64,000 bases of DNA from an uncultured Gammaproteobacteria bacterium (GCA_964394405.1 CAYMVY010000001.1:494633-558632); one strand, 5' to 3'. Positions 1 to 64,000 are shown, counted from the first letter of the stretch. Notes: generated by a model not told the origin, from the sequence alone. Numbers and translations: made by a program.

Positions 1-13
1 GGCCCTCGCGGCC

Positions 14-1768
14 ATGGCGTTCTTCTACCTCGGCGGATGCGAGAGCGTCCCGCCGGAGGCGAGCAACAACAGCAACAACACCTTCACGGTGGCAAACAAC
101 GTCGACATGGATGGTGACGGTGTCGTGGAAGGTGGCGTTCCCGGTGGGGACGTCACCCTCGTGATCCGCCAGACCTGCGAGACGGCTCCGAACGAGGGAA
201 CCGAGGAGCTCTGCTTCTCGACCTTGAGCGGTGCCCTGCGCGGGACCGGCGACTGCGATGGCTACCCGAACGACGATCCGGCCGTGTGCTTCGACGGCGG
301 GCTCGACTGCTCGCAGACGAAGTACAGCGTCTGTGCGCTCTGCATCCACCCCGCGGGCGTCGGCATCAATGCCGCGACCGAGGTGTGCGATGGCGTCGAC
401 AACGACTGCGACGCGCAGGTCGACGAAGGGTTGATCTGCATCACGAGCTGCGACGACGGCGACGCGTGCACGTTCGACGGGACGCCCACGGTGAACGGGT
501 GCCCCGAGAAGACGGCCGTGCCCGGGTGCTGCCACTACGACGAGACTTCTGACACGGACGACAACGAGTGCCCGGCGACTCACGAGTGCGTGGAGAACAA
601 CACCTGCGCCCCCGTGACCTGCCAGCCGACCAACGCCTGCTTCACCGCGGCGGTGGTCAACCACGACTGCGTCCAGACCGCCAAGCCGGTCGACGACGCG
701 AACGCGTGCACCACCGACGCCTGCAATACGGCGACCGGTGCGATCACGCATACGGCACTCGCAACGATTGACGACAGCAACGCGTGTACCGTGGACGCGT
801 GCAATACGGCCACCGGCGCCGTCACGCACACCCCGGTCGCGATCGACGACATGAACTCGTGCACGACGGACGCCTGCAACACGACGAGCGGCGCCATCAC
901 CCACACCAAGATCCTGGGCTGCGCTGCCCAGTGCAATGTGGAGCACGACAACGACGGTGAGGCCACGAGCGATTGTGCGCCCTACCGCGACCCGCAGCTC
1001 TCCAACCTCTACGGCTGGGGCTGCTGGCCGACCACCATCACCACCGACCCCAACAACATGGGCACCTGCGTCGCCTACGAGGACCAGGACAACGACGAGT
1101 TCGTCGACGTGCCGGAGCGCTTCTGCGCCGATGGTATCGACGGTGATCTCGACGGCAAGACCGACGGGGCCGACAGCGACTGCCCGGTCTGCACCAACGT
1201 CGACCAGTGCGACGATGGTGACCCGTGCACGACCGATTCCTGCAGCGCCAACCTGTGCGTCTGGACGGTCATCGCGGGCTGCATCGAGTGTCAGACGAAC
1301 GCGCAGTGCCCGCTCGGGAAGACGTGCGGCGAGGACAACACCTGCCACACGACCACCCCCCCGACCACGTGCTCGCCCTCGAACCCGTGCCCGTCCGGCT
1401 ACTACTGCGCGGATGGGGTCGCCCAGTGCTTCGTCTTCGCCGACCAGCGCGGCAACACGTCGTCCTACGAATCCGGCCTCGACAGCAAGCCGGACACCAC
1501 CCCCGACAACTTCGACAACGACGGCGATGGATTCTGCGAGACGGCGCCCTGCGTCGGCTCGCTCGATCCGCGTCTCACGGTCTCGGGGTTGCAGGGTGGT
1601 GACTGCGATGACAACCCGGCTGGCCCCGGGACCTTCGTCATCAGCTGGACCGATGCCGGCGGCGTCTCCCGCTCGTTCACGACCGATGGTTCCTACAACA
1701 ACCGTCCGGGCGCGATCGACTGGGCCGACAACTACGACAACGCGTGCAAGGGCCACCCGTTCCTGTGA
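14..1768 (+). CDS. Secreted, possibly lipidated Cys/Asp-rich repeat protein. It has three tandem ~28-aa repeats (DDxNxCTxDACNTxTGAxTHT), Myxococcus-type cysteine-rich repeats (CDDGDPCTTDSC) and a TEVCDGVDNDCDAQVDEG motif (MopE-like putative metal-binding). The 5' end may be cut by the window edge.
   Basis: The ORF runs without stops from the window edge. An LGGC lipobox-like sequence lies only 8 aa from the first Met, so the true start is probably upstream. Cys spacing is strongly periodic and GC3 is very high (GAC, AAC, TGC, GGC codons), unlike the rest of the window. The C-terminal ~90 aa share motifs with the C-terminus of the 3990..6008 protein (DGDxxCETAPC, GGDCDD, DGSYxNxPG, DxNYDNxC). 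Confidence 0.6.
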   Translation: MAFFYLGGCESVPPEASNNSNNTFTVANNVDMDGDGVVEGGVPGGDVTLVIRQTCETAPNEGTEELCFSTLSGALRGTGDCDGYPNDDPAVCFDGGLDCSQTKYSVCALCIHPAGVGINAATEVCDGVDNDCDAQVDEGLICITSCDDGDACTFDGTPTVNGCPEKTAVPGCCHYDETSDTDDNECPATHECVENNTCAPVTCQPTNACFTAAVVNHDCVQTAKPVDDANACTTDACNTATGAITHTALATIDDSNACTVDACNTATGAVTHTPVAIDDMNSCTTDACNTTSGAITHTKILGCAAQCNVEHDNDGEATSDCAPYRDPQLSNLYGWGCWPTTITTDPNNMGTCVAYEDQDNDEFVDVPERFCADGIDGDLDGKTDGADSDCPVCTNVDQCDDGDPCTTDSCSANLCVWTVIAGCIECQTNAQCPLGKTCGEDNTCHTTTPPTTCSPSNPCPSGYYCADGVAQCFVFADQRGNTSSYESGLDSKPDTTPDNFDNDGDGFCETAPCVGSLDPRLTVSGLQGGDCDDNPAGPGTFVISWTDAGGVSRSFTTDGSYNNRPGAIDWADNYDNACKGHPFL

Positions 1769-2023
1769 ACGTGGTAAGGCGCATGTAGCGTCTTAACAAC
1801 AAGCGGAAGTTCCGCATTACATATCTGAACTCGTCATGCGGCACGAGAACAGATCACGGATCTGGTCGAAGGATCAGAACACAACTAGCCGCACCAAGGA
1901 GAAATATAGAAGGGAGAGAAGACAAGTATGATCTCGGCAGCAATGCCCCGATCGTCGAGTCTCTCTCCCGGTCTCAATTCTATTCCTCATCATGATGATG
2001 GGGGAGAGATAGAGAAGAAATTC

Positions 2024-2043
2024 AAAACTCAAAGTTCAAAACG
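2024..2043 (-). repeat. Third, solitary copy of the 20-bp end motif of the four-helix-bundle cassette (CGTTTTGAACTTTGAGTTTT).
   Basis: It is the exact 20-bp reverse complement of 11693-11712. It is also present with one mismatch at 6242-6260. Confidence 0.6.
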
Positions 2044-2437
2044 CAAAAGTAAAAAGAAAAATTTCTGAAATGTAGATAATAGATTTCAGATTCCAACATA
2101 TCTTTATCAAGTAAGACTGAACACTCAAAGTAATACATATTAGTGAGATACGCGTGAAGTTGTATTGGTAGAGAGATGTTGGAAACAAAGTAAAAAGAAG
2201 AGAAAAAAGAAAATACAAAACTCAATGCCGGTGGTAATGATAAGGCGGAAAGTAAATTACAATTCAATACACACCGCGTGGAATACGCGCGGGGAGAAAG
2301 CTCGCGCCTTGCGAGTTTTTTCAATAAACCGTAGAATGTACCCTTGCTAGTGCAATCAAAAACTTCTACTACCACGGGAATATAGGGAACTGTATGTCAG
2401 TGGCGGGAGAGGTTTCGGAAAAAATCTCACTGCACAG

Positions 2438-3613
2438 ATGGAGCAACTCATGCCATTTCGCGTCCTTTTGATTTCGTTCGCCCTGCTCTTCGGAGCGTGC
2501 GATAATACGATCGCGGGCTCTGTCCGCCAGATCGACCACACCACTCCCACCATCCTGAATATCGCGGACACGATCGAGCATAATACCTCGGTCGAAGACG
2601 CGGAGGATACCCACGTCCACATGGACGAGACCTCGGAAGACACGCGTGTCGAGGAAACTCAAGACACGGTCTCGACCGCAGAGACTGAGGTTGTGACTGA
2701 CACGATTGTCCCGGACACTGCTCCGGAGACGATCGAGGAAGTCGATAGTACAGACGACACCATCAATACAGAGGACACGGTCACCGTGGACACACGGGAT
2801 ACCCTGTCTCAGCCCGAGGTCACTCTAGCCGAGTGCACCCTCGACGCCGACTGCGTTGATGAAGACGAGCTGTGTTTCGAGGGCGAGTGTGTGACTGCGC
2901 ATGCTCTCTGCATGGCACACACCTCTGACCACATCTACCCTGAGCTCGAACTCTGCTGTGTCAAACAGCATCCGGTGTCTCAGGGAGAGGGACTCTGCTC
3001 CTACAGCATGGTCACGGATGAAATAGTGTTCTACTCATGTGTCGAACAAGGGACGAGCCTCGTAATCGAGGAAGTCTCGTGCGTCGATCACGACGAGGAC
3101 ACGAGTGATTCGTGTGATCAGTCGTCTGGGTGTGAAAACACCCCGATCGATTCAGACGACGACCTGTTCTATGACTCAGAGGACGACTGCCCCTTCGAAG
3201 CAGAGGTCTACGACTTCTACGACGACTGGGATGGCTGTCCCGAGGATGACCAGGACCACGACGGCTGGGCCCCACCAGAAGACTGCGACGACGACTCGAC
3301 CATAGACGGGCCTCTGGCCACGTACTGCGAGGACGAGTTCGGCTTCTACGTGATGATCAACACGTACGTCGACGACCTGTTCTACCCAGACTGTCTCGAG
3401 GACTCGTCACTGATCTTCCTGACCGATGGGTCGTTCTTCAATGGAGCGCACATCGCGGGCCAGGACTACCCGGGCGATGAGTTCGACAACGACTGCGACG
3501 GCCAGGCTGATGAAGCAGGTGAGACCGGGCTTATCGACTGCTGGTGGTACGAACTCGGTGAGTTCGTCTCACTGGTCGAGTGCCTGTGGATGACCGAGGA
3601 ATTGGCGGATTAG
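2438..3613 (+). CDS. Acidic secreted lipoprotein. It has a signal peptide with an LFGAC lipobox-like cysteine, a long Thr/Asp/Glu-rich linker, Cys-rich modules, thrombospondin-type-3-like Asp-rich calcium-binding motifs (DDDLFYDSEDDCPF, DDWDGCPEDDQDHDGW) and a GDEFDNDCDGQADE motif.
   Basis: The ORF is complete. GC3-rich codon usage contrasts with the AT-rich flanks, and the signal peptide is followed directly by Cys. Confidence 0.55.
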   Translation: MEQLMPFRVLLISFALLFGACDNTIAGSVRQIDHTTPTILNIADTIEHNTSVEDAEDTHVHMDETSEDTRVEETQDTVSTAETEVVTDTIVPDTAPETIEEVDSTDDTINTEDTVTVDTRDTLSQPEVTLAECTLDADCVDEDELCFEGECVTAHALCMAHTSDHIYPELELCCVKQHPVSQGEGLCSYSMVTDEIVFYSCVEQGTSLVIEEVSCVDHDEDTSDSCDQSSGCENTPIDSDDDLFYDSEDDCPFEAEVYDFYDDWDGCPEDDQDHDGWAPPEDCDDDSTIDGPLATYCEDEFGFYVMINTYVDDLFYPDCLEDSSLIFLTDGSFFNGAHIAGQDYPGDEFDNDCDGQADEAGETGLIDCWWYELGEFVSLVECLWMTEELAD

Positions 3614-3989
3614 CCCGCCCTATCCTCCACTTCGTGGGTGGGTCAGTGCATGCAATGGTTCGTAATTACGATGAGCCTGTATGTTCTTGACCCACCCGCG
3701 ACTACACAACTCCCTGTTGACTAATAGAGGTTTATATGTTACTGTTTGCAGTTGCGTAAGGAAATTCGCATCTTGTACGTCTTATAGCGGCGTGTAGTAT
3801 GCGGCGCTTGACTTAGGTCGAGCCCAAGGTTCTTTTACATATAGTGTTTTGTGAAAATTTGTATAGTCAAGAAACGGTGGATGTGTTTGTGCTCTCAACA
3901 AAGGCACGAATGCACCCCCGTTTCTTGACTGCGGTAGGTTCCGCAGCACAAGGATGGGTTCACGGCACATTCCCAGGAGGGAAACCGCC

Positions 3990-6008
3990 ATCATGTTGCT
4001 TCTGAAGAAGATCCACGAACGCTCCATCATCTTGATGGGGGTGTTCGCCCTGCTCGTGGGGTTCACGAGCGCCTGCATCGATGACGGGTCGCGAGACCCG
4101 GTCGGGTTCACCCAGGGTGCCAGTAACGACGGCGACAACGACGGCGTGCCGGACAACCCGGACAACTGCCCCGGGGTCTACAACCCGGGTCAGGAGAACA
4201 ACGACGGCGACTACGAGCCGTACGATGGGCAGATGGGCGACGCCTGCGACGACGACGACGACAACGACGGCGTCGAGGACGTCGACGACAACTGCCAGTT
4301 CGTCTGGAACGAAGACCAGCTGAACACCGACTGGGAGCTCTCCGAGGAGGAGAACTCGACGGTGGTCGGCGACAACATGGGCGACGCATGCGACGACGAC
4401 GACGACAACGACGACGTCTGCGACATGGGGGTCATGCTCTACAACGCGGACGTGTTGCCGAAGTCGGAGTGCGAGGGCTGGGACAACTGCCAGTTCACGT
4501 ACAACCCCGACCAGGAGAACCTGGACCAGGACTACTGGGGCGACGCCTGCGACGATGACGGCGACTGGGACGGTGTCTTCAATGACGAGGACAACTGCCC
4601 CGAGACCCAGAACCGATTCCAGGAAGACCTCGATCAGGACGGTATGGGCGACGCCTGCGATCCAGACGACGACAACGACGGCGCCTGCGATCCTCACCAT
4701 GAGGCGCGGCTCCCCTCGGCTCCGTGGCTTGAGGAATCACCGGATCAGTGCGAGGGCTGGGACAACTGCCCCGACCTCGAAAACCCTGATCAGTCTGATT
4801 GGGATGGCGACGGCAAGGGGGACTGGTGCGACGGCGATTGCCGTGGTGATGGGTTCTTCGAGGCCTACTACCCCGAGGACTTCCCGAACCTCTACTGCGA
4901 CGGCGACGACAACTGCACCCTCGACTCCGAGGAGTGCGACGACGAGAACAACTGCACCCTCGACTACTGGTGCAGCGATGGTGAAGGCGGCGAGTGCACG
5001 CACGAGAAGGACTACGAGAAGGGGGAGTGCATCGAGTGGTGCAACAACAGCGGACAGGGGCAGTGCAACGATCACGACCCCTGCACCGATGACGACTGCG
5101 AGGGCAACACGTGCGAGCATCAGCTCGACATCACCAACCTGGGCTGCGAGGAGCCGGGGTGCGACAACAACAACGACTGCGAGGACAACAACCCCTGCAC
5201 GGACGACGTCTGCAACCAGGAGACCGGCCAGTGCAGTCACAACAACGACAACACGAACGTCTGCGCCGACGCCGACCTCTGTGACGGCACCGAGACCTGC
5301 GTCTCGGGCGTCTGCACGGATCAGGAGGACCTCGTCTGCAACGACAGCAACCCCTGCACCGACGACACGTGCGTCCCGGCCACGGGTTGCTCCTACAGCA
5401 ACGACAACACGAACGTCTGCGCCGACGCCGACCTCTGTGACGGCACCGAGACCTGCGTCTCGGGCGTCTGCACGGATCAGGAGGACCTCGTCTGCAACGA
5501 CAGCAACCCCTGCACCGACGACACGTGCGTCCCGGCCACGGGTTGCTCCTACAGCAACGACAACACGAATGTGTGTACGGACGGCAACTCCTGCACAACC
5601 GACACCTGCTCGAGCGGTCAGTGCGTGGGCACGCCGATCCAGGAGTGTGGCGTCGTGGATCTCCACGGCGACACCCCGCCTGGTGTGGGTGGTGGAAACG
5701 GCGGACCGAATGCGGACGGAACCGATGACGCGAAGGATGACGACGGCGACTGCTATTGCGAGACCGCGCCGTGCACGTCCTCGGTGAACTCGACTTGCGG
5801 GCCCCTCCTCGGAGGCGACTGCGACGATGATCCGGACGACTCGGCCATGACGGTGAGGAATCCGGGTCCGAATCAGTTCTCGTCGGACGGCAGCTACTAC
5901 AACAACCCGGGTACGGACGGTCAGCAACCGAACGGGAACGAGTGGTGGGACGACAACTACGACAACGACTGCGACAACGTGGTCGACGACGGGTTCCCCG
6001 CGAACTGA
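3990..6008 (+). CDS. Secreted, likely lipoprotein, with N-terminal thrombospondin type-3 (TSP3) calcium-binding repeats followed by multiple Myxococcus-type cysteine-rich repeats. The C-terminal domain is shared with the 14..1768 protein.
   Basis: The TSP3 consensus DxDxDGxxDxxDNCPxxxNxxQxDxDxDGxGDxCD is matched several times (DNDGVPDNPDNCPGVYNPGQENNDGDYEPYDGQMGDACDDDDDNDGVEDVDDNCQF...). Repeated NPCTDDxC / CxDGxExC modules follow. The start at 3990 is preferred because a signal peptide (MLLLKKIHERSIILMGVFALLVGFTSAC) sits behind an AGGAGG ribosome-binding site; the alternative ATG is 3954. GC3 is very high. Confidence 0.65.
   Translation: MMLLLKKIHERSIILMGVFALLVGFTSACIDDGSRDPVGFTQGASNDGDNDGVPDNPDNCPGVYNPGQENNDGDYEPYDGQMGDACDDDDDNDGVEDVDDNCQFVWNEDQLNTDWELSEEENSTVVGDNMGDACDDDDDNDDVCDMGVMLYNADVLPKSECEGWDNCQFTYNPDQENLDQDYWGDACDDDGDWDGVFNDEDNCPETQNRFQEDLDQDGMGDACDPDDDNDGACDPHHEARLPSAPWLEESPDQCEGWDNCPDLENPDQSDWDGDGKGDWCDGDCRGDGFFEAYYPEDFPNLYCDGDDNCTLDSEECDDENNCTLDYWCSDGEGGECTHEKDYEKGECIEWCNNSGQGQCNDHDPCTDDDCEGNTCEHQLDITNLGCEEPGCDNNNDCEDNNPCTDDVCNQETGQCSHNNDNTNVCADADLCDGTETCVSGVCTDQEDLVCNDSNPCTDDTCVPATGCSYSNDNTNVCADADLCDGTETCVSGVCTDQEDLVCNDSNPCTDDTCVPATGCSYSNDNTNVCTDGNSCTTDTCSSGQCVGTPIQECGVVDLHGDTPPGVGGGNGGPNADGTDDAKDDDGDCYCETAPCTSSVNSTCGPLLGGDCDDDPDDSAMTVRNPGPNQFSSDGSYYNNPGTDGQQPNGNEWWDDNYDNDCDNVVDDGFPAN
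5244..5555 (+). repeat. Perfect in-frame 156-bp tandem duplication (2 copies) inside the 3990..6008 CDS. It encodes NDNTNVCADADLCDGTETCVSGVCTDQEDLVCNDSNPCTDDTCVPATGCSYS twice and is followed by a diverged partial third unit.
   Basis: Direct comparison shows 5244-5399 identical to 5400-5555. The third unit diverges from about 5569 (GAATGTGTGTACGG against GAACGTCTGCGCCG). Confidence 0.9.
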
Positions 6009-6177
6009 ACGCCGGTCACGAGCCGGATACGAAAAGGGTATAGCTGAGCCCTGAACACGGAACGAGCCAGGTGGCTCGAACAGCAACCCGGGAGTGGGGC
6101 GGCGCAATTCATGCGCTGCCTCCTCCCGACTTCTACAGTGTTCTCATGTATATGAGAGTAGTGAAGAAGTTACAATA

Positions 6178-6214
6178 AAAAAACATCCTATCATGCATCG
6201 GGATGTTTTTTAAA
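6178..6214. terminator. Bidirectional rho-independent terminator between the converging genes 3990..6008 (+) and 6425..7876 (-).
   Basis: AAAAAAACATCC-loop-GGATGTTTTTT: a 6-7 bp stem with an A-run on one side and a T-run on the other. Confidence 0.6.
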
Positions 6215-6221
6215 TTGAAAA

Positions 6222-6392
6222 AATTAGTATAACTCAAAACGTAAAACTCAAAGTTCAAAATTATAACTCAAATCTCAAAACTTTTTTCAAATCATTTTTT
6301 GAATCTAGTTTAGTCATAATCCCTCCCTGATTAAGTTTTAAATTTTACGTTATAGTTTTACGTTTTGACATTTGAGTTTTGAGTTATGCTAA
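6222..6392 (-). mobile_element. MITE-like, internally deleted, inverted copy of the four-helix-bundle gene cassette found at 11236..11722. It has ~18-bp terminal inverted repeats (ATTAGTATAACTCAAAAC ... GTTTTGAGTTATGCTAAT) and retains the promoter/RBS, the first 9 codons and the last few codons of the cargo gene.
   Basis: The reverse complement of 6290-6395 matches 11236-11344 with 2 mismatches. The reverse complement of 6222-6289 matches the 3' end and downstream flank of the gene (11670-11712). About 325 bp of ORF interior is missing, with the junction at GATTTGAAA|AAAGTTTTGAG. Confidence 0.8.
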
Positions 6393-6424
6393 TCTTCCCC
6401 TCCTTTTACTTTTTATTTTGCAAA

Positions 6425-7876
6425 TTACAAATCCTTCTCCGAATTTCTAATAAAATTAAACGTTTCTTTCTTCTCTCGATACAACACGCCAAACATAGCA
6501 CCCCACCACACCCACGTCATCCACATGACCGGTGTATGATGAAGCATGTTGTCGCCAAGACTCATGACACCAAAAGCAATAATCCAGCCCAGGAGATGTA
6601 TCGAGAGCGCGTGCGTTCCCATCCACACCTGGTCGAGATAAAATTTTCCTGCATTCCATACGAGTAACCACAGGAAGAGGAGATAGGTGAAAAGACCAAT
6701 CGTACCAAGCTCAATTGCAAATCGGAGATAATCATTGTGTGATTCAGTACTGTCGTCCCGGATATGTAGAGGGCTCTGTTCGTTTTCCCATACACGGGGG
6801 AAACTACCGTACCCGTATCCATACCACGGCCGCGCGAGAAATATAGGCACTGACTCAGAGATCAGATTTTGTCGCCATGAAATAGAGTCAGCTTCCTCAT
6901 CACGTGTAGTCAATCGTTGAATGAGCTGAATCCGCTCGAGATTGAAGTTGGTATATTTTTCGAGTACCTGATTGAGTGGGGAAAATATGAGGTAGAGTAT
7001 GAGCGTACCGAGTGCCAATATTCCCAAAAATTTTCTGAATTTTGCGAGACCAATCACTACGAGAAAAATGCCGAGTCCCACCCATGCACCACGAGTGAAG
7101 GTACAGGCAAGGAGAATCAAGAGAAAGAGGGTAATCAGATGTGCATATAATTTTTTGCGTGTGAGATAGAATGTTCGATCAATATATGCATGGTGAATAT
7201 GAATGAAGAGAAGAGAGACAATAAAAAAAGCAAATACATTGGGATGCGCAAAGGTGCCAAAAATGCGATCGCGGATATCAAAGGTGGTAATTCCTTTACC
7301 AAAAAATAATTGGAATATGCCAAATGCAATTGGGATAATACTCCCAACTACAATTGAAAGCGTGAGTTCGCGGAGACTGATATATTTTTTTCCAATAAAA
7401 ATGAATCCGAGAACAAAGAGGATGATAAGCACGAGGAATTTGACGCTCTCGAGTGCAGTCTCCATGGGAACAATGCTGACCATAGTACTCCCGAACATGA
7501 GTACGAGGAGGAGCATTGCAATTTTTAGTCCAGGAATTCGGTATGATCGTTGCAAGTGTGTCGCGAGCATGAATATTCCCCATAGCGCGATAATCATCGA
7601 GAATCCGGCATTGATATTCATCTGAACGCCTGCAACTCCTCCGAGTGACACATCTCGCCAAGTATCGAGAGTGGGGCGGAGTGCCAGGAAAACAAGTAAT
7701 AATTTTTCTCGCAAAAATATATGCCCAAAATACAATAGAGCGATCATGAGAAGTATGAGATCGATTTCGATAATCGGATTCACGAGTATGACCAGAAGAA
7801 AAATCACAGCGACAATCGAGTGGACTCGATTGCGTTGTGGTAGGGAAGACTGCATTGTTTTGAAATATTGGTACAT
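6425..7876 (-). CDS. O-antigen ligase / Wzy_C family polytopic membrane protein (WaaL-like).
   Basis: It has about 10 transmembrane segments and the characteristic periplasmic-loop motifs TRGAW ... GYGYGSF ... ESHNDYLRFAIELGTIGL (the HN-x-YL-x4-E-x-G signature). Confidence 0.8.
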   Translation of the reverse strand: MYQYFKTMQSSLPQRNRVHSIVAVIFLLVILVNPIIEIDLILLMIALLYFGHIFLREKLLLVFLALRPTLDTWRDVSLGGVAGVQMNINAGFSMIIALWGIFMLATHLQRSYRIPGLKIAMLLLVLMFGSTMVSIVPMETALESVKFLVLIILFVLGFIFIGKKYISLRELTLSIVVGSIIPIAFGIFQLFFGKGITTFDIRDRIFGTFAHPNVFAFFIVSLLFIHIHHAYIDRTFYLTRKKLYAHLITLFLLILLACTFTRGAWVGLGIFLVVIGLAKFRKFLGILALGTLILYLIFSPLNQVLEKYTNFNLERIQLIQRLTTRDEEADSISWRQNLISESVPIFLARPWYGYGYGSFPRVWENEQSPLHIRDDSTESHNDYLRFAIELGTIGLFTYLLFLWLLVWNAGKFYLDQVWMGTHALSIHLLGWIIAFGVMSLGDNMLHHTPVMWMTWVWWGAMFGVLYREKKETFNFIRNSEKDL

Positions 7877-7930
7877 GGTATACTACTGCACGAATACACA
7901 CGTGTGTAGTATATCCTACTTTTCCAACAG

Positions 7931-9166
7931 ATGACAATTCTTCAGGCACACAAATATTATTGGCCCCGCGATGGCGCATCCAATTACATGCTTTCACTCT
8001 CGAAATTACTTGAAGAGAGAGGTGAAACCGTAATTCCCTTTGCGATGCAGGGCAGAGAGAATCTTCCAACACCATATGGAGAATTTTTTGTACCAGAAAT
8101 GAATCTGAGAGATCCTGAAAAAGCGAATGTAGGGGAAAAAATACGCTACACACTCCGCATGTTCTATTCGATCGAAGCAAAAAAAAGAATGCGGAAATTA
8201 TTGGACACACATCCCGTGGATATTGCGCATATTCACAATATTTATCATCATATTTCACCTTCGATTTTATCAGAACTCAAGCGACGAAAAATTCCGATTG
8301 TGATGACGCTTCATGATTACAAATTGTTGGCGCCAAATTACACCATGTTTCATCATGGCGCAGTACACGAAGAAGACGCGCGCGGATGGTATCTCTCCTG
8401 TGTCAAGAATAAATGTATGAAAGATTCTCGTGCGCAGAGCGCGATTGTGGTTGCAGAGATGATTTGGCATCACAAAATTATGAAATATTATGAGCGCTAT
8501 GTAGACACCTTTATCGCGCCAAGCAGATTTATGAGAGATATCTGTATAAAATTTGGATGGGATGAACAGAAGTTTGTTCATATTCCACATCCTGCATTTG
8601 TTGAGTCCAAGCATCATGTCTCAAAAAAGGATAAAGAGTACGTGGCATATGTAGGTAGGTTATCAGAAGAAAAAGGTCTTCTCGTGCTACTGCGAGCTGC
8701 AAGCTACACCCCAGAGATCCCCTATGTGATTGTAGGCGAGGGTCCTCTTGAGAATAGAATGAGAGGAATGATTGCGAGTCGTAAGCTGAAGAATGTGTGG
8801 TGTGTGGGGTTCAAAACCGGCGCTGAATTGGAAACAATTATTAGCGAAGCACGAGTGTTGGTGCTCCCCTCAATCTGGTACGAGAATTATCCACTAAGCA
8901 TTCTCGAGGCAAAGGCTGCAGGAAATATTGTTATTGGAAGTAATATTGGGGGTATAGGAGAAATGCTCCCGCCTGAACTGGTAGTAGAAGCAGGGAATGA
9001 AGAAATGCTCGCGCATACTATACAGGAGTGGTATCACAAAAAAGCAAGTGAAAGAAAAAAAATGGGAGCACAGTTGCAAGAGGAAGTGAAAAAAGAAAAT
9101 GCACCCCTCGCTCATGTGCGCGCAATCGAGAATGTGTACGCGGCACTCACCAAACACACCACATAG
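7931..9166 (+). CDS. GT4 family glycosyltransferase (GT-B fold).
   Basis: The C-terminal GT4 signature is present: EEKGLLVLL ... VLPSIWYENYPLSILEAKAAGNIVIGSNIGGIGE (E-x7-E). Confidence 0.8.
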   Translation: MTILQAHKYYWPRDGASNYMLSLSKLLEERGETVIPFAMQGRENLPTPYGEFFVPEMNLRDPEKANVGEKIRYTLRMFYSIEAKKRMRKLLDTHPVDIAHIHNIYHHISPSILSELKRRKIPIVMTLHDYKLLAPNYTMFHHGAVHEEDARGWYLSCVKNKCMKDSRAQSAIVVAEMIWHHKIMKYYERYVDTFIAPSRFMRDICIKFGWDEQKFVHIPHPAFVESKHHVSKKDKEYVAYVGRLSEEKGLLVLLRAASYTPEIPYVIVGEGPLENRMRGMIASRKLKNVWCVGFKTGAELETIISEARVLVLPSIWYENYPLSILEAKAAGNIVIGSNIGGIGEMLPPELVVEAGNEEMLAHTIQEWYHKKASERKKMGAQLQEEVKKENAPLAHVRAIENVYAALTKHTT

Positions 9167-9180
9167 TGGATTCGTCTGTT

Positions 9181-11205
9181 ATGATTCATACCCTATACAA
9201 AAAATGTATATATCTCGGAGTAGTGCTCATGTTGCTCTCTGGATTGGTGTATCCGCGTAGTGCAGAGGCGTCGATTAATTCGCATACGTCACCGAGAATC
9301 GCAAATTATTTTTTGAAATGGGAGTTGACGGATATAGAAGCGACTGAACTTTCAAAATGGGATGTAGTTATATTGGATATGGAAGTACAATTCCGCAGTG
9401 CAGCAGCTCTCGCAAAATTAAAAAAATTGAATCCAGAAATCGTCCTTCTTGTGTATCTAACCCCCCAAGAAATCGCTACCAATGCAGCCACTGGGTGGAG
9501 TACTGCTAGACGCAAACTCGCTGCAGGAATTCCAGATGAGTGGTATCTCAAAAATAGTAGAGGAGAACGACTCTCCTGGTGGTCAGGAACGTATCTACTC
9601 AATGTGACTGATAGTGCGCCTGAACGCGGAGGAATGAGGCTGAATGAGTACATACCGCGATTTGTAGTGAATGAATTGTTATCTTCTGGATATTGGGACG
9701 GAGTGTATTATGATAATAGCTGGGATACTATTGCCTATTTTGCGGGAAATGATATTGATTTGAATCTCGATCGTTCACCAGATACCGCAACCGAGACCAA
9801 ATGGCAGGAGGGTATGAAAGAATTGTATGCAACGACCCGGAATTTGAGCGGGAGTGATATTATTATTGTGGGGAACAATCACAATACTGCATATCTCTCT
9901 GATCTCAATGGAAAACTACTCGAAAATTTTCCGAACGGTAATTGGGTGTCGACCATGAATACATTGAGAGCATTTTCGACTAGTCGAGCGGTGGTACCTC
10001 GTGTACCAATAGTCAATGCAAATACGGCAAATACCGGAATCCCTGATTATCGCTCCATGCGATATGGTTTGACCTCAGCACTCCTCGAGAATGCATATTT
10101 TGCCTATGACCACGGGGATCAGGATCATGGACAGACATGGTGGTACGATGAATACGAGGTATCGCTCGGGAATCCGATAACTGTAGCGCAATCACAGACC
10201 GGCAAGACTGAGTATGCGCCAGACGTGTGGTCGCGTAATTTTGAAAATGGAATTTCGATTGTGAATAGTACCAATGAGGCGCGTACCATTCCGCTTGACG
10301 GAGAGTATGAGCATATTCATGGTGTCCAGGACACGGCAGTGAATGATGGATCCATTGTCTCAGAAGTCACCCTTGCGCCAAAAGATGGACTCATATTATT
10401 GAAAACATTCGAGACACTGAAGAATGTCATTTTTACCAATGGTTTTTTTGCGCGATTTTTCAAGCCCACCGGTGAACGAGCACGCAATGGATTATTTGTT
10501 TTTGAAGAAGAGCAGAAAGGTGGCGCACAAATTGCGCATATTGATTTGAATTTTAATAATCAAGAAGATTTGGTCGTGGTGAGTGGTAACAAGATTCAGG
10601 GATGGAGAGATGATGGACAAATTTTGTTTAAGATTTACCCCTATGGTGCCAACTATACGGGATCGCTACATGTCGCGGTAGGTGATCTTGATAATGATGG
10701 CTTCTATGAAATATACAGTGCTCCGAGCGCTGGTTTTCGAGAACCCATTCGAAGGTATGATAGAAATGGAGCGACTATTGGAGGAGATCTTTTCCCCTAT
10801 GGTTCAGCATACAAAGGTGGATACCATATGGCCCTAACCAAAGCATCGGAGGCAGCTCCTGCGCGACTGATTGTGGGATCAGGGGTGGGGGTGAGACCAA
10901 CGATCACCGTCTATGGTCCTGACTTCAAAAAATTACTCGCCTTTAGCGCATTTGAATCTACATTCATGGGCGGGGTAAGTGTTGCTGCGGGAGATGTCGA
11001 GGGAGATGGAACACAGGAAATTATTGCAGGGAAAGGAAGTAATGGAGCGCCTACGGTAAAAGTATTTACCCTTCAGGGAAAAGAAAAATATCAATCCTTC
11101 AATGCGTATACTACGATGTTTAAACCTGGTATTGAAGTTCGTACATTGGATATTGATTTTGATGGGAAAGATGAGATTGTGACCCTATCGGATGGAGCGT
11201 TATAA
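9181..11205 (+). CDS. Secreted protein. The N-terminal domain is a putative TIM-barrel glycoside-hydrolase-like domain (GH114/GHL-type; low certainty). The C-terminal domain is an FG-GAP/VCBS-like beta-propeller.
   Basis: A signal peptide is present. The C-terminus has repeated GDLDNDGFYE and GDVEGDGTQEII motifs typical of FG-GAP repeats. The N-terminal WDVVILDME region resembles the polysaccharide-hydrolase-like families. An alternative GTG start lies at 9166. Confidence 0.5.
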   Translation: MIHTLYKKCIYLGVVLMLLSGLVYPRSAEASINSHTSPRIANYFLKWELTDIEATELSKWDVVILDMEVQFRSAAALAKLKKLNPEIVLLVYLTPQEIATNAATGWSTARRKLAAGIPDEWYLKNSRGERLSWWSGTYLLNVTDSAPERGGMRLNEYIPRFVVNELLSSGYWDGVYYDNSWDTIAYFAGNDIDLNLDRSPDTATETKWQEGMKELYATTRNLSGSDIIIVGNNHNTAYLSDLNGKLLENFPNGNWVSTMNTLRAFSTSRAVVPRVPIVNANTANTGIPDYRSMRYGLTSALLENAYFAYDHGDQDHGQTWWYDEYEVSLGNPITVAQSQTGKTEYAPDVWSRNFENGISIVNSTNEARTIPLDGEYEHIHGVQDTAVNDGSIVSEVTLAPKDGLILLKTFETLKNVIFTNGFFARFFKPTGERARNGLFVFEEEQKGGAQIAHIDLNFNNQEDLVVVSGNKIQGWRDDGQILFKIYPYGANYTGSLHVAVGDLDNDGFYEIYSAPSAGFREPIRRYDRNGATIGGDLFPYGSAYKGGYHMALTKASEAAPARLIVGSGVGVRPTITVYGPDFKKLLAFSAFESTFMGGVSVAAGDVEGDGTQEIIAGKGSNGAPTVKVFTLQGKEKYQSFNAYTTMFKPGIEVRTLDIDFDGKDEIVTLSDGAL

Positions 11206-11235
11206 AGTAAAAAGTAAAAGGGAAAAAGGTAAAAG

Positions 11236-11722
11236 ATTAGTATAACTCAAAACTCAAATGTCAAAACGTAAAACTATAACGTAAAATTTAAAACTTAATC
11301 AGGGAGGGATTATGGCTAAACTAGATTCAAAAAATGATTTGAAAGTACGTGCGTATTTTCTATCAATACAGACCATACGTTTTTTAGAGATAGTGCCTGA
11401 AAAACGTGTGTATTGGACAATTGGAGATCAGCTACTTAGATCAGTAACGTCAATTGGGGCAAATATTGTCGAAGCAAAATCATCAGCCTCACGAAAAGAG
11501 TTTATCAAGTTCTATCAAATTTCCCTTAAGTCAGCGAATGAGAGTAAATACTGGCTCGGATTATTACGTGATACTACAAATATGGATAAAGACTTAGACA
11601 ATAACATACTGAATGAGGTTGTAGAAGTTGCAAATATGCTTGGATCAAGTATCATTACCATGAAGAATAAAAAGTTTTGAGATTTGAGTTATCGTTTTGA
11701 ACTTTGAGTTTTAAGTTTTGAG
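11236..11722 (+). mobile_element. Small terminal-inverted-repeat-bounded cassette carrying a four-helix-bundle protein gene. It is the full-length counterpart of the MITE-like element at 6222..6392.
   Basis: The left terminal inverted repeat ATTAGTATAACTCAAAAC (11236-11253) is identical to the element end at 6222. Both ends are built from degenerate ACTCAAA / GTTCAAAACG units. The right end (…CGTTTTGAACTTTGAGTTTTAAGTTTTGAG) is a partly degenerate inverted copy. Confidence 0.65.
11312..11680 (+). CDS. Four-helix-bundle protein (TIGR02436 / 23S rRNA intervening-sequence protein family, PF05635).
   Basis: The family signature is present: GDQLLRSVTSIGANIVEA ... SRKEFIKFYQISLKSANESKYWLGLL. The protein is 122 aa and is preceded by a strong RBS (AGGGAGGG). 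Confidence 0.8.
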   Translation: MAKLDSKNDLKVRAYFLSIQTIRFLEIVPEKRVYWTIGDQLLRSVTSIGANIVEAKSSASRKEFIKFYQISLKSANESKYWLGLLRDTTNMDKDLDNNILNEVVEVANMLGSSIITMKNKKF

Positions 11723-11732
11723 ATGGGTCTCT

Positions 11733-13580
11733 ATGCAATACGTTGAAAAGCATCTAACCAAACACCATTTATTGAACGCTCCCCACAAGTGGTTTTTCGC
11801 GTTCTTAGCATCGCCCATACATTTTGCTGAAATGCACTATAAGAATCGATATCATCTGCAGTTTTCTCATGCACGGAAATTATTTTTGTTCGACATGTCT
11901 CTCCTCGCGACACTGGCTGTGATTGCTGGAGCATTCTTATTCTGGAGTACCTATAATCCCACAGTGACAGATCTGGTATATCTCACGGTCACTCCTTCGC
12001 AATCAAGAATTTTGAGTGGAGAGTATGTGACATACACCGTAGGATATGAGAATAAAAGTGATGTGCGACTTTCGAATGCATCCATAACTCTAGACATTCC
12101 TGAAGGATTTATTCTTGATAAAACCGAGCCTGCGACATTTGATCGCTCAAATAATACGATGAAACTCGGTTCAATTGGTTCAGGGGAAAAGGGGAGTGTC
12201 TCGATCTCAGGCTGGTTCTATGGAACACCAGAAGTAGAAGATCATATCCATGCGCATATTAACTATGCCCAAGAAGGGAAAACGCGTACTGAGAATAAAA
12301 TGAGCCCGCATATCATATTTTTACGTGGGTCATTATTGGAGTCTTCGGTTGAATTGCAGGAACAGATTATCGAAAATTCACGCATTCCATTCACAATAAC
12401 GTTAGTCAATAATGGTTCGGAGCCTCTGCTCAATATTGTATTTGATCTAAGTCCAGTCAATACAATTGGAGTACTAGAGAGTGTGACAACTACGAGAGGA
12501 TTGGTGAATGGTGGAATGTGGAATTTATCAGGTCTGCTTCCTGATGAGTCTGTAGAGCTCGAGGGAATCATTGTGATTAGAGGAGGGTTGGGAGAAAATA
12601 CGTATTCGATAAAATTAGCACCAGCACTCTCAATTCGTGGCAAGACAATCACCCAATCAACGGTAACAAAATCTGTACAAGTCGCACGTCCAGAAGCTCG
12701 GGTTAGTGCTCGATGGGATAATGATTCCGCCATGTTAAAACCTAGCGAAACTGGTAGGTTGACTGCGACGATTACCAATACCGGGTCAATCACACTCGAA
12801 CAGGGAGTGATTGAAATTCCGCTTCCCAAAACAATTGTAAATCTGCAGGAGGCTGCGAGAGTGAATGCAGGGACAGTGAGTCAAAATACACTGATTCTTT
12901 CTTCCGCAAAACACCCAGCACTTAATTCGATCTCTCCGGGAGAGTCCCGAACAATTGCACTATTGGTTCCTATTCTTGCAATACCTGATGGGGGAACCGA
13001 CACTGTGCTCCAACCAACAGTTCGCTTCCATGCAGGAGTCGCGATTGATCCAAATACAAGGGTTGAGGCTACAGGGAAAACAGGGCAGCTCAAAGTAGGG
13101 ACACAGGTAGTCTTTACTGGAGAAATTCGGTACTATACTGCCGAGGGCGATCAGCTCGGGCGAGGACCGCTACCTCCACAGGTTGGAAAAGAGACCAAGT
13201 ACGCCGCCCTATTTTCGATTCGCAATACCACGAGCAATGTTACGGGGGGAATACTCAGCGTAAAACTTGGAAGCCGTGCAGTGTGGACGGGTAAGACGAG
13301 CGTTAGTCAGGGGTCTGCTCCTACCTATAACCCCTCGACCCGTATAGTACGGTGGAATGTGGGAACCATTCCAGCGCATGCGACAGTAGGTCTATTTTTT
13401 GAAGTTGGACTGACTCCAGAGGACGAAGAAGTGGGGACCACGCCAGTATTGGTGCTAAGCGCGGAAATTACTGGTACAGATGCCTATCTAGGGTATATGG
13501 TGAGCCGTTCGATAGGCGCTCTTGACACCTCCCTCGGCACAGATCTGATTGGGAGGACAAAAGGGGTGACTGTACGTTGA
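11733..13580 (+). CDS. Membrane-anchored surface protein with repeated DUF11-type (conserved repeat domain) beta-sandwich domains.
   Basis: An N-terminal transmembrane helix (SLLATLAVIAGAFLFW) is followed by repeated motifs such as TITNTGS and TLVNNGSEPL. The start is uncertain: the track uses TTG at 11718, and ATGs lie at 11733 and 11835. Confidence 0.55.
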   Translation: MQYVEKHLTKHHLLNAPHKWFFAFLASPIHFAEMHYKNRYHLQFSHARKLFLFDMSLLATLAVIAGAFLFWSTYNPTVTDLVYLTVTPSQSRILSGEYVTYTVGYENKSDVRLSNASITLDIPEGFILDKTEPATFDRSNNTMKLGSIGSGEKGSVSISGWFYGTPEVEDHIHAHINYAQEGKTRTENKMSPHIIFLRGSLLESSVELQEQIIENSRIPFTITLVNNGSEPLLNIVFDLSPVNTIGVLESVTTTRGLVNGGMWNLSGLLPDESVELEGIIVIRGGLGENTYSIKLAPALSIRGKTITQSTVTKSVQVARPEARVSARWDNDSAMLKPSETGRLTATITNTGSITLEQGVIEIPLPKTIVNLQEAARVNAGTVSQNTLILSSAKHPALNSISPGESRTIALLVPILAIPDGGTDTVLQPTVRFHAGVAIDPNTRVEATGKTGQLKVGTQVVFTGEIRYYTAEGDQLGRGPLPPQVGKETKYAALFSIRNTTSNVTGGILSVKLGSRAVWTGKTSVSQGSAPTYNPSTRIVRWNVGTIPAHATVGLFFEVGLTPEDEEVGTTPVLVLSAEITGTDAYLGYMVSRSIGALDTSLGTDLIGRTKGVTVR

Positions 13581-13605
13581 TAGAAAATGTATAAAGAATA
13601 TATGC

Positions 13606-13634
13606 AAAAAATCGCTTATTTTAGCGATTTTTTG
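13606..13634. terminator. Rho-independent terminator after the DUF11 protein gene.
   Basis: AAAAAATCGCT-TATTTT-AGCGATTTTTT: a 9-bp stem flanked by an A-run and a T-run. Confidence 0.65.
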
Positions 13635-13659
13635 CTGGATTTTTCAATGCTTTCTTCAC

Positions 13660-13688
13660 TTGACAATATACTCCATCTGTGCTATACT
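13660..13688 (+). promoter_or_regulatory. Consensus sigma70-type promoter (TTGACA-17-TATACT) about 150 nt upstream of the GT4 gene at 13837.
   Basis: TTGACA lies at 13660-13665 and TATACT at 13683-13688, with 17-nt spacing. Confidence 0.45.
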
Positions 13689-13836
13689 GAGCCGTTTACT
13701 AGTGATTGACAGATTCTCTGCTTACTCCCAGTATATGGGCACGGTGTTGACTCTATTTGCTTTATACTGATAAGGTTAAGTAATGGTTTAATTAGTTATT
13801 GCATTTTACCCAGATTTATTTAATTTAACGCATCAT

Positions 13837-15012
13837 ATGCGTATAGCCATGATCGGTCAAAAAGGAATCCCTGCGGTCTATGGTGGCGTGGAAAAACACG
13901 TACACGATCTTTCGGTACGTCTGGCAGAAAAAGGGCACCACGTAACAGTCTATGCTCGGAGCTGGTATACCGGATCTCATGGTACTGATACTGTTCAGGG
14001 TGTAACACGAGTACATACTCCTACTATTAGAACCAAACATCTTGATACAATTGTACATGTATTTACTTCAACTATTCATGCACTATTCCAACACACTGAT
14101 GTACTCCACTACCATGGAGTCGGTCCAGCATTGCTGGCGTGGATTCCACGAGTCTTTGCTCCTCGAACTAGGGTGGTAGTAACACTCCATTCACTCGATC
14201 GGTTCCATCAGAAATGGAATTGGTTTGCTCGATATGCACTCAAATTAGGTGAGCAAGCAACATACTTCTTTGCACATGAGACAATTGCAGTATCACGCAG
14301 TCTACAACAGTATGTGCAAAAAAAATACGGAAAAACAATCAATTGCATTCCCAATGGAGTGGAGACACCTCGTTTACCTAATTCAGAAAAGCATATCAAT
14401 TCTTTTGGCCTTACCCAGGGGAATTATATCGTAATGATTTCACGACTGGTTCCACACAAAGGGGCGCATCTTCTGATTGAAGCGTTCAAAGAATTGAAGG
14501 CGCGAAATCTGGAAAATCCAAAAATTGCATCACTCAAACTCGCAATTGTCGGGGGTTCTGCATACACTGATGAGTATGTGAAAGATCTGCATGCGAGTGC
14601 TGGAATTCTCAATGACATTATATTCACTGATTTTCAATCAGGAAGTGCATTGGATGAATTGTATGCCCACGCGCGTGTAATGGTGAATCCTTCGTTAAAT
14701 GAAGGATTGCCAATCACGGTGCTTCAGGCAATGAGTTATGGTATTCCTGTATTACTTTCGTCAATTCCGGAGCACAAAGAAATTACGAATAACAATCAGG
14801 TATTCTTCAATGAAAATGATGTAGAATCATTGGTCGTCCGTCTAGAAGCTTTTATGAGACTGACTGATGAGGAGCGAGCGCGAATCGGGAGAGAAAATAA
14901 GGCCATTATTCAGGAACGGTATGACTGGAATAATATTGTACCTCTCATAGAAAATACCTATCACGTAGTCAAAACTTCTCCTACCAAAATGAGTGCTACG
15001 TCTACCGTATAA
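13837..15012 (+). CDS. GT4 family glycosyltransferase.
   Basis: The N-terminus reads MRIAMIGQKGIPAVYGGVEKHV. The C-terminus has the GT4 motif VNPSLNEGLPITVLQAMSYGIPVL. Confidence 0.8.
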   Translation: MRIAMIGQKGIPAVYGGVEKHVHDLSVRLAEKGHHVTVYARSWYTGSHGTDTVQGVTRVHTPTIRTKHLDTIVHVFTSTIHALFQHTDVLHYHGVGPALLAWIPRVFAPRTRVVVTLHSLDRFHQKWNWFARYALKLGEQATYFFAHETIAVSRSLQQYVQKKYGKTINCIPNGVETPRLPNSEKHINSFGLTQGNYIVMISRLVPHKGAHLLIEAFKELKARNLENPKIASLKLAIVGGSAYTDEYVKDLHASAGILNDIIFTDFQSGSALDELYAHARVMVNPSLNEGLPITVLQAMSYGIPVLLSSIPEHKEITNNNQVFFNENDVESLVVRLEAFMRLTDEERARIGRENKAIIQERYDWNNIVPLIENTYHVVKTSPTKMSATSTV

Positions 15013-15166
15013 AAATATAAATAACAAAAACGACCCTCCAAGAAGAACACATGTAGGGTCGTTTTTTGTTACAAAAAAACCGCATAATGCGGAAATAAAT
15101 TAGAGGACGAGAGGTACGAGAGAGTGCGCTTCGCGTATGCGAATACCACACTCTCTCGTCCATGCC

Positions 15167-15886
15167 TCACGGGTCGTCGCAACCTTCGAGTTCGGTCTTG
15201 GCGACGTAGAGGAGCTCTGGGCATCGTGCAGGATCTTGGCTCGGTACGATCGAGTACGTCAGGCGATCGAGGAACTGCCACGTGGTCACGTTTTTGAAGA
15301 GCGTGACACAGCCGTTCCCGTATCCGTACGACGGATCACGAGGATCTCGAAGTTCGATCCAGTATCCGCTCTCGCACAGTTCTCCGAGAGGGAGCCACTC
15401 GGAATAGGGTATGACCCCAGTCTTCTCCCATGGCTCGCGTCCGAAGATGATGGTTATCTCCTCGCCATCGTGCAGATGTGCTGGGGGAGGTGAGCCATCG
15501 TAGCCAGAAAGTACGTAGATGAGGACGTCGCGACTGACGCACTGTCCGTCAGGAGTACAGTCCTTGCCACTGGCGCAGTGCCAGTCTTCGGTGCACGGGA
15601 GTGTTTCTGTGAACACCTCTTCCGTCGGTATGGTAGTGTCTTCGACCGCAGTGTCATCGAGTGTGATGTCTGCATCGGGAACGTCTGCGAGATCGGTAGG
15701 GATGTAGGGGTGCTCGACCATGTCAGCCCATTTCTCGGTGATGATGGTCACAGGAACCTGTGCATCACTCGAGGAGGTGGCGTCACTATCGCTCCATACA
15801 TCTTGCTCCATTCTCACGACGATAGTGATATCGTCGTAGTCGCAGGCGATGATGAGGAAGGCCAGGGGAATGAACAAACGCTTCAT
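15167..15886 (-). CDS. Cys-containing secreted lipoprotein of unknown function; the fourth GC3-rich gene.
   Basis: A GGAGG RBS lies 8 nt upstream of the ATG at 15886. The signal peptide MKRLFIPLAFLIIAC has an IIAC lipobox. Cys-rich C-terminal motifs follow (CTEDWHCASGKDCTPDGQCV). GC3 is high, unlike the neighbouring genes. Confidence 0.55.
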   Translation of the reverse strand: MKRLFIPLAFLIIACDYDDITIVVRMEQDVWSDSDATSSSDAQVPVTIITEKWADMVEHPYIPTDLADVPDADITLDDTAVEDTTIPTEEVFTETLPCTEDWHCASGKDCTPDGQCVSRDVLIYVLSGYDGSPPPAHLHDGEEITIIFGREPWEKTGVIPYSEWLPLGELCESGYWIELRDPRDPSYGYGNGCVTLFKNVTTWQFLDRLTYSIVPSQDPARCPELLYVAKTELEGCDDP

Positions 15887-16043
15887 GGTATTTCCTCCGC
15901 AAGGGAAGTTTGGTTGGGACTTGTACAAAGACACTGTTGTCTTATACAAGCAATCTGTAGCGTTATAGAAATACGACTTTAGTCCCACACCACAATCTTT
16001 GGTGCGAAGTAGTATTTCTACAAATTACAGCTATGTGATAACA

Positions 16044-16403
16044 CTATACCACAGGAGTAGAGGAGGGGGTATTATCTTCTTCGGTGTTTTTTGGCGGAGG
16101 TGTCTTGACTGCTTTAGTACTAGGTGAATACAGAGTATTCGATATTTTCCACTTGTCGACAAATTGTCCAATTCCTTGCTTTTCTGATTTATGCTTGACT
16201 GTAATTTTTCTCTGTGACCACTTGACGAGACTTTCAAAATTTATTTTGTATCTACCGCCAACCACCACATACGTGATTTCCTGATCTCGAATGGCTCGAC
16301 GAATAGTCTGTGGATTGACTCCAAAAAGCCGTGCAGCCTCAGAGATTGATACTCTGATTATTTCTTTTGGTTCAGATTGTGGCAGGGGAGTCAGTTCAAC
16401 CAT
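16044..16403 (-). CDS. Helix-turn-helix DNA-binding protein (excisionase / MerR-like HTH_17 type) with a Lys/Pro/Thr-rich tail.
   Basis: The HTH motif is SISEAARLFGVNPQTIRRAIRDQEITYVVVGGRYKINFESLVKW. The probable start is the ATG at 16403 (MVELTPLPQ); the track ORF extends to 16460. Confidence 0.55.
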   Translation of the reverse strand: MVELTPLPQSEPKEIIRVSISEAARLFGVNPQTIRRAIRDQEITYVVVGGRYKINFESLVKWSQRKITVKHKSEKQGIGQFVDKWKISNTLYSPSTKAVKTPPPKNTEEDNTPSSTPVV

Positions 16404-16726
16404 AGGTATATTTGTATACACAAGTATTAACAATTTATCACATTTTGTCAAGTGTTTCAACCTTTATTTAGTAGGAAATATCACTTATTTGTATAGATTA
16501 TTGTATACAAAAATATGTATGTCAGTGTAGTCTAGCAGGTAAATAATCGGGTACATATAGCCTTATTTGGTCAGTAGATGTGGGTGTGCATAGGGGGCTT
16601 TATTTTTTGGCCTTTTTATGCTATAGTTCGCTCTATCTTTAGGTGGGGTATAGATAGTGTCTATAGAGCCATTGTACCCCTTATTTCCCTAGTAACTGTA
16701 ACACTTTTCCCTCTCCTTCGTCTTCT

Positions 16727-17302
16727 ATGGTGAACATACTCAATTCATTCAATGAAAAGAAGCTACTCTACCGAGTTCGGGTACACAAGGACACCGAGGC
16801 TTTTGGAGAACTGTATGATCGGTATGTGGCAAAAATATACCGGTTTGTATACCTCAAAGTATCTCATCGGGAAGAGGCAGAGGATATCGTGAGTGATGTG
16901 TTTCTCAAGGCCTGGAACTATCTCGTTGATGCGCAGCGAGAGGCAGATACTGAAATAAAGAGTTTTAGTGGGCTGATCTACACCATTGCCCGAACATCGA
17001 TAATAGATTTTTATCGGGCACGAGCTCGGAGAAAAGAATGTACTCTCGAAGTATTGGAAGGAGTTGCGGAGAATAGTGAATTGGAGCGATCGACCGGACA
17101 ACAACAGGAAATAACTGCAATACTCCACAAGTTAAAAAAGATGAAACATGAGTATCAAGAGATAATTACACTCAAATATATCGAAGAATTATCTACCGAG
17201 GAAATTGCAAAGATTCTTGATAAAAGTCACGTATCAGTCCGGGTTACTCTACATCGCGCACTCAAAATTTTGAAAGGAATGTTACAAAAAGAAAAAAAAT
17301 GA
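16727..17302 (+). CDS. ECF-type RNA polymerase sigma-70 family factor.
   Basis: Region 2 (YRFVYLKV ... DIVSDVFLKAW) and region 4 (ITLKYIEELSTEEIAKILDKSHVSVRVTLHRALKIL) are present. Confidence 0.8.
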   Translation: MVNILNSFNEKKLLYRVRVHKDTEAFGELYDRYVAKIYRFVYLKVSHREEAEDIVSDVFLKAWNYLVDAQREADTEIKSFSGLIYTIARTSIIDFYRARARRKECTLEVLEGVAENSELERSTGQQQEITAILHKLKKMKHEYQEIITLKYIEELSTEEIAKILDKSHVSVRVTLHRALKILKGMLQKEKK

Positions 17303-17323
17303 TAACGCTACCACTCTGAAAAT

Positions 17324-18499
17324 ATGAGAATGCTCAAGGCACAATTAAGAAAAATAAAAAACCTTGAAGCTCGGATCAATCCCAATCACGAGTGGGTTTT
17401 GCATAATCGGGAAAAATTGATGACCCAGATTGGACATAGCTCAAAGCAAACGGTGAGTGAATTTCAGGTTGCACCAAAAGTGGGACATAGCATCAATACC
17501 TGGACCAAAATTTTTGTTCCACAATCTTTGGTTCATTCTATCAAACCATTTGCATCTGTAGTGGTTGCACTTGTACTGACCAGCGCAGGATGGATAGCAA
17601 GCGCATATGCCGAACCTGGTGATGTACTCTGGAATGCAAAAAACGCGTTTAATTCAGTGGTTGAAAACAGTAGATTGATTTTAGCATCAGAACAAGAACA
17701 GACATCACTTCATCTCAATTTTGCCTCAAAACAAGCACATGTGCTGAAGCAAGTAGTGGAGACAGATAAATTGGAGGGAGAAGAAAAGGCAAAACTCGTA
17801 GATAAGACAGTTGAAAATTTGCAGAAAAAACTAGACTCAGCGCAGGAAAGTATCAAGACACTTCTGCCCAGTGAAGCTGCGGGTCTAGTAAAAGAAGTAT
17901 CGCTTTCAACACAAGATATTTCCCATACGCTCCAAGAAACAGTAAAGAACGCGACTGATAATGGGATTTCTGAAAAAATCGAAAAAACAGTAGTCGAGAC
18001 AACCAAACAAAGTCTTGAAATGGTAGGGGATACAGTTCAGAAAAAGGCAGAAGCAAATCTAGAATTTTCGCCTGAAGAAAAAGAAATTGTCAAAGACCAT
18101 ATCAATCAAGCAGTAGACTCAATGGTTGCAGAGGTAATTAAAACACAAAGTAAATTAGGACAATCTGGAGCAACGACGACGCTGGTTATTGTCCCAACAA
18201 GTACACTGAGTATTGGAAACATTTCAACTTCTACCGTGATCGTAAGTACGACTACAACAATCGATGAACAGAAAAAAGTAGTTGATTCTCTGAAGGAGAC
18301 TAATCTCCTTGAAGCGATCAATACTACCAAGGTACTGGCTGATCAGGTGACAACCATGATTGAAAAAGCGACCGTTCAGACTAATACGTTTAATGCAACC
18401 AATGCGACAACATCCTCAACAGGCGCTGTTGCGTCGCCTACTAAGACACCGGTTTCGATTACACCAACATCGTCTATTACCACATCCTCTACCAGATAA
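17324..18499 (+). CDS. Putative anti-sigma factor-like membrane protein. It is single-pass with a coiled-coil extracytoplasmic domain and a Thr/Ser-rich C-terminus.
   Basis: It sits immediately downstream of the ECF sigma gene and has one transmembrane helix (ASVVVALVLTSAGWIASAYA). No catalytic motifs are present. Confidence 0.35.
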   Translation: MRMLKAQLRKIKNLEARINPNHEWVLHNREKLMTQIGHSSKQTVSEFQVAPKVGHSINTWTKIFVPQSLVHSIKPFASVVVALVLTSAGWIASAYAEPGDVLWNAKNAFNSVVENSRLILASEQEQTSLHLNFASKQAHVLKQVVETDKLEGEEKAKLVDKTVENLQKKLDSAQESIKTLLPSEAAGLVKEVSLSTQDISHTLQETVKNATDNGISEKIEKTVVETTKQSLEMVGDTVQKKAEANLEFSPEEKEIVKDHINQAVDSMVAEVIKTQSKLGQSGATTTLVIVPTSTLSIGNISTSTVIVSTTTTIDEQKKVVDSLKETNLLEAINTTKVLADQVTTMIEKATVQTNTFNATNATTSSTGAVASPTKTPVSITPTSSITTSSTR

Positions 18500-18873
18500 A
18501 TTCGAGTGTAGCGTTTGGAAAGGTAGTACATAACTTTTCAAACGCTATATCTCGAACATCAAGTAGAGGTAGAGCTCTGTTCTCTAACATGTGTTTTGTA
18601 ACATAGCCAGTTCCCAGGGAACTGTGTGGCACACGCTCGGGGGTAAGTACAATCTTATACGCGTGTGTGCCATACAGTTGCTATACATCCTAATAAGATG
18701 TGTGGTAAGGGGCAAAAAAACTCGAGTTTGGCCCTCGAGTATACACACCATCTATAGCAAGGTCGATCCTCGATTCAATCGAGGGAATAGGTGGATTAAC
18801 TAACACTACATATTGGGGTGACGTCCGGCCTTGGCCGGATCGCGTGCCGTGATATGTAAAAGAAAAATTAATT
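18500..18873 (+). promoter_or_regulatory. Highly structured ~370-nt region upstream of the S-layer-like gene, containing at least five hairpins or palindromes. It is a candidate long 5' leader or regulatory RNA.
   Basis: Hairpin 1 at about 18509-18547: TAGCGTTTG ... CAAACGCTA. Palindrome 2 at about 18612-18627: CAGTTCCC/GGGAACTG. Hairpin 3 at about 18626-18685: AACTGTGTGGCACACGC ... GCGTGTGTGCCATACAGTT. Hairpin 4 at about 18721-18741: ACTCGAG-TTTGGCC-CTCGAGT. Hairpin 5 at about 18769-18785: CCTCGAT-TCA-ATCGAGG. Palindrome 6 at about 18827-18842: TCCGGCC-TTG-GCCGGA. Confidence 0.4.
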
Positions 18874-21800
18874 ATGAATGATGTATTAAAATTCGGCAAA
18901 AAGCTTTTTACAGCTTCTGTAGTCGGAGTTACCATCGCATGGAGCATGGGCCTTGCAGCTCTCGTTCCATCAGTAGCTCAGGCTGCTACCTGCCCAGAGC
19001 TTGAACCGGGTGATTTATTCAAAGCCTCAAGTGCATCAGCTGTATACTATTTGACAGCTGACTGGAAACGAGCTTATTTCCCACATGAGGACGTATTCAA
19101 GAGTTGGAATCTTAATTTCAACGATGTAGTAACTGTTTCAGGTGATTGTCTTTTCACCTATCCAGCTGCTACTCCAGCAGGTATCAGTTACCGCGCTGGA
19201 TCACGCTTGATCAAATTGACTGACGCTAATGCAGTATTTGCTATTACGCCAGGCAACAAGATCGTGCAGATCGGAAGTGAATCAGTTGCTGCTGCACTCT
19301 ATGGCAGCGCATGGGCAAAAGTCGTTCGCGACGTTAGTCCTTTCCACTGGTCAAACTACTCAGATACACAAACCACATGGAACGAATCAAAACCTCATGA
19401 TGGAATGCTCGTAAAGAAAACTGGTGAAACAACTGTATACCACGTAAAGAGTGGAATGCTCCACATGGTAGACGGAACTGTTCCAGCAAACGCATCTGCG
19501 GATGTACGAACAGTATCTGCATCAGTATTCGGTACCCTTTCAATGGGTAGTGGATCTATGACTGTAAACAGTCTGTTTGAGAACCCACCACAGGGCACTG
19601 GAACAGGTGTTCCAACTGTGTCTGGCTCTCTCTCAGTAAGTCTTGCAGCTGATACTCCAGCAGCAGGATTTGCACTTGCAAGTGCAGCTCGCGTACCTTT
19701 TACCAAAGTTACATTCCGAGCTGGATCAAGTGACATCACTATTGATTCATTCAAAGTAAAACGCACAGGTTTCCCTGCAGTTGATGCTGATTTCAGCAAT
19801 ATCAATGTCATGGATTCAAATGGCAACCTCTTGAATGACTCTGGAAAAACATTGAATTCAGATCATGAAGTAACCTTCACTGAAAACATCGTTGTTCCTG
19901 CAAACACCAGTAAAACCTATACGATCGTAGCTGACATGGCTGCTATCGCTACTATGGTTGGTGGCAATGTACCAAGACTTACATTACTTTCAGTTGTTTC
20001 AAACGCTGCATCAGTTTCTGGTCTTCCTGTTGAAGGAAATCAGATGACTACTAATGAAAGTCTTACTCTCGGTACAGTAACTCTCGCAGAAGGTACTCAG
20101 GTAGGTACTCCTACCAAACAGGTTGGCGCTGAGAATGTAAACTTAGCTAACTTGAAGATTACCAACTCTGGAAGTGCTGATACTGAAGATGTTCGCGTAG
20201 AGCGAATCGTGTTCTACAACAGTGGAACCGCTGCTGACGCTGACGTAAGTGGATTTGAGTTGAAATTCAATGGTAACGTTGTTGCTACCGGCGTATTGTC
20301 AAACAAATACCTCACATTCGATCTCTCAAGCTGTCTTGAAAACTGTGTTATCAAGAAAGGCTATGATCGAACTTTCGAAGTATATGGTGACTTGACCGCT
20401 GGCTCAGGACGAACTATCAACCTTGATGTACAATATGCTACACATGTGTTGGTAAAGGATCTTGACAATAGCGTGTACCTCACTCCTACTGACGATGCTA
20501 CAGCAATGACCAATACAGTTACTGTTTCCCAAGGTAAAATCAATGTTACCAAGGTAAACAATGTACCTGCAGGAAATGTTCCTGGAAATGCGTCTAACGT
20601 AGAATTGGGTTCTTGGAACTTCAAAGTTACCGGTGAACCTATCGACGTTCGAACTACGGTATTCAAATTGGTAACAACTGGCACCATCGTACCTACAGGC
20701 TTAGACAGTCTTGTACTCTATGATGCTGCTGGAAAAGCACTGACAGGTAGTGTGGATGGTGTAGGTGGAACTTCTACTGGATATGCTACCACTACTGACA
20801 CTTTCACTTTGCAGCCTGGGGACAACATCCTTACGCTCAAGGGTAAAGTAGACAACACTGCAGTAGCGGGTGATACCATCACCGTAAGTATCGACATGGG
20901 AAACACCACGAACTTTATTGCTCGAGGTGTAAACAGTAATCTCGATATTACTCTTGGTACCTATGCAACTCCACAGTCTACTGTGGCTGCAAATATCAGA
21001 ACAGTAGAGACTTCAGCACTCCGAGTAACGACACTTAGTACTCCAGCTGCTCAGTCTTTCTCTCCTGGTACAAGCAACGTACTCTTTGCAAAAGTTTCAC
21101 TTGACGCTTCTGGATCTTCTGAAGATCTCAAAGTTAGTCAATTCATCGTTGTAGATGAAACTGGTGCTACTGCTAAAACCATCGACCTCCAGAACATTCG
21201 TCTCTGGGTAGACAAAGATGGTGATAGTAATAATGGCACTGGAAGTGCAGTTGCATTGAGTGAAGTAAACAACGGTAGTGACACTGACGCGGGTGATGAC
21301 GAAACATTCACCTTCAACCTCTCTGGCGATGACCAAATCTTGGTTAAAGCTGGAAAGAGTGTTGTAGTTGAAGTTCGTGCTGACATCGCTGGTGGCGCAA
21401 CTGCTGGTACTCACACCTTCGTTACCGATGGTGCAAATGAAGTAACCGCAACTGGGTTAACTACTCAGTCAACTGTGGTTGAAACGATCGATGCTGGCCC
21501 AACTGGTCAGGCAATGACGATCGGTACTTCTGGTGGACAGGTTGAAGTAGCGTTGGCTTCTGAAAATCCAGTTGCAGCACAGCTTGCTGCTGGAACTACA
21601 GTAACCCTCGCAGCATTCAATTTCTTGGCTACCACAACTGAAGATGTAGAGCTCGATTATCTCTACCTCACTCAGAACATTACCGATACTGCATCATCTT
21701 CTTACACTGATTACGATCAGATTTGGTTCGAAGATGCAAGTGGTAATGAAATTGCTGGTACCCGAATGTCTCCAACTAGTACCAAGCCACTTATCAACTT

Positions 21801-22623
21801 TGCTGACAACGCGTTTGTCGTAAACGTTGCTAATTCAAGTGGTGAAGTTCTCTACTTGAAAGCTAAATTAGCTGCAATTGGAGCTGGCGCAAACGGTGTT
21901 AGTCAGCATCAATTAGGCTATAAGATCAATACAGCTGCAGATGTAGTCGCAAAAGGTGACCAGACTGGAAGCGCAGCAACTGAGTTCTTGGCTGCTACTG
22001 CTCCAACTGGCAATACACACTTGAATTTCAAGGCGTATCCTAGATTCGCGAGAGTCTCTGCAGGAAATTCAGGACTATCAAATAGTACTGAAGATCTGTA
22101 TCGATTTACTGTTACCGCTGTCAATGGACCTATAGCACTCAATGGATTCACCTTTGATGTAGCTACCACGACAGCAAGTCTAGTGCTAGGCACAATGTAT
22201 CTGTATGATGTAACCGATGCAAATGAGTTGCAGGTCAATGAGACTGCAATGGTCGGTACATACTATGCAACCGGAGCAGTATTCCAGACTGTTGGATACA
22301 ACAATGACTGGGATACAAGCTATACACCTGATGAAATTACCGTCTCAACTGGTGCTACACGTACCTTTGTATTGAGAGCTAATGTTACAGGTGCTGCTAC
22401 TGGCGCTTCGATCAATACAGGTATGGCTGGAGATAGCGCTGAAGTACCTATTGCGTACGGCAGTCGCACTGCAACCAACATTGACTCACAGACACATGAT
22501 GACTTTATCTGGTCTGACAAGAGCGCTTCTGGTCATTCAGTAAGCACTGCTGACTGGGCTAACGGTTATCTCGTAGCTGGATTGTCTTCTTCAACCAGTA
22601 CACTTGAGTCAATTTCGTACTAA
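18874..22623 (+). CDS. Large secreted S-layer-like / surface (glyco)protein, 1249 aa.
   Basis: A signal peptide ends in AQA-ATC. The composition is Thr/Ser/Ala/Val/Gly/Asn-rich and charge-poor with very few Cys, and the protein is mostly beta-rich repeats. A strong terminator follows the gene, and it is adjacent to the glycan-biosynthesis island. Confidence 0.5.
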   Translation: MNDVLKFGKKLFTASVVGVTIAWSMGLAALVPSVAQAATCPELEPGDLFKASSASAVYYLTADWKRAYFPHEDVFKSWNLNFNDVVTVSGDCLFTYPAATPAGISYRAGSRLIKLTDANAVFAITPGNKIVQIGSESVAAALYGSAWAKVVRDVSPFHWSNYSDTQTTWNESKPHDGMLVKKTGETTVYHVKSGMLHMVDGTVPANASADVRTVSASVFGTLSMGSGSMTVNSLFENPPQGTGTGVPTVSGSLSVSLAADTPAAGFALASAARVPFTKVTFRAGSSDITIDSFKVKRTGFPAVDADFSNINVMDSNGNLLNDSGKTLNSDHEVTFTENIVVPANTSKTYTIVADMAAIATMVGGNVPRLTLLSVVSNAASVSGLPVEGNQMTTNESLTLGTVTLAEGTQVGTPTKQVGAENVNLANLKITNSGSADTEDVRVERIVFYNSGTAADADVSGFELKFNGNVVATGVLSNKYLTFDLSSCLENCVIKKGYDRTFEVYGDLTAGSGRTINLDVQYATHVLVKDLDNSVYLTPTDDATAMTNTVTVSQGKINVTKVNNVPAGNVPGNASNVELGSWNFKVTGEPIDVRTTVFKLVTTGTIVPTGLDSLVLYDAAGKALTGSVDGVGGTSTGYATTTDTFTLQPGDNILTLKGKVDNTAVAGDTITVSIDMGNTTNFIARGVNSNLDITLGTYATPQSTVAANIRTVETSALRVTTLSTPAAQSFSPGTSNVLFAKVSLDASGSSEDLKVSQFIVVDETGATAKTIDLQNIRLWVDKDGDSNNGTGSAVALSEVNNGSDTDAGDDETFTFNLSGDDQILVKAGKSVVVEVRADIAGGATAGTHTFVTDGANEVTATGLTTQSTVVETIDAGPTGQAMTIGTSGGQVEVALASENPVAAQLAAGTTVTLAAFNFLATTTEDVELDYLYLTQNITDTASSSYTDYDQIWFEDASGNEIAGTRMSPTSTKPLINFADNAFVVNVANSSGEVLYLKAKLAAIGAGANGVSQHQLGYKINTAADVVAKGDQTGSAATEFLAATAPTGNTHLNFKAYPRFARVSAGNSGLSNSTEDLYRFTVTAVNGPIALNGFTFDVATTTASLVLGTMYLYDVTDANELQVNETAMVGTYYATGAVFQTVGYNNDWDTSYTPDEITVSTGATRTFVLRANVTGAATGASINTGMAGDSAEVPIAYGSRTATNIDSQTHDDFIWSDKSASGHSVSTADWANGYLVAGLSSSTSTLESISY

Positions 22624-22663
22624 TCGAACTCTTGAAAAGAGTGATTGGTAAGTCATTACAGAC

Positions 22664-22707
22664 TAAAAAAACATCCCCCCGACGTCACGTCGGGGGGTGT
22701 TTTTTTG
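22664..22707 (+). terminator. Strong rho-independent terminator.
   Basis: CCCCCCGACG-TCA-CGTCGGGGGG: a 10-bp GC stem followed by TGTTTTTTTG. Confidence 0.8.
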
Positions 22708-22785
22708 TTTAATTTTCTATTGCAAAAGCAGTGGTGGTGTGATAGAATTTACCTGTAGAAATAAGATTCTTTTAGATTTTTAGGT

Positions 22786-23502
22786 ATGAGCAAGAAAAAA
22801 ATTATCATTGGAGGTGTTTTGATAGTAGTATTAATTTTGGGGGGCGGGTATTGGTGGACACTGCGCCAGGGGATTTCCCTGTCTGATGTAGCGAGAAAAA
22901 TCACAGGAAAAGAAGAAGTGTTCCCAATTGATGATCCGGGCAAGCTATTTTTGGTAGTGCCACCTGAGCATTTTAGTGATGTAGAAAAAGAGAGATTGGG
23001 TGATAAAATCAACCTAAGTAGGACTCTGTATGACACCAAGAAAGAAGAGACCTGGACATGGGTTACGATTGGTAATATGTATGAATTTGCAGAAGACTAT
23101 GATCGGGCTATTAGTGCATATACTCACGTCGCAGAATTGAATCCTCTTGAATTTATTTCTCAGATAAATATTGCTTATATTTATGAGAACTATAAAAAAG
23201 ACTATAAAAAAGCAGAAGAATATTATAAAAAAGTATTGGAAATGAATCCAAATAGCCCGGATAATTACATTAATTTGGCCCGACTATATGCTCTAAAGAT
23301 GAATCGGGTGGAGGACGCTGAAAAGGTGTATCTAGAGGGTCTTGAAAAGACAAAAAATTATCCAGATCTATTGGTAATGTTGATCAGGTTGTATCAATCA
23401 CAGGCTAATACTGAAAAAGTTGTTGAATATTCGAAATTACTTCTCAGATTATATCCTGACAACGAAGCCTATCAGCGAGATTTTGGAGAATTTGCGCAAT
23501 AA
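22786..23502 (+). CDS. Membrane-anchored TPR-repeat protein.
   Basis: An N-terminal transmembrane helix (IIIGGVLIVVLILGGGYWW) is followed by TPR-like repeats (AISAYTHVAELNP, AEEYYKKVLEMNP). Confidence 0.55.
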   Translation: MSKKKIIIGGVLIVVLILGGGYWWTLRQGISLSDVARKITGKEEVFPIDDPGKLFLVVPPEHFSDVEKERLGDKINLSRTLYDTKKEETWTWVTIGNMYEFAEDYDRAISAYTHVAELNPLEFISQINIAYIYENYKKDYKKAEEYYKKVLEMNPNSPDNYINLARLYALKMNRVEDAEKVYLEGLEKTKNYPDLLVMLIRLYQSQANTEKVVEYSKLLLRLYPDNEAYQRDFGEFAQ

Positions 23503-23526
23503 TTTACTTATATCTTACACTCCGTT

Positions 23527-25605
23527 ATGGAAAGAAAAAATTTCTTCAATTATTCTAGTATCATAAAGATTTTGATTAGCGCTTTGTTCGTCGCACCTCT
23601 AATTCTTTTGAATGATTTTATCTTTCCATTTATTGTACCAAAAATTTTGTTTCTTCGGTCGCTCATCATGATCATATTGGGCGCATACATTTTATTACTT
23701 TTCTCTGATTTCCAGAGATTTAGACCAAAATTTTCTTTCCTCACTATAAGCATTCTCTTATTTTGGCTAAGTTTGGCCATCTCAACATTCGCAGGGGTTG
23801 ATTGGTATCGGAGCTTCTGGGACAATCACGAGCGTATGCTCGGGCTCTTCACCATCACGCACTATGTGATCCTCTATATGGTTGCGTCAGTAGTCATTAC
23901 GACTGAGCGCGATTGGACATTTATCTTTCGGTCAATTTTGATTTTTGGATCACTCGTCATGCTTCTTGGTATGTGGCAAAAATTTGTAGATCCTCAGGCA
24001 CTTTTGAATCGAGGATCAGGGCGTGTGTCCGCAACACTTGGGAACGCTATCTATTATAGTGGATATGGATTATTCCTCCTGTTTCTCGGTGCGATAGAAT
24101 TTTATCGTGAACGGCGGGTGAGTGCGGTATGGAAATATATCGCTCTCGCAACAGCGCTATTTGGGTTCATTGGAATTTTTTTAGGAGGTACTCGAGGTAG
24201 TTTGCTAGGGGGTATGGTAGGTGTTGGTGTACTAGTCACCTGCTATGGATTTTTCTCAAAAACTCGGAATCAGATTACTCGACTGGCGCGATATGCCGCG
24301 ATTGTTGGTGTGGTGGTACTGGGGCTCCTATTCGCATTTCGGACTACCCCGTTTGTATCAGAATTACCTCTACTTGGGTCACTTCTCAATACGTCTTTTT
24401 CTGGTGGTACTGCTGGAACTCGTGTTATGGCATGGGGTATTGCAATTGATGCGTGGAAAGAAAAACCAATCTTTGGTTGGGGGCCTAATAATTTTTACTA
24501 TGCGTTCAATCAATATTACAATCCTCAATTTTTGGAACATGGTTGGAGTGAAACATGGTTCGATAATGCGCATAGTGTAATTTTTAATACACTGACAGTA
24601 CAAGGTGCGTTTGGAATCATCACATATCTCCTCATTTATATCACAGCGGTCAGTATATTATTCATAGGAGTGCGACGTGGACAGATCAATCAACACATTG
24701 GTTTTTTATCAATTGCATTTCTCATTGCGCATTTGGTGGGACTGGTAACAGTGTTCGAGAATCCGACCTCGTATCTCTACTTTTTTGTTTTCTTGGGATT
24801 CGTGGCATACATCGTGAGTCCAGTGAAAGTATTGCATGCGAAAGAATCTACTGAGAGCAATACTTCAAAGAAAGCAGTAATACAATCTGCTCGAACAGGG
24901 CAGTCATCTGTCGGATTATCAGTAATTGTATGGACTTTTATCATACTGTTCATATATATCACTGATATTTCACCTGCTCGCGCGAATAAAGCAGTCGTAG
25001 TGTCTATGCAGAAGTTATATGCGGGTATTGCAGACGAGACTATTTTTGATGAACCATTATCTTTCTCCACACCGCATATCGACGATATACGGAATGATTT
25101 GGCTCGGGTAATTTTTGAAAGACTACCTCAGATGGCGCAAGAAGGTAAGACAGCAGAGATAGGGTTATTATTTGACCGAACAGTACAAGAACTCAAAAAA
25201 AATCAGGCATTGCATCCACTAGATGTTCGCGTACATTTCACTTTATCACAGTATTATAATGTAGGGTATCAGCTGACCAAAAATAGGGACCTCGTGATTC
25301 AGAGTGAAGTCGAGATACGACGAGCGCTGGGACTATCACCCAAGCGTCAACAATTCGAGTATACGCTTGCCTATAATTTGGTAGATCAGGCGAGGCACAA
25401 AGAAGCTGAAGAAATATTAAGAAAATCAATTGAAAACAATCCAAAAATCAGTGAGGGTTGGTGGAGACTAGCGGTCATTTATGGCTATGAGACGAGTACG
25501 AGCTCTGCTCAGGCATTGGTCGATGAGGCTATTGGCAAGGGAGTGGTATTCGATGAGAATGGGAAGAATATTTTGAGACAGCTCGGTATTAAACTCCCCG
25601 AGTGA
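23527..25605 (+). CDS. Wzy_C / O-antigen-ligase-family polytopic membrane protein fused to a C-terminal TPR domain. It is a candidate ligase or O-oligosaccharyltransferase.
   Basis: Ligase-family motifs are present (GGTRGSLLG ... RVMAWGIAIDAWKEKPIFGWGPNNF ... AHSVIFNTLTVQGAFG). C-terminal TPR repeats follow (EEILRKSIENNPKISEGWWRLAVIYG). Confidence 0.65.
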   Translation: MERKNFFNYSSIIKILISALFVAPLILLNDFIFPFIVPKILFLRSLIMIILGAYILLLFSDFQRFRPKFSFLTISILLFWLSLAISTFAGVDWYRSFWDNHERMLGLFTITHYVILYMVASVVITTERDWTFIFRSILIFGSLVMLLGMWQKFVDPQALLNRGSGRVSATLGNAIYYSGYGLFLLFLGAIEFYRERRVSAVWKYIALATALFGFIGIFLGGTRGSLLGGMVGVGVLVTCYGFFSKTRNQITRLARYAAIVGVVVLGLLFAFRTTPFVSELPLLGSLLNTSFSGGTAGTRVMAWGIAIDAWKEKPIFGWGPNNFYYAFNQYYNPQFLEHGWSETWFDNAHSVIFNTLTVQGAFGIITYLLIYITAVSILFIGVRRGQINQHIGFLSIAFLIAHLVGLVTVFENPTSYLYFFVFLGFVAYIVSPVKVLHAKESTESNTSKKAVIQSARTGQSSVGLSVIVWTFIILFIYITDISPARANKAVVVSMQKLYAGIADETIFDEPLSFSTPHIDDIRNDLARVIFERLPQMAQEGKTAEIGLLFDRTVQELKKNQALHPLDVRVHFTLSQYYNVGYQLTKNRDLVIQSEVEIRRALGLSPKRQQFEYTLAYNLVDQARHKEAEEILRKSIENNPKISEGWWRLAVIYGYETSTSSAQALVDEAIGKGVVFDENGKNILRQLGIKLPE

Positions 25606-26761
25606 TGATATCAGTATAGAGTGTTGTTGTTTTCGTAATCATGTGTGAAAGAGAAAATACAGGAGGAAGTTGAGATTTGGCAGTAGTAGTACGAACATCT
25701 CTACTACGAGAGAGTGCGTCAATGATTGCAATGGCCTGTGCATGAGGATTGTTGGGTGGTACCAATTGTATATTTCCTCTGCTCAGGACTGCAAATGAGG
25801 GGATACCTCCTACCTCAGTTGCAATAACAGGGATTCCCATGTGTACGGATTCAAGTAGGGCATAGGGTAATCCTTCTTTGAGCGAGGGGATGAGAAATAG
25901 ATCAAATGCGCGAATCAATGTCTCAGCTTCAGGTATGAATCCGTGGAGAGTGAGTACTGTCTCAAGACGGTACTCTTTTATTTTTGATTCCAACCACTCG
26001 CGCGTGGGGCCGTCACCAATAAGATGCACGTGATAGGGGTGTACTGTTTGTTTGGTTGATACTATGCGGAGTGCCTCTACCAAGGTGTTGAGTCCTTTGG
26101 TTGCAAAAAAATTTGCAATGACGCCCAGATGTATGCGGGTATCACTGCTTTCGATTCCAAGTTTTTTTCGAGCATCAGAAGCCGAGTGGTATGTGTTTTT
26201 TTCTTCAATACCAAGAGGGATAATCGTCATCTTTTTTTCAGGAATATGGAGCATTTTTTCTCCAATAGTTTTTTCTTCTTCTGATAATACGATGAATGCG
26301 TCCTTGCAATAGCGAGTGAGTTGTTCGCTCAATTGATAGAATCCTGCACGCACGCGTGAGAGAGGCTCTCTGAATACCCATCCGTGTACAGTGTAGACAG
26401 TCGAGATCGTAGTTCTCATACTCGCAATCGAGCCGAGTATTCCTGCTTTACTGCTATTGAGATGAACTACCGTAGGCTTTAATTTTTTGTATATTTTTCG
26501 GATTTCATACAGAGCTCTCAGGTCGTCGATAGGTGAGAGAGGGCGTACGAGGTGGGGTATCTGGACGAGTTCAATAGCAGATCCATGCATGGCATTAAAG
26601 GTCTGTATTCGCTCATGTAGACCATGAGGGAGGCAGGCATCGCCACCAATACCAATAACAACCCGGTAGTCCTGGTATAGGTGGGTCGCGAGGTCATAGA
26701 CGTAGCGCTGGGCGCCACCCCATGAATCCTGGGTAATGAGGTAGAGGAGGGTAGGTTTCAT
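25589..26761 (-). CDS. GT4 family glycosyltransferase.
   Basis: The N-terminus reads MKPTLLYLITQDSWGGAQRYVYDL. The C-terminal motif is LIPSLKEGLPYALLESVHMGIPVIATEVGGIP. Its 3' end overlaps the converging gene 23527..25605 by 17 bp. Confidence 0.8.
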   Translation of the reverse strand: MKPTLLYLITQDSWGGAQRYVYDLATHLYQDYRVVIGIGGDACLPHGLHERIQTFNAMHGSAIELVQIPHLVRPLSPIDDLRALYEIRKIYKKLKPTVVHLNSSKAGILGSIASMRTTISTVYTVHGWVFREPLSRVRAGFYQLSEQLTRYCKDAFIVLSEEEKTIGEKMLHIPEKKMTIIPLGIEEKNTYHSASDARKKLGIESSDTRIHLGVIANFFATKGLNTLVEALRIVSTKQTVHPYHVHLIGDGPTREWLESKIKEYRLETVLTLHGFIPEAETLIRAFDLFLIPSLKEGLPYALLESVHMGIPVIATEVGGIPSFAVLSRGNIQLVPPNNPHAQAIAIIDALSRSRDVRTTTAKSQLPPVFSLSHMITKTTTLYTDIITRGV

Positions 26762-26829
26762 AGATTGACTTTTGCTATAAAATATAGCATACTATAAACA
26801 TATATTTTATTCAATATTTGTGCTTAATT

Positions 26830-27774
26830 ATGCGGATTTTGGTAACGGGCGGAGCTGGCTTTATCGGGTCGCATTTGTGTGAAAAATTGCTCGAAACAGG
26901 TAATTCAGTCATCTGCGTTGATAATTTTTTGACAGGCTCACGTGATAATATTGCGCATTTGTTGAAAAAAAAGAACTTTTCTCTCATTGAACATGATATC
27001 ATTGAACCCCTTTTTATTGATGAAAAAATAGATCAGGTCTACAATCTGGCATGTCCGGCAAGTCCGATTCATTATCAGCATAATTCAGTCAGAACCATCA
27101 AAGCAAATACAATTGGCATGATTAATGTATTGGGTATTGCGAGGAATCATGGTGCTCGAATTCTGCAGGCATCAACGTCAGAGGTTTACGGGGATCCAAT
27201 AGTCCACCCGCAGGTAGAGAGTTATCGCGGAAATGTGAATCCAATCGGACCTCGTGCATGCTATGATGAGGGAAAACGATGTGCCGAAACACTGTGTTTT
27301 GAATACCACCGTATGCATGGAATGGAAATCAAGGTAGTGCGTATTTTCAACACCTATGGTCCACGCATGGCATTTGAAGACGGGCGAGTCGTATCCAATT
27401 TTATTATCCAAGCGCTTAGTGGAGAAGAGATTACGATTTATGGAGATGGAATGCAGACAAGAAGTTTTTGCTACGTCGATGATTTGGTCGATGGGCTCAT
27501 ACGAATGATGAATAGTTCGGGAGAATTTTTGGGTCCAGTCAATCTAGGAAATCCCACTGAATTTACGATTGCGGATCTGGCTGCTATTGTTCTCAGACTC
27601 ACCAATTCAGAGAGTACACTCACACACAAAGCATTGCCAGAAGATGATCCGCAACAGCGCCAGCCCGATATCACATTGGCAGAGACAAAACTGGGGTGGA
27701 AACCAACCGTATCACTCGAAGAAGGGTTGCAAAAAACGATAGAAGATTTTAGGAGACGCAAGACTCGTGTATGA
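26830..27774 (+). CDS. uxs: UDP-glucuronate decarboxylase (UDP-xylose synthase), SDR family.
   Basis: Motifs present: [20 protein letters not shown] ... [12 protein letters not shown] ... [20 protein letters not shown] ... [10 protein letters not shown]. Confidence 0.8.
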
Positions 27775-28868
27775 AAAATCGGATACTTATTTTTTCTACC
27801 GCCTATCTGCCTATGGTCGGCGGAGCTGAAGTCGCGGTAAAAGAAATCACTGATCGATTGCCTGATTTTGAGTTTGTGATGATTACGGCAAAATTAAAAA
27901 AAGAATTACCTGATTCAGAAACAATTGGAAATATAGTAGTTCACCGCATAGGGAAGGGGAATGGATGGGATAAATATCGCCTGATTATCAGTGGATGGAA
28001 AAAGGCAAAGGATCTGGGAGTATTTGATAGTGTCTGGTCAATCATGGCGAGCTATGCTGGATTTGCTGCACTCCGCTTCAAAAAGAGAAATCCTCATATT
28101 CCATTTTTATTAACCTTGCAAGAAGGAGATAGTAGGTGGGACATATATAAGCATGTGTGGTGGTGCTGGCCATATTTCAAACAGATTTTCAAACGAGCAG
28201 ACAAAATCCAGGCAATCAGTGGCTATCTGAAGAAATGGGCAGAGTCATTGGGAGCAACCTGCGCAATTGAAGTGGTCCCCAATGGAGTTGCGATAGAAAC
28301 TGCGTTGCCAGAGAACGCTCACGCTGATGTAAAACGAGTAATTACTGTTTCTCGTCTGGTAAAAAAGAATGGATTGGAATATTTGATCCGAGCCATGAAA
28401 ATAGTAAATGAATATCAGCCTCAGCCCATTGTATTGAAAATAATCGGCGATGGTGAATTGAGAAATAAACTGGAAACATTGGGTAAAAAATTGGGAATCG
28501 CGGATCGATTCGTGATTACCGGCAGTGTCTCGTATCGGGAAGTATATGAGCGTCTAGCTCAGGCTGATGTATTCGTGCGCCCTTCGCTATCAGAGGGTCT
28601 GGGAAATGCATTTCTCGAAGCCATGGCTATGGGAGTGCCGGTCATTGGCACTCGAGTAGGTGGTATTCCTGATTTTCTGAAAGATGGAGAGACCGGATGG
28701 TTTTGTGAATCAAAAAATCCAGAGAGTATTGCAGAAAAAGTGATGTATGTTCTCGATAAGAAAAATAAGGCAGTGGTAGAGAAGGTGGTGCACAATGCGA
28801 GGGAATTGGTGCGACGAATCTATTCGTGGGAATTAATTGCTGAACGAATGAAACAATTATTTGTATGA
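27771..28868 (+). CDS. GT4 family glycosyltransferase.
   Basis: The N-terminus reads [21 protein letters not shown]. The C-terminal motif is [34 protein letters not shown] 4-bp ATGA overlap links it to the upstream gene. Confidence 0.8.
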
Positions 28869-29965
28869 AATTATTGATTGCAGCTGACATTTTCCCACCA
28901 GAGTCAGGAGGACCAGCCACCTACGCAGTCACGCTTGCAAATGAGCTCACTAAGCAGGGAGTTGGTGTTAGAATTGTGTCGCTTAATCCAAATTCTGATA
29001 AGAGTAAAGTAAATTGCAAAATATCTTCTGTTTGGTTTAAAAATAAGTTATTACGTTATTTTAACTATTTTGTTCTACTTTTTATTAATGCTATTGGTGT
29101 AAACACTGTCTACGCAATGGGGCCGGTGAATGCAGGTTTACCCGCTTGGATTGTGGCACGTATTTTGAGAAAAAAGTTTGTAGTTAAGGTCGTAGGTGAT
29201 TATGCATGGGAGCAGGGACAAGTGTCTGGAGTGATCAAAGATTCAATTGATGATTTTCAGAAAAAAAATTACGGGGGAAAAATTGGAAGATTGAAAAAGA
29301 TTGAGACTAGTGTAGTAAAAAATGCTGATGCCGTTATAACTCCATCAAAATATTTAAGAAAGATCGTAATAGGGTGGGGGGCGAATGAAAATAGCGTTGA
29401 GGTTATTTATAATGAAGTAGAATTTATAAAGGGTAAGCCAATAGAGCATTCTGGCGAAAACTGGTTGATCTCTGTGGGTAGACTAGTTCCATGGAAAGGC
29501 ATGGATACCTTAATTGAAGTTATTGCTGAAATTTGTAAAGAAGCTCCAGAGTGGAGATTAAAAATCGTTGGTGACGGACCAGAGATGGAAAATTTGAAAA
29601 AGAGAATAATAGATACAAATTTGACACACATTGTTGAGTTAACCGGTAATCTTTCTAAAGAAAAGACATTATCCTATATTGCCTCAGCTGATGTTTTTAT
29701 TTTAAATAGCAGTTATGAAGGGTTATCACATGTTATAGTAGAAGCAATGAACCAGGGGGTCCCAGTATTGGCAAGTGACGTAGGGGGAAATCCTGAAAGC
29801 GTAGCGGATGATAATCTATTTAAATACAACAATAAAGAAGAGATTAAAGAGAAAATTATGCGATTTAGTCATGTGGGTAAGAGAGGGAGCATACAGCATA
29901 ATTTTAAGTTGGGTGGATCTAAGCGCATGATAGACGAGACAAAAAAACTACTAGAGAATCTATGA
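28865..29965 (+). CDS. GT4 family glycosyltransferase.
   Basis: The N-terminus reads [21 protein letters not shown]. The C-terminal motif is ILNSSYEGLSHVIVEAMNQGVPVLASDVGGNPE. Confidence 0.8.
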   Translation: MKLLIAADIFPPESGGPATYAVTLANELTKQGVGVRIVSLNPNSDKSKVNCKISSVWFKNKLLRYFNYFVLLFINAIGVNTVYAMGPVNAGLPAWIVARILRKKFVVKVVGDYAWEQGQVSGVIKDSIDDFQKKNYGGKIGRLKKIETSVVKNADAVITPSKYLRKIVIGWGANENSVEVIYNEVEFIKGKPIEHSGENWLISVGRLVPWKGMDTLIEVIAEICKEAPEWRLKIVGDGPEMENLKKRIIDTNLTHIVELTGNLSKEKTLSYIASADVFILNSSYEGLSHVIVEAMNQGVPVLASDVGGNPESVADDNLFKYNNKEEIKEKIMRFSHVGKRGSIQHNFKLGGSKRMIDETKKLLENL

Positions 29966-30924
29966 AAAAATTAATGATCAGTCTCGATAAAAATATTTTA
30001 CAGAAAGACTCGATTGTTGCTCGGCGCATGATTGATCATGGAAAAGAAAATGAATTATTTATTATTATTCCACACACAGAAAAGGAAAGTTTTGATTTGA
30101 GTGATAAAGTACACGTACAGTCGACTGGTGGGAATAAACTACAGCAATTTTTTCGTGTAAAGAAAATTGGGAAAAAGTTAATTAGACAAAATAAAATTGA
30201 GGAAATTACAACACAGGATCCATTCTTTACTGGTCTCCTCGGCTGGCTATTACAGAAGAAAAGTAATATCAGCCTAGAAGTACAGCTTCATGGTGATTTT
30301 TTGAATGGGTATTATGATAAACAGTGGCTCGCAAAATTTGTGTTGAAGCACGCTTCAAAAATTCGAGTAGTTGGAGAACGTATCAGACATAGCGTGTTAA
30401 AACTTGGAGTGGCAGAAAATAAAATAGTGGTAAAACCAGTACAGAATAATCCAGAATTAATTAAAAATTGGATTTCTGAAGTAAATTTAAAGGATAAATA
30501 TCCAGGATACGACAAAATCTTTTTAATCTTGGGTCGTCTAGAGCCGGTAAAAAATATTTCGTGGTTGATTAATATTTTTAAAGAAGTGGTAAAGCAGAAA
30601 AATTATTTATTACTCATTGTGGGTAGAGGTAGTGAAGAAGAGAAGATAAAAAAACAGATTATCGATGCGGGATTGGTACATAATGTGAAACTCCAAAATT
30701 GGACCGAAGAACCGTATGGGTATCTAAAAACTACAGATTGTGTTCTATTCCCGAGTCTGAGTGAAGGCTATGGGTTGGTTGCGATGGAGGCTCACCTGGT
30801 CGGTACGCCTATTATCATGAACGACGTTGGGGTTGCAAATTATGAACTCAAACCAAGTGAAAAAGTAATTATTCTGCCCACAAACGACCGGGAAGCGTGG
30901 ATTAAGGCAATTCTTTCAATATGA
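29962..30924 (+). CDS. GT1/GT4-like glycosyltransferase (GT-B C-terminal domain).
   Basis: The C-terminal motif is LFPSLSEGYGLVAMEAHLVGTPIIMNDVGV. Confidence 0.65.
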   Translation: MKKLMISLDKNILQKDSIVARRMIDHGKENELFIIIPHTEKESFDLSDKVHVQSTGGNKLQQFFRVKKIGKKLIRQNKIEEITTQDPFFTGLLGWLLQKKSNISLEVQLHGDFLNGYYDKQWLAKFVLKHASKIRVVGERIRHSVLKLGVAENKIVVKPVQNNPELIKNWISEVNLKDKYPGYDKIFLILGRLEPVKNISWLINIFKEVVKQKNYLLLIVGRGSEEEKIKKQIIDAGLVHNVKLQNWTEEPYGYLKTTDCVLFPSLSEGYGLVAMEAHLVGTPIIMNDVGVANYELKPSEKVIILPTNDREAWIKAILSI

Positions 30925-31835
30925 AACGAGCGCTCATAACCGGAATTAATGGCTTTGTAGGATCATATCTTGAAAAAGAATTAGCTCTTCATGGGTACAG
31001 CGTTTTTGGAATGGGGAGAGAAGATGTGCAGAAATCGCATTATTTCCATGTTGATGTGACTGAAGAAAAAAAAGTACATGATGCAATACTGGAGATCAAG
31101 CCAGAATATATTTTTCACCTTGCTGGAATCGGAGTTCCTGCGGTTGCTGAGAAAGATCCAGAGCTTGCGTATAAAGTAAGCGTATATGGGACAAAGCATG
31201 TACTTGAAGCCGCAACGAAGCTTGAACATACTCCAAAAATTCTGGTCACCGGCACTGCACAGGTGTACGGAACGCCAGAGTATCTCCCCATTGATGAAAA
31301 GCATCCACTGAATGCTAAGGGGAGCTATGCAGTATCGCGTCTGGATCAGGAAAAAGTGGTAGTATCATATAGTTCAAAATTACCAATGGTGTTGACGAGA
31401 AGTTTCAATCATACGGGGCCTGGGCAATCTGATGATTTTGTAATTCCAAAAATCCTGAAGCATATTGCAGAAATCAAGAAAGGAATTCGTGAGTCAATTG
31501 AACTGGGAAATATTGAAATAAAACGCGATATTTCGTATGTCGGTGATGTTGTTTCTGCATATCGATTATTGCTCGAACAAGATGCATTTTGTGGTACCGT
31601 AAACGTGTGTAGGGGAGAATCTATCAGCTTGAAAGAAGTGGTAGAATATGGTAGAATTCTGGCCCAGATGGAAGAGATTCCGATTACCGTCAATCAAGCG
31701 TTTATTCGAGCACATGACGCCCTTGATCTCTATGGGGACGCGACGCTACTCCACTCAATTATTTCGTGGAAACCACGTGTAAGTTATAAGGATTTGCTTG
31801 AAAAAATTTATCAGTATTGGTATTCAATTGTATAA
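30921..31835 (+). CDS. rmd: NAD-dependent epimerase/dehydratase, a GDP-4-dehydro-6-deoxy-D-mannose reductase (Rmd)-like enzyme.
   Basis: The Rossmann motif is ALITGINGFVGSYL. It lies directly upstream of gmd and has a YxxxK SDR catalytic region. The specific substrate is inferred from gene context. Confidence 0.55.
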   Translation: MKRALITGINGFVGSYLEKELALHGYSVFGMGREDVQKSHYFHVDVTEEKKVHDAILEIKPEYIFHLAGIGVPAVAEKDPELAYKVSVYGTKHVLEAATKLEHTPKILVTGTAQVYGTPEYLPIDEKHPLNAKGSYAVSRLDQEKVVVSYSSKLPMVLTRSFNHTGPGQSDDFVIPKILKHIAEIKKGIRESIELGNIEIKRDISYVGDVVSAYRLLLEQDAFCGTVNVCRGESISLKEVVEYGRILAQMEEIPITVNQAFIRAHDALDLYGDATLLHSIISWKPRVSYKDLLEKIYQYWYSIV

Positions 31836-31841
31836 CATTGT

Positions 31842-32828
31842 ATGAAAAAAGCGTTTATCACGGGTATTACTGGGCAAGATGGTTCATATTTGACTGAACT
31901 ATTGCTTGAAAAAGGATATGAAGTACATGGCATTGTTCGGCGCACGAGTACTGTGGTGCGTTCTCGTTTGGAAAATTTACTACCAGAGCATCAAGGAAAA
32001 GATCTGTTCCTTCATTATGGGGATCTTGCTGATGGATCGAATATTGCACACCTCTTATATACCATCCAGCCAGACGAAGTATATAATCTTGCAGCCCAGA
32101 GTCATGTACGCATCAGTTTTGATATTCCGGTATATACCGCAGATGTGACTGGGGTCGGTGTGGTGCGTTTGCTTGAAGCAATTCGCGATACAGGTATCAA
32201 AGCAAAATTTTACCAAGCCTCAAGTAGCGAAATGTTTGGAAAAGTCCGTGAAACTCCTCAGACTGAACTCACTCCTTTTTATCCCCGAAGTCCATATGGG
32301 TGCGCCAAAGCATTTGCGCACCATCTGACTGTCAATTATCGAGAAAGTTATGGAATTTTTGCGTGCTCTGGAATTTTGTTCAATCACGAATCGCCTCGTC
32401 GTGGTGAAAATTTTGTGACAAGAAAGATTACCAAAGGTGTTGCTGAAATTGCACAAGGAACGAGAGAGAAATTACTGCTCGGCAATCTTGACGCAAAACG
32501 AGACTGGGGATACGCAAAAGAATATGTAGAAGCAATGTGGCTCATGCTCCAGCAACCAGAACCAGATGATTATGTGATCGCGACTGGCGAAACACATTCA
32601 GTCGAGGAATTTGTAAAAGAAGCATTTCGTGTTATAGGAATAGAAGATTGGCAGAAATATATTGGATTTGATGAGAAATATCTGCGCCCCGCAGAAGTAG
32701 ATCTATTGATCGGGGACACAGCAAAAGCCAAACAGAAACTAGGTTGGGAACCAAAAGTAAAATTCAAAGAACTTGTGCAGTTGATGGTAGAAGCTGATAT
32801 CAAAGAGCTCCAGACACGCACGCACTAA
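31842..32828 (+). CDS. gmd: GDP-mannose 4,6-dehydratase.
   Basis: Motifs present: [34 protein letters not shown] ... [10 protein letters not shown] ... [51 protein letters not shown]. Confidence 0.9.
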
Positions 32829-32836
32829 ATTCTTCT

Positions 32837-34060
32837 ATGAGCACCCAGCCACAGTCAAAAAAAATTCTTGTGGTAACCCCCCGGTTTCCATATCCAGAGG
32901 CGGGTGCGTGCCAACAAGATCGTGCGGAAGGAATTAGACAATTGAAGCGTCTTGGTTTTGATGTCCGTGTGCTTACCAAAATATTTGATTGGCAGGATCC
33001 AGAAACAATTAAACAGGTGTGGAAGAATGAAGGTGTGGTCGTTGGGACTGTTCCGTATAAATATCAGCGCCTTTCAAAAAAGGAAAAAATCAAAATGGCA
33101 CTCCGGTTTGTATTTCGTCCGTGGCTTCTCGATTCCTCGACCTATGAATACCGGGATCCTGAATTGCAAAAACTTCTTACTGACGAACTAGAACATTTTA
33201 CCCCAGACTATGTCTGGTTTGACTATACCTATACCTGGCCATTATTTTCATTTGTTGAGAAAAAGGGGATTCCAGTTATTTTTCGCAGCATTACCTACGA
33301 AGTTGATAATTTTTTGGAAGAAGATGGGAAAACGCTGTTCAATTATGTGAAAGCATTGCCAAAGATGTATTCTGAACGAAAGGCAACCAAAGAAGCTGAT
33401 GTTGTATTCGCGATCACTCCTCGTGAACAAAAAAAGTACCAACAATTTCGAAAACAAGGTGTATTTGTCTTGCCACTCCGATCTCTGCATAACAAATTGG
33501 GAACCCATACTCCTCGTACGACTGACGTCTTACACATTGTCTACTCAGGGTCTACGTTTTCAGTCGAACACAATTATCGAGCGCTCAAATTTATTCTGAC
33601 TGAACTTGCACCACATGTATTGCAGGATCTTAAAAAAAAGTACATTTTTCATATCACGGGCGCCAAATTTCCAGAAGAATTTCAATCATATCTGAACGAG
33701 AGCGTACGATATCATGGATTTGTGGATGATCTTGAAGCTTTTTTGAGAGATATGGATATTGCGCTTGCTCCTTCATTCTTCGGCGCAGGAATGCAGCAAA
33801 AAATTTTTGAACCAGTTTCAAGAGGATTCCCGACCGTTACACATATGCGCGGTCTTGCTGAGTATCCTGTTATATCTGGAGAAGATGTACTGACTGGTGT
33901 TGATGCTGATTCATTTTGTAAGGAACTTGAGAAATTACAATCGTATGAAAGTCGAGTCTCATTATCGCAACATGCAAAGGAAAAAAGCAGAACATTATTT
34001 TCTCGTGAGGTGATTGATAGAATTGTACAAGATGCGATGAATAGCTTGAAAAAAATATGA
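32837..34060 (+). CDS. Glycosyltransferase (GT-B fold, GT4-like).
   Basis: The N-terminus reads KILVVTPRFPYPEAGACQQDRAEG. The size is right for the family, the gene is in the cluster, and the C-terminal domain is GT-B-like. Confidence 0.55.
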   Translation: MSTQPQSKKILVVTPRFPYPEAGACQQDRAEGIRQLKRLGFDVRVLTKIFDWQDPETIKQVWKNEGVVVGTVPYKYQRLSKKEKIKMALRFVFRPWLLDSSTYEYRDPELQKLLTDELEHFTPDYVWFDYTYTWPLFSFVEKKGIPVIFRSITYEVDNFLEEDGKTLFNYVKALPKMYSERKATKEADVVFAITPREQKKYQQFRKQGVFVLPLRSLHNKLGTHTPRTTDVLHIVYSGSTFSVEHNYRALKFILTELAPHVLQDLKKKYIFHITGAKFPEEFQSYLNESVRYHGFVDDLEAFLRDMDIALAPSFFGAGMQQKIFEPVSRGFPTVTHMRGLAEYPVISGEDVLTGVDADSFCKELEKLQSYESRVSLSQHAKEKSRTLFSREVIDRIVQDAMNSLKKI

Positions 34061-35088
34061 AGCGAAATCTACTAATTATCACCCAAGTGCTTGATGAGGC
34101 GGATTCAAATCTGGGATTTTTTTGTCGCTGGGTCACAGAATACGCGAGTCAGGTAGACCAGCTCTATGTGATTGCGCTTCGGGTGGGTACCTATCATGCG
34201 CCGAGCAATGTCACTGTACTATCTCTTGGTAAAGAGGAGGGGAATAGTAGAATCAAACGATTATGTTTGTTTTGGAAATATTGCTTGGTATATGGCCGCA
34301 AAGCCACTGCAGTATTCGCGCACATGTGTCCTGAATATATTCTCTATGGCGCATGGCTACTTAGATCCAAGAGACGCAAGCTCGGGCTCTGGTATTTGCA
34401 CAAATCTGTCACTTTGAAATTGAAATTGGCAGAAAAAATGGTTGATTACATCTTCACCGCACACAGTGATGGAGTCAAGGCACATTCAAAAAAAATAGTA
34501 GTGACTGGACATGGTATTGATCTTGATCTTTTTTCTTTACCACGAACAGCACATACTTCATCTGATTCGATTCGTCTGCTTACCGTCGGTCGTATTACGC
34601 CGAGCAAGGATTTGCTTCTTCTGTTGAGAGTTGTTAAGATGTTACATAGTTCAAATCAAGGAAAATTTACACTGGATATTGTGGGGGATGCGTATCTTCC
34701 ATCTGATCATGCCTACCTCAAGTTACTTCATGAGGAAGTCAGAAAATTAGAAATTAACGATAGTGTACGCTTCGTAGGTAAAACTCCTTATACTGAATTG
34801 CCAAAGATATATAGAAACGCGGATATATTTGTAAGCGCGAGTAAAACTGGTGGGATTGATAAGGCAATCCTTGAGGCTATGGCAAGCGCGTGTGCGGTAA
34901 TTACTTCCAACGAAGCATTTCGGAGTATTCTGCCCGCTGAGTGTATATTTGAAGAAGGGTCTGTGGAAGATGGTGCTTCTAAAATCAAAAATTATAAAAG
35001 CATTGATCGAGAGAAACTACATGAATATGTGATTCATGAGCATTCTCTCGAAAAAAGCGCAGCGAGTGTACTTGCGCAACTATTTTAA
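34057..35088 (+). CDS. GT4 family glycosyltransferase.
   Basis: The C-terminal motif is VSASKTGGIDKAILEAMASACAVITSN. Confidence 0.7.
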   Translation: MKRNLLIITQVLDEADSNLGFFCRWVTEYASQVDQLYVIALRVGTYHAPSNVTVLSLGKEEGNSRIKRLCLFWKYCLVYGRKATAVFAHMCPEYILYGAWLLRSKRRKLGLWYLHKSVTLKLKLAEKMVDYIFTAHSDGVKAHSKKIVVTGHGIDLDLFSLPRTAHTSSDSIRLLTVGRITPSKDLLLLLRVVKMLHSSNQGKFTLDIVGDAYLPSDHAYLKLLHEEVRKLEINDSVRFVGKTPYTELPKIYRNADIFVSASKTGGIDKAILEAMASACAVITSNEAFRSILPAECIFEEGSVEDGASKIKNYKSIDREKLHEYVIHEHSLEKSAASVLAQLF

Positions 35089-35100
35089 AAACGTTTGCAT

Positions 35101-35808
35101 ATGTACCACACTGTTTCTATCGTTATTCCTGTGTATAACGAAGAAAAGACAATTGAAGCAATTGTAAAAAAAGTTTCAGAAGCTTCTGTTTTGGGACTCA
35201 AAAAAGAGATTATACTCGTGAATGATTGTTCAAAAGACAAAAGTAGAGAGGTCCTGGAATCTCTTCAAAAAACTCGTGATCTCCGTGTTTTTCATCAGGA
35301 GATTAATATGGGAAAAGGTGCGGCGCTCCATCGTGGATTTGCAGAGGCAACTGGGGATATTGTAATTATTCAGGACGCTGATCTGGAGTACTCACCAGAC
35401 GAGTATGAGGTACTTTTGCGACCAATCATTGATGGTGATGCAGACGTAGTCTATGGATCACGTTTTCTTGGTAGTAGACCGCATCGAGTGCTATTCTTTT
35501 GGCATTCAGTAGGTAATAAATTCTTGACTCTGTTATCAAACATGTTTACGAATTTGAATCTTACTGATATGGAAACATGTTACAAAGTATTTCGTCGGGA
35601 GTTGTTACAAAAGATTCATCTGAAGGAGAGACGTTTTGGATTTGAACCAGAATTTACTGCAAAAATTGCACATATACCAGACATACGTATATACGAAGTC
35701 GGTATTTCATATCGGGGGCGAAGTTATAAAGAAGGAAAAAAAATAAACTGGAAAGATGGTTTCAGGGCAATTTATTGCATTATAAAGTACGGTATTATAA
35801 AAAGATAG
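35101..35808 (+). CDS. GT2 polyprenyl-phosphate (dolichyl-phosphate-like) hexosyltransferase of the DPM1/ArnC/GtrB type.
   Basis: Motifs present: [18 protein letters not shown] ... [10 protein letters not shown] ... [10 protein letters not shown] ... [14 protein letters not shown] (DxD). Confidence 0.8.
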
Positions 35809-35823
35809 GCAACCGTAAACGTT

Positions 35824-37170
35824 ATGTCATTTGTCTCGAGGATTCGGTCACTCCCAACCAAGAGCTTATTACTGGGCATTCTCGTGGTCTCTTTTTTTAT
35901 TACACTTAGTTACGCATTTTATTTTCGGATTCATCCTGTTGTTGACGCTCAGGCATATGATCAGATTGCCATGAACTTGCTTCAGGGCTGTGGGTTCAAA
36001 GAAGACTGTTCGAATAATTTTCTGCATGATCCGGCAATCACTCGGGCGGGTCCTGCGTATGAATTTTTTCTTGCTGGAATATATTATATATTTGGGCATC
36101 AGTACGAGGTAGTGTGGATTATACAAGCACTTCTTCATGTACTTACTGCATACATGCTTTACCTAAGTGCAAAGCGCTTGTTTGTGGAAAAAGGAGAAAA
36201 AATAGGTTTGATTGCTGCTGCAATAATTGCGTTTCATCCAGACCTGATTGAAATAGCAGCAATGCTCATGACAGAAACATTTTATCTGTTTTTTGTTTCG
36301 CTATTCATATATTTATTTGCTCGAGTATATAGAGATCCTGCGAATTCATTTCTTTCTATTGTGCTTGGAGTGATAACAGGCCTGGCGATTCTCAGTCGTC
36401 CGCCGGTGATGTTATTTGTCCCAGTGGTGCTATATCTATACTTCACGAAGAAGCTACTTCGACAGGGTTTGGTATTTTGTGTCTTTTTACTACTCACTCT
36501 AACTCCGTGGACAATACGTAATTACCGAGTGTTTGATACGTTTATCCCGACCACGTTGATTGGTGAGTATAATTTATGGGTGGGGAACACGCTTGAGAGC
36601 GATGGGGGGCAGCTAAGCGAAGGATTTAATCCTGTAACCCATTATGGCGAATTTTATGGATTTGCAACATTAAAAGACGAGGCAAAACGTCAGTTTTTTG
36701 ATTTTGTCTTTACACATCCAGGACGTTTTATAGAGTTGTGTGTGATTCGTTTTATGACCTATTTCAGTCTGATCCGTCCGATGGGGTTCTGGTTTTATCA
36801 GACGGGCATTTCGCAAGCTACATTTGTGGCTGTATCAGGTATTTCAATTGCTGCCCTTTTTATTCTCGGCTTTGCGGGGCTGGTGCAACTTTTTCGAGAG
36901 AAAAAAGCACTCTATTATTATGTCATTGTCCTCACGCTTACTGCGCCCATTCTTCTCATTCCGACCGTGGTGCAGTCACGGTATCGTTTCCAGATTTATC
37001 CATTTCTCGCACTAAGTGCTGCGTACCTACTTGCACGTTATACAGGTGAGAGAAAGTCTGCACGCTCAGCCATTATCATGACCATGGTAGTACTTGGCAT
37101 AATTACACTGTGCGATGTCTTTATCTTTCGAGAAAGTATTATTGAACATATCAATATATTATTTCCTTAG
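35824..37170 (+). CDS. GT-C fold membrane glycosyltransferase, ArnT/PMT-like (GT39/GT83, PMT_2 type).
   Basis: It has about 11 transmembrane helices. The first extracytoplasmic loop motif is AQAYDQIAMNLLQGCGF. It is paired with the upstream DPM1-like GT2. Confidence 0.65.
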   Translation: MSFVSRIRSLPTKSLLLGILVVSFFITLSYAFYFRIHPVVDAQAYDQIAMNLLQGCGFKEDCSNNFLHDPAITRAGPAYEFFLAGIYYIFGHQYEVVWIIQALLHVLTAYMLYLSAKRLFVEKGEKIGLIAAAIIAFHPDLIEIAAMLMTETFYLFFVSLFIYLFARVYRDPANSFLSIVLGVITGLAILSRPPVMLFVPVVLYLYFTKKLLRQGLVFCVFLLLTLTPWTIRNYRVFDTFIPTTLIGEYNLWVGNTLESDGGQLSEGFNPVTHYGEFYGFATLKDEAKRQFFDFVFTHPGRFIELCVIRFMTYFSLIRPMGFWFYQTGISQATFVAVSGISIAALFILGFAGLVQLFREKKALYYYVIVLTLTAPILLIPTVVQSRYRFQIYPFLALSAAYLLARYTGERKSARSAIIMTMVVLGIITLCDVFIFRESIIEHINILFP

Positions 37171-37173
37171 ACT

Positions 37174-39021
37174 ATGTGTGGCATTAATGGTTTTAATTTC
37201 AAAGATCCTGATCTCTTAGAGCGGATGACACGGATCACCAGTCATCGTGGACCAGATCAGAATTCGATGTGGTCAGATGAACACATGTCGTTTGGGCATA
37301 ATCGTCTTGCAATTATTGATCTTTCTCCAAAAGGGAGTCAGCCGATGTGGGATGCCGCCCGGGAATTGGTGATTACGTTTAATGGAGAAATTTATAATTT
37401 TAAAGAACTGAGAAAGGAACTTGAAAAAATGTATTCTTTCCAATCAGAAAGTGATACAGAAGTTATTTTGTACGCTTATAAAAAGTATGGATACCATTGT
37501 GTGAAAAAGCTTAATGGTATATTTGCATTTGCAATCTGGGATACAAAAAAACAAGAACTTTTTATCGCGCGTGATCAAATGGGAGTAAAGCCCCTGTATT
37601 ATTATCAGAAGGACACTCGCGTTATCTTTTCTTCCGAGATTAAGGCAATTCTCGAGTGTCATGAGGTACCTCGAGCGGTAGATCGAGATGCGTTTTCATT
37701 TTATACGAGTATTCTATATATCCCCGAGCCGTACACCATGTTTCAGGGAATCAAAAAATTTCCTGCGGCCCATTATGCAGTTATTAGAAAAGGGAAGATA
37801 GAAATGCAAAAATATTGGGAAGTAACTGATTTTTCTGATATTCAGAATTATACAGAAGCAAAAGAGAATATCCATCATATTTTTACAGATGCAGTGCAAA
37901 GACAACTTATCTCAGATCGTCCAGTCGGTGTTTTCTTGAGTGGGGGCATTGATTCCACTGCAATTCTTGGTGCAGTCAGCGAATTTCACAAAGGAAGAGT
38001 AAAAACATTTTCAGTTGGTTTTAAGGAAAGTAATGATCCGAAAAAGTTTAATACAGATTTCAATCTCGCGCGAAAAACAGCGGCTTTTTATGGTACGGAC
38101 CATCATGAACTATTGATTGGGCCAGAAGAGGTTAAAGATAATTTAAAACAAATTGTCTGGCACCTCGATGAACCAAATTTTAATGCAACCGCAGGTGCGA
38201 TTTTTCTTCTAGCTCAGGAGGCAAAGAAAGATGTTGCGGTAGTGCTCGGTGGTGATGGGGGTGATGAATTGTTCGGTGGATATCCGCGTTATCACTACAG
38301 CCGATTACTCGGTCAGTATTATCGCATTCCGCTCCAAGTACGGCAATTACTTGAGCGCGTGGTGTCTCATGGACTGGCTCAAAAACTTACGCATCGTACC
38401 TCGACAGAGAGAGTGCTCGCATTTCTTGCGCTCAAACCAGACCTGCGTCGTGAAATGTTGAATCCAGATAAGCTAGAAAATAGAATTGTGCATACACATA
38501 TTGAAGAGTATTTTTCTTCACGATCTCTATATTCGGATGATTTTGAAAAACAATTTATGAATTTTGATCGTCAGAGCTGGCTTCGTGATGAATCATTGGT
38601 GCGTACGGATAAAATGACTATGGCGTTTGGATTGGAGGAGCGAGTTCCTATCCTGGATTATCGCCTGGTGGAATATGCGTATCGTATTCCCACACAATGG
38701 AAATTATCTCTGTGGCAGCGTCCGAGTAATTTTCAAGGAAAAAATATTTGGCGTGATGCAATCAAGAATTATATCCCTGATCATGTATTAAACGAACAGA
38801 AGCGTGGGTGGTTTACACCAATGGCAAAATGGATGCGGGGCGAGCTCAGAGAAACTGTAGAAGAATACATCTCTCCAGGACATCTCAACAGTGAGTTTTT
38901 TAACACGGCAGAAGTGCAGACACTATGGAAGGATCACCTCGAGGGTAAACGGTATAATCTGAATAGTATCTGGGCAATCGTTATGTGGCAGATGTGGTAC
39001 GATACATTTATCAAAAGGTAA
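37174..39021 (+). CDS. Asparagine synthase (glutamine-hydrolysing) family amidotransferase. In this context it is probably a glycan amidotransferase.
   Basis: It has an N-terminal Ntn Cys (MCGINGF), a PP-loop SGGIDS and C-terminal AsnB motifs. Confidence 0.8.
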   Translation: MCGINGFNFKDPDLLERMTRITSHRGPDQNSMWSDEHMSFGHNRLAIIDLSPKGSQPMWDAARELVITFNGEIYNFKELRKELEKMYSFQSESDTEVILYAYKKYGYHCVKKLNGIFAFAIWDTKKQELFIARDQMGVKPLYYYQKDTRVIFSSEIKAILECHEVPRAVDRDAFSFYTSILYIPEPYTMFQGIKKFPAAHYAVIRKGKIEMQKYWEVTDFSDIQNYTEAKENIHHIFTDAVQRQLISDRPVGVFLSGGIDSTAILGAVSEFHKGRVKTFSVGFKESNDPKKFNTDFNLARKTAAFYGTDHHELLIGPEEVKDNLKQIVWHLDEPNFNATAGAIFLLAQEAKKDVAVVLGGDGGDELFGGYPRYHYSRLLGQYYRIPLQVRQLLERVVSHGLAQKLTHRTSTERVLAFLALKPDLRREMLNPDKLENRIVHTHIEEYFSSRSLYSDDFEKQFMNFDRQSWLRDESLVRTDKMTMAFGLEERVPILDYRLVEYAYRIPTQWKLSLWQRPSNFQGKNIWRDAIKNYIPDHVLNEQKRGWFTPMAKWMRGELRETVEEYISPGHLNSEFFNTAEVQTLWKDHLEGKRYNLNSIWAIVMWQMWYDTFIKR

Positions 39022-39112
39022 TGAGCCATTGCAAGCTTGAATGAAATAGAAGGGTGTGATAAATTATCAGTGCTTTTTAAAGCAAACCGAAGGCTTAGAT
39101 TGTAGCTATTGA

Positions 39113-39898
39113 ATGGTTATTATGTTCGAACAAAAGAAGATTTTTGCAGTGGTACCAGCGTATAATGCAGCAAAAACGCTTGAAAAAACACTTACCGCAA
39201 TCCCGTACGGGGTGGTAGATACCGTTTTTGTGGTTGATGATGGGAGTAGGGATGACACAGCTGAGATCGCACGTAGGTTCAAGGTAACCCTCCTTCGTCA
39301 CGAAAAGAATAAAGGCTATGGTGCAGCGCAAAAAACAGGCTATGAAGCTGCGCTTCGGGCAGGAGCTGATGTTATTGTCATGGTACATGCTGATTTTCAG
39401 TATGACCCGACACTACTTCCTAAGTTGGTGGAGCCAATTGTGCGAGGAGTCGCTGATGCGTGTTTTGGTTCACGAATGGCTGATAAACGCCAAGCGTGGC
39501 GTGGAGGTATGCACTGGTGGCGTTTTGTCGCGAATATTGCCCTGACCATGATCGAAGAGATGGTGTTGCGTCTGAGACTTACCGAATACCACACCGGGTA
39601 TCGGGCATATAGTAGGAAAGTGCTCGAAACGATTCCATTTGCAAAGAATTCAAACAACTATGTGTTTGATACAGAGATGATTGTAGAGTTAAGACTGGGG
39701 AATTTTAAAGTTTCTGAGATCGGAATTCCTACACGGTATTTTTCTGATGCATCGTCGCCCAATTTTTTAAAAAGTGTTGAATATGGGTTCTCAACCCTAC
39801 ACATGCTTCTGCGATATATCCTTTTTAAATTTCGCCTGAAGATCTATCCGCAATTTACGATGCAGAATCCAAAAACACAGTCAGAAGTGATTAAATAA
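39113..39898 (+). CDS. GT2 family glycosyltransferase (DPM1-like polyprenyl-phosphate sugar synthase type).
   Basis: Motifs present: IFAVVPAYNAAKTLEKTL ... VVDDGSRDDTAEIA ... KGYGAAQKTGY ... HADFQYDP. Confidence 0.75.
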   Translation: MVIMFEQKKIFAVVPAYNAAKTLEKTLTAIPYGVVDTVFVVDDGSRDDTAEIARRFKVTLLRHEKNKGYGAAQKTGYEAALRAGADVIVMVHADFQYDPTLLPKLVEPIVRGVADACFGSRMADKRQAWRGGMHWWRFVANIALTMIEEMVLRLRLTEYHTGYRAYSRKVLETIPFAKNSNNYVFDTEMIVELRLGNFKVSEIGIPTRYFSDASSPNFLKSVEYGFSTLHMLLRYILFKFRLKIYPQFTMQNPKTQSEVIK

Positions 39899-39920
39899 AT
39901 GACATACTAGAGTATTTGTT

Positions 39921-40865
39921 ATGAGTGCAGAACAAAAGAAAATTGTAATTACTGGCGCAGGAGGTTTCTTGGGTTCGCACCTGGTCAAGCGCTGTCTCAG
40001 AGATGGTTACCAAGTTATTATTTTTATTAAACCCTCGACTGATCTTGCTCGGATTAAAGAAGTACTGCCCCAATTGACCTCATATGAGGTTGATATCACT
40101 GATGCGGATAGAGTAAGAGAGGTGATGCACGAAGTGAAGCCAGATGGAGTGGTACATCTTGCCGCATCAAATATCAAAAGTGGTGTAACTGCGAGCGATG
40201 AAGAGGTGGTGCGAGTGAATATATTGGGTATACGAAATTTACTTACCGGTCTTGCCGATATCGACTATCAATTTTTCATTAATACGGGCAGTTTCCTTGA
40301 ATACGGAATGAAGAAGAAACCTCTAGTAGAGGAGGATCGGTGTGACCCAACAGAACTCTATAGTGTTACTAAATTGGCGAGTACCCTATATAGCCAGAGT
40401 GTTGCGCGTGCGACTGGCAAACCGATTATTTCTTTTCGTTTGTTCACTCCCTATGGACCTGAAATCCAGCCTGGGCGTCTGATATATGAATTAGTCTCAC
40501 ACGCACTGAGAAACGAAGAAATAAAATTAACCGCGCCTTCAATCACTCGTGATTTTATCTTCATTGATGATATTATTGATTTGTATATGGAAGGTATCGA
40601 GCGGGCAAAAGACCTCAAAGGAGAAATATTTAATCTAGGTAGTGGCCAAGCGTCCACACTCGAAACAGCCGTAGGAGAGGTAGTGAGTATAACCAATTCA
40701 AAGAGTAAGGTGATGTGGGGTGCATTACAAAATGTTCAATATGATTCTGAGTTATGGCAAGCAGATATGAAAAAAACTTTTACTCATTTTAATTGGCGAC
40801 CAAGACATACACTTAAGGAAGGATTAACAAAAACAATTACCTGGTTTACACAGGAACATAATTAA
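39921..40865 (+). CDS. NAD-dependent nucleotide-sugar epimerase/dehydratase (SDR).
   Basis: The Rossmann motif is IVITGAGGFLGSHLVKRCL and a YxxxK region is present. Confidence 0.7.
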   Translation: MSAEQKKIVITGAGGFLGSHLVKRCLRDGYQVIIFIKPSTDLARIKEVLPQLTSYEVDITDADRVREVMHEVKPDGVVHLAASNIKSGVTASDEEVVRVNILGIRNLLTGLADIDYQFFINTGSFLEYGMKKKPLVEEDRCDPTELYSVTKLASTLYSQSVARATGKPIISFRLFTPYGPEIQPGRLIYELVSHALRNEEIKLTAPSITRDFIFIDDIIDLYMEGIERAKDLKGEIFNLGSGQASTLETAVGEVVSITNSKSKVMWGALQNVQYDSELWQADMKKTFTHFNWRPRHTLKEGLTKTITWFTQEHN

Positions 40866-40878
40866 TTTTTTATTCTGT

Positions 40879-42099
40879 ATGAAGAAAAAAATGATTAAAG
40901 TACCATACGCAGCTGCGGTCTATGGAGACGCTGAAATAAATGCAGCAATTGAAGTATTGCAGAATCCTTCAAGAATTGTCGCAGGGCCTGCGGTGAAAAA
41001 ATTTGAAAGTCGTGTGGCTAGTGTATTCGGGAAAAAAGTTGGAGTCATGGTGAATTCAGGTTCATCTGCGAATATGATCGCCCTTGAAGCATTTGATATC
41101 CCACGAGGATCAGAGGTGATTACTCCGGTACTTACATTTGCAACCACCGTTGCTCCATTACTTCAGAAAGGACTAGTCCCTGTTTTTGTCGACGTTCTTC
41201 CAGGAAATTATCAGATTGATACTTCAAAAATTGAAGCACTTATTACCAAGAAAACAAAGGCTCTGATGATTCCTTCACTTATTGGGAATCTTCCTGATTT
41301 AGTGCATTTACAAAAAATTGCAAAAAAGCACAAGCTCTGGCTCATCGAAGATTCGTGTGACACTCTGGGGGCAAAATTTGATGGAAAACCAAGTGGTACC
41401 TATTCTCATGCGTCCACAACCAGTTTTTATGCATCACATATTATTACTGCTGCAGGTGGTGGCGGAATGACCTGTTTTCATGATGAGAAGATTGGACGCA
41501 AGGCGCTTGTCATTGCAAATTGGGGGAGAGAGTCTACGTTATTCGGTTCATATGAACAATCAGAAGAATTAAAGCGACGTTTTGCTGGTGTGCTCGATGG
41601 ACAGCCATACGATGCAAAATTTTTGTTCACTGAAGTAGGATATAATTTTCAATCAGCTGAGTTGAATGGGGCGTTTGGATTGATACAACTTGATAAATTG
41701 AAGAAATTTATTCAGCATAGAAAGAAAATGTTCAAAGCATTAAGAACATTTTTCAAACAGTATGAACACTGGTTTATACTTCCTGAACAGGATCCTCGAA
41801 CTGATACTGCATGGCTTGCGTTCCCTTTGACACTTCGCACTGGCGTACCATTTTCTCGGTATGAAATAACCAAGTATCTAGAAGAACAGAATATCCAGAC
41901 ACGTCCTATTTTTACAGGGAATATTACTCGTCAGCCTGCATTCAAAAACACTGCATATAAGCGGGTTCCTGGTGCAAAATATCCAGTAGCAGATCACATC
42001 ATGCGGAACAGCTTTTTGATTGGATGTCACCACGGACTCACTCTAGAGCAGCTTGAATATGTCACCGAAACCTTCACAAGATTTTTGAAGAAATATTAA
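40879..42099 (+). CDS. DegT/DnrJ/EryC1/StrS-family PLP/PMP-dependent sugar-modifying enzyme, RfbH (CDP-6-deoxy-D-xylo-4-hexulose-3-dehydrase)-like.
   Basis: Family motifs present (VNSGSSANMIALEAF ... DSCDTLGAKFDGKPSGTY). Confidence 0.7.
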   Translation: MKKKMIKVPYAAAVYGDAEINAAIEVLQNPSRIVAGPAVKKFESRVASVFGKKVGVMVNSGSSANMIALEAFDIPRGSEVITPVLTFATTVAPLLQKGLVPVFVDVLPGNYQIDTSKIEALITKKTKALMIPSLIGNLPDLVHLQKIAKKHKLWLIEDSCDTLGAKFDGKPSGTYSHASTTSFYASHIITAAGGGGMTCFHDEKIGRKALVIANWGRESTLFGSYEQSEELKRRFAGVLDGQPYDAKFLFTEVGYNFQSAELNGAFGLIQLDKLKKFIQHRKKMFKALRTFFKQYEHWFILPEQDPRTDTAWLAFPLTLRTGVPFSRYEITKYLEEQNIQTRPIFTGNITRQPAFKNTAYKRVPGAKYPVADHIMRNSFLIGCHHGLTLEQLEYVTETFTRFLKKY

Positions 42100-42128
42100 T
42101 CTTCAGGTCTTTATCCAGTAGAAAAAGT

Positions 42129-42689
42129 ATGAATGTTGTACCCACACCCCTGCGTGGATTATATGTGCTCGAACCTCGCGTGTTCACTGATGAACGCGGG
42201 TTTTTTATGGAAGTGTATCGACAAGACACTTTTAAATCTCTTGGGCTTGAAGTCGGTCAGTTCGTGCAGAGTAATCATAGTAAATCACATGCGGGAGTGG
42301 TCCGGGGATTGCATTTTCAATGGGATCCACCATTAACCAAACTGATTCGCGTGATCAATGGTCAAGCATTTATGGTGGCAGTAGATATACGATATAATTC
42401 TCCGACTCGTGGACAATGGTTTGGTGTAGAAGTGAGCGCACTGAATAAGAAAGAGTTACTAGCGCCATTCGGCTTTGCAACAGGTTTTTGTGTGGTGGGG
42501 GAGGTGGCTGAAGTTGAGTATCAATACACGGCGCACTACAATCCTATGGGTGAGTCTGTAATTCTCTGGAATGACCCAGGACTTAATATAGAGTGGCCGG
42601 TGGAAGGACAAGTTCGCACCTCTGATCGTGATAGTAAAGGAACTACATTGGAAGAATGGTTGAGAGATCCGCGTGCCAAGCTCATCTGA
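42129..42689 (+). CDS. Nucleotide-sugar 3,5-epimerase of the RmlC cupin family.
   Basis: RmlC-type motifs present (GLYVLEPRVFTDERGFFMEVY ... HSKSHAGVVRGLHFQ). Confidence 0.75.
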   Translation: MNVVPTPLRGLYVLEPRVFTDERGFFMEVYRQDTFKSLGLEVGQFVQSNHSKSHAGVVRGLHFQWDPPLTKLIRVINGQAFMVAVDIRYNSPTRGQWFGVEVSALNKKELLAPFGFATGFCVVGEVAEVEYQYTAHYNPMGESVILWNDPGLNIEWPVEGQVRTSDRDSKGTTLEEWLRDPRAKLI

Positions 42690-42706
42690 GTAGCGAATAA
42701 TACGCT

Positions 42707-44413
42707 ATGCGTTTTTCTCTAAAAACATTGACTGCGAAAAAAAATATTCCGCTTTTGATAATACTCACGATTGCACTTTTGGTACGAGTTATCGGTATTG
42801 GTTTCGGACAACCATTATGGGTAGTGGGGGATGAACCCTCATTTATTTTTGGTGCTCTCAAAATGATTGAGCTGAAAACGCTGCTCCCCATTTTTCATGA
42901 CACTGTATTCAAGGGACTTCTGTACTATCCACCATTCCTATGCTATATCAACATACTTCCATTTCTTTTGTTGATCGGAATAAAGTTTCTTTTTTTTAAT
43001 GGAGCAATAGGGGATTTCAAGAATTATCTTCTTATTGATCTTACAGATTTTTTTATACTCGCACGCTGTATAAGCGCAGTAATTGGGTGCGCTACTGTGT
43101 GGCTGGTATATAAAATCGGAAAAAATATTTTTAAAAATGAAATCGTCGGACTCGCTTCGGCAAGTTTTCTCACACTTTCTTTTCTGCACGTTAACTTTTC
43201 TCATTGGGCGAGACATTGGACGTTTTCTACATTCTTTTTTGCTTTGATTATCTGTATTCTCTCCTCTGAACATATACAAGTCTCCAAGCGTTATCGATCC
43301 GCGATTCTTGTGTGCGCACTGGGTGTTGGAATTACACTTCCAATCATTATTTTGGGTCTATTTATCGCAATTTGGTTTTTGTACTATGAGAGAGTATCGA
43401 TAGTAGTACATATACGCAAAGCGTGGTTCTGGCAGGCACTGGTAGGTGCGGTACTCCTTATTGCCACTGCATATAGTGTGTGGCCCAGAGGGTTTTATGT
43501 TGCTCAGAATGCGACACATGATGCATTTTTTGCAGGTAAGACATTTATTGATTTTTTCAGAAGTTATTCCTTTTATGCAGTTGGTCTCATTCGCGGGGAA
43601 CTACTATTGTCTATATTCGGGCTTATTGGTTGTGTCTGTGGAATAAAAAAATTCAAAAGATATATCTTATCGAGTATTTTGTTTATCTTTGTGTACATCG
43701 CGATTTTTTATCTATTTTTCTTACAGACTGATCGCTTTATTCTTATCCTATATCCTCTATTTGTGACAATTGCGGGTTATGGATTCGTGACGACTGTGAA
43801 ATATAGTCTAAAGTACAGTCGCCCGATTACCTATTTTTTTGTCGGAGGACTCGTAGCTCTTCAGGCTTTTTTCATCATTAAATTTGAGTATCTTTTGGTG
43901 ATAGATGACACTCGAGTACAGGCGCGTGAATGGGTAGAGGAACATATTCCTGAAAAAAGTAAAATTGTGGTACTCGCCTCCTTGATGCGGTTACCGTCTA
44001 CAGCTGAGGCGATTAAAGAGCAAGAATATCTAGATAGTTCTTCACTTCGCTCTATTGATCGGGCTGAAGCAGTGCTTGATGACTCCTTCTTCAGTGGAAA
44101 AAGATACCATGCGCTCAATCTGAACTCAGTAAATTCGAGTACTTTGTATCAAGAGCTGGGTAACTACATTCTTACTCATGGATATCAATATATAGTGTAT
44201 ACCTCTGAATTTGCGACTGAAAAAGGAGTTCATGAATCACTCCTACACTTAGGGGTCCCGGTAAAAACATTTACAGGGTATAAGAAGCCTGGTTTCCAGG
44301 GAGAGTCAATAGTAAATGGCTTTGGGGGAGGCATTGTGGAGATACTGATGTCACGAAGTATTGGCCCTACGGTGACTATTTATAGGCTAGGCGTAGAAAA
44401 GTCCGAGGAGTAG
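42707..44413 (+). CDS. GT-C fold membrane glycosyltransferase (ArnT/PMT-like) with a C-terminal periplasmic domain.
   Basis: It is multi-pass. The first-loop motif is PLWVVGDEPSFIFGALKMIE (a DE motif). Confidence 0.55.
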   Translation: MRFSLKTLTAKKNIPLLIILTIALLVRVIGIGFGQPLWVVGDEPSFIFGALKMIELKTLLPIFHDTVFKGLLYYPPFLCYINILPFLLLIGIKFLFFNGAIGDFKNYLLIDLTDFFILARCISAVIGCATVWLVYKIGKNIFKNEIVGLASASFLTLSFLHVNFSHWARHWTFSTFFFALIICILSSEHIQVSKRYRSAILVCALGVGITLPIIILGLFIAIWFLYYERVSIVVHIRKAWFWQALVGAVLLIATAYSVWPRGFYVAQNATHDAFFAGKTFIDFFRSYSFYAVGLIRGELLLSIFGLIGCVCGIKKFKRYILSSILFIFVYIAIFYLFFLQTDRFILILYPLFVTIAGYGFVTTVKYSLKYSRPITYFFVGGLVALQAFFIIKFEYLLVIDDTRVQAREWVEEHIPEKSKIVVLASLMRLPSTAEAIKEQEYLDSSSLRSIDRAEAVLDDSFFSGKRYHALNLNSVNSSTLYQELGNYILTHGYQYIVYTSEFATEKGVHESLLHLGVPVKTFTGYKKPGFQGESIVNGFGGGIVEILMSRSIGPTVTIYRLGVEKSEE

Positions 44414-44485
44414 ACTAAACGTTTTTAATCTGTTAAAGTAGGTCGTGAATATCGATAATCAGACACTGAATAAAGGAAAAAATAT

Positions 44486-45538
44486 ATGGGCACTGGCACA
44501 AAAAATATATTGATTACGGGAGGCTGCGGTTTTATTGGATCGAATTTTATCCGCCATTTTTATCACCGTCATCCTGACTACCGGATTTTTAATTTGGATT
44601 TGTTGACGTATGCTGGGAATCCGGACAATTTAGTCGATATAGAAGAGCTAGAGCTTAATAGTAAGGCAGCAGAGAAGAGATATAATTTTATTTATGGAGA
44701 TATTTGCGACAGCAGACTCTTGGATATCATTTTTAGTCGATATGCTTTTGATTTGGTGGTGAATTTTGCAGCAGAAACACATGTAGATCGATCAATTATC
44801 AATACGAATAATTTTATACGAACTAATATCGGCGGTACCCATTCTTTGCTTGAAGCAGTACGCATTCATCGGGTGCCACGCATTATCCATATATCAACTG
44901 ATGAAATTTACGGATCAATTCCCGAAGGTTTATCGCATGAAAATACACCACTTCGTCCATCAAATCCCTATGCGACGTCAAAAGCCGCGGCTGATTTGAT
45001 CGTACAGTCATTTATCAATACTCATAAGGTCCCTGCAATCATCATTCGAGCTTCAAATAATTATGGACCTTATCAATATCCTGAAAAATTAATCCCACTC
45101 ACCATTTCTAATTTTATTGAGGGTGGAAAAATTTCAATTCATGGAACTGGTCAACACATACGGAGCTGGTTGCATGTGGAAGATTTTTGCTCGGCAATTG
45201 ATTTTGTGGCTGAGAAGGGCGCACTATTGAATATCTATAACGTCTCTGGAGAGGAGAGGACTAATCTAGATGTCGTACGTCTGGTTGCACGAGAACTGAA
45301 TCGCGTAGCGGATGATCATATACACTATATCAATGACCGTCCAGGAGCTGATGCTCGGTATGCACCGGATTATACAAAATTACGTGAACTCGGGTGGGAG
45401 CGGAAGTATTCATTTGATGAGAGTATGAAAGATGTGGTCGCCTGGTATATCAATAATCAGGACTGGTGGAAAAAAATTAAAAATACAAAAGAATTTCTTA
45501 ATCATTACGAAAAACAATCAAAAGGTCAGTGGTATTAA
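44486..45538 (+). CDS. rmlB: dTDP-glucose 4,6-dehydratase (RmlB-type).
   Basis: Motifs present: ILITGGCGFIGSNFIRHF ... NLDLLTYAGNPDNL ... NFAAETHVDRSI ... YATSKAAAD. Confidence 0.8.
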   Translation: MGTGTKNILITGGCGFIGSNFIRHFYHRHPDYRIFNLDLLTYAGNPDNLVDIEELELNSKAAEKRYNFIYGDICDSRLLDIIFSRYAFDLVVNFAAETHVDRSIINTNNFIRTNIGGTHSLLEAVRIHRVPRIIHISTDEIYGSIPEGLSHENTPLRPSNPYATSKAAADLIVQSFINTHKVPAIIIRASNNYGPYQYPEKLIPLTISNFIEGGKISIHGTGQHIRSWLHVEDFCSAIDFVAEKGALLNIYNVSGEERTNLDVVRLVARELNRVADDHIHYINDRPGADARYAPDYTKLRELGWERKYSFDESMKDVVAWYINNQDWWKKIKNTKEFLNHYEKQSKGQWY

Positions 45539-45554
45539 TTCTAAAACCGGCAAT

Positions 45555-46697
45555 ATGTCTCTGAGACAGGGGAAATTGTGCTATGTCAGTAATATTCGTC
45601 TTCCTACAGAGAAAGCTCATGGCCTTCAGATCATGAAAATGTGCGAAGCATTTACGCATCAGGGGATTGAAACTGAACTCGTAGTTTCAAGAAGAAAGAA
45701 TCATCTCACCGATGATCCATTTCATTTTTATACCATAGCAACAAGGTTTCAGATTGCTCGGATAGGTAGTATTGATTTATTGTGGTTACCATTTTTTAAG
45801 AAATGCTGGTTTTTGGTGCAAAATATAACATTTTATTTTTCAGTTAAAAAATATTTTTCCAGAAAAAACTCTCAAATTTATTATACACGTGATGTGCTTA
45901 TTGCTGCGTGGGCAAGCAGACGTATTCCTAACATGTTTTATGAAATTCATTCGTTGCCGAAAAAAGTACGAAGAATCCACCGTAAAGCATGGACAGGTGC
46001 TCGCGGTATAATTGCAATCAGTCAAGGAATCAAAGATGCACTTATTTCTTACGGAATTCCAGAGAGTAAAATTTTAGTTGCGCATGATGCAGTAGACATT
46101 CAACAGTTTCAAATTTTAGAGTCAAAACAAGAGTGTCGTGCCAAGCTGCAATTACCTCAAGCGCAGAAAATAGTACTGTACACCGGACATCTCTATGAGT
46201 GGAAAGGTGCTAATTTGCTGGCCGAAGCAGCAGAGAAGCTTCCTGAAACGATTCACCTTTATTTTGTCGGGGGCACTAATGAAGATATAGAATTGTTTAA
46301 AAGAAAATATCCCTATCAAAATATACATATTGTAGGTTGGCAGTCACATGACGTGATACCGTATTGGCTCCGGGCAGCTGATTTTGTGGTGCTCCCTACA
46401 AGTGCTAAAGAAAAGATTGGAGACGTGTATACGTCGCCTTTGAAGTTGTTTGAATATATTGCTTCGGGTACACCGATTATTGCATCGCAAACTCAGTCAA
46501 TTCAGGAAATTCTAAAGCCGGGAGACGCAACTTTTTTCCAACCAGATGACGTCTCTGATTTAGTAGAAAAGATAAGATCAAGTATTGAAAATAATAATGG
46601 GGCACAAGAAGACGCTGCAAAAAAACTTGCGAAAAATTTTGATTTGAGCTGGGACAGTAGGGCAGAGAAGATTTTAGAATTTATTTCTAAAGTCTAG
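45555..46697 (+). CDS. GT4 family glycosyltransferase.
   Basis: The C-terminal motif is VLPTSAKEKIGDVYTSPLKLFEYIASGTPIIAS. The start is set at the ATG at 45555; the track ORF from 45432 overlaps rmlB and uses a non-ATG start. Confidence 0.7.
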   Translation: MSLRQGKLCYVSNIRLPTEKAHGLQIMKMCEAFTHQGIETELVVSRRKNHLTDDPFHFYTIATRFQIARIGSIDLLWLPFFKKCWFLVQNITFYFSVKKYFSRKNSQIYYTRDVLIAAWASRRIPNMFYEIHSLPKKVRRIHRKAWTGARGIIAISQGIKDALISYGIPESKILVAHDAVDIQQFQILESKQECRAKLQLPQAQKIVLYTGHLYEWKGANLLAEAAEKLPETIHLYFVGGTNEDIELFKRKYPYQNIHIVGWQSHDVIPYWLRAADFVVLPTSAKEKIGDVYTSPLKLFEYIASGTPIIASQTQSIQEILKPGDATFFQPDDVSDLVEKIRSSIENNNGAQEDAAKKLAKNFDLSWDSRAEKILEFISKV

Positions 46698-46702
46698 TAT
46701 AT

Positions 46703-48583
46703 ATGTGTGGTATTGCTGGATATTGTGGATCTGGGAATAGGGAAGTGTTGCAAAAGATGACTGATACTATTAGGTACCGTGGACCCGATGATTCAGGACT
46801 CTTTGTTGATCATATGGTCGGTCTGGGACACCGCCGGCTGAGTATTATTGATCTCTCGCCTCTGGGACATCAACCTATGTGGAATGACGCTCAAACGATC
46901 GCAATTGTTTTTAATGGGGAGATTTATAATTTCAAGTCTCTTCGTGAAAAATTGAGTAACTTGGGTTACAAGTTTAAAAGTACCAGTGATACTGAGGTTA
47001 TCATTTATTTATATCAAGAGTACGGAACTGAATGTTTTTCATATCTTAATGGAATGTTTGCGTTCGCTCTGTATGACACACGTAAGGAAAAAATTATTCT
47101 TGTGCGTGATCGTCTGGGCAAGAAACCATTGTACTGGACAAGTCAGAGGGGTACATTGATTTTTGGTTCAGAATTAACAGTATTAACACAACATCCTTCT
47201 TTTTCTAAGAAATTAAATGTTCACTCACTGAACAAATATCTCGCATTTGATTATATACCAACTCCGCATACGATATATGAAGGGGTCTATAAGCTTGAGC
47301 CAGGGACGTTTTTGGAATATGAAAAAGGTGGAATCAAGAAAACCCAATTTTGGGATATATCTTTTAGCGGAAACAGTGGCCCAGTGAATGAAAAAGATAT
47401 TCTTATTTCAATTGATTCGAAGCTCGAGAGCGCTGTTCAGTCAAGACTTATGGCTGATGTGCCGCTCGGTATTTTTTTGAGTGGAGGACTTGATAGTTCC
47501 TCAATCGCATATTATGCACAGAAGAATAGTGCTCAAAAAATAAAGACATTTAGTATTGGGTTTGAAGAAAAAAGCTACGATGAGAGCGAGTATGCACGAG
47601 AAGTTGCGCAATTTTTGGGAACTGAACATCATGAAAAAATACTTACAGCGCGCGATTCATTGAATTTCATTCCGCAGATTGGAAGTGTAATTGATGAACC
47701 AGTCGCTGATTATTCCTATATTCCAACCTATTTATTATCACAGTTTACGCGTGAACAGGTAACCGTTGCTTTGGGGGGCGATGGTGGTGATGAATTATTT
47801 TTCGGATACGGAACGCTCGCTGCAGAAAGAATGATGCATATTTTTAAAAAACATCCGCACGTATTAAAAAAACTCTTAGAGTTCGCAAGAAAATGCATAC
47901 CCACATCCTATTCGTCTTTTAATATGGGTTTCAAACTGGATCGATTGATCGCGGGAGTTGGTAGTCCTCCTGCCCATCAACATCACGCATGGATGGGAAC
48001 TTTCTCACCTGCGCTACGGAAAGATTTATTTGTACCAGAGGTGCGGAGTCTGCTTGTAGAAAAAAATGAATATGAAGATATTGATCGGTATATGAGACAT
48101 GTTTCTTCAGAACCCCGGTATAATCAACTTATCTACCTATATCTGCGGACATATCTTATGGATCAGGTGCTCGTTAAAGTTGATCGTATGAGTATGGCAA
48201 ATTCTCTTGAAGTGAGAGCGCCATTTCTTGATTATGAATTTGTTGACTTCATAAATCGTATTCCGTATAATTTCAAAATTAAAGGAATGCAGACGAAGTA
48301 TCTACTAAAGAGAGTAATGGAAAATAAACTTCCTTCACATATCGTGCATCGTAAGAAGCAAGGTTTTGGGGTCCCTCTATCGCAGTGGTTCACATCTGAA
48401 CTAAAAGATTTTGTGACAGATACACTATCACCTGAACAGATAAAACGATCTGGATTTTTTAATCCTGCAACCATACATACGATTCTCCAAGAACATATGA
48501 CAGGGAAACGTGATAACCGTAAGATGATATGGTCACTGATTGTCTGGCAATTATGGTATGATCATTCAACCCAAAACGTATGA
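46703..48583 (+). CDS. Second asparagine synthase (glutamine-hydrolysing) family amidotransferase.
   Basis: It has the N-terminal Cys (MCGIAGY), a PP-loop SGGLDSS and AsnB C-terminal motifs. Confidence 0.8.
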   Translation: MCGIAGYCGSGNREVLQKMTDTIRYRGPDDSGLFVDHMVGLGHRRLSIIDLSPLGHQPMWNDAQTIAIVFNGEIYNFKSLREKLSNLGYKFKSTSDTEVIIYLYQEYGTECFSYLNGMFAFALYDTRKEKIILVRDRLGKKPLYWTSQRGTLIFGSELTVLTQHPSFSKKLNVHSLNKYLAFDYIPTPHTIYEGVYKLEPGTFLEYEKGGIKKTQFWDISFSGNSGPVNEKDILISIDSKLESAVQSRLMADVPLGIFLSGGLDSSSIAYYAQKNSAQKIKTFSIGFEEKSYDESEYAREVAQFLGTEHHEKILTARDSLNFIPQIGSVIDEPVADYSYIPTYLLSQFTREQVTVALGGDGGDELFFGYGTLAAERMMHIFKKHPHVLKKLLEFARKCIPTSYSSFNMGFKLDRLIAGVGSPPAHQHHAWMGTFSPALRKDLFVPEVRSLLVEKNEYEDIDRYMRHVSSEPRYNQLIYLYLRTYLMDQVLVKVDRMSMANSLEVRAPFLDYEFVDFINRIPYNFKIKGMQTKYLLKRVMENKLPSHIVHRKKQGFGVPLSQWFTSELKDFVTDTLSPEQIKRSGFFNPATIHTILQEHMTGKRDNRKMIWSLIVWQLWYDHSTQNV

Positions 48584-50715
48584 AGCAATTATCAATTGTA
48601 ATTCCGGTATATAATGAAGAAGCTATTCTTGAAAAAGAAATCGCTGAACTTGTGATACAGATGGGGCAATTATTACCCGATATATCATATGAGATTATTC
48701 TGGTGGAAAATGGAAGTTTCGATCGTACGCGACAGATTACTCGAGAATTAGAACAAAATTACCCCGTAGTTCGAGGAGTGTATCTACCTAGTGCTGGGTA
48801 CGGACGTGCCTTGAAGCAAGGATTGATTGAAAGCACTGGTTTTTATACAGTTCTTTTTAATATTGATTTTTGGGATATTAGTTTCATACGTAAAGCACTT
48901 ACAATTTTCAAAGAAAAAAAAGTTGACATGGTGGTGGGCTCAAAGGTGATGAGTGGTGCAGAAGATAGTCGTCCATGGTTGAGGCGTCTGATCACTCGAT
49001 CGTTCAATCGAGTGTTGCGTCTGCTATTCGGGTTTCATGGTACTGATACACATGGTATGAAAGTATTGGTACGTGATCGTATGCTTCCTGTTGTTCATGA
49101 GTGCAAGACGCAGAGAGAAATTTTTGATACTGAATTTGTCTTGCGGGCACAGCTCATGGGATTGACGAGCGAGGAGGTGCCCGTGGTATGTATTGAAAAA
49201 AGAAACACCACCTACAATATTGCAAAGCGTGTACCTCGTACGATCAAAGACATGATTACTTTGTTTTTTACGCTACCTAATCAACGACAGAGACATCTGC
49301 GAGGCTTACTACTTCTTGCAAGTGTGGTGTTATTTTTTGGGATAGTTTTTTCTGGTTTTCCAGATAGGCCAGGTCCATGGTTTGATGAAGGAGTAAATCT
49401 GGGAATTGCAAAAACATTTACCGAAGATGGTGTGTTTAGTCTTCGTCTAGGACCTGGAGAATATGTACGAGAACGAGGGCTGATGATTAGTACTAATTAT
49501 CCGGTACTCATTCCAATCAGTCTAATGTTTCATATGTTTGGTGTGGGTCTTGCACAGGCAAAAATAGTCATGATTCTTTTTTTGATTGGATTTCTGGTCG
49601 TCGCGTATCAGCTCGTGCGTTCGCGCGCCTCCTCACTTGTTGCATCTCTCAGTATATTGTTGGTAGTAACGTTTCTCCCATTTTATGGTAATGGGTTGGG
49701 TGGGGGACTGGGAGAAGTACCTGGTTTATTTTTTTTATTGCTTGGGTTATTACTTTTTGAACATAAAAAACCTACATATCTATTTTTTGCTGGCTTAAGT
49801 TTTGGTCTCTGTGCATCGACCAAAGTCTTTTATCTGGTGGTTCTTGCTGCACTTGGGGTGAGTGAAATATGGGGAGCAATTCGCGAACGCCATTTGCCGT
49901 GGAAACGCTGGTTAATCCTCCTAGCGGGTATAGTACCACCACTCATATTATGGCTTCGGACACTAATTCCAGAGTTAAGTATCGAGGGAATTAGACAGAC
50001 TTTATCGTATTACAATAATCCATATAATATTACGATTGAGCCAGCCAATAATCTGATAAAATTTTTTACTGAATCAACCCCAATACATTTCACACTCTGT
50101 TTGATTGCATTTATTTTTTATCTGTATTCCAGACATCGATCTTCTCGGTTAAATCGAGCTGACATCATTATTGCGACCTTTATTATATTGAATATTGCTT
50201 GGTTTTTGAGAACGCCAGGGTGGTATCGATATTTTTTTCCGGCGCATCTATTGGTGCTGGTACTCTTAGCTAGTAGTGTGTGGGATGTATTAAAAAATCT
50301 CACGAGTCAAAGGAAGGCTCTGTATGGGGTAACTCTACTTAGTATCATTCTTGCATCCGTACAAGCAGGACATTTACTCGGTGAATATAATAGCCGACTA
50401 TACTACAACCCAGAACCGCGCAGATTTGCAATTGATCTAATACAGGAAAAGAAAGTTGATGCTGATATTTTTGTGATCGATCAGCCTGAATTTTGGTTTT
50501 TACTTGATGATCAGGGTGTGGGACAATATATGCAGATGAATCCGTATATCGCATTTGGTAGATCTGTTTTTGAAAATACATCATCCTTACCAAAATTTTT
50601 AGTAAGTGGCGATCCTGCAAGAAATCAGTATCTATCCGCACATCTGAATGAACTGGAGGAGTATTATGTACTCAAAGAAACACGAGATCAGTATTATGTA
50701 TTTGAGAAAAAGTAG
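48580..50715 (+). CDS. Fusion protein. The N-terminal part is a GT2 DPM1-like polyprenyl-phosphate sugar synthase domain. The C-terminal part is a polytopic GT-C-like membrane domain.
   Basis: The N-terminus reads [18 protein letters not shown] ... ENGSFDRT ... GYGRALKQG. The C-terminal ~480 aa have about 11 transmembrane helices and a first-loop WFDEGVNLGIAKTF motif (DE, GT-C-like). Confidence 0.6.
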   Translation: MKQLSIVIPVYNEEAILEKEIAELVIQMGQLLPDISYEIILVENGSFDRTRQITRELEQNYPVVRGVYLPSAGYGRALKQGLIESTGFYTVLFNIDFWDISFIRKALTIFKEKKVDMVVGSKVMSGAEDSRPWLRRLITRSFNRVLRLLFGFHGTDTHGMKVLVRDRMLPVVHECKTQREIFDTEFVLRAQLMGLTSEEVPVVCIEKRNTTYNIAKRVPRTIKDMITLFFTLPNQRQRHLRGLLLLASVVLFFGIVFSGFPDRPGPWFDEGVNLGIAKTFTEDGVFSLRLGPGEYVRERGLMISTNYPVLIPISLMFHMFGVGLAQAKIVMILFLIGFLVVAYQLVRSRASSLVASLSILLVVTFLPFYGNGLGGGLGEVPGLFFLLLGLLLFEHKKPTYLFFAGLSFGLCASTKVFYLVVLAALGVSEIWGAIRERHLPWKRWLILLAGIVPPLILWLRTLIPELSIEGIRQTLSYYNNPYNITIEPANNLIKFFTESTPIHFTLCLIAFIFYLYSRHRSSRLNRADIIIATFIILNIAWFLRTPGWYRYFFPAHLLVLVLLASSVWDVLKNLTSQRKALYGVTLLSIILASVQAGHLLGEYNSRLYYNPEPRRFAIDLIQEKKVDADIFVIDQPEFWFLLDDQGVGQYMQMNPYIAFGRSVFENTSSLPKFLVSGDPARNQYLSAHLNELEEYYVLKETRDQYYVFEKK

Positions 50716-50717
50716 AT

Positions 50718-52442
50718 ATGAATGTTACCATCATTATTTCAAAAATTCGTTTCCATCTCTCAGGACTATTAATTAGTCTCCTTATTGGTGCTATTATCAC
50801 TCTCCCTGCAATTTTTTTCCGTTTTTCCACCAGTTATCAAGGTATCGACATGATGAAGACCAATACCGAGACACACTACATTGCACAGATTAAGGAAGTA
50901 ATGGATGGACACTACGGTCTCGGCAATCCTTTTTATGCTGATTTAAAAGATTCTCCGTATCTATTCCCTCCGCTTTCTCCATTATTGATTGGTCTTGTAG
51001 GTAAATTATTTTCACTTGATATCTATACTATTGTTTCAGTTGCTCGTTTTGTCTCCACAGGGATGACTGCATTTTTTATATATCTGTTTGTCGCATTACT
51101 TACGAGCCGAAGATTGGTGGGAATTATTGCAGCGCCAGCAGTCATGCTCGGATATGGGTTACTTGATCCACACAGCATTATTAATTTATTTGTACACGGA
51201 GTTCCTACTCCTACTTCTGCTTTTATTGATTACGGTCGACCGATTAATCCGCAGATGAGTTCGCTCTTTTTCTTTGCATACCTTTTCTTTTTACAAAATT
51301 TTCTTACAAAAAACAAATTGGTCCATGGAATTATTGCAAGTGTACTGCTCGGACTTTCTTTTTATGTGTACTTGTTTACTTGGACGTTTATTATAATCCT
51401 AAATGGAACACTGGGGTTAGTATATATCTTTAGAAAAGAGTGGCCGATGTTAAGAGGATTGGTATATATTTCATTAGGTGGTTTGCTGGTGGGAATACCG
51501 TATTTTTTGAATGTGTATCAAGCATCGCTCAGCCCGTGGTACGAGGAATCAGCTGCGCGGTTTGGTTTTGTGAATGTTCGTTTTCTTACCATCAGCAGAA
51601 TTGTAATTGGCACGAGCATCCTCTTTGGGCTGGTGTATAAATGGTGCACCAAAGAAATACGCATATTTTTTATAGCTTTTTTTCTTGCAGCGTTTGTTGC
51701 CGTCAATGAACAATTAGTTACGGGAAAGTATTTATTTAATCACCATTATCACTGGTATTACATCACCCCACTGATTATTGTCTGTATCTTGGTAGTATTA
51801 TTTGTAATAATGAAGAAATTAAATGTGCAGAGAAAGTTTCAGCTTGGAATTGGGATCTTACTCAGTGTAGTAACCGTGTCAAACGGCATATTAGCGCAAG
51901 CATATTCCTTTTACGCGGCATTACCTGAGACTACTGAACTGCAGAAATATGCACCAGTAGTCTCGTGGCTGAACACAGAAACTGAGAAAGACAGCAGCGT
52001 GCTTGCGCCAGGAGTACTTTCAGACCTACTCCCTGCAATTACACACAATAATGTGTATTATCCAAACACCGGCCTCTATACTTTGATTTCAAATGAACGA
52101 CTCTTAAATATATATCTGGTTTACACGTACCTTGATCAGATACCAAAAGAGAGGATACGTGAGCATCTAGAGAGTAAAAGAGATGAAATCAGTGGATTTG
52201 CGTTTGGGTATACCTACAGCTTTATACCGGGGGTATGTTATGGCTGTTTTCCTGATTCGATCATTGATAGCTTAGTCAAGGTATATGAGGGACTGGACGA
52301 AGAAAATTTTATTTTCTTTGCAACACAGTATCCAGTGGACTACATCATATGGGATACCCAAAAAAATCCAGAGTGGAATATCGATCGGTTCAATTTTTCT
52401 TTGGTAAAACAGTTTGGCAGTATTAAAATGTATAAACTGTAG
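50718..52442 (+). CDS. Polytopic membrane protein of unknown function; a possible GT-C-fold transferase.
   Basis: It has about 12 transmembrane helices. An early loop has VMDGHYGLGNPFYADLKD. It sits between GT-C/GT2 genes. Confidence 0.4.
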   Translation: MNVTIIISKIRFHLSGLLISLLIGAIITLPAIFFRFSTSYQGIDMMKTNTETHYIAQIKEVMDGHYGLGNPFYADLKDSPYLFPPLSPLLIGLVGKLFSLDIYTIVSVARFVSTGMTAFFIYLFVALLTSRRLVGIIAAPAVMLGYGLLDPHSIINLFVHGVPTPTSAFIDYGRPINPQMSSLFFFAYLFFLQNFLTKNKLVHGIIASVLLGLSFYVYLFTWTFIIILNGTLGLVYIFRKEWPMLRGLVYISLGGLLVGIPYFLNVYQASLSPWYEESAARFGFVNVRFLTISRIVIGTSILFGLVYKWCTKEIRIFFIAFFLAAFVAVNEQLVTGKYLFNHHYHWYYITPLIIVCILVVLFVIMKKLNVQRKFQLGIGILLSVVTVSNGILAQAYSFYAALPETTELQKYAPVVSWLNTETEKDSSVLAPGVLSDLLPAITHNNVYYPNTGLYTLISNERLLNIYLVYTYLDQIPKERIREHLESKRDEISGFAFGYTYSFIPGVCYGCFPDSIIDSLVKVYEGLDEENFIFFATQYPVDYIIWDTQKNPEWNIDRFNFSLVKQFGSIKMYKL

Positions 52443-52455
52443 TGCACTCTCTTTT

Positions 52456-53835
52456 ATGCGTATACGTGCTATTCTGAAGATTCGAAGGTGGTTTCACGAG
52501 CGTCCCACACCTGTGATTTTATTCTGTGTTTCATTTATTATTAATTGCACAATTGGACTTTTGCTGTACCTGACTCACGGGTCAGATTTTGTGACACTTG
52601 GTGATGATGATTCCTCTGGGTACATTAGTCTAGCTCGGAGTATTGCTTCGGGAAACGGTTTTATGTTGGATGGGGTAGTGAGTGCACTTCGTCCGCCCCT
52701 GTATCCCTTGTTCCTTTCATTTTTTATTTTTTTTGGTCTTCCTCTAGAATATGCTATTTTTGTTCAATATATAGCTGCCTCAATATCAGTGGTCCTTATC
52801 TATAGTATCGGTGCGCGGATGTATTCTTCAAAAGCTGGTATTATTGCCGCTGGGCTGTTTATGGTAGAGCCGTACATGCTGTTGCTCAATAGTACTGCGA
52901 TGACTGAAACGATTTTTGTCTCACTATCGCTGGCAGGAGTTTACTCAATACTCAGATTACTTGAAGGAGAAAAATACCAGCGGTGGTCAATTTCTATAGG
53001 TATTTTTTTTGGGCTTGCAACACTCACTCGACCGAATGTATTCTATATCCCAGTGATTGTACTCTTGCTTGCAATCATCGGTGGTGTGTATTCAGAAAAA
53101 TTTAAGAAAGTGAATATCAAAGCTTTTGTGCTTTTTTTATTTATATTCTCTCTAGTACTTGCGCCATGGGGTGTGCGGCAGTACACCCGATTCGGGTCTG
53201 TGCGCCCGAGTAGCGTCGATACGTATCTTTTGTATTGGCGAGTTCTCCCAATAGCTCTTGCGCACGAGAATAATGTTACCTACAGACAGGCAATTGATAT
53301 GCTTCAAATAGAAACGCCACAAAAGATTCCCAATTTTGATCCTCTCAAGATGCAACATACTTTTGAGTATGATCATATTCTCAAAAAAGAAGTCATGTCT
53401 CATGTGCGAGGACAGGTGCTTATCATTGTAAATTTTTACCTCTCTTCAGTGCCAGTGACACTTCTTAGAACAGGATACACACGAATTCTTGAAGAATTTG
53501 GTATACCAGAGCACAGAAAAGAAAACATAACATCGCTTCTTGCAGAGCAGAGATATGGTCAGGCAGTTGATGTTCTGTTGAAACCATCTGTATACCAACT
53601 CGTACACCTACTAGGAGCTTTCTTATGGATCTGTATATATGGTGTTATTATTGCCAAGGCAAAGGCTCTCGTCAGGAGAGATAAGCGCATGAATACGATA
53701 GTTCTATGCCTATGTATACTCTATTTGACAGTATTCGCTATCGGTCCGCAAGTATATGTGCGCTATCAGTTGGTTATTTACCCCTATTGGTTGTTACTTT
53801 TTGCTGGTGCTCTCAGTTTACAGAAGAAAAAGTAG
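52456..53835 (+). CDS. GT-C fold membrane glycosyltransferase, ArnT/PMT_2-like (GT39/GT83).
   Basis: The first-loop motif is GDDDSSGYISLARSIASGNGFML ... RPPLYPLFLSF. The track ORF starts at a TTG at 52414; the ATG at 52456 is preferred. Confidence 0.65.
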   Translation: MRIRAILKIRRWFHERPTPVILFCVSFIINCTIGLLLYLTHGSDFVTLGDDDSSGYISLARSIASGNGFMLDGVVSALRPPLYPLFLSFFIFFGLPLEYAIFVQYIAASISVVLIYSIGARMYSSKAGIIAAGLFMVEPYMLLLNSTAMTETIFVSLSLAGVYSILRLLEGEKYQRWSISIGIFFGLATLTRPNVFYIPVIVLLLAIIGGVYSEKFKKVNIKAFVLFLFIFSLVLAPWGVRQYTRFGSVRPSSVDTYLLYWRVLPIALAHENNVTYRQAIDMLQIETPQKIPNFDPLKMQHTFEYDHILKKEVMSHVRGQVLIIVNFYLSSVPVTLLRTGYTRILEEFGIPEHRKENITSLLAEQRYGQAVDVLLKPSVYQLVHLLGAFLWICIYGVIIAKAKALVRRDKRMNTIVLCLCILYLTVFAIGPQVYVRYQLVIYPYWLLLFAGALSLQKKK

Positions 53836-53913
53836 GTCTGAGAGTGGTTCATTCAACACTCTTGAAAAAGATACGTTGAGCGTATATACTGGGGTGTATA
53901 TAATTACACACTT

Positions 53914-55131
53914 ATGGGACAAAATATCCTACAAAAAAATCCATACCAAATCGGAGTCGGTACATGCGATATTGGGGAGCGGGCAAAGAAATACGTGAAC
54001 GAAGTGCTTGAAAGCAACCGGCTTACCTACGGGCCTTTTTCAAAAAAATTTGAACAACTATTTGCGGAGGCACATGGATGCAAGTATGCTGTATTTGTGA
54101 ATAGTGGCACGAGCGCGCTTCGAATCGGCCTTGCTGCGTTGAAAGAAAAGTACGGTTGGGATGATCAGGATGAGGTGATTATACCCACGATTACGTTTAT
54201 CTCAGATGTGAATATTGTCGTACATAATAATTTGAAAGTTGTATTCGTTGATGTTGATCCAGAACACTATACGATTGACCCTGCGAAAATTGAAGAAAAG
54301 ATTACTGCTAGAACCCGCGCAATTATTCCGACACATTTATGTGGTCTTGCTTCGGACATGGACCCTATTATTGCTCTGGCAAAAAAACATAATTTGAGAA
54401 TAATCGAGGATGCATGCGAGGCGTCGTTTGCGCGGTATAAGGGGAAAGCAGTGGGGAATTTCAGTGATATTGCATGCTACTCCACCTATCAAGCACACAT
54501 CATTACAACAGGTGTGGGAGGTTTTGCGCTGACCAATGATCCTGATCTTGCGGTACTACTGCGGAGTCTGGCAAATCATGGTAGGGACGGTATTTATATG
54601 CAAATCGATGATGATAAAGGGAAAAGCGCGGACGAACTTCGTGAGGTGGTGAATCGACGTTTTTCATTTATTCGCCCAGGATACAGTTTTCGGGCAACCG
54701 AGCTCGAAGCTGCGTTGGGTGTTGCAGAATTGGAAGAAGGAGTTGAGAAAGGTATTGAGATTCGTCAAAAAAATGTACAGTTACTCTTGGAGACCCTACG
54801 TCCGTTTAGTGATGTATTGCAGCTTCCTGTGTGGCCTCTATCGAGTTACCATGTATTCATGATGTTTCCAATTGTGGTCAAAGCAGGTAGTGGGGTCAAT
54901 CGAGACGAATTGGTGAATTTCCTTGAGCAGTATAATGTTGAAACAAGAAGGTTGCTTCCAATTCTTGATCAGCCCTTTATTCTCAAGAAATTTGGTGATC
55001 TATCTTCCCAATTTCCAGTAGGAGATCACCTGAATAAAAATTCTTTCTATATCGGTTGCCATCCTTCAATTACTAGAGAAAATATTGAGTATATTGGAAA
55101 AGTATTTTCACTCTATCTTCATAAGTCCTAA
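53914..55131 (+). CDS. DegT/DnrJ/EryC1/StrS family PLP-dependent sugar aminotransferase.
   Basis: Family motifs present (FVNSGTSALRIGLAAL ... HLCGLASDMDPI ... EDACEASFARYKGKAVGNFSD). Confidence 0.8.
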   Translation: MGQNILQKNPYQIGVGTCDIGERAKKYVNEVLESNRLTYGPFSKKFEQLFAEAHGCKYAVFVNSGTSALRIGLAALKEKYGWDDQDEVIIPTITFISDVNIVVHNNLKVVFVDVDPEHYTIDPAKIEEKITARTRAIIPTHLCGLASDMDPIIALAKKHNLRIIEDACEASFARYKGKAVGNFSDIACYSTYQAHIITTGVGGFALTNDPDLAVLLRSLANHGRDGIYMQIDDDKGKSADELREVVNRRFSFIRPGYSFRATELEAALGVAELEEGVEKGIEIRQKNVQLLLETLRPFSDVLQLPVWPLSSYHVFMMFPIVVKAGSGVNRDELVNFLEQYNVETRRLLPILDQPFILKKFGDLSSQFPVGDHLNKNSFYIGCHPSITRENIEYIGKVFSLYLHKS

Positions 55132-55137
55132 TCTGGT

Positions 55138-55884
55138 ATGCAGTCGGGGATTGTAATACCCTCATATAACGAAGCCGAAAATATCGGCATGCTTATAAAA
55201 GAAATTGTAACCGTACTGCCGGGTGCATTGATTGTAGTTGTTGATGATTCTCCAAATGAAGAAACTGTTAATGCAGTCAAATCTCTCGGGTTGGAGCACG
55301 TACACATTATCCACCGGACACATAAGGATGGGCGTGGTTCTGCAGTGATTGTAGGACTTCAGTATCTTTTGGACAAAAAAACAGACATTCTCATAGAAAT
55401 GGATGCTGATTTTTCCCATCCACCAAAACAGTTGTTAGAATTAATCAGGACATTCGAAGAGAAGAAATTAGCAATGTTAATTGCAAGTCGGTATCTCAAA
55501 GGAAGTAGAATTGATAATTGGTCGATGATGCGGAGAATTTTTTCACGATGCGCAAATTTTGTTGCGCGTCGGCTATTACAAATTCCGATTGCGGATTATA
55601 CCAATGGATACCGAGTATACTCCCGTGAAGCTGCAGAGCTCATTACGGCGAATTGTGGAAAGATGGGGAAAGGATTTATTCCACTCAGTGAAATTGTGAC
55701 ACAATTGTACTACCGGGGTTTTCCAATTGGAGAGATCCCTACTCATTTTGTCAATCGGGCACGTGGACAGAGTTCACTTAATTTTGTAGAAATCAAAAAT
55801 GCAGCACTAGGAATTATGAAGATATACGGACTTAGGAAAAAATTACAAAAAGAGTTCCCGAATGTGGAAACTAGGATTTCTTAA
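55138..55884 (+). CDS. GT2 polyprenyl-phosphate sugar synthase (DPM1/ArnC-like).
   Basis: Motifs present: GIVIPSYNEAENIGMLI ... VVVDDSPNEET ... GRGSAVIVG ... DADFSHPP. Confidence 0.8.
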   Translation: MQSGIVIPSYNEAENIGMLIKEIVTVLPGALIVVVDDSPNEETVNAVKSLGLEHVHIIHRTHKDGRGSAVIVGLQYLLDKKTDILIEMDADFSHPPKQLLELIRTFEEKKLAMLIASRYLKGSRIDNWSMMRRIFSRCANFVARRLLQIPIADYTNGYRVYSREAAELITANCGKMGKGFIPLSEIVTQLYYRGFPIGEIPTHFVNRARGQSSLNFVEIKNAALGIMKIYGLRKKLQKEFPNVETRIS

Positions 55885-57376
55885 ACGTATCCATGAGTAG
55901 TGCACAAAAAGACCGGAGACCTGGGTCTTTTTTTAATTTTTCAATATCATTTTCATACCAGAGATTCGAGAAATCGAAAGGCACTGATTCCTTGAGAACT
56001 GCGGCAGTAAAATGAATCATTGCCTCTTCATCGTATGAGAAATGAGTGAGTTGCTTTTGGATAATACTGGGTAAATCTTCCATAGCCCGAACTCGCGTGA
56101 CAAATGGGAGTGTATTGTAAAAAACATCACCGAAAGTAATCACTGGTTTTCCATAGATGCCGGCCTCCCATCCGCCGGTTCCAGTAATTGCGGTTATTAA
56201 TTTTGCTCGCTTAATAAATTCAAAACTACTGACACGATGATTGACTAGGCGAACATTTGGAATTTTCAGTAGTTCCTTGTAGTACCAATTTTGTCGCTTG
56301 CTTATCATCGCAGGGTGCTCTTTGACATAGAGTTTGTAGTGCAAAGGTAGAGACTCTGCGATATATCGAATAAGGGTGAGCTGATCGAAGTAGTAAGGAG
56401 AAAGGAGAAGGATTGCTAGCTCAGGCTCATAGTGAAGTGGAAAAAATACAAAATCTTCATTCCAAGTTAATGGTTTGTAGAAACGATCGAGACCCCTGAT
56501 AGATCGCACATACTGTTTGATTTTATACCAGATAAATCGTAGAGGGTTGAGATTGGTCATGCCATACTCGAATAAATGTCGACTTTTGACATAATTATTG
56601 AGCAGTGTCCAGATATATCGGATTGATTGTAGAACGTGCTTGGGATTCAAGATTCGAATCGGCTTTGGTAGCTGACCTAATGCTACATTCATATATTGCA
56701 ATTGCAAAGATCCGGTTTTTCTGAAGTGTTCGATTAATTTTTTTGCCTCGACATGATAAGAAGTCTCTATTTTTTCTTTTTTGAATATTTCAAATGTGCG
56801 AGATACTTCAGTTAGAGTTTTATAATCTTTGGAAATACACATGCGATTTGACACACGTGGGAAGTCGATATTAAAAACAGGAATTCCCATTTTTTTCGCA
56901 ACATTGTACAAAATTAGGTGCCCAAGAGCGCCAATAGCAAAAAATAAGATAAAATCGGGACGATGCTCAGAAAGCATTTTTTCAATCGCTCGTGCGCGCA
57001 CCTGAAATATTCGGAGAAGTTCTTCGTGTGAATAGAGAGGGTCGATTACTGCAGTGGTTTCTTCTTTTGGGCCGATAGACATCATGAGTTTTCTGTCGGT
57101 ATAGAGGTAGTGCCATAGTTCAGAAGGTCCATAGTTTTTTTCAAAATGTGTGATGTACTCAATATCAACTGTCTCATGTTGAAATTGGTTATGAAGTTCA
57201 TGATCGACAAGTACTGGGTTGTACACAATATCTGTTTGTGTATGTATAAATTTTTCGGCACCAAGCGAAAAGACATATGCAGAAAACTCCGTGACTCCAT
57301 AATCTTCTTTCAAGACATTCGCAATCGCATGTCCGATTTTACTGTACTGGTTTTGTAATACAATACAAGCTCTCAT
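55871..57376 (-). CDS. GT-B-like polysaccharide biosynthesis enzyme, either KpsC/KpsS capsule-synthesis type (PF05159) or TagF-like glycerophosphotransferase.
   Basis: The C-terminal motif FIKRAKLITAITGTGGWEAGIYGKPVITFGDVFY resembles the KpsC/KpsS / TagF nucleotide-binding region. Confidence 0.45.
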   Translation of the reverse strand: MRACIVLQNQYSKIGHAIANVLKEDYGVTEFSAYVFSLGAEKFIHTQTDIVYNPVLVDHELHNQFQHETVDIEYITHFEKNYGPSELWHYLYTDRKLMMSIGPKEETTAVIDPLYSHEELLRIFQVRARAIEKMLSEHRPDFILFFAIGALGHLILYNVAKKMGIPVFNIDFPRVSNRMCISKDYKTLTEVSRTFEIFKKEKIETSYHVEAKKLIEHFRKTGSLQLQYMNVALGQLPKPIRILNPKHVLQSIRYIWTLLNNYVKSRHLFEYGMTNLNPLRFIWYKIKQYVRSIRGLDRFYKPLTWNEDFVFFPLHYEPELAILLLSPYYFDQLTLIRYIAESLPLHYKLYVKEHPAMISKRQNWYYKELLKIPNVRLVNHRVSSFEFIKRAKLITAITGTGGWEAGIYGKPVITFGDVFYNTLPFVTRVRAMEDLPSIIQKQLTHFSYDEEAMIHFTAAVLKESVPFDFSNLWYENDIEKLKKDPGLRSFCALLMDTFKKS

Positions 57377-58869
57377 AGTCGGGGGAGTGTTTTTAAAATG
57401 ACATCAATAGTCATATAGGGTCCTCGGTGGAATTTTTTTCCTACGATGTATATACCAAGACCGTATAGTAGGAAATAAAGTATTGTGAGGACGATTAGTA
57501 TGTAGAGGGGTAGCTGCATGAGAGTGTCTTTAAAAATCGCAAGGGGGGTCATGAGTCCTCCTGCAAGCAGGAGGGGGAAACCAATGCGGATAAAAATATT
57601 CCAATAAGTGATGCGAGTCAATGACTGTATATAGTGAAGGGTAAAGAAGAAGGTGGGCAAGAAGCCGAGTAACAGTGCGAGTGGAGCTCCATTAATTCCG
57701 TATCGAGGGGTGATATAGAGCAATAATATGAGGGAAATAATTATCTTTACGATATCAAGTTTTACTTTTTTGTCAGGGTATCCGATTCCACTTAATAATT
57801 TTGCACAAATATCAGTCATGTAACTCAATGTGAAATAAAGGAGTAGTATACGCAAGGCAAAAGTAATCGGAAGCCAAGGTTCTCCAAGCAGGACCAAGAC
57901 CAGTTTTCCTCCAGCAATTTGTATAAATAGGATAATAGGTAGGGTGACGACAAATAGGAGGTCTAAGCTTTTTTTAAATCCATCGGCAATTTTTTCTGGA
58001 GAATCTTTGATGCGTGCAAATGCGGGGAATGCAATCATTGAAATTATTGAGGAGATAAAACCGGGACCAATTGATGCAAGATTTTTCGCCTTACTATATA
58101 AACCAACCGCCGAGGTATTGGTTGAACGTGCAATAATTGAACTTTCGGCAAATGAATATATTTGGTCTCCCAACACCTGCCCAGTTACCCATTTACCGTA
58201 TCCGATAAGTTCTTTTAAAATTTTAAATTGAAAAGTAATGCGTGGTCGATAGGGGTGGAGCACGTAGCTGGCAATCATTTCGGTGAGATAGAGTGCTAGA
58301 TTACCGATAATGAGAGCGAGGTATGAACGCAGGAAATATGCTGAAATAACAGTCACAATTGAATAGGCGATTGCCCGAGCTGTATTGCGGATAAATATTT
58401 TTTTGAAATCAAGATCTTTGGTAAACCAAATTTCTCCGATATTGGTGAATTGTCGGATAAGAATGAAAACTCCACCAAGACGGATAACCCATGTGTATTC
58501 TTCTACATGGTAGAATGTTGCAATGAATGGTCCGGCAATAAAGACCAGAAGACAGATTACAATGCCGCGTAACACATTAACGGTCCAGATTGCATTAAGA
58601 TATTTTTCGACGCTTCCACCTTTTTGTATTGCCGCGGTTGCAAGCCCGTGTTCACTGGTAGTTTGGAGGAACCGTGGCACGAGCAAAACAATACTTGCAA
58701 TACCAAATTGTTCTGGAGTGAGAATTCGGGCAAGAATAAAAAAGGGCAGGATTGCGACTGCTTTTTGGATGATATAGTCTATCATGAGCCATTTGCCTGC
58801 TCGGATAGACTTCTGAAGCACGCCCTCAGGCGCTGAATTTTGTGTAGAATTAGAGGTATTCATTACCAT
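57373..58869 (-). CDS. wzx: Wzx-type oligosaccharide/polysaccharide flippase (MOP superfamily).
   Basis: It is about 498 aa with 12-14 transmembrane helices. The N-terminal region (IQKAVAILPFFILARILTPEQFGIASI) is typical of Polysacc_synt flippases. Confidence 0.7.
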   Translation of the reverse strand: MVMNTSNSTQNSAPEGVLQKSIRAGKWLMIDYIIQKAVAILPFFILARILTPEQFGIASIVLLVPRFLQTTSEHGLATAAIQKGGSVEKYLNAIWTVNVLRGIVICLLVFIAGPFIATFYHVEEYTWVIRLGGVFILIRQFTNIGEIWFTKDLDFKKIFIRNTARAIAYSIVTVISAYFLRSYLALIIGNLALYLTEMIASYVLHPYRPRITFQFKILKELIGYGKWVTGQVLGDQIYSFAESSIIARSTNTSAVGLYSKAKNLASIGPGFISSIISMIAFPAFARIKDSPEKIADGFKKSLDLLFVVTLPIILFIQIAGGKLVLVLLGEPWLPITFALRILLLYFTLSYMTDICAKLLSGIGYPDKKVKLDIVKIIISLILLLYITPRYGINGAPLALLLGFLPTFFFTLHYIQSLTRITYWNIFIRIGFPLLLAGGLMTPLAIFKDTLMQLPLYILIVLTILYFLLYGLGIYIVGKKFHRGPYMTIDVILKTLPRL

Positions 58870-59011
58870 GTAAGAATGTATAATTCTCTTCTAGAATAAC
58901 AAAAAAAACACTCGAAGTCAATGTGATTTATAACGAACGCGTATATATTGACTATACCTGAGTGTTGGTGGTATTATCCTAGGGTAAAAATCATTCAATC
59001 CATGACAATCT

Positions 59012-59818
59012 ATGGCAGGTACTAACGCAAATGCATTTTTTTTACAGAAATTGGTCGAAAGAAAAAAACATCGAGCAACTGCTTTAGTTAGTCACGCGCT
59101 ATTGTCGATGGGAAGTATTGGATATTATATGAATGGTGAGCTGGGTTGGAAAACACGGCTTTTTATTTACAACCATTTCGCCTTATTGAATGATGATAAT
59201 TTCGGGGTATTCTGGGAAGCACTATTCTATTCAAAAGATGGTAGACTTCTTGCACGAAAAGAAGGAAAATTTACTGGACCAGAGACAAAAATGATCGAAG
59301 TGGCTGATATAGGTGAACTTGATACCTATGGAATTGTAGTGGTACACATCAAGGATGCAGACCAGAAATATATGCTCCATGATCTATATTCTTCGGTATT
59401 TTATACGCAGTATTACTTGCCAGGAACAACACAGACCGTGATGGCACACTGTCTCTCTGGAGCTCCAAAGGCTAGTCACTACACCGTAAATCATATGAGT
59501 ACGAGTTGGGTTACTCCAGCAGGATTCCGACCATATCTGTTTTTGGCAAATTCATGCCGTTTTCAGAAAATCCTCCACAGACCATGCGGACGAGCTGATA
59601 TCACATTCATCAATCATGAGGGCAAGAAAAAAACAATCACCCTTCCTCCATTCAAAGGATTGGTATGTTTAAAGATTGATTTATTTGAAAAATATCCTGA
59701 ATTACGAGAGCATCTAGGCGTCAAGCCTTATGCAATGAAAGTAGTCGGAAAGAATATTTTACATAAGCCATTTTTGCTCCAGACAGATGGTAAGGTGGCG
59801 ATTGGCGAACATTTATAA
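59012..59818 (+). CDS. Hypothetical soluble protein with no recognisable motif.
   Basis: It is a complete 268-aa ORF inside the glycan cluster. Confidence 0.4.
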   Translation: MAGTNANAFFLQKLVERKKHRATALVSHALLSMGSIGYYMNGELGWKTRLFIYNHFALLNDDNFGVFWEALFYSKDGRLLARKEGKFTGPETKMIEVADIGELDTYGIVVVHIKDADQKYMLHDLYSSVFYTQYYLPGTTQTVMAHCLSGAPKASHYTVNHMSTSWVTPAGFRPYLFLANSCRFQKILHRPCGRADITFINHEGKKKTITLPPFKGLVCLKIDLFEKYPELREHLGVKPYAMKVVGKNILHKPFLLQTDGKVAIGEHL

Positions 59819-59824
59819 AAACGT

Positions 59825-61522
59825 ATGTGGCGTGATCTATTTAGCGTAAAAGACAAATGCATTTTTTCAACCTATGTCCATGTATTACCAGGGCAGAGGA
59901 CATCGTTTTGTTATGTAAATGACGGAAAGTATCGTGAGCGAATTGTCGGGCTATTACTACTACCCTCAGGAGAACTTGCGCCTGGTCTTGCTCCAATTGT
60001 GAGGGAGATTGGTCCAGGCGAGGTATTTGAAGTCGATGCCAATGAGGAGCTCAGACGTGTTGGAATTACTAGTTTTGAAGGAAGTTTTCTTGCATTACTT
60101 TCAAATGTCAATCCACTTGAACCATTTGATATTTCGACCAAGGATCATGTAACCATGTGGGTTTCTGATAAAAGTCAGGTGCAGATTGTTACTGCTGGAA
60201 ATAAAAATATCAATGTTCCGGGTCAAGGAGCAAAAAAAAGTTTTTGCATGTTTTGTTCAGCGATTCTTGAAACTCCAGAAATACAAACCAGGGTCATGAT
60301 TTTCAATCACTCAACTGAAGGAAATTACACTGACACAATAACGATCACACCTCGATTGCACAATATGAATGGAGAAACGATCGAGGGTCAAGCTTTGTCG
60401 GTTGCACCTTTTGGGTGTGCAATAATTAATGTGGATCAGTTTTTTGGAGAAAAAGGAAAAGGACTGTTATCTAAAACAGAAGGGCGCGGGACACTCTCAG
60501 TTATCCATCAGGGTCACACCATGGGGTCGTTATTTTTCCATGTTGACCGCCCAAGCGGCGCGCTCCAGAGTGGGCAACACACACAGCCAGTCGTGCCTGC
60601 TATTTTCTTTCAACCAACGTATAATTATTGGGTGGAGTGGGTTGGAACACATATTCCATTAATGGGTTGGGTTATTCCTGCAGTGAGCTTCTTGAGGCAC
60701 CGTCGTTCAGTGTTGGCTACCTTCTACCCACATCATTCGAATTATGTGCCCTCGTTAATTGCATACATACGTCAATCGCGATGGGTAATATATTTCAAAA
60801 TGATGTTTCGTGCGCTGTATTTTCTTATAAAGCGTAGATTTCATATTGACGAAATGCGTTTCAGTGGTGAGAATGAACATAATGAATATGTGATTCAGCA
60901 CAATCTCTGGAATAATTTGAAATTATTTCAATTTAGCCGTGCGCGCATTGAATACCTCATGTACCCATTACTCAGTATCCCAGAAGTTCAGCTAAAAGGA
61001 AAAATGCTCTGTATCGGGCCAAAAAATGAAGGGGAAATTCTACTCCTTGAAGCGCATGGATTTAAAGAGGTAATTGGAATTGATCTCTTCACCTATACCC
61101 CAAAGATTTTGCTCATGGACATGCATGAGATGACGTTCCCGGACAATTCTTTTGATACAGTATTCTCTGGTGCTGTAGTCAGGTACTCATACGATATCAA
61201 AAAAGTAGTTTCAGAAATGATTAGGGTAGCAAAAGATGGTGCTATGATTGTATGCAGTTTTGGTCTTTTTCCACCCGACGAGGAACTCGAATTTTGTGCG
61301 ACTCCATTATATGGCGGTATCGGGGAGTTATTGCAGTTATTTGGAAATAGTGTAGGACATGTATATTGGTGGAATGAAGGGCAGGTGCCGGGGAAACGAA
61401 GTAGAATTTGTTCGGTTATTTTCAAGCTTAACAAAAAAGGTTCTCCAATTGATGTGAGAGATAATAACTATTCTCGCATTGCAGTACAGGGTGTGTCTAC
61501 ACAGCAGCTTTCATTTCGCTAG
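59825..61522 (+). CDS. Two-domain protein. The N-terminal domain is unknown. The C-terminal domain is a class I SAM-dependent methyltransferase (type 11-like).
   Basis: C-terminal methyltransferase motifs are present: GKMLCIGPKNEGE (motif I-like), DTVFSGAVV, VAKDGAMIV. Confidence 0.55.
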   Translation: MWRDLFSVKDKCIFSTYVHVLPGQRTSFCYVNDGKYRERIVGLLLLPSGELAPGLAPIVREIGPGEVFEVDANEELRRVGITSFEGSFLALLSNVNPLEPFDISTKDHVTMWVSDKSQVQIVTAGNKNINVPGQGAKKSFCMFCSAILETPEIQTRVMIFNHSTEGNYTDTITITPRLHNMNGETIEGQALSVAPFGCAIINVDQFFGEKGKGLLSKTEGRGTLSVIHQGHTMGSLFFHVDRPSGALQSGQHTQPVVPAIFFQPTYNYWVEWVGTHIPLMGWVIPAVSFLRHRRSVLATFYPHHSNYVPSLIAYIRQSRWVIYFKMMFRALYFLIKRRFHIDEMRFSGENEHNEYVIQHNLWNNLKLFQFSRARIEYLMYPLLSIPEVQLKGKMLCIGPKNEGEILLLEAHGFKEVIGIDLFTYTPKILLMDMHEMTFPDNSFDTVFSGAVVRYSYDIKKVVSEMIRVAKDGAMIVCSFGLFPPDEELEFCATPLYGGIGELLQLFGNSVGHVYWWNEGQVPGKRSRICSVIFKLNKKGSPIDVRDNNYSRIAVQGVSTQQLSFR

Positions 61523-61537
61523 AATGAAAATTTCTAT

Positions 61538-62650
61538 ATGAAAATTTGCTTTATTCTAGGCACACGGCCAGAAATTATCAAGTTAAGTCCGCTCATGAGA
61601 GAATGTGAGCGTCTTGGTATTGAATATTTTATGGTCCATACGGGTCAACACTACTCCTATGAAATGGATCAATTATTTTATGAGCAATTAGGATTGATAG
61701 ATCCACATCACAATCTTGCTATCAAATCAGCGTCACCCTTCCTACAGTCAGAACATACGGGGCGCATGCTGATTGATATTGAAAAGATATTACTTGATAA
61801 AATTCCTGATATTGTAATGGTTGAGGGAGATACCAATACCGTACTTGCTGCCGCAATTTGTGTGAACAAGTTGCGCACCAAGCCAATTAATATGGCGATC
61901 AGACTTGCGCATGTAGAAGCAGGACTTCGGAGCTATGATCGTACTATGACGGAAGAGATCAATCGAGTGCTTGCAGACCACATGTCTGATTTTTTGTTTG
62001 CACCAAGTGCGGTTGCGAAAGAATATATGCTGAAAGAAGCGATCGATGAGCACAAAATTCATATAACAGGTAATTCAATTGTTGATGCAGTGTATCATTA
62101 TAGAGATAGGGCAGAACAATCTACAATTCTCAAAGATCTAGGATTAGAAAAGCAGCAGTATTTTTTTGCAACTGCGCATCGTCAAGAAAATGTTGATGAT
62201 CCTGAGAGACTTCGAGGAATTATAGACGGCTTAGAACTCGTTTCAAAAACGTTTGGCGTACCTGTCATCTATCCGATTCATCCTCGTACACAAAAAATGT
62301 TACATGAATTTGGCATATCGTTGCCATCGGGTATTCGAGCGATCGACCCAGTCGGGTTTTTCGAATCATTATGTTTACAGATGAACGCACGTCTTATTTT
62401 GACTGATTCTGGTGGAGTTCAGGAAGAAGCGAGTGTGTTGCACGTACCATGCGTCACTCTCCGTGATAATACAGAGAGACCGGAGACTGTTGCTGCAGGG
62501 TACAATATTCTTGTTGGGACTGATCCTAAAAAAATTCTTGCAGGAGTAAAAGAAATGCTTAGTCGCACATATGAATGGAGAGACTTGTATGGTGATGGGA
62601 CTGCTGCTGAAAAAATGGTGGCTATTCTTAAAGGCGCAATGCATATATGA
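61538..62650 (+). CDS. wecB: UDP-N-acetylglucosamine 2-epimerase (non-hydrolysing).
   Basis: Motifs present: MKICFILGTRPEIIKLSPL ... VHTGQHY ... VEGDTNTVLAAA ... HVEAGLRSYDRTMTEEINR. Confidence 0.85.
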   Translation: MKICFILGTRPEIIKLSPLMRECERLGIEYFMVHTGQHYSYEMDQLFYEQLGLIDPHHNLAIKSASPFLQSEHTGRMLIDIEKILLDKIPDIVMVEGDTNTVLAAAICVNKLRTKPINMAIRLAHVEAGLRSYDRTMTEEINRVLADHMSDFLFAPSAVAKEYMLKEAIDEHKIHITGNSIVDAVYHYRDRAEQSTILKDLGLEKQQYFFATAHRQENVDDPERLRGIIDGLELVSKTFGVPVIYPIHPRTQKMLHEFGISLPSGIRAIDPVGFFESLCLQMNARLILTDSGGVQEEASVLHVPCVTLRDNTERPETVAAGYNILVGTDPKKILAGVKEMLSRTYEWRDLYGDGTAAEKMVAILKGAMHI

Positions 62651-63879
62651 GTACTATCTGTATTGTCGGTCTTGGGTATATTGGTTTTCCAACTGCGCTC
62701 CTTCTCGCTCGCGCAGGACACCAAGTCTTTGGGTATGATGTCAATGCTGAAAAAATTGCAAGATTAGAAAAGGGGGTTATGCCATTTGAAGAAACAGGAC
62801 TTCATGAATTATGGGTAGAAGCACACCATAATTTTTTTCCAAAAACTGAAATGGTGAGCGCGGAAATATATGTGATTGCAGTGCCGACACCAGTCACTAC
62901 TGATAAAAAGTGCGATTTGTCATATGTGCAAAAAGCAACAGAAGCTGTTGCAGGTGTCATACAAAAAGGATCACTCGTCATACTTGAATCAACTGTATCG
63001 CCTGGGACTACAGAAGAATTGGTCGGTCATATAATTGAACAAAAAACAGGGTTTGTTAAAGGAAAAGATTTTTATCTCGGGTATGTCTCAGAAAAAGCTA
63101 TTCCAGGTAACACACTTCATGAAATGATTCACAATGACCGCATTATCGGTGGGTACAACCCAGAAAGTACAGAAAAAACCAGAAGAATATATATGAGTTT
63201 TGTGGAAGGGGTGATACACGTCACCGATTGCAAGACCGCAGAGACAGTGAAATTGGTAGAAAATGCATACCGTGATGTGAATATTGCATTTGCAAATGAG
63301 CTTGCAAAAATGAGTGCTTCGCTTGGTATGAATGTGTGGGAAATTATTCGGCTTGCAAATAAACATCCCCGAGTGAATGTACATGCGCCAGGACCTGGAG
63401 TGGGTGGGCATTGTATCGCACTCGATCCGTGGTTTCTGGTAGAACACGACCCAAATCAGCCAACTTTGATACCGCATGCCCGCGAGGTCAACGACCATAT
63501 GCCTGAATATGTAGTTGCTGCAGTGAAGAAGCTGGCGGAAAAGCATGGAACTAAAAAGATTGGTATACTAGGAGTGGCGTATAAGAAGAATGTTGATGAT
63601 GCGAGAGAGACTCCTGCAATACCTATTATAGTAGGTTTGGAAAAAATGGGGTTCGAGGTATGTGCGCATGATCCATGGGTGAAAGATTTTTCTTTCCCTC
63701 TGGTTTCATTTGAAACACTCATGAATAATGTTGAAGCGCTGGTCATAATCACTGATCATGATAGTTTTAAGAATATGGAGTTTAACAATCAAGCGAAGTG
63801 GTTGTTGGACACCAGAGGGCTATATGAAAATAATAAGGATATTGGCGTAGAATATTATTTACTCGGAAGAGAAATCTAA
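62647..63879 (+). CDS. wecC: UDP-N-acetyl-D-mannosamine / UDP-sugar 6-dehydrogenase (nucleotide-sugar dehydrogenase family).
   Basis: Motifs present: ICIVGLGYIGFPTALLLA and a catalytic Cys region GPGVGGHCIALDP. It is adjacent to wecB. Confidence 0.75.
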   Translation: MSTICIVGLGYIGFPTALLLARAGHQVFGYDVNAEKIARLEKGVMPFEETGLHELWVEAHHNFFPKTEMVSAEIYVIAVPTPVTTDKKCDLSYVQKATEAVAGVIQKGSLVILESTVSPGTTEELVGHIIEQKTGFVKGKDFYLGYVSEKAIPGNTLHEMIHNDRIIGGYNPESTEKTRRIYMSFVEGVIHVTDCKTAETVKLVENAYRDVNIAFANELAKMSASLGMNVWEIIRLANKHPRVNVHAPGPGVGGHCIALDPWFLVEHDPNQPTLIPHAREVNDHMPEYVVAAVKKLAEKHGTKKIGILGVAYKKNVDDARETPAIPIIVGLEKMGFEVCAHDPWVKDFSFPLVSFETLMNNVEALVIITDHDSFKNMEFNNQAKWLLDTRGLYENNKDIGVEYYLLGREI

Positions 63880-63880
63880 T

Positions 63881-64000
63881 ATGGAGCTTACAAATAAAAA
63901 AATACTCATCACTGGGGGGGCAGGTGCAATTGGAAGTAGGCTCTGTGAAGGGCTTATTGATCGTGGTTGTACAGATATTACAGTTCTTGATGACCTGAGC
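63881..64000 (+). CDS. NAD-dependent epimerase/dehydratase; the 3' end is cut off by the window edge.
   Basis: The translation MELTNKKILITGGAGAIGSRLCEGLIDRGCTDITVLDDLS has a GxxGxxG Rossmann motif. The ORF is still open at the window edge. Confidence 0.6.
   Translation, partial: MELTNKKILITGGAGAIGSRLCEGLIDRGCTDITVLDDLS

Follow-up and report, generated by a model that had tools for sequence, protein, structure and literature searches.

A natural and recurrent gene fusion joining a polyprenyl-phosphate sugar synthase-like GT2 domain to a GT-C-like membrane domain

Three-component systems for periplasmic glycosylation are represented by ArnC and ArnT, with ArnE/F as flippase (aminoarabinose on lipid A), as well as by GtrB/GtrA/GtrC, CsbB/GtcA/YfhO and PpgS/Rv3779. 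In the DPM complex, a Dol-P-Man synthase without transmembrane (TM) helices needs a membrane partner, and GT-C enzymes consume its product across the membrane.

ArnC and GtrB each have two TM helices and form tetramers (PMC12690121). The polyprenyl-phosphate sugar synthase Ppm1 of M. tuberculosis (Rv2051c, D1-D2) is fused to a membrane partner, whereas M. smegmatis has the split pair Ppm2/Ppm1, and this partner is N-terminal and a six-TM anchor rather than a GT-C enzyme consuming the product (PMC3485146). In AglD of Haloferax volcanii, a Dol-P-hexose synthase domain is followed by a C-terminal UPF0104/MprF-like membrane domain that is a predicted flippase (PMC5898192).

The gene described here, located in a 64-kb stretch of DNA that was analysed as a whole and is referred to as the window (Table 1), is a known two-enzyme pathway joined in a natural and recurrent gene fusion. 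In contrast to ArnC and ArnT, both enzymes form one polypeptide, and this protein probably serves as a bifunctional enzyme in the extracytoplasmic glycosylation of a Patescibacteria (CPR) bacterium, in a pathway of the three-component kind (ArnC/ArnT-like, GtrB/GtrC-like). Its ATG shares the sequence ATGA (48580-48583) with the stop codon of the AsnB-like gene upstream, and a protein 100% identical to it (P0001) is encoded on a 596,879-bp NCBI contig. In line with the initial annotation of a single two-domain polypeptide with a membrane part of about 11 helices, the ORF list, the domain matches and an AF2 model built from a 54-sequence alignment (pLDDT 91.7, pTM 0.83) support a 711-aa protein with two domains; in the secondary structure of the model, ~11 membrane helices precede an alpha/beta domain at the C-terminus (aa ~612-711). 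The GT2 half closes with the helix of aa 214-231, exactly where the GT2 gene of a split ortholog stops, and the junction that follows is short, basic and weakly conserved, occupying the position of stop codon, 3-nt spacer and start codon in the split locus.

Table 1. Positions of the fusion gene, its parts and the relevant neighbouring genes; positions refer to the window except for the split pair, which is numbered within its own locus
Feature	Position	Strand	Details and basis
Whole fusion gene	48580..50715	+	711 aa + stop, ATG start (ORF list)
Cytoplasmic GT-A/GT2 catalytic domain, polyprenyl-phosphate glycosyltransferase-like	48580..49215	+	aa 1-~212
Amphipathic juxtamembrane helix	49219..49272	+	aa 214-231, NIAKRVPRTIKDMITLFF; AF2 secondary structure H214-231; split-pair alignment
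Fusion junction	49273..49296	+	aa ~232-239, LPNQRQRH; alignments of split pair and fused sequences
GT-C polytopic membrane domain	49276..50394	+	aa ~233-605, ~11 TM helices
First external-loop motif	49375..49413	+	P266-W-F-D269-E270-G-V-N-L-G-I-A-K278; WFDEGVNLGIAK at aa 267-278 (49378-49413)
C-terminal soluble alpha/beta domain	50413..50712	+	aa ~612-711; AF2 secondary structure E630-710
Split pair in locus L004	9272-9994 (GT2) and 10001-11440 (GT-C)		Aligned to fusion
GT4 (GT-B) glycosyltransferase, conserved upstream module member	45555..46697	+	Pfam PF00534/PF13439; synteny L001, L004, L007, L008
AsnB-like glutamine amidotransferase (asparagine-synthase family)	46703..48583	+	Pfam PF00733 E 2.9e-103; synteny
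574-aa polytopic membrane protein, ~10 TM helices	50718..52442	+	Synteny; hhalign
Wzx-like MOP protein, sole flippase-type gene in window	57373-58869	-	

The N-terminal domain has the GT-A fold of CAZy/Pfam family GT2 (PF00535 match to aa 5-161, E 2.4e-18). By sequence as well as by fold it is closest to the polyprenyl-phosphate sugar synthases PfDPMS, ArnC and GtrB (Foldseek: DPMS 1.2e-10, GtrB and ArnC ~3e-9), which supports its initial description as synthase-like, and ArnC is the sole solved protein that aligns along nearly the whole domain profile (positions 5-228; aa 2-296 in a separate alignment). The accompanying statement that it carries all the DPM1/GtrB-type motifs was, however, too strong. 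The nucleotide motif D-D-G-S is replaced by E43-N44-G-S, which is invariant in the subfamily, and where ArnC and GtrB have DADLQ the fusion has NIDFW (N94-I-D96-F-W98), with N94, D96 and W98 invariant in 26 fused sequences. The ArnC alignment pairs D100 with N94, D102 with D96 and Q104 with W98, so that just the second Asp is retained. In ArnC, GtrB and DPMS the first Asp of DADLQ is the proposed catalytic base, the metal being bound by the second Asp together with the Gln (PMC12690121). Since N94, W98 and the ENGS motif replace canonical residues, the chemistry or the substrate of this GT2 domain may differ from the ArnC, GtrB and DPMS models.

Further invariant residues of the GT2 half are P9, N12, E13, N44-G45-S46, D48, G120-S121-K122, R131, R135, R136, D156 (GTDTHG), D183 and E185. 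R128 and R137 of ArnC have been implicated in Und-P binding (PMC12690121), and the part of the fusion that aligns with this region of ArnC holds the invariant K122, R131, R135 and R136: the ArnC segments 'GT-VR...wfRk' and 'gDygCMLR' are aligned to K122, R131, R135, R136 and D156 (G-T-D-T-H-G-M-K). By our reading K122 may match ArnC R128, but of the two arginines only R137 is paired with one of these residues (R135) in the printed alignment, whereas R128 faces M124 and not K122, and in the loops such residue-by-residue matches are uncertain without a superposition. In the AF2 model, helices 133-150 and 214-231 precede TM1 (aa 233-257 in the model), in keeping with the amphipathic interface helices that follow the GT-A core in polyprenyl-phosphate glycosyltransferases. 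Unlike ArnC and GtrB, the GT2 half has neither TM helices of its own nor a C-terminal hairpin, and the membrane anchor comes from the GT-C domain.

With the presumed catalytic base changed to Asn and the Gln ligand to Trp, the GT2 half might instead be an ordinary cytoplasmic glycosyltransferase that adds a sugar to a lipid-linked oligosaccharide or to some other acceptor, soluble or in the membrane, while the GT-C half uses another donor, e.g., as a polymerase- or ligase-like enzyme acting on the finished glycan, so that the fusion would join consecutive but chemically unrelated steps. At profile level, chondroitin synthase and 3bcv, both GT2 proteins outside the polyprenyl-phosphate group, score about equally across the first ~100 residues, and GT2 domains of the same NID type also have methyltransferases or an amine oxidase as fusion partners, a pattern that is not specific to lipid-carrier chemistry. 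The setting would suit such a role too, as the glycan-assembly cluster that forms the locus is very large and includes Wzx-like and Wzy_C-like genes. Nevertheless, we regard this alternative as unlikely, because the top fold matches and full-length sequence matches are DPMS, ArnC and GtrB, because the region that aligns with the Und-P-binding arginines of ArnC has invariant basic residues, and because other fusions of this GT-C family carry a GT2 domain whose DAD box is canonical (see below). In addition, the pairing of a TM-less GT2 protein of ~240 aa with a GT-C protein occurs three times in the window (39113/42707, the fusion itself, and 55138/52414), the GT2 paralogs having H-A-D at 39113 and D-A-D at 55138.

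With respect to the C-terminal half, the fold is that of a polytopic membrane protein and contains the conserved GT-C core, and structural comparison gives strong matches to ArnT (Foldseek 7e-10), Pmt4, ALG12, ALG9 and ALG3, so that the GT-C fold similarity on which the initial annotation had staked its reading is found. The fusion's own match to the GT-C family PMT_2 (PF13231, aa 313-454) reaches E 0.004 and 17.8 bits at full length; the C-domain by itself scores 22.4 bits, neither value attaining the Pfam gathering cut-off of 26.1 bits, and the C-domain profile has no match at E <= 10 among PDB sequences. GT-C membership therefore rests on the fold and on matches at the level of the family, in which 23 of 27 C-domain members match PMT_2 at E <= 0.001 (best 7.9e-11). 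TM1 spans aa ~233-260, and the acidic P-W-F-D-E-G motif lies 6-10 residues past it, as expected of a GT-C-like first loop; the domain order of GT2, TM1 and acidic loop fits the N-in orientation of GT-C enzymes. Within this region, P264, W267, D269 and G271 are invariant in the 26 fused sequences, and W, F, D and G in the 27 C-domain sequences. D269, invariant in both sets, is a candidate catalytic or metal-binding carboxylate, likened to ArnT and PMT residues by loop position only. If the number of TM helices is odd, the C-terminal soluble domain would be expected to lie outside the cytoplasm, an arrangement known from ArnT and PglB.

As the GT2 half needs an anchor and a precedent for such an arrangement exists in Ppm1 D1/D2 of M. 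tuberculosis (PMC3485146), it might be argued that the C-domain is only a GT-C-derived anchor or scaffold without transferase activity, like D1, and that the product is consumed by the 574-aa protein (50718) or by the PMT_2 protein at 52414. A GT-C-like protein is indeed always found directly downstream, and the fusion's own PMT_2 match is sub-threshold. This seems quite improbable, however, given that active-site-type residues (D269, E270 in at least 90% of the sequences, E379, K415, R550 and Y551, the last four invariant) are strongly conserved in fused and standalone members alike, that the soluble C-terminal domain is conserved as well, and that the standalone forms of ~480 aa, which make up the majority, would have no reason to retain such residues as mere anchors.

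Fused and split states alternate among related species, as in the case of Ppm1. The Magasanikiibacteriota MAG GCA_023246715.1 encodes the halves as two neighbouring genes separated by 3 nt, one of 241 aa (GT2, 64% identical to its counterpart in the fusion) and one of 480 aa (GT-C, 43% identical), and the gene order GT4 - AsnB - GT2 - GT-C - 590-aa membrane protein is that of the window, i.e. the search for fused and split orthologs proposed at the outset has yielded a true split pair in the same synteny. In other Patescibacteria loci the GT-C gene adjoins a GT2 gene of ~240 aa in either order or divergently. At least three GT2 subtypes occur as fusion partners of the GT-C family with P-x-W-[FY]-D-E-G past TM1, including one with DDNSPDGT/DADGSHDP (P0114, P0121, P0131 and P0167) and one with VNDGSSDGT/DADLSY (P0067), both with canonical DAD boxes like those of polyprenyl-phosphate glycosyltransferases; the fusion thus arose repeatedly. 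Paralogous GT-C domains fused to GT2 are also found in L009 and L028, and the combination of GT2 and PMT_2 is already present in precomputed Pfam annotations of several homologs. The fusion had been called unusual, which holds insofar as standalone forms are ~10 times commoner and fused ones account for ~10% of the family, but not insofar as it has arisen several times in Patescibacteria. An artefact in the form of a frameshift or lost stop joining two adjacent genes, which a single-base error could in principle produce from genes 3 nt apart, is effectively refuted by the uninterrupted frame and the homologous short linker in 25 further full-length sequences (33-84% identity) taken from independent NCBI, JGI, ENA and Logan assemblies, by ~11 fused cluster-50 representatives among the top 150 matches in 1.84 billion proteins, by a 76% ortholog with identical architecture and synteny on a 141-kb contig, and by an AF2 model that is confident over the junction (pLDDT 76-92 at aa 220-260).

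The surroundings of the fusion are conserved as well. The AsnB-like gene lies directly upstream in all fused and split loci examined. For the GT4 gene, the listed ORF begins at 45432, but a start at M42 (45555) fits the 383-aa ortholog and avoids overlap with the preceding gene. Directly downstream, the 574-aa protein is conserved in L001, L004/L006, L005, L007 and L008; it has no Pfam or NCBIfam match and, as judged from its alignment with the C-domain family (hhalign probability 94%, E 1e-7, 148 columns), is a distant GT-C-like paralog. Sugar-nucleotide modifying genes are also present in the locus, amongst them DegT-type aminotransferases resembling ArnB, a further likeness to the ArnC/ArnT pathway.

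Taken as a bifunctional enzyme, the fusion would resemble ArnC/ArnT-type systems in that a GT2 polyprenyl-phosphate glycosyltransferase works at the cytoplasmic face and a GT-C transferase at the outer one; structural comparison of the two halves of the fusion places ArnC, GtrB and ArnT among the best matches. The likeness of the C-domain to Pmt4 and the ALG enzymes extends the comparison to the eukaryotic set of DPM1/DPM3 and the PMT, ALG and PIG GT-C mannosyltransferases. With Ppm1 it would have in common a TM-less polyprenyl-phosphate sugar synthase that is fused to, or adjoins and interacts with, a polytopic membrane protein, but here the partner is C-terminal, has a GT-C fold and carries conserved active-site-like residues. 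AglD, whose name the JGI pipeline has automatically given to a homolog ('glycosyltransferase AglD', P0018), likewise combines an N-terminal cytoplasmic GT2 domain charging a polyprenyl phosphate with a C-terminal polytopic domain for a later step of the pathway; however, its synthase is joined to a predicted MprF-family flippase, in contrast to the putative GT-C transferase found here.

By homology, both halves would be catalytically active: at the cytoplasmic face the GT2 domain would take a monosaccharide from its nucleotide-activated form and load it onto polyprenyl phosphate as lipid acceptor, a flippase would then carry the resulting polyprenyl-P-sugar to the outer leaflet, and the GT-C domain, whose first external loop (P-W-F-D269-E-G) would face outwards, would use it to glycosylate an extracytoplasmic acceptor, which may be a protein or else a glycopolymer of the cell surface. 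That the GT-C half uses a polyprenyl-(pyro)phosphate-linked donor on the outer side is backed only indirectly, by its repeated fusion to, or adjacency with, GT2 genes like those of polyprenyl-phosphate glycosyltransferases. Since the GT2 half has no TM helix, the benefit of the fusion might be that TM1 of the GT-C domain anchors the synthase at the membrane, that synthase and consumer are fixed at a 1:1 stoichiometry, and that maker, user and released polyprenyl-P are held in one membrane patch. In this way, the synthesis and transfer of one specific sugar may be coupled, as initially proposed.

In contrast to the three-component systems, no gene for a small flippase (GtrA, ArnE/F or other) was found in the 64-kb window, scanned for ORFs of >=80 aa with >=3 hydrophobic segments (large proteins excepted), or in 45 related loci. 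Small-flippase-like ORFs do turn up within the first 6 kb, which are GC-rich, but they run antisense and are probably spurious, and a phmmer search with the GtrA domain of P0057, a test of low sensitivity, yielded no match in either the window or the 45 loci. It would be a long shot, yet the fused protein might be a self-sufficient machine that makes, flips and transfers, its membrane domain, alone or together with the 574-aa protein, moving the polyprenyl-P-sugar to its own outer-face site. We note this reading alongside the absence of a GtrA or ArnE/F-type gene nearby. If it were true, the fusion would provide a tractable bacterial model for the long-standing question of how polyprenyl-monophosphate sugars (e.g., Dol-P-Man) cross membranes.

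The initial annotation read this 711-aa protein as a GT2 glycosyltransferase of the polyprenyl-phosphate type (Pren-P GT) followed by a GT-C-like membrane domain, and this reading is backed by Foldseek, profile and PMT_2 family matches. With respect to the GT2 half, Pfam GT2 (PF00535) is matched by aa 5-161 (E = 2.4e-18), partial NCBIfam matches point to PgfS, ArnC (aa 2-257 aligned) and PpgS-type enzymes, and Foldseek retrieves DPMS at 1.2e-10 and GtrB and ArnC at about 3e-9. A profile of 26 N-domain sequences compared with solved proteins likewise finds DPMS, ArnC and GtrB at about 1e-16, of which only ArnC aligns across essentially the whole profile (positions 5-228). In the GT-C half, the PMT_2 match of the protein itself (aa 313-454, E = 0.004, 17.8 bits) lies below the Pfam cut-off of 26.1 bits, and the family is matched by 23 of the 27 GT-C family members (best 7.9e-11). 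The C-domain profile gave no match to PDB sequences at E <= 10. The fold comparison with ArnT-type structures proposed in the initial annotation returned ArnT by Foldseek at 7e-10 over 572 alignment columns. The nearest solved pair to the two halves is ArnC plus ArnT. The AF2 model used was built on a 54-sequence alignment (pLDDT 91.7, pTM 0.83); a single-sequence model (pLDDT 43) was set aside. The coordinates of all features are compiled in the table.

Features of the window and of related loci in other genomes (L numbers); an empty cell means that no value was assigned
Locus	Position (nt)	Strand	Length	Feature
window	14-1768	plus		Asp/Cys/Thr-rich, secreted-looking protein
window	2438-3613	plus		Asp/Cys/Thr-rich, secreted-looking protein
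window	3954-6008	plus		Asp/Cys/Thr-rich, secreted-looking protein
window	6425-7876	minus		Wzy_C/O-antigen-ligase-like
window	23527-25605			Wzy_C/O-antigen-ligase-like
window	35824-37170			GT-C-like
window	39113-39898		261 aa	third small TM-less GT2
window	42707-44413			GT-C-like, paralogous
window	45432-46697			ORF with mechanically assigned start
window	48580-50715	plus	711 aa	GT2-GT-C fusion
window	49378-49413			motif WFDEGVNLGIAK (aa 267-278)
window	50718-52442		574 aa	GT-C-like membrane protein
window	52414-53835			GT-C-like
window	55138			small GT2, canonical D-A-D-F-S-H
window	57373-58869	minus		Wzx-like flippase
L004	9272-9994		241 aa	split GT2
L004	10001-11440		480 aa	split GT-C
L007	9855-12518		888 aa	PMT_2 + DegT aminotransferase
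L009	295-2685		797 aa	GT2 + GT-C
L028	2181-4502		774 aa	GT2 + GT-C
L032	507-4040		~1170 aa	GT4-PMT_2-GT4
L040	466-3948		~1170 aa	GT4-PMT_2-GT4

In all 26 fused sequences the GT2 domain has invariant P9, N12, E13, N44-G45-S46, D48, N94, D96, F97, W98, G120-S121-K122, D129, R131, R135, R136, G154-T-D156-T-H-G159, K161, D183 and E185. In Pren-P GTs the corresponding box reads DADLQ(H/D/N); according to the recent ArnC structure paper (PMC12690121), the Gln and the second Asp are metal ligands, and the first Asp is put forward as the catalytic base. Because the alignment with ArnC pairs D100 with N94, D102 with D96 and Q104 with W98, the invariant N-I-D-F-W of the fusion's GT2 subfamily can be assigned to this box; in addition, E-N-G-S is found where the model enzymes have D-D-G-S. 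The earlier statement that all the DPM1/GtrB-type motifs are present was thus too strong, since of the DADLQ box only the second Asp (D96) is kept, and the reaction of the GT2 half may deviate in its details from that of the model enzymes. K122, R131, R135 and R136 are kept within the stretch aligned to the Und-P-binding arginines of ArnC, of which only R137 pairs directly (with R135) in the printed alignment. Of note, the D-A-D box is replaced by H-A-D in the third small TM-less GT2 of the window, which shows that the first Asp has been lost outside the fused subfamily as well. GT2 domains of the ENGS/NID type occur in further fusions (P0098, P0144, P0171 and P0200): they are joined to SAM-methyltransferase domains in proteins of about 450-470 aa, and in P0200 (706 aa) the domain is preceded by an N-terminal FAD amine-oxidase domain.

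Fused proteins sharing the GT-C family (P-x-W-[FY]-D-E-G after TM1) carry quite different GT2 domains, namely the subtype DDNSPDGT/DADGSHDP in P0114, P0121, P0131 and P0167, and VNDGSSDGT/DADLSY in P0067. The paralogous GT-C of the 42707-44413 type is joined to GT2 in L009 and L028, the GT-C half of the latter being assigned by a weak BLAST match and having no Pfam PMT_2 match; P0061 is another GT2+PMT protein, and PMT_2 is further found with DegT in L007 and between two GT4 domains in L032 and L040 (these five locus proteins were read as stop-free segments). Repeated fusion is argued here from the distinctness of the GT2 subtypes and not from the NJ/Fitch count of fusions and fissions (8 changes), the N-domain threshold of which was too strict and missed fusions with other GT2 subtypes. 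Judged by the variety of these sequences, the attachment of cytoplasmic enzymes of a pathway to membrane enzymes of the GT-C type recurs among these small genomes. The occurrence of canonical DAD-type synthases on the same GT-C family supports the same role for the NID-type domain and, together with the ranking of Pren-P GTs in both fold and sequence searches, makes it unlikely that the GT2 half is an ordinary transferase, as might otherwise be argued from its variant catalytic box and the promiscuous fusions of NID-type GT2.

The motif WFDEGVNLGIAK lies 6-10 residues past the first hydrophobic helix. Invariant in the GT-C domain of the 26 fused sequences are P264, W267, D269, G271, E379, K415, N480-P-Y482 and R550-Y551, and these are likewise invariant in standalone GT-C members. 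That the C-domain serves as a membrane anchor only is accordingly improbable, since the invariant polar residues are common to the standalone majority. In the model, the GT2 domain is followed by an amphipathic helix (214-231), TM1 (233-257) and the acidic loop, and the approximately 11 membrane helices by an alpha/beta domain (aa ~612-711). This order is consistent with an N-in topology as in GT-C enzymes, which would place the synthase inside and the D269 loop outside, with the alpha/beta domain probably external.

According to the proposed mechanism, the GT2 domain would load a monosaccharide onto polyprenyl phosphate at the inner face, the lipid-sugar would then be flipped, and the GT-C domain would transfer its sugar moiety to an external acceptor; through the fusion, a TM-less synthase would be tethered to the membrane in a 1:1 ratio with its consumer. 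As a whole, this scheme, with charging and transfer by one fused protein and flipping in between, is considered rather probable. Sugar genes of the locus code for a dTDP-sugar 4,6-dehydratase, a 3,5-epimerase, two DegT aminotransferases, a UDP-GlcNAc 2-epimerase and a UDP-sugar dehydrogenase. The search for a GtrA-type flippase, which was of low sensitivity, was negative: hydropathy analysis of the window revealed no small polytopic ORF, apart from antisense frames, probably spurious, within its first, GC-rich 6 kb, and phmmer found no GtrA-like sequence in the window or in 45 loci. There is little likelihood that the fusion protein, possibly with a neighbour, also translocates the lipid-sugar. 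Precedents are the synthase and membrane partner that are fused in Mycobacterium tuberculosis (Ppm1 D1-D2) and split in M. smegmatis (Ppm2/Ppm1; PMC3485146), and AglD of Haloferax volcanii, in which the domain joined to the synthase is MprF-like and predicted to be a flippase (PMC5898192).

The ATG start codon of the fusion gene shares bases with the TGA stop codon of the gene upstream (ATGA), an arrangement typical of operon-internal genes. The single polypeptide described initially is uninterrupted in 25 other full-length homologs from independent assemblies (NCBI, JGI, ENA and Logan), which were found among 5.8 billion proteins and have 700-735 aa and 33-84% identity. A 100% identical protein is present on a 596,879-bp contig, and a 76% ortholog on a 141-kb contig has the same neighbours as in the window. 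When 1.84 billion cluster representatives were searched with a profile, 884 relatives were obtained at E <= 1e-30; the best 150 of these include about 11 fused proteins, besides some 100 standalone GT-C (~480 aa) and some 30 standalone GT2 (~240 aa). From these counts the fused state is genuine, yet in the minority. The homologs from several assembly sources, the locus of the 76% ortholog and the fused cluster representatives rule out, with near certainty, a frameshift or assembly artefact.

The search for split counterparts suggested at the outset revealed such a pair in the same gene order in a Magasanikiibacteriota MAG (GCA_023246715.1, locus L004), where the halves are separate genes with 3 nt between them, 64% (GT2) and 43% (GT-C) identical to those of the window. 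The GT2 gene stops exactly past the amphipathic helix and the GT-C gene starts at TM1. As in the window, the neighbours are a GT4, an AsnB-like amidotransferase and, beyond the pair, a ~580-aa membrane protein, and this five-gene core is common to the window, L001, L004/L006, L005, L007 and L008. A scan of 185,579 species genomes yielded 41 related loci, in which a GT2 of ~240 aa usually lies next to the GT-C, on either side of it or divergently oriented. The titles of most name MAGs of the Patescibacteria group; the remainder bear doubtful titles, mostly those of 'uncultured Gammaproteobacteria' TPA assemblies. The host of the window belongs with the Patescibacteria, closest to MAGs of the Magasanikiibacteriota type. 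Many TPA_asm MAG records with the title 'uncultured Gammaproteobacteria bacterium' (L005, L007, L010, L017, L025, L026 and others) contain loci that elsewhere occur in Patescibacteria MAGs only, and this title seems to be a placeholder or a taxonomic error.

The 574-aa protein (~10 TM) is conserved and in every case the next gene downstream, whether of the fusion or of the split pair, with orthologs in L001 and L004-L008. It has no Pfam or NCBIfam match, and its profile none to PDB sequences at E <= 10; hhalign profile-profile comparison shows it to be distantly GT-C-like (94%, E = 1e-7). A role as a further consumer of this lipid-sugar is possible. With its start at 45432, an ORF upstream of the fusion shares ~100 nt with the dehydratase gene before it, and a 383-aa ortholog in L001 suggests M42 at 45555 as the real start.

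The three ORFs between 14 and 6008 code for proteins with 'DxNxCTxDxC' cysteine repeats and thrombospondin-type-3-like 'DxDxDGxxDxxDNC' repeats, one having a near-identical internal duplication of ~50 aa; G + C content is 0.51-0.65 here versus ~0.40 in the remaining window. The part examined of ~6400-64000 contains mostly glycan-assembly genes, among them five GT-C-like and two Wzy_C/O-antigen-ligase-like genes, the Wzx-like flippase gene, and genes for three TM-less GT2 proteins, for two DegT aminotransferases, for dTDP-sugar enzymes and of the WecB/WecC-like type. An Rfam scan of the window gave no match.

The components and the pathway logic are already known, and no new kind of system is seen here; precomputed Pfam annotations of homologs already show the single-chain synthase-transferase architecture. 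A full-text literature search, the coverage of which excluded most subscription journals and which is thus weak evidence of absence, found no published description of a GT2-GT-C fusion.

Assigning a Pren-P sugar synthase to the GT-C transferase that it supplies is difficult in most genomes. The natural fusion, together with split orthologs in the same synteny, provides a direct 'Rosetta-stone' assignment of partners for a large, unstudied Patescibacteria GT-C family (the 884 relatives), and suggests how TM-less synthases might be anchored in minimal-genome organisms. The single-chain construct, for which the arrangement of the domains is predicted with confidence (pTM 0.83), is a structural target for the passage of the lipid-sugar from synthase to GT-C, and could be used to probe whether synthase/GT-C complexes aid lipid flipping and carrier recycling. 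The invariant N-I-D-F-W in place of D-A-D-L-Q is a natural experiment on the catalytic-base role recently proposed for the first Asp. Finally, with about five GT-C-like genes, three TM-less GT2 and several amino-sugar enzymes, the ~55-kb locus suggests that surface glycosylation is elaborate in CPR bacteria, a group with envelopes that are, to our knowledge, almost unknown.
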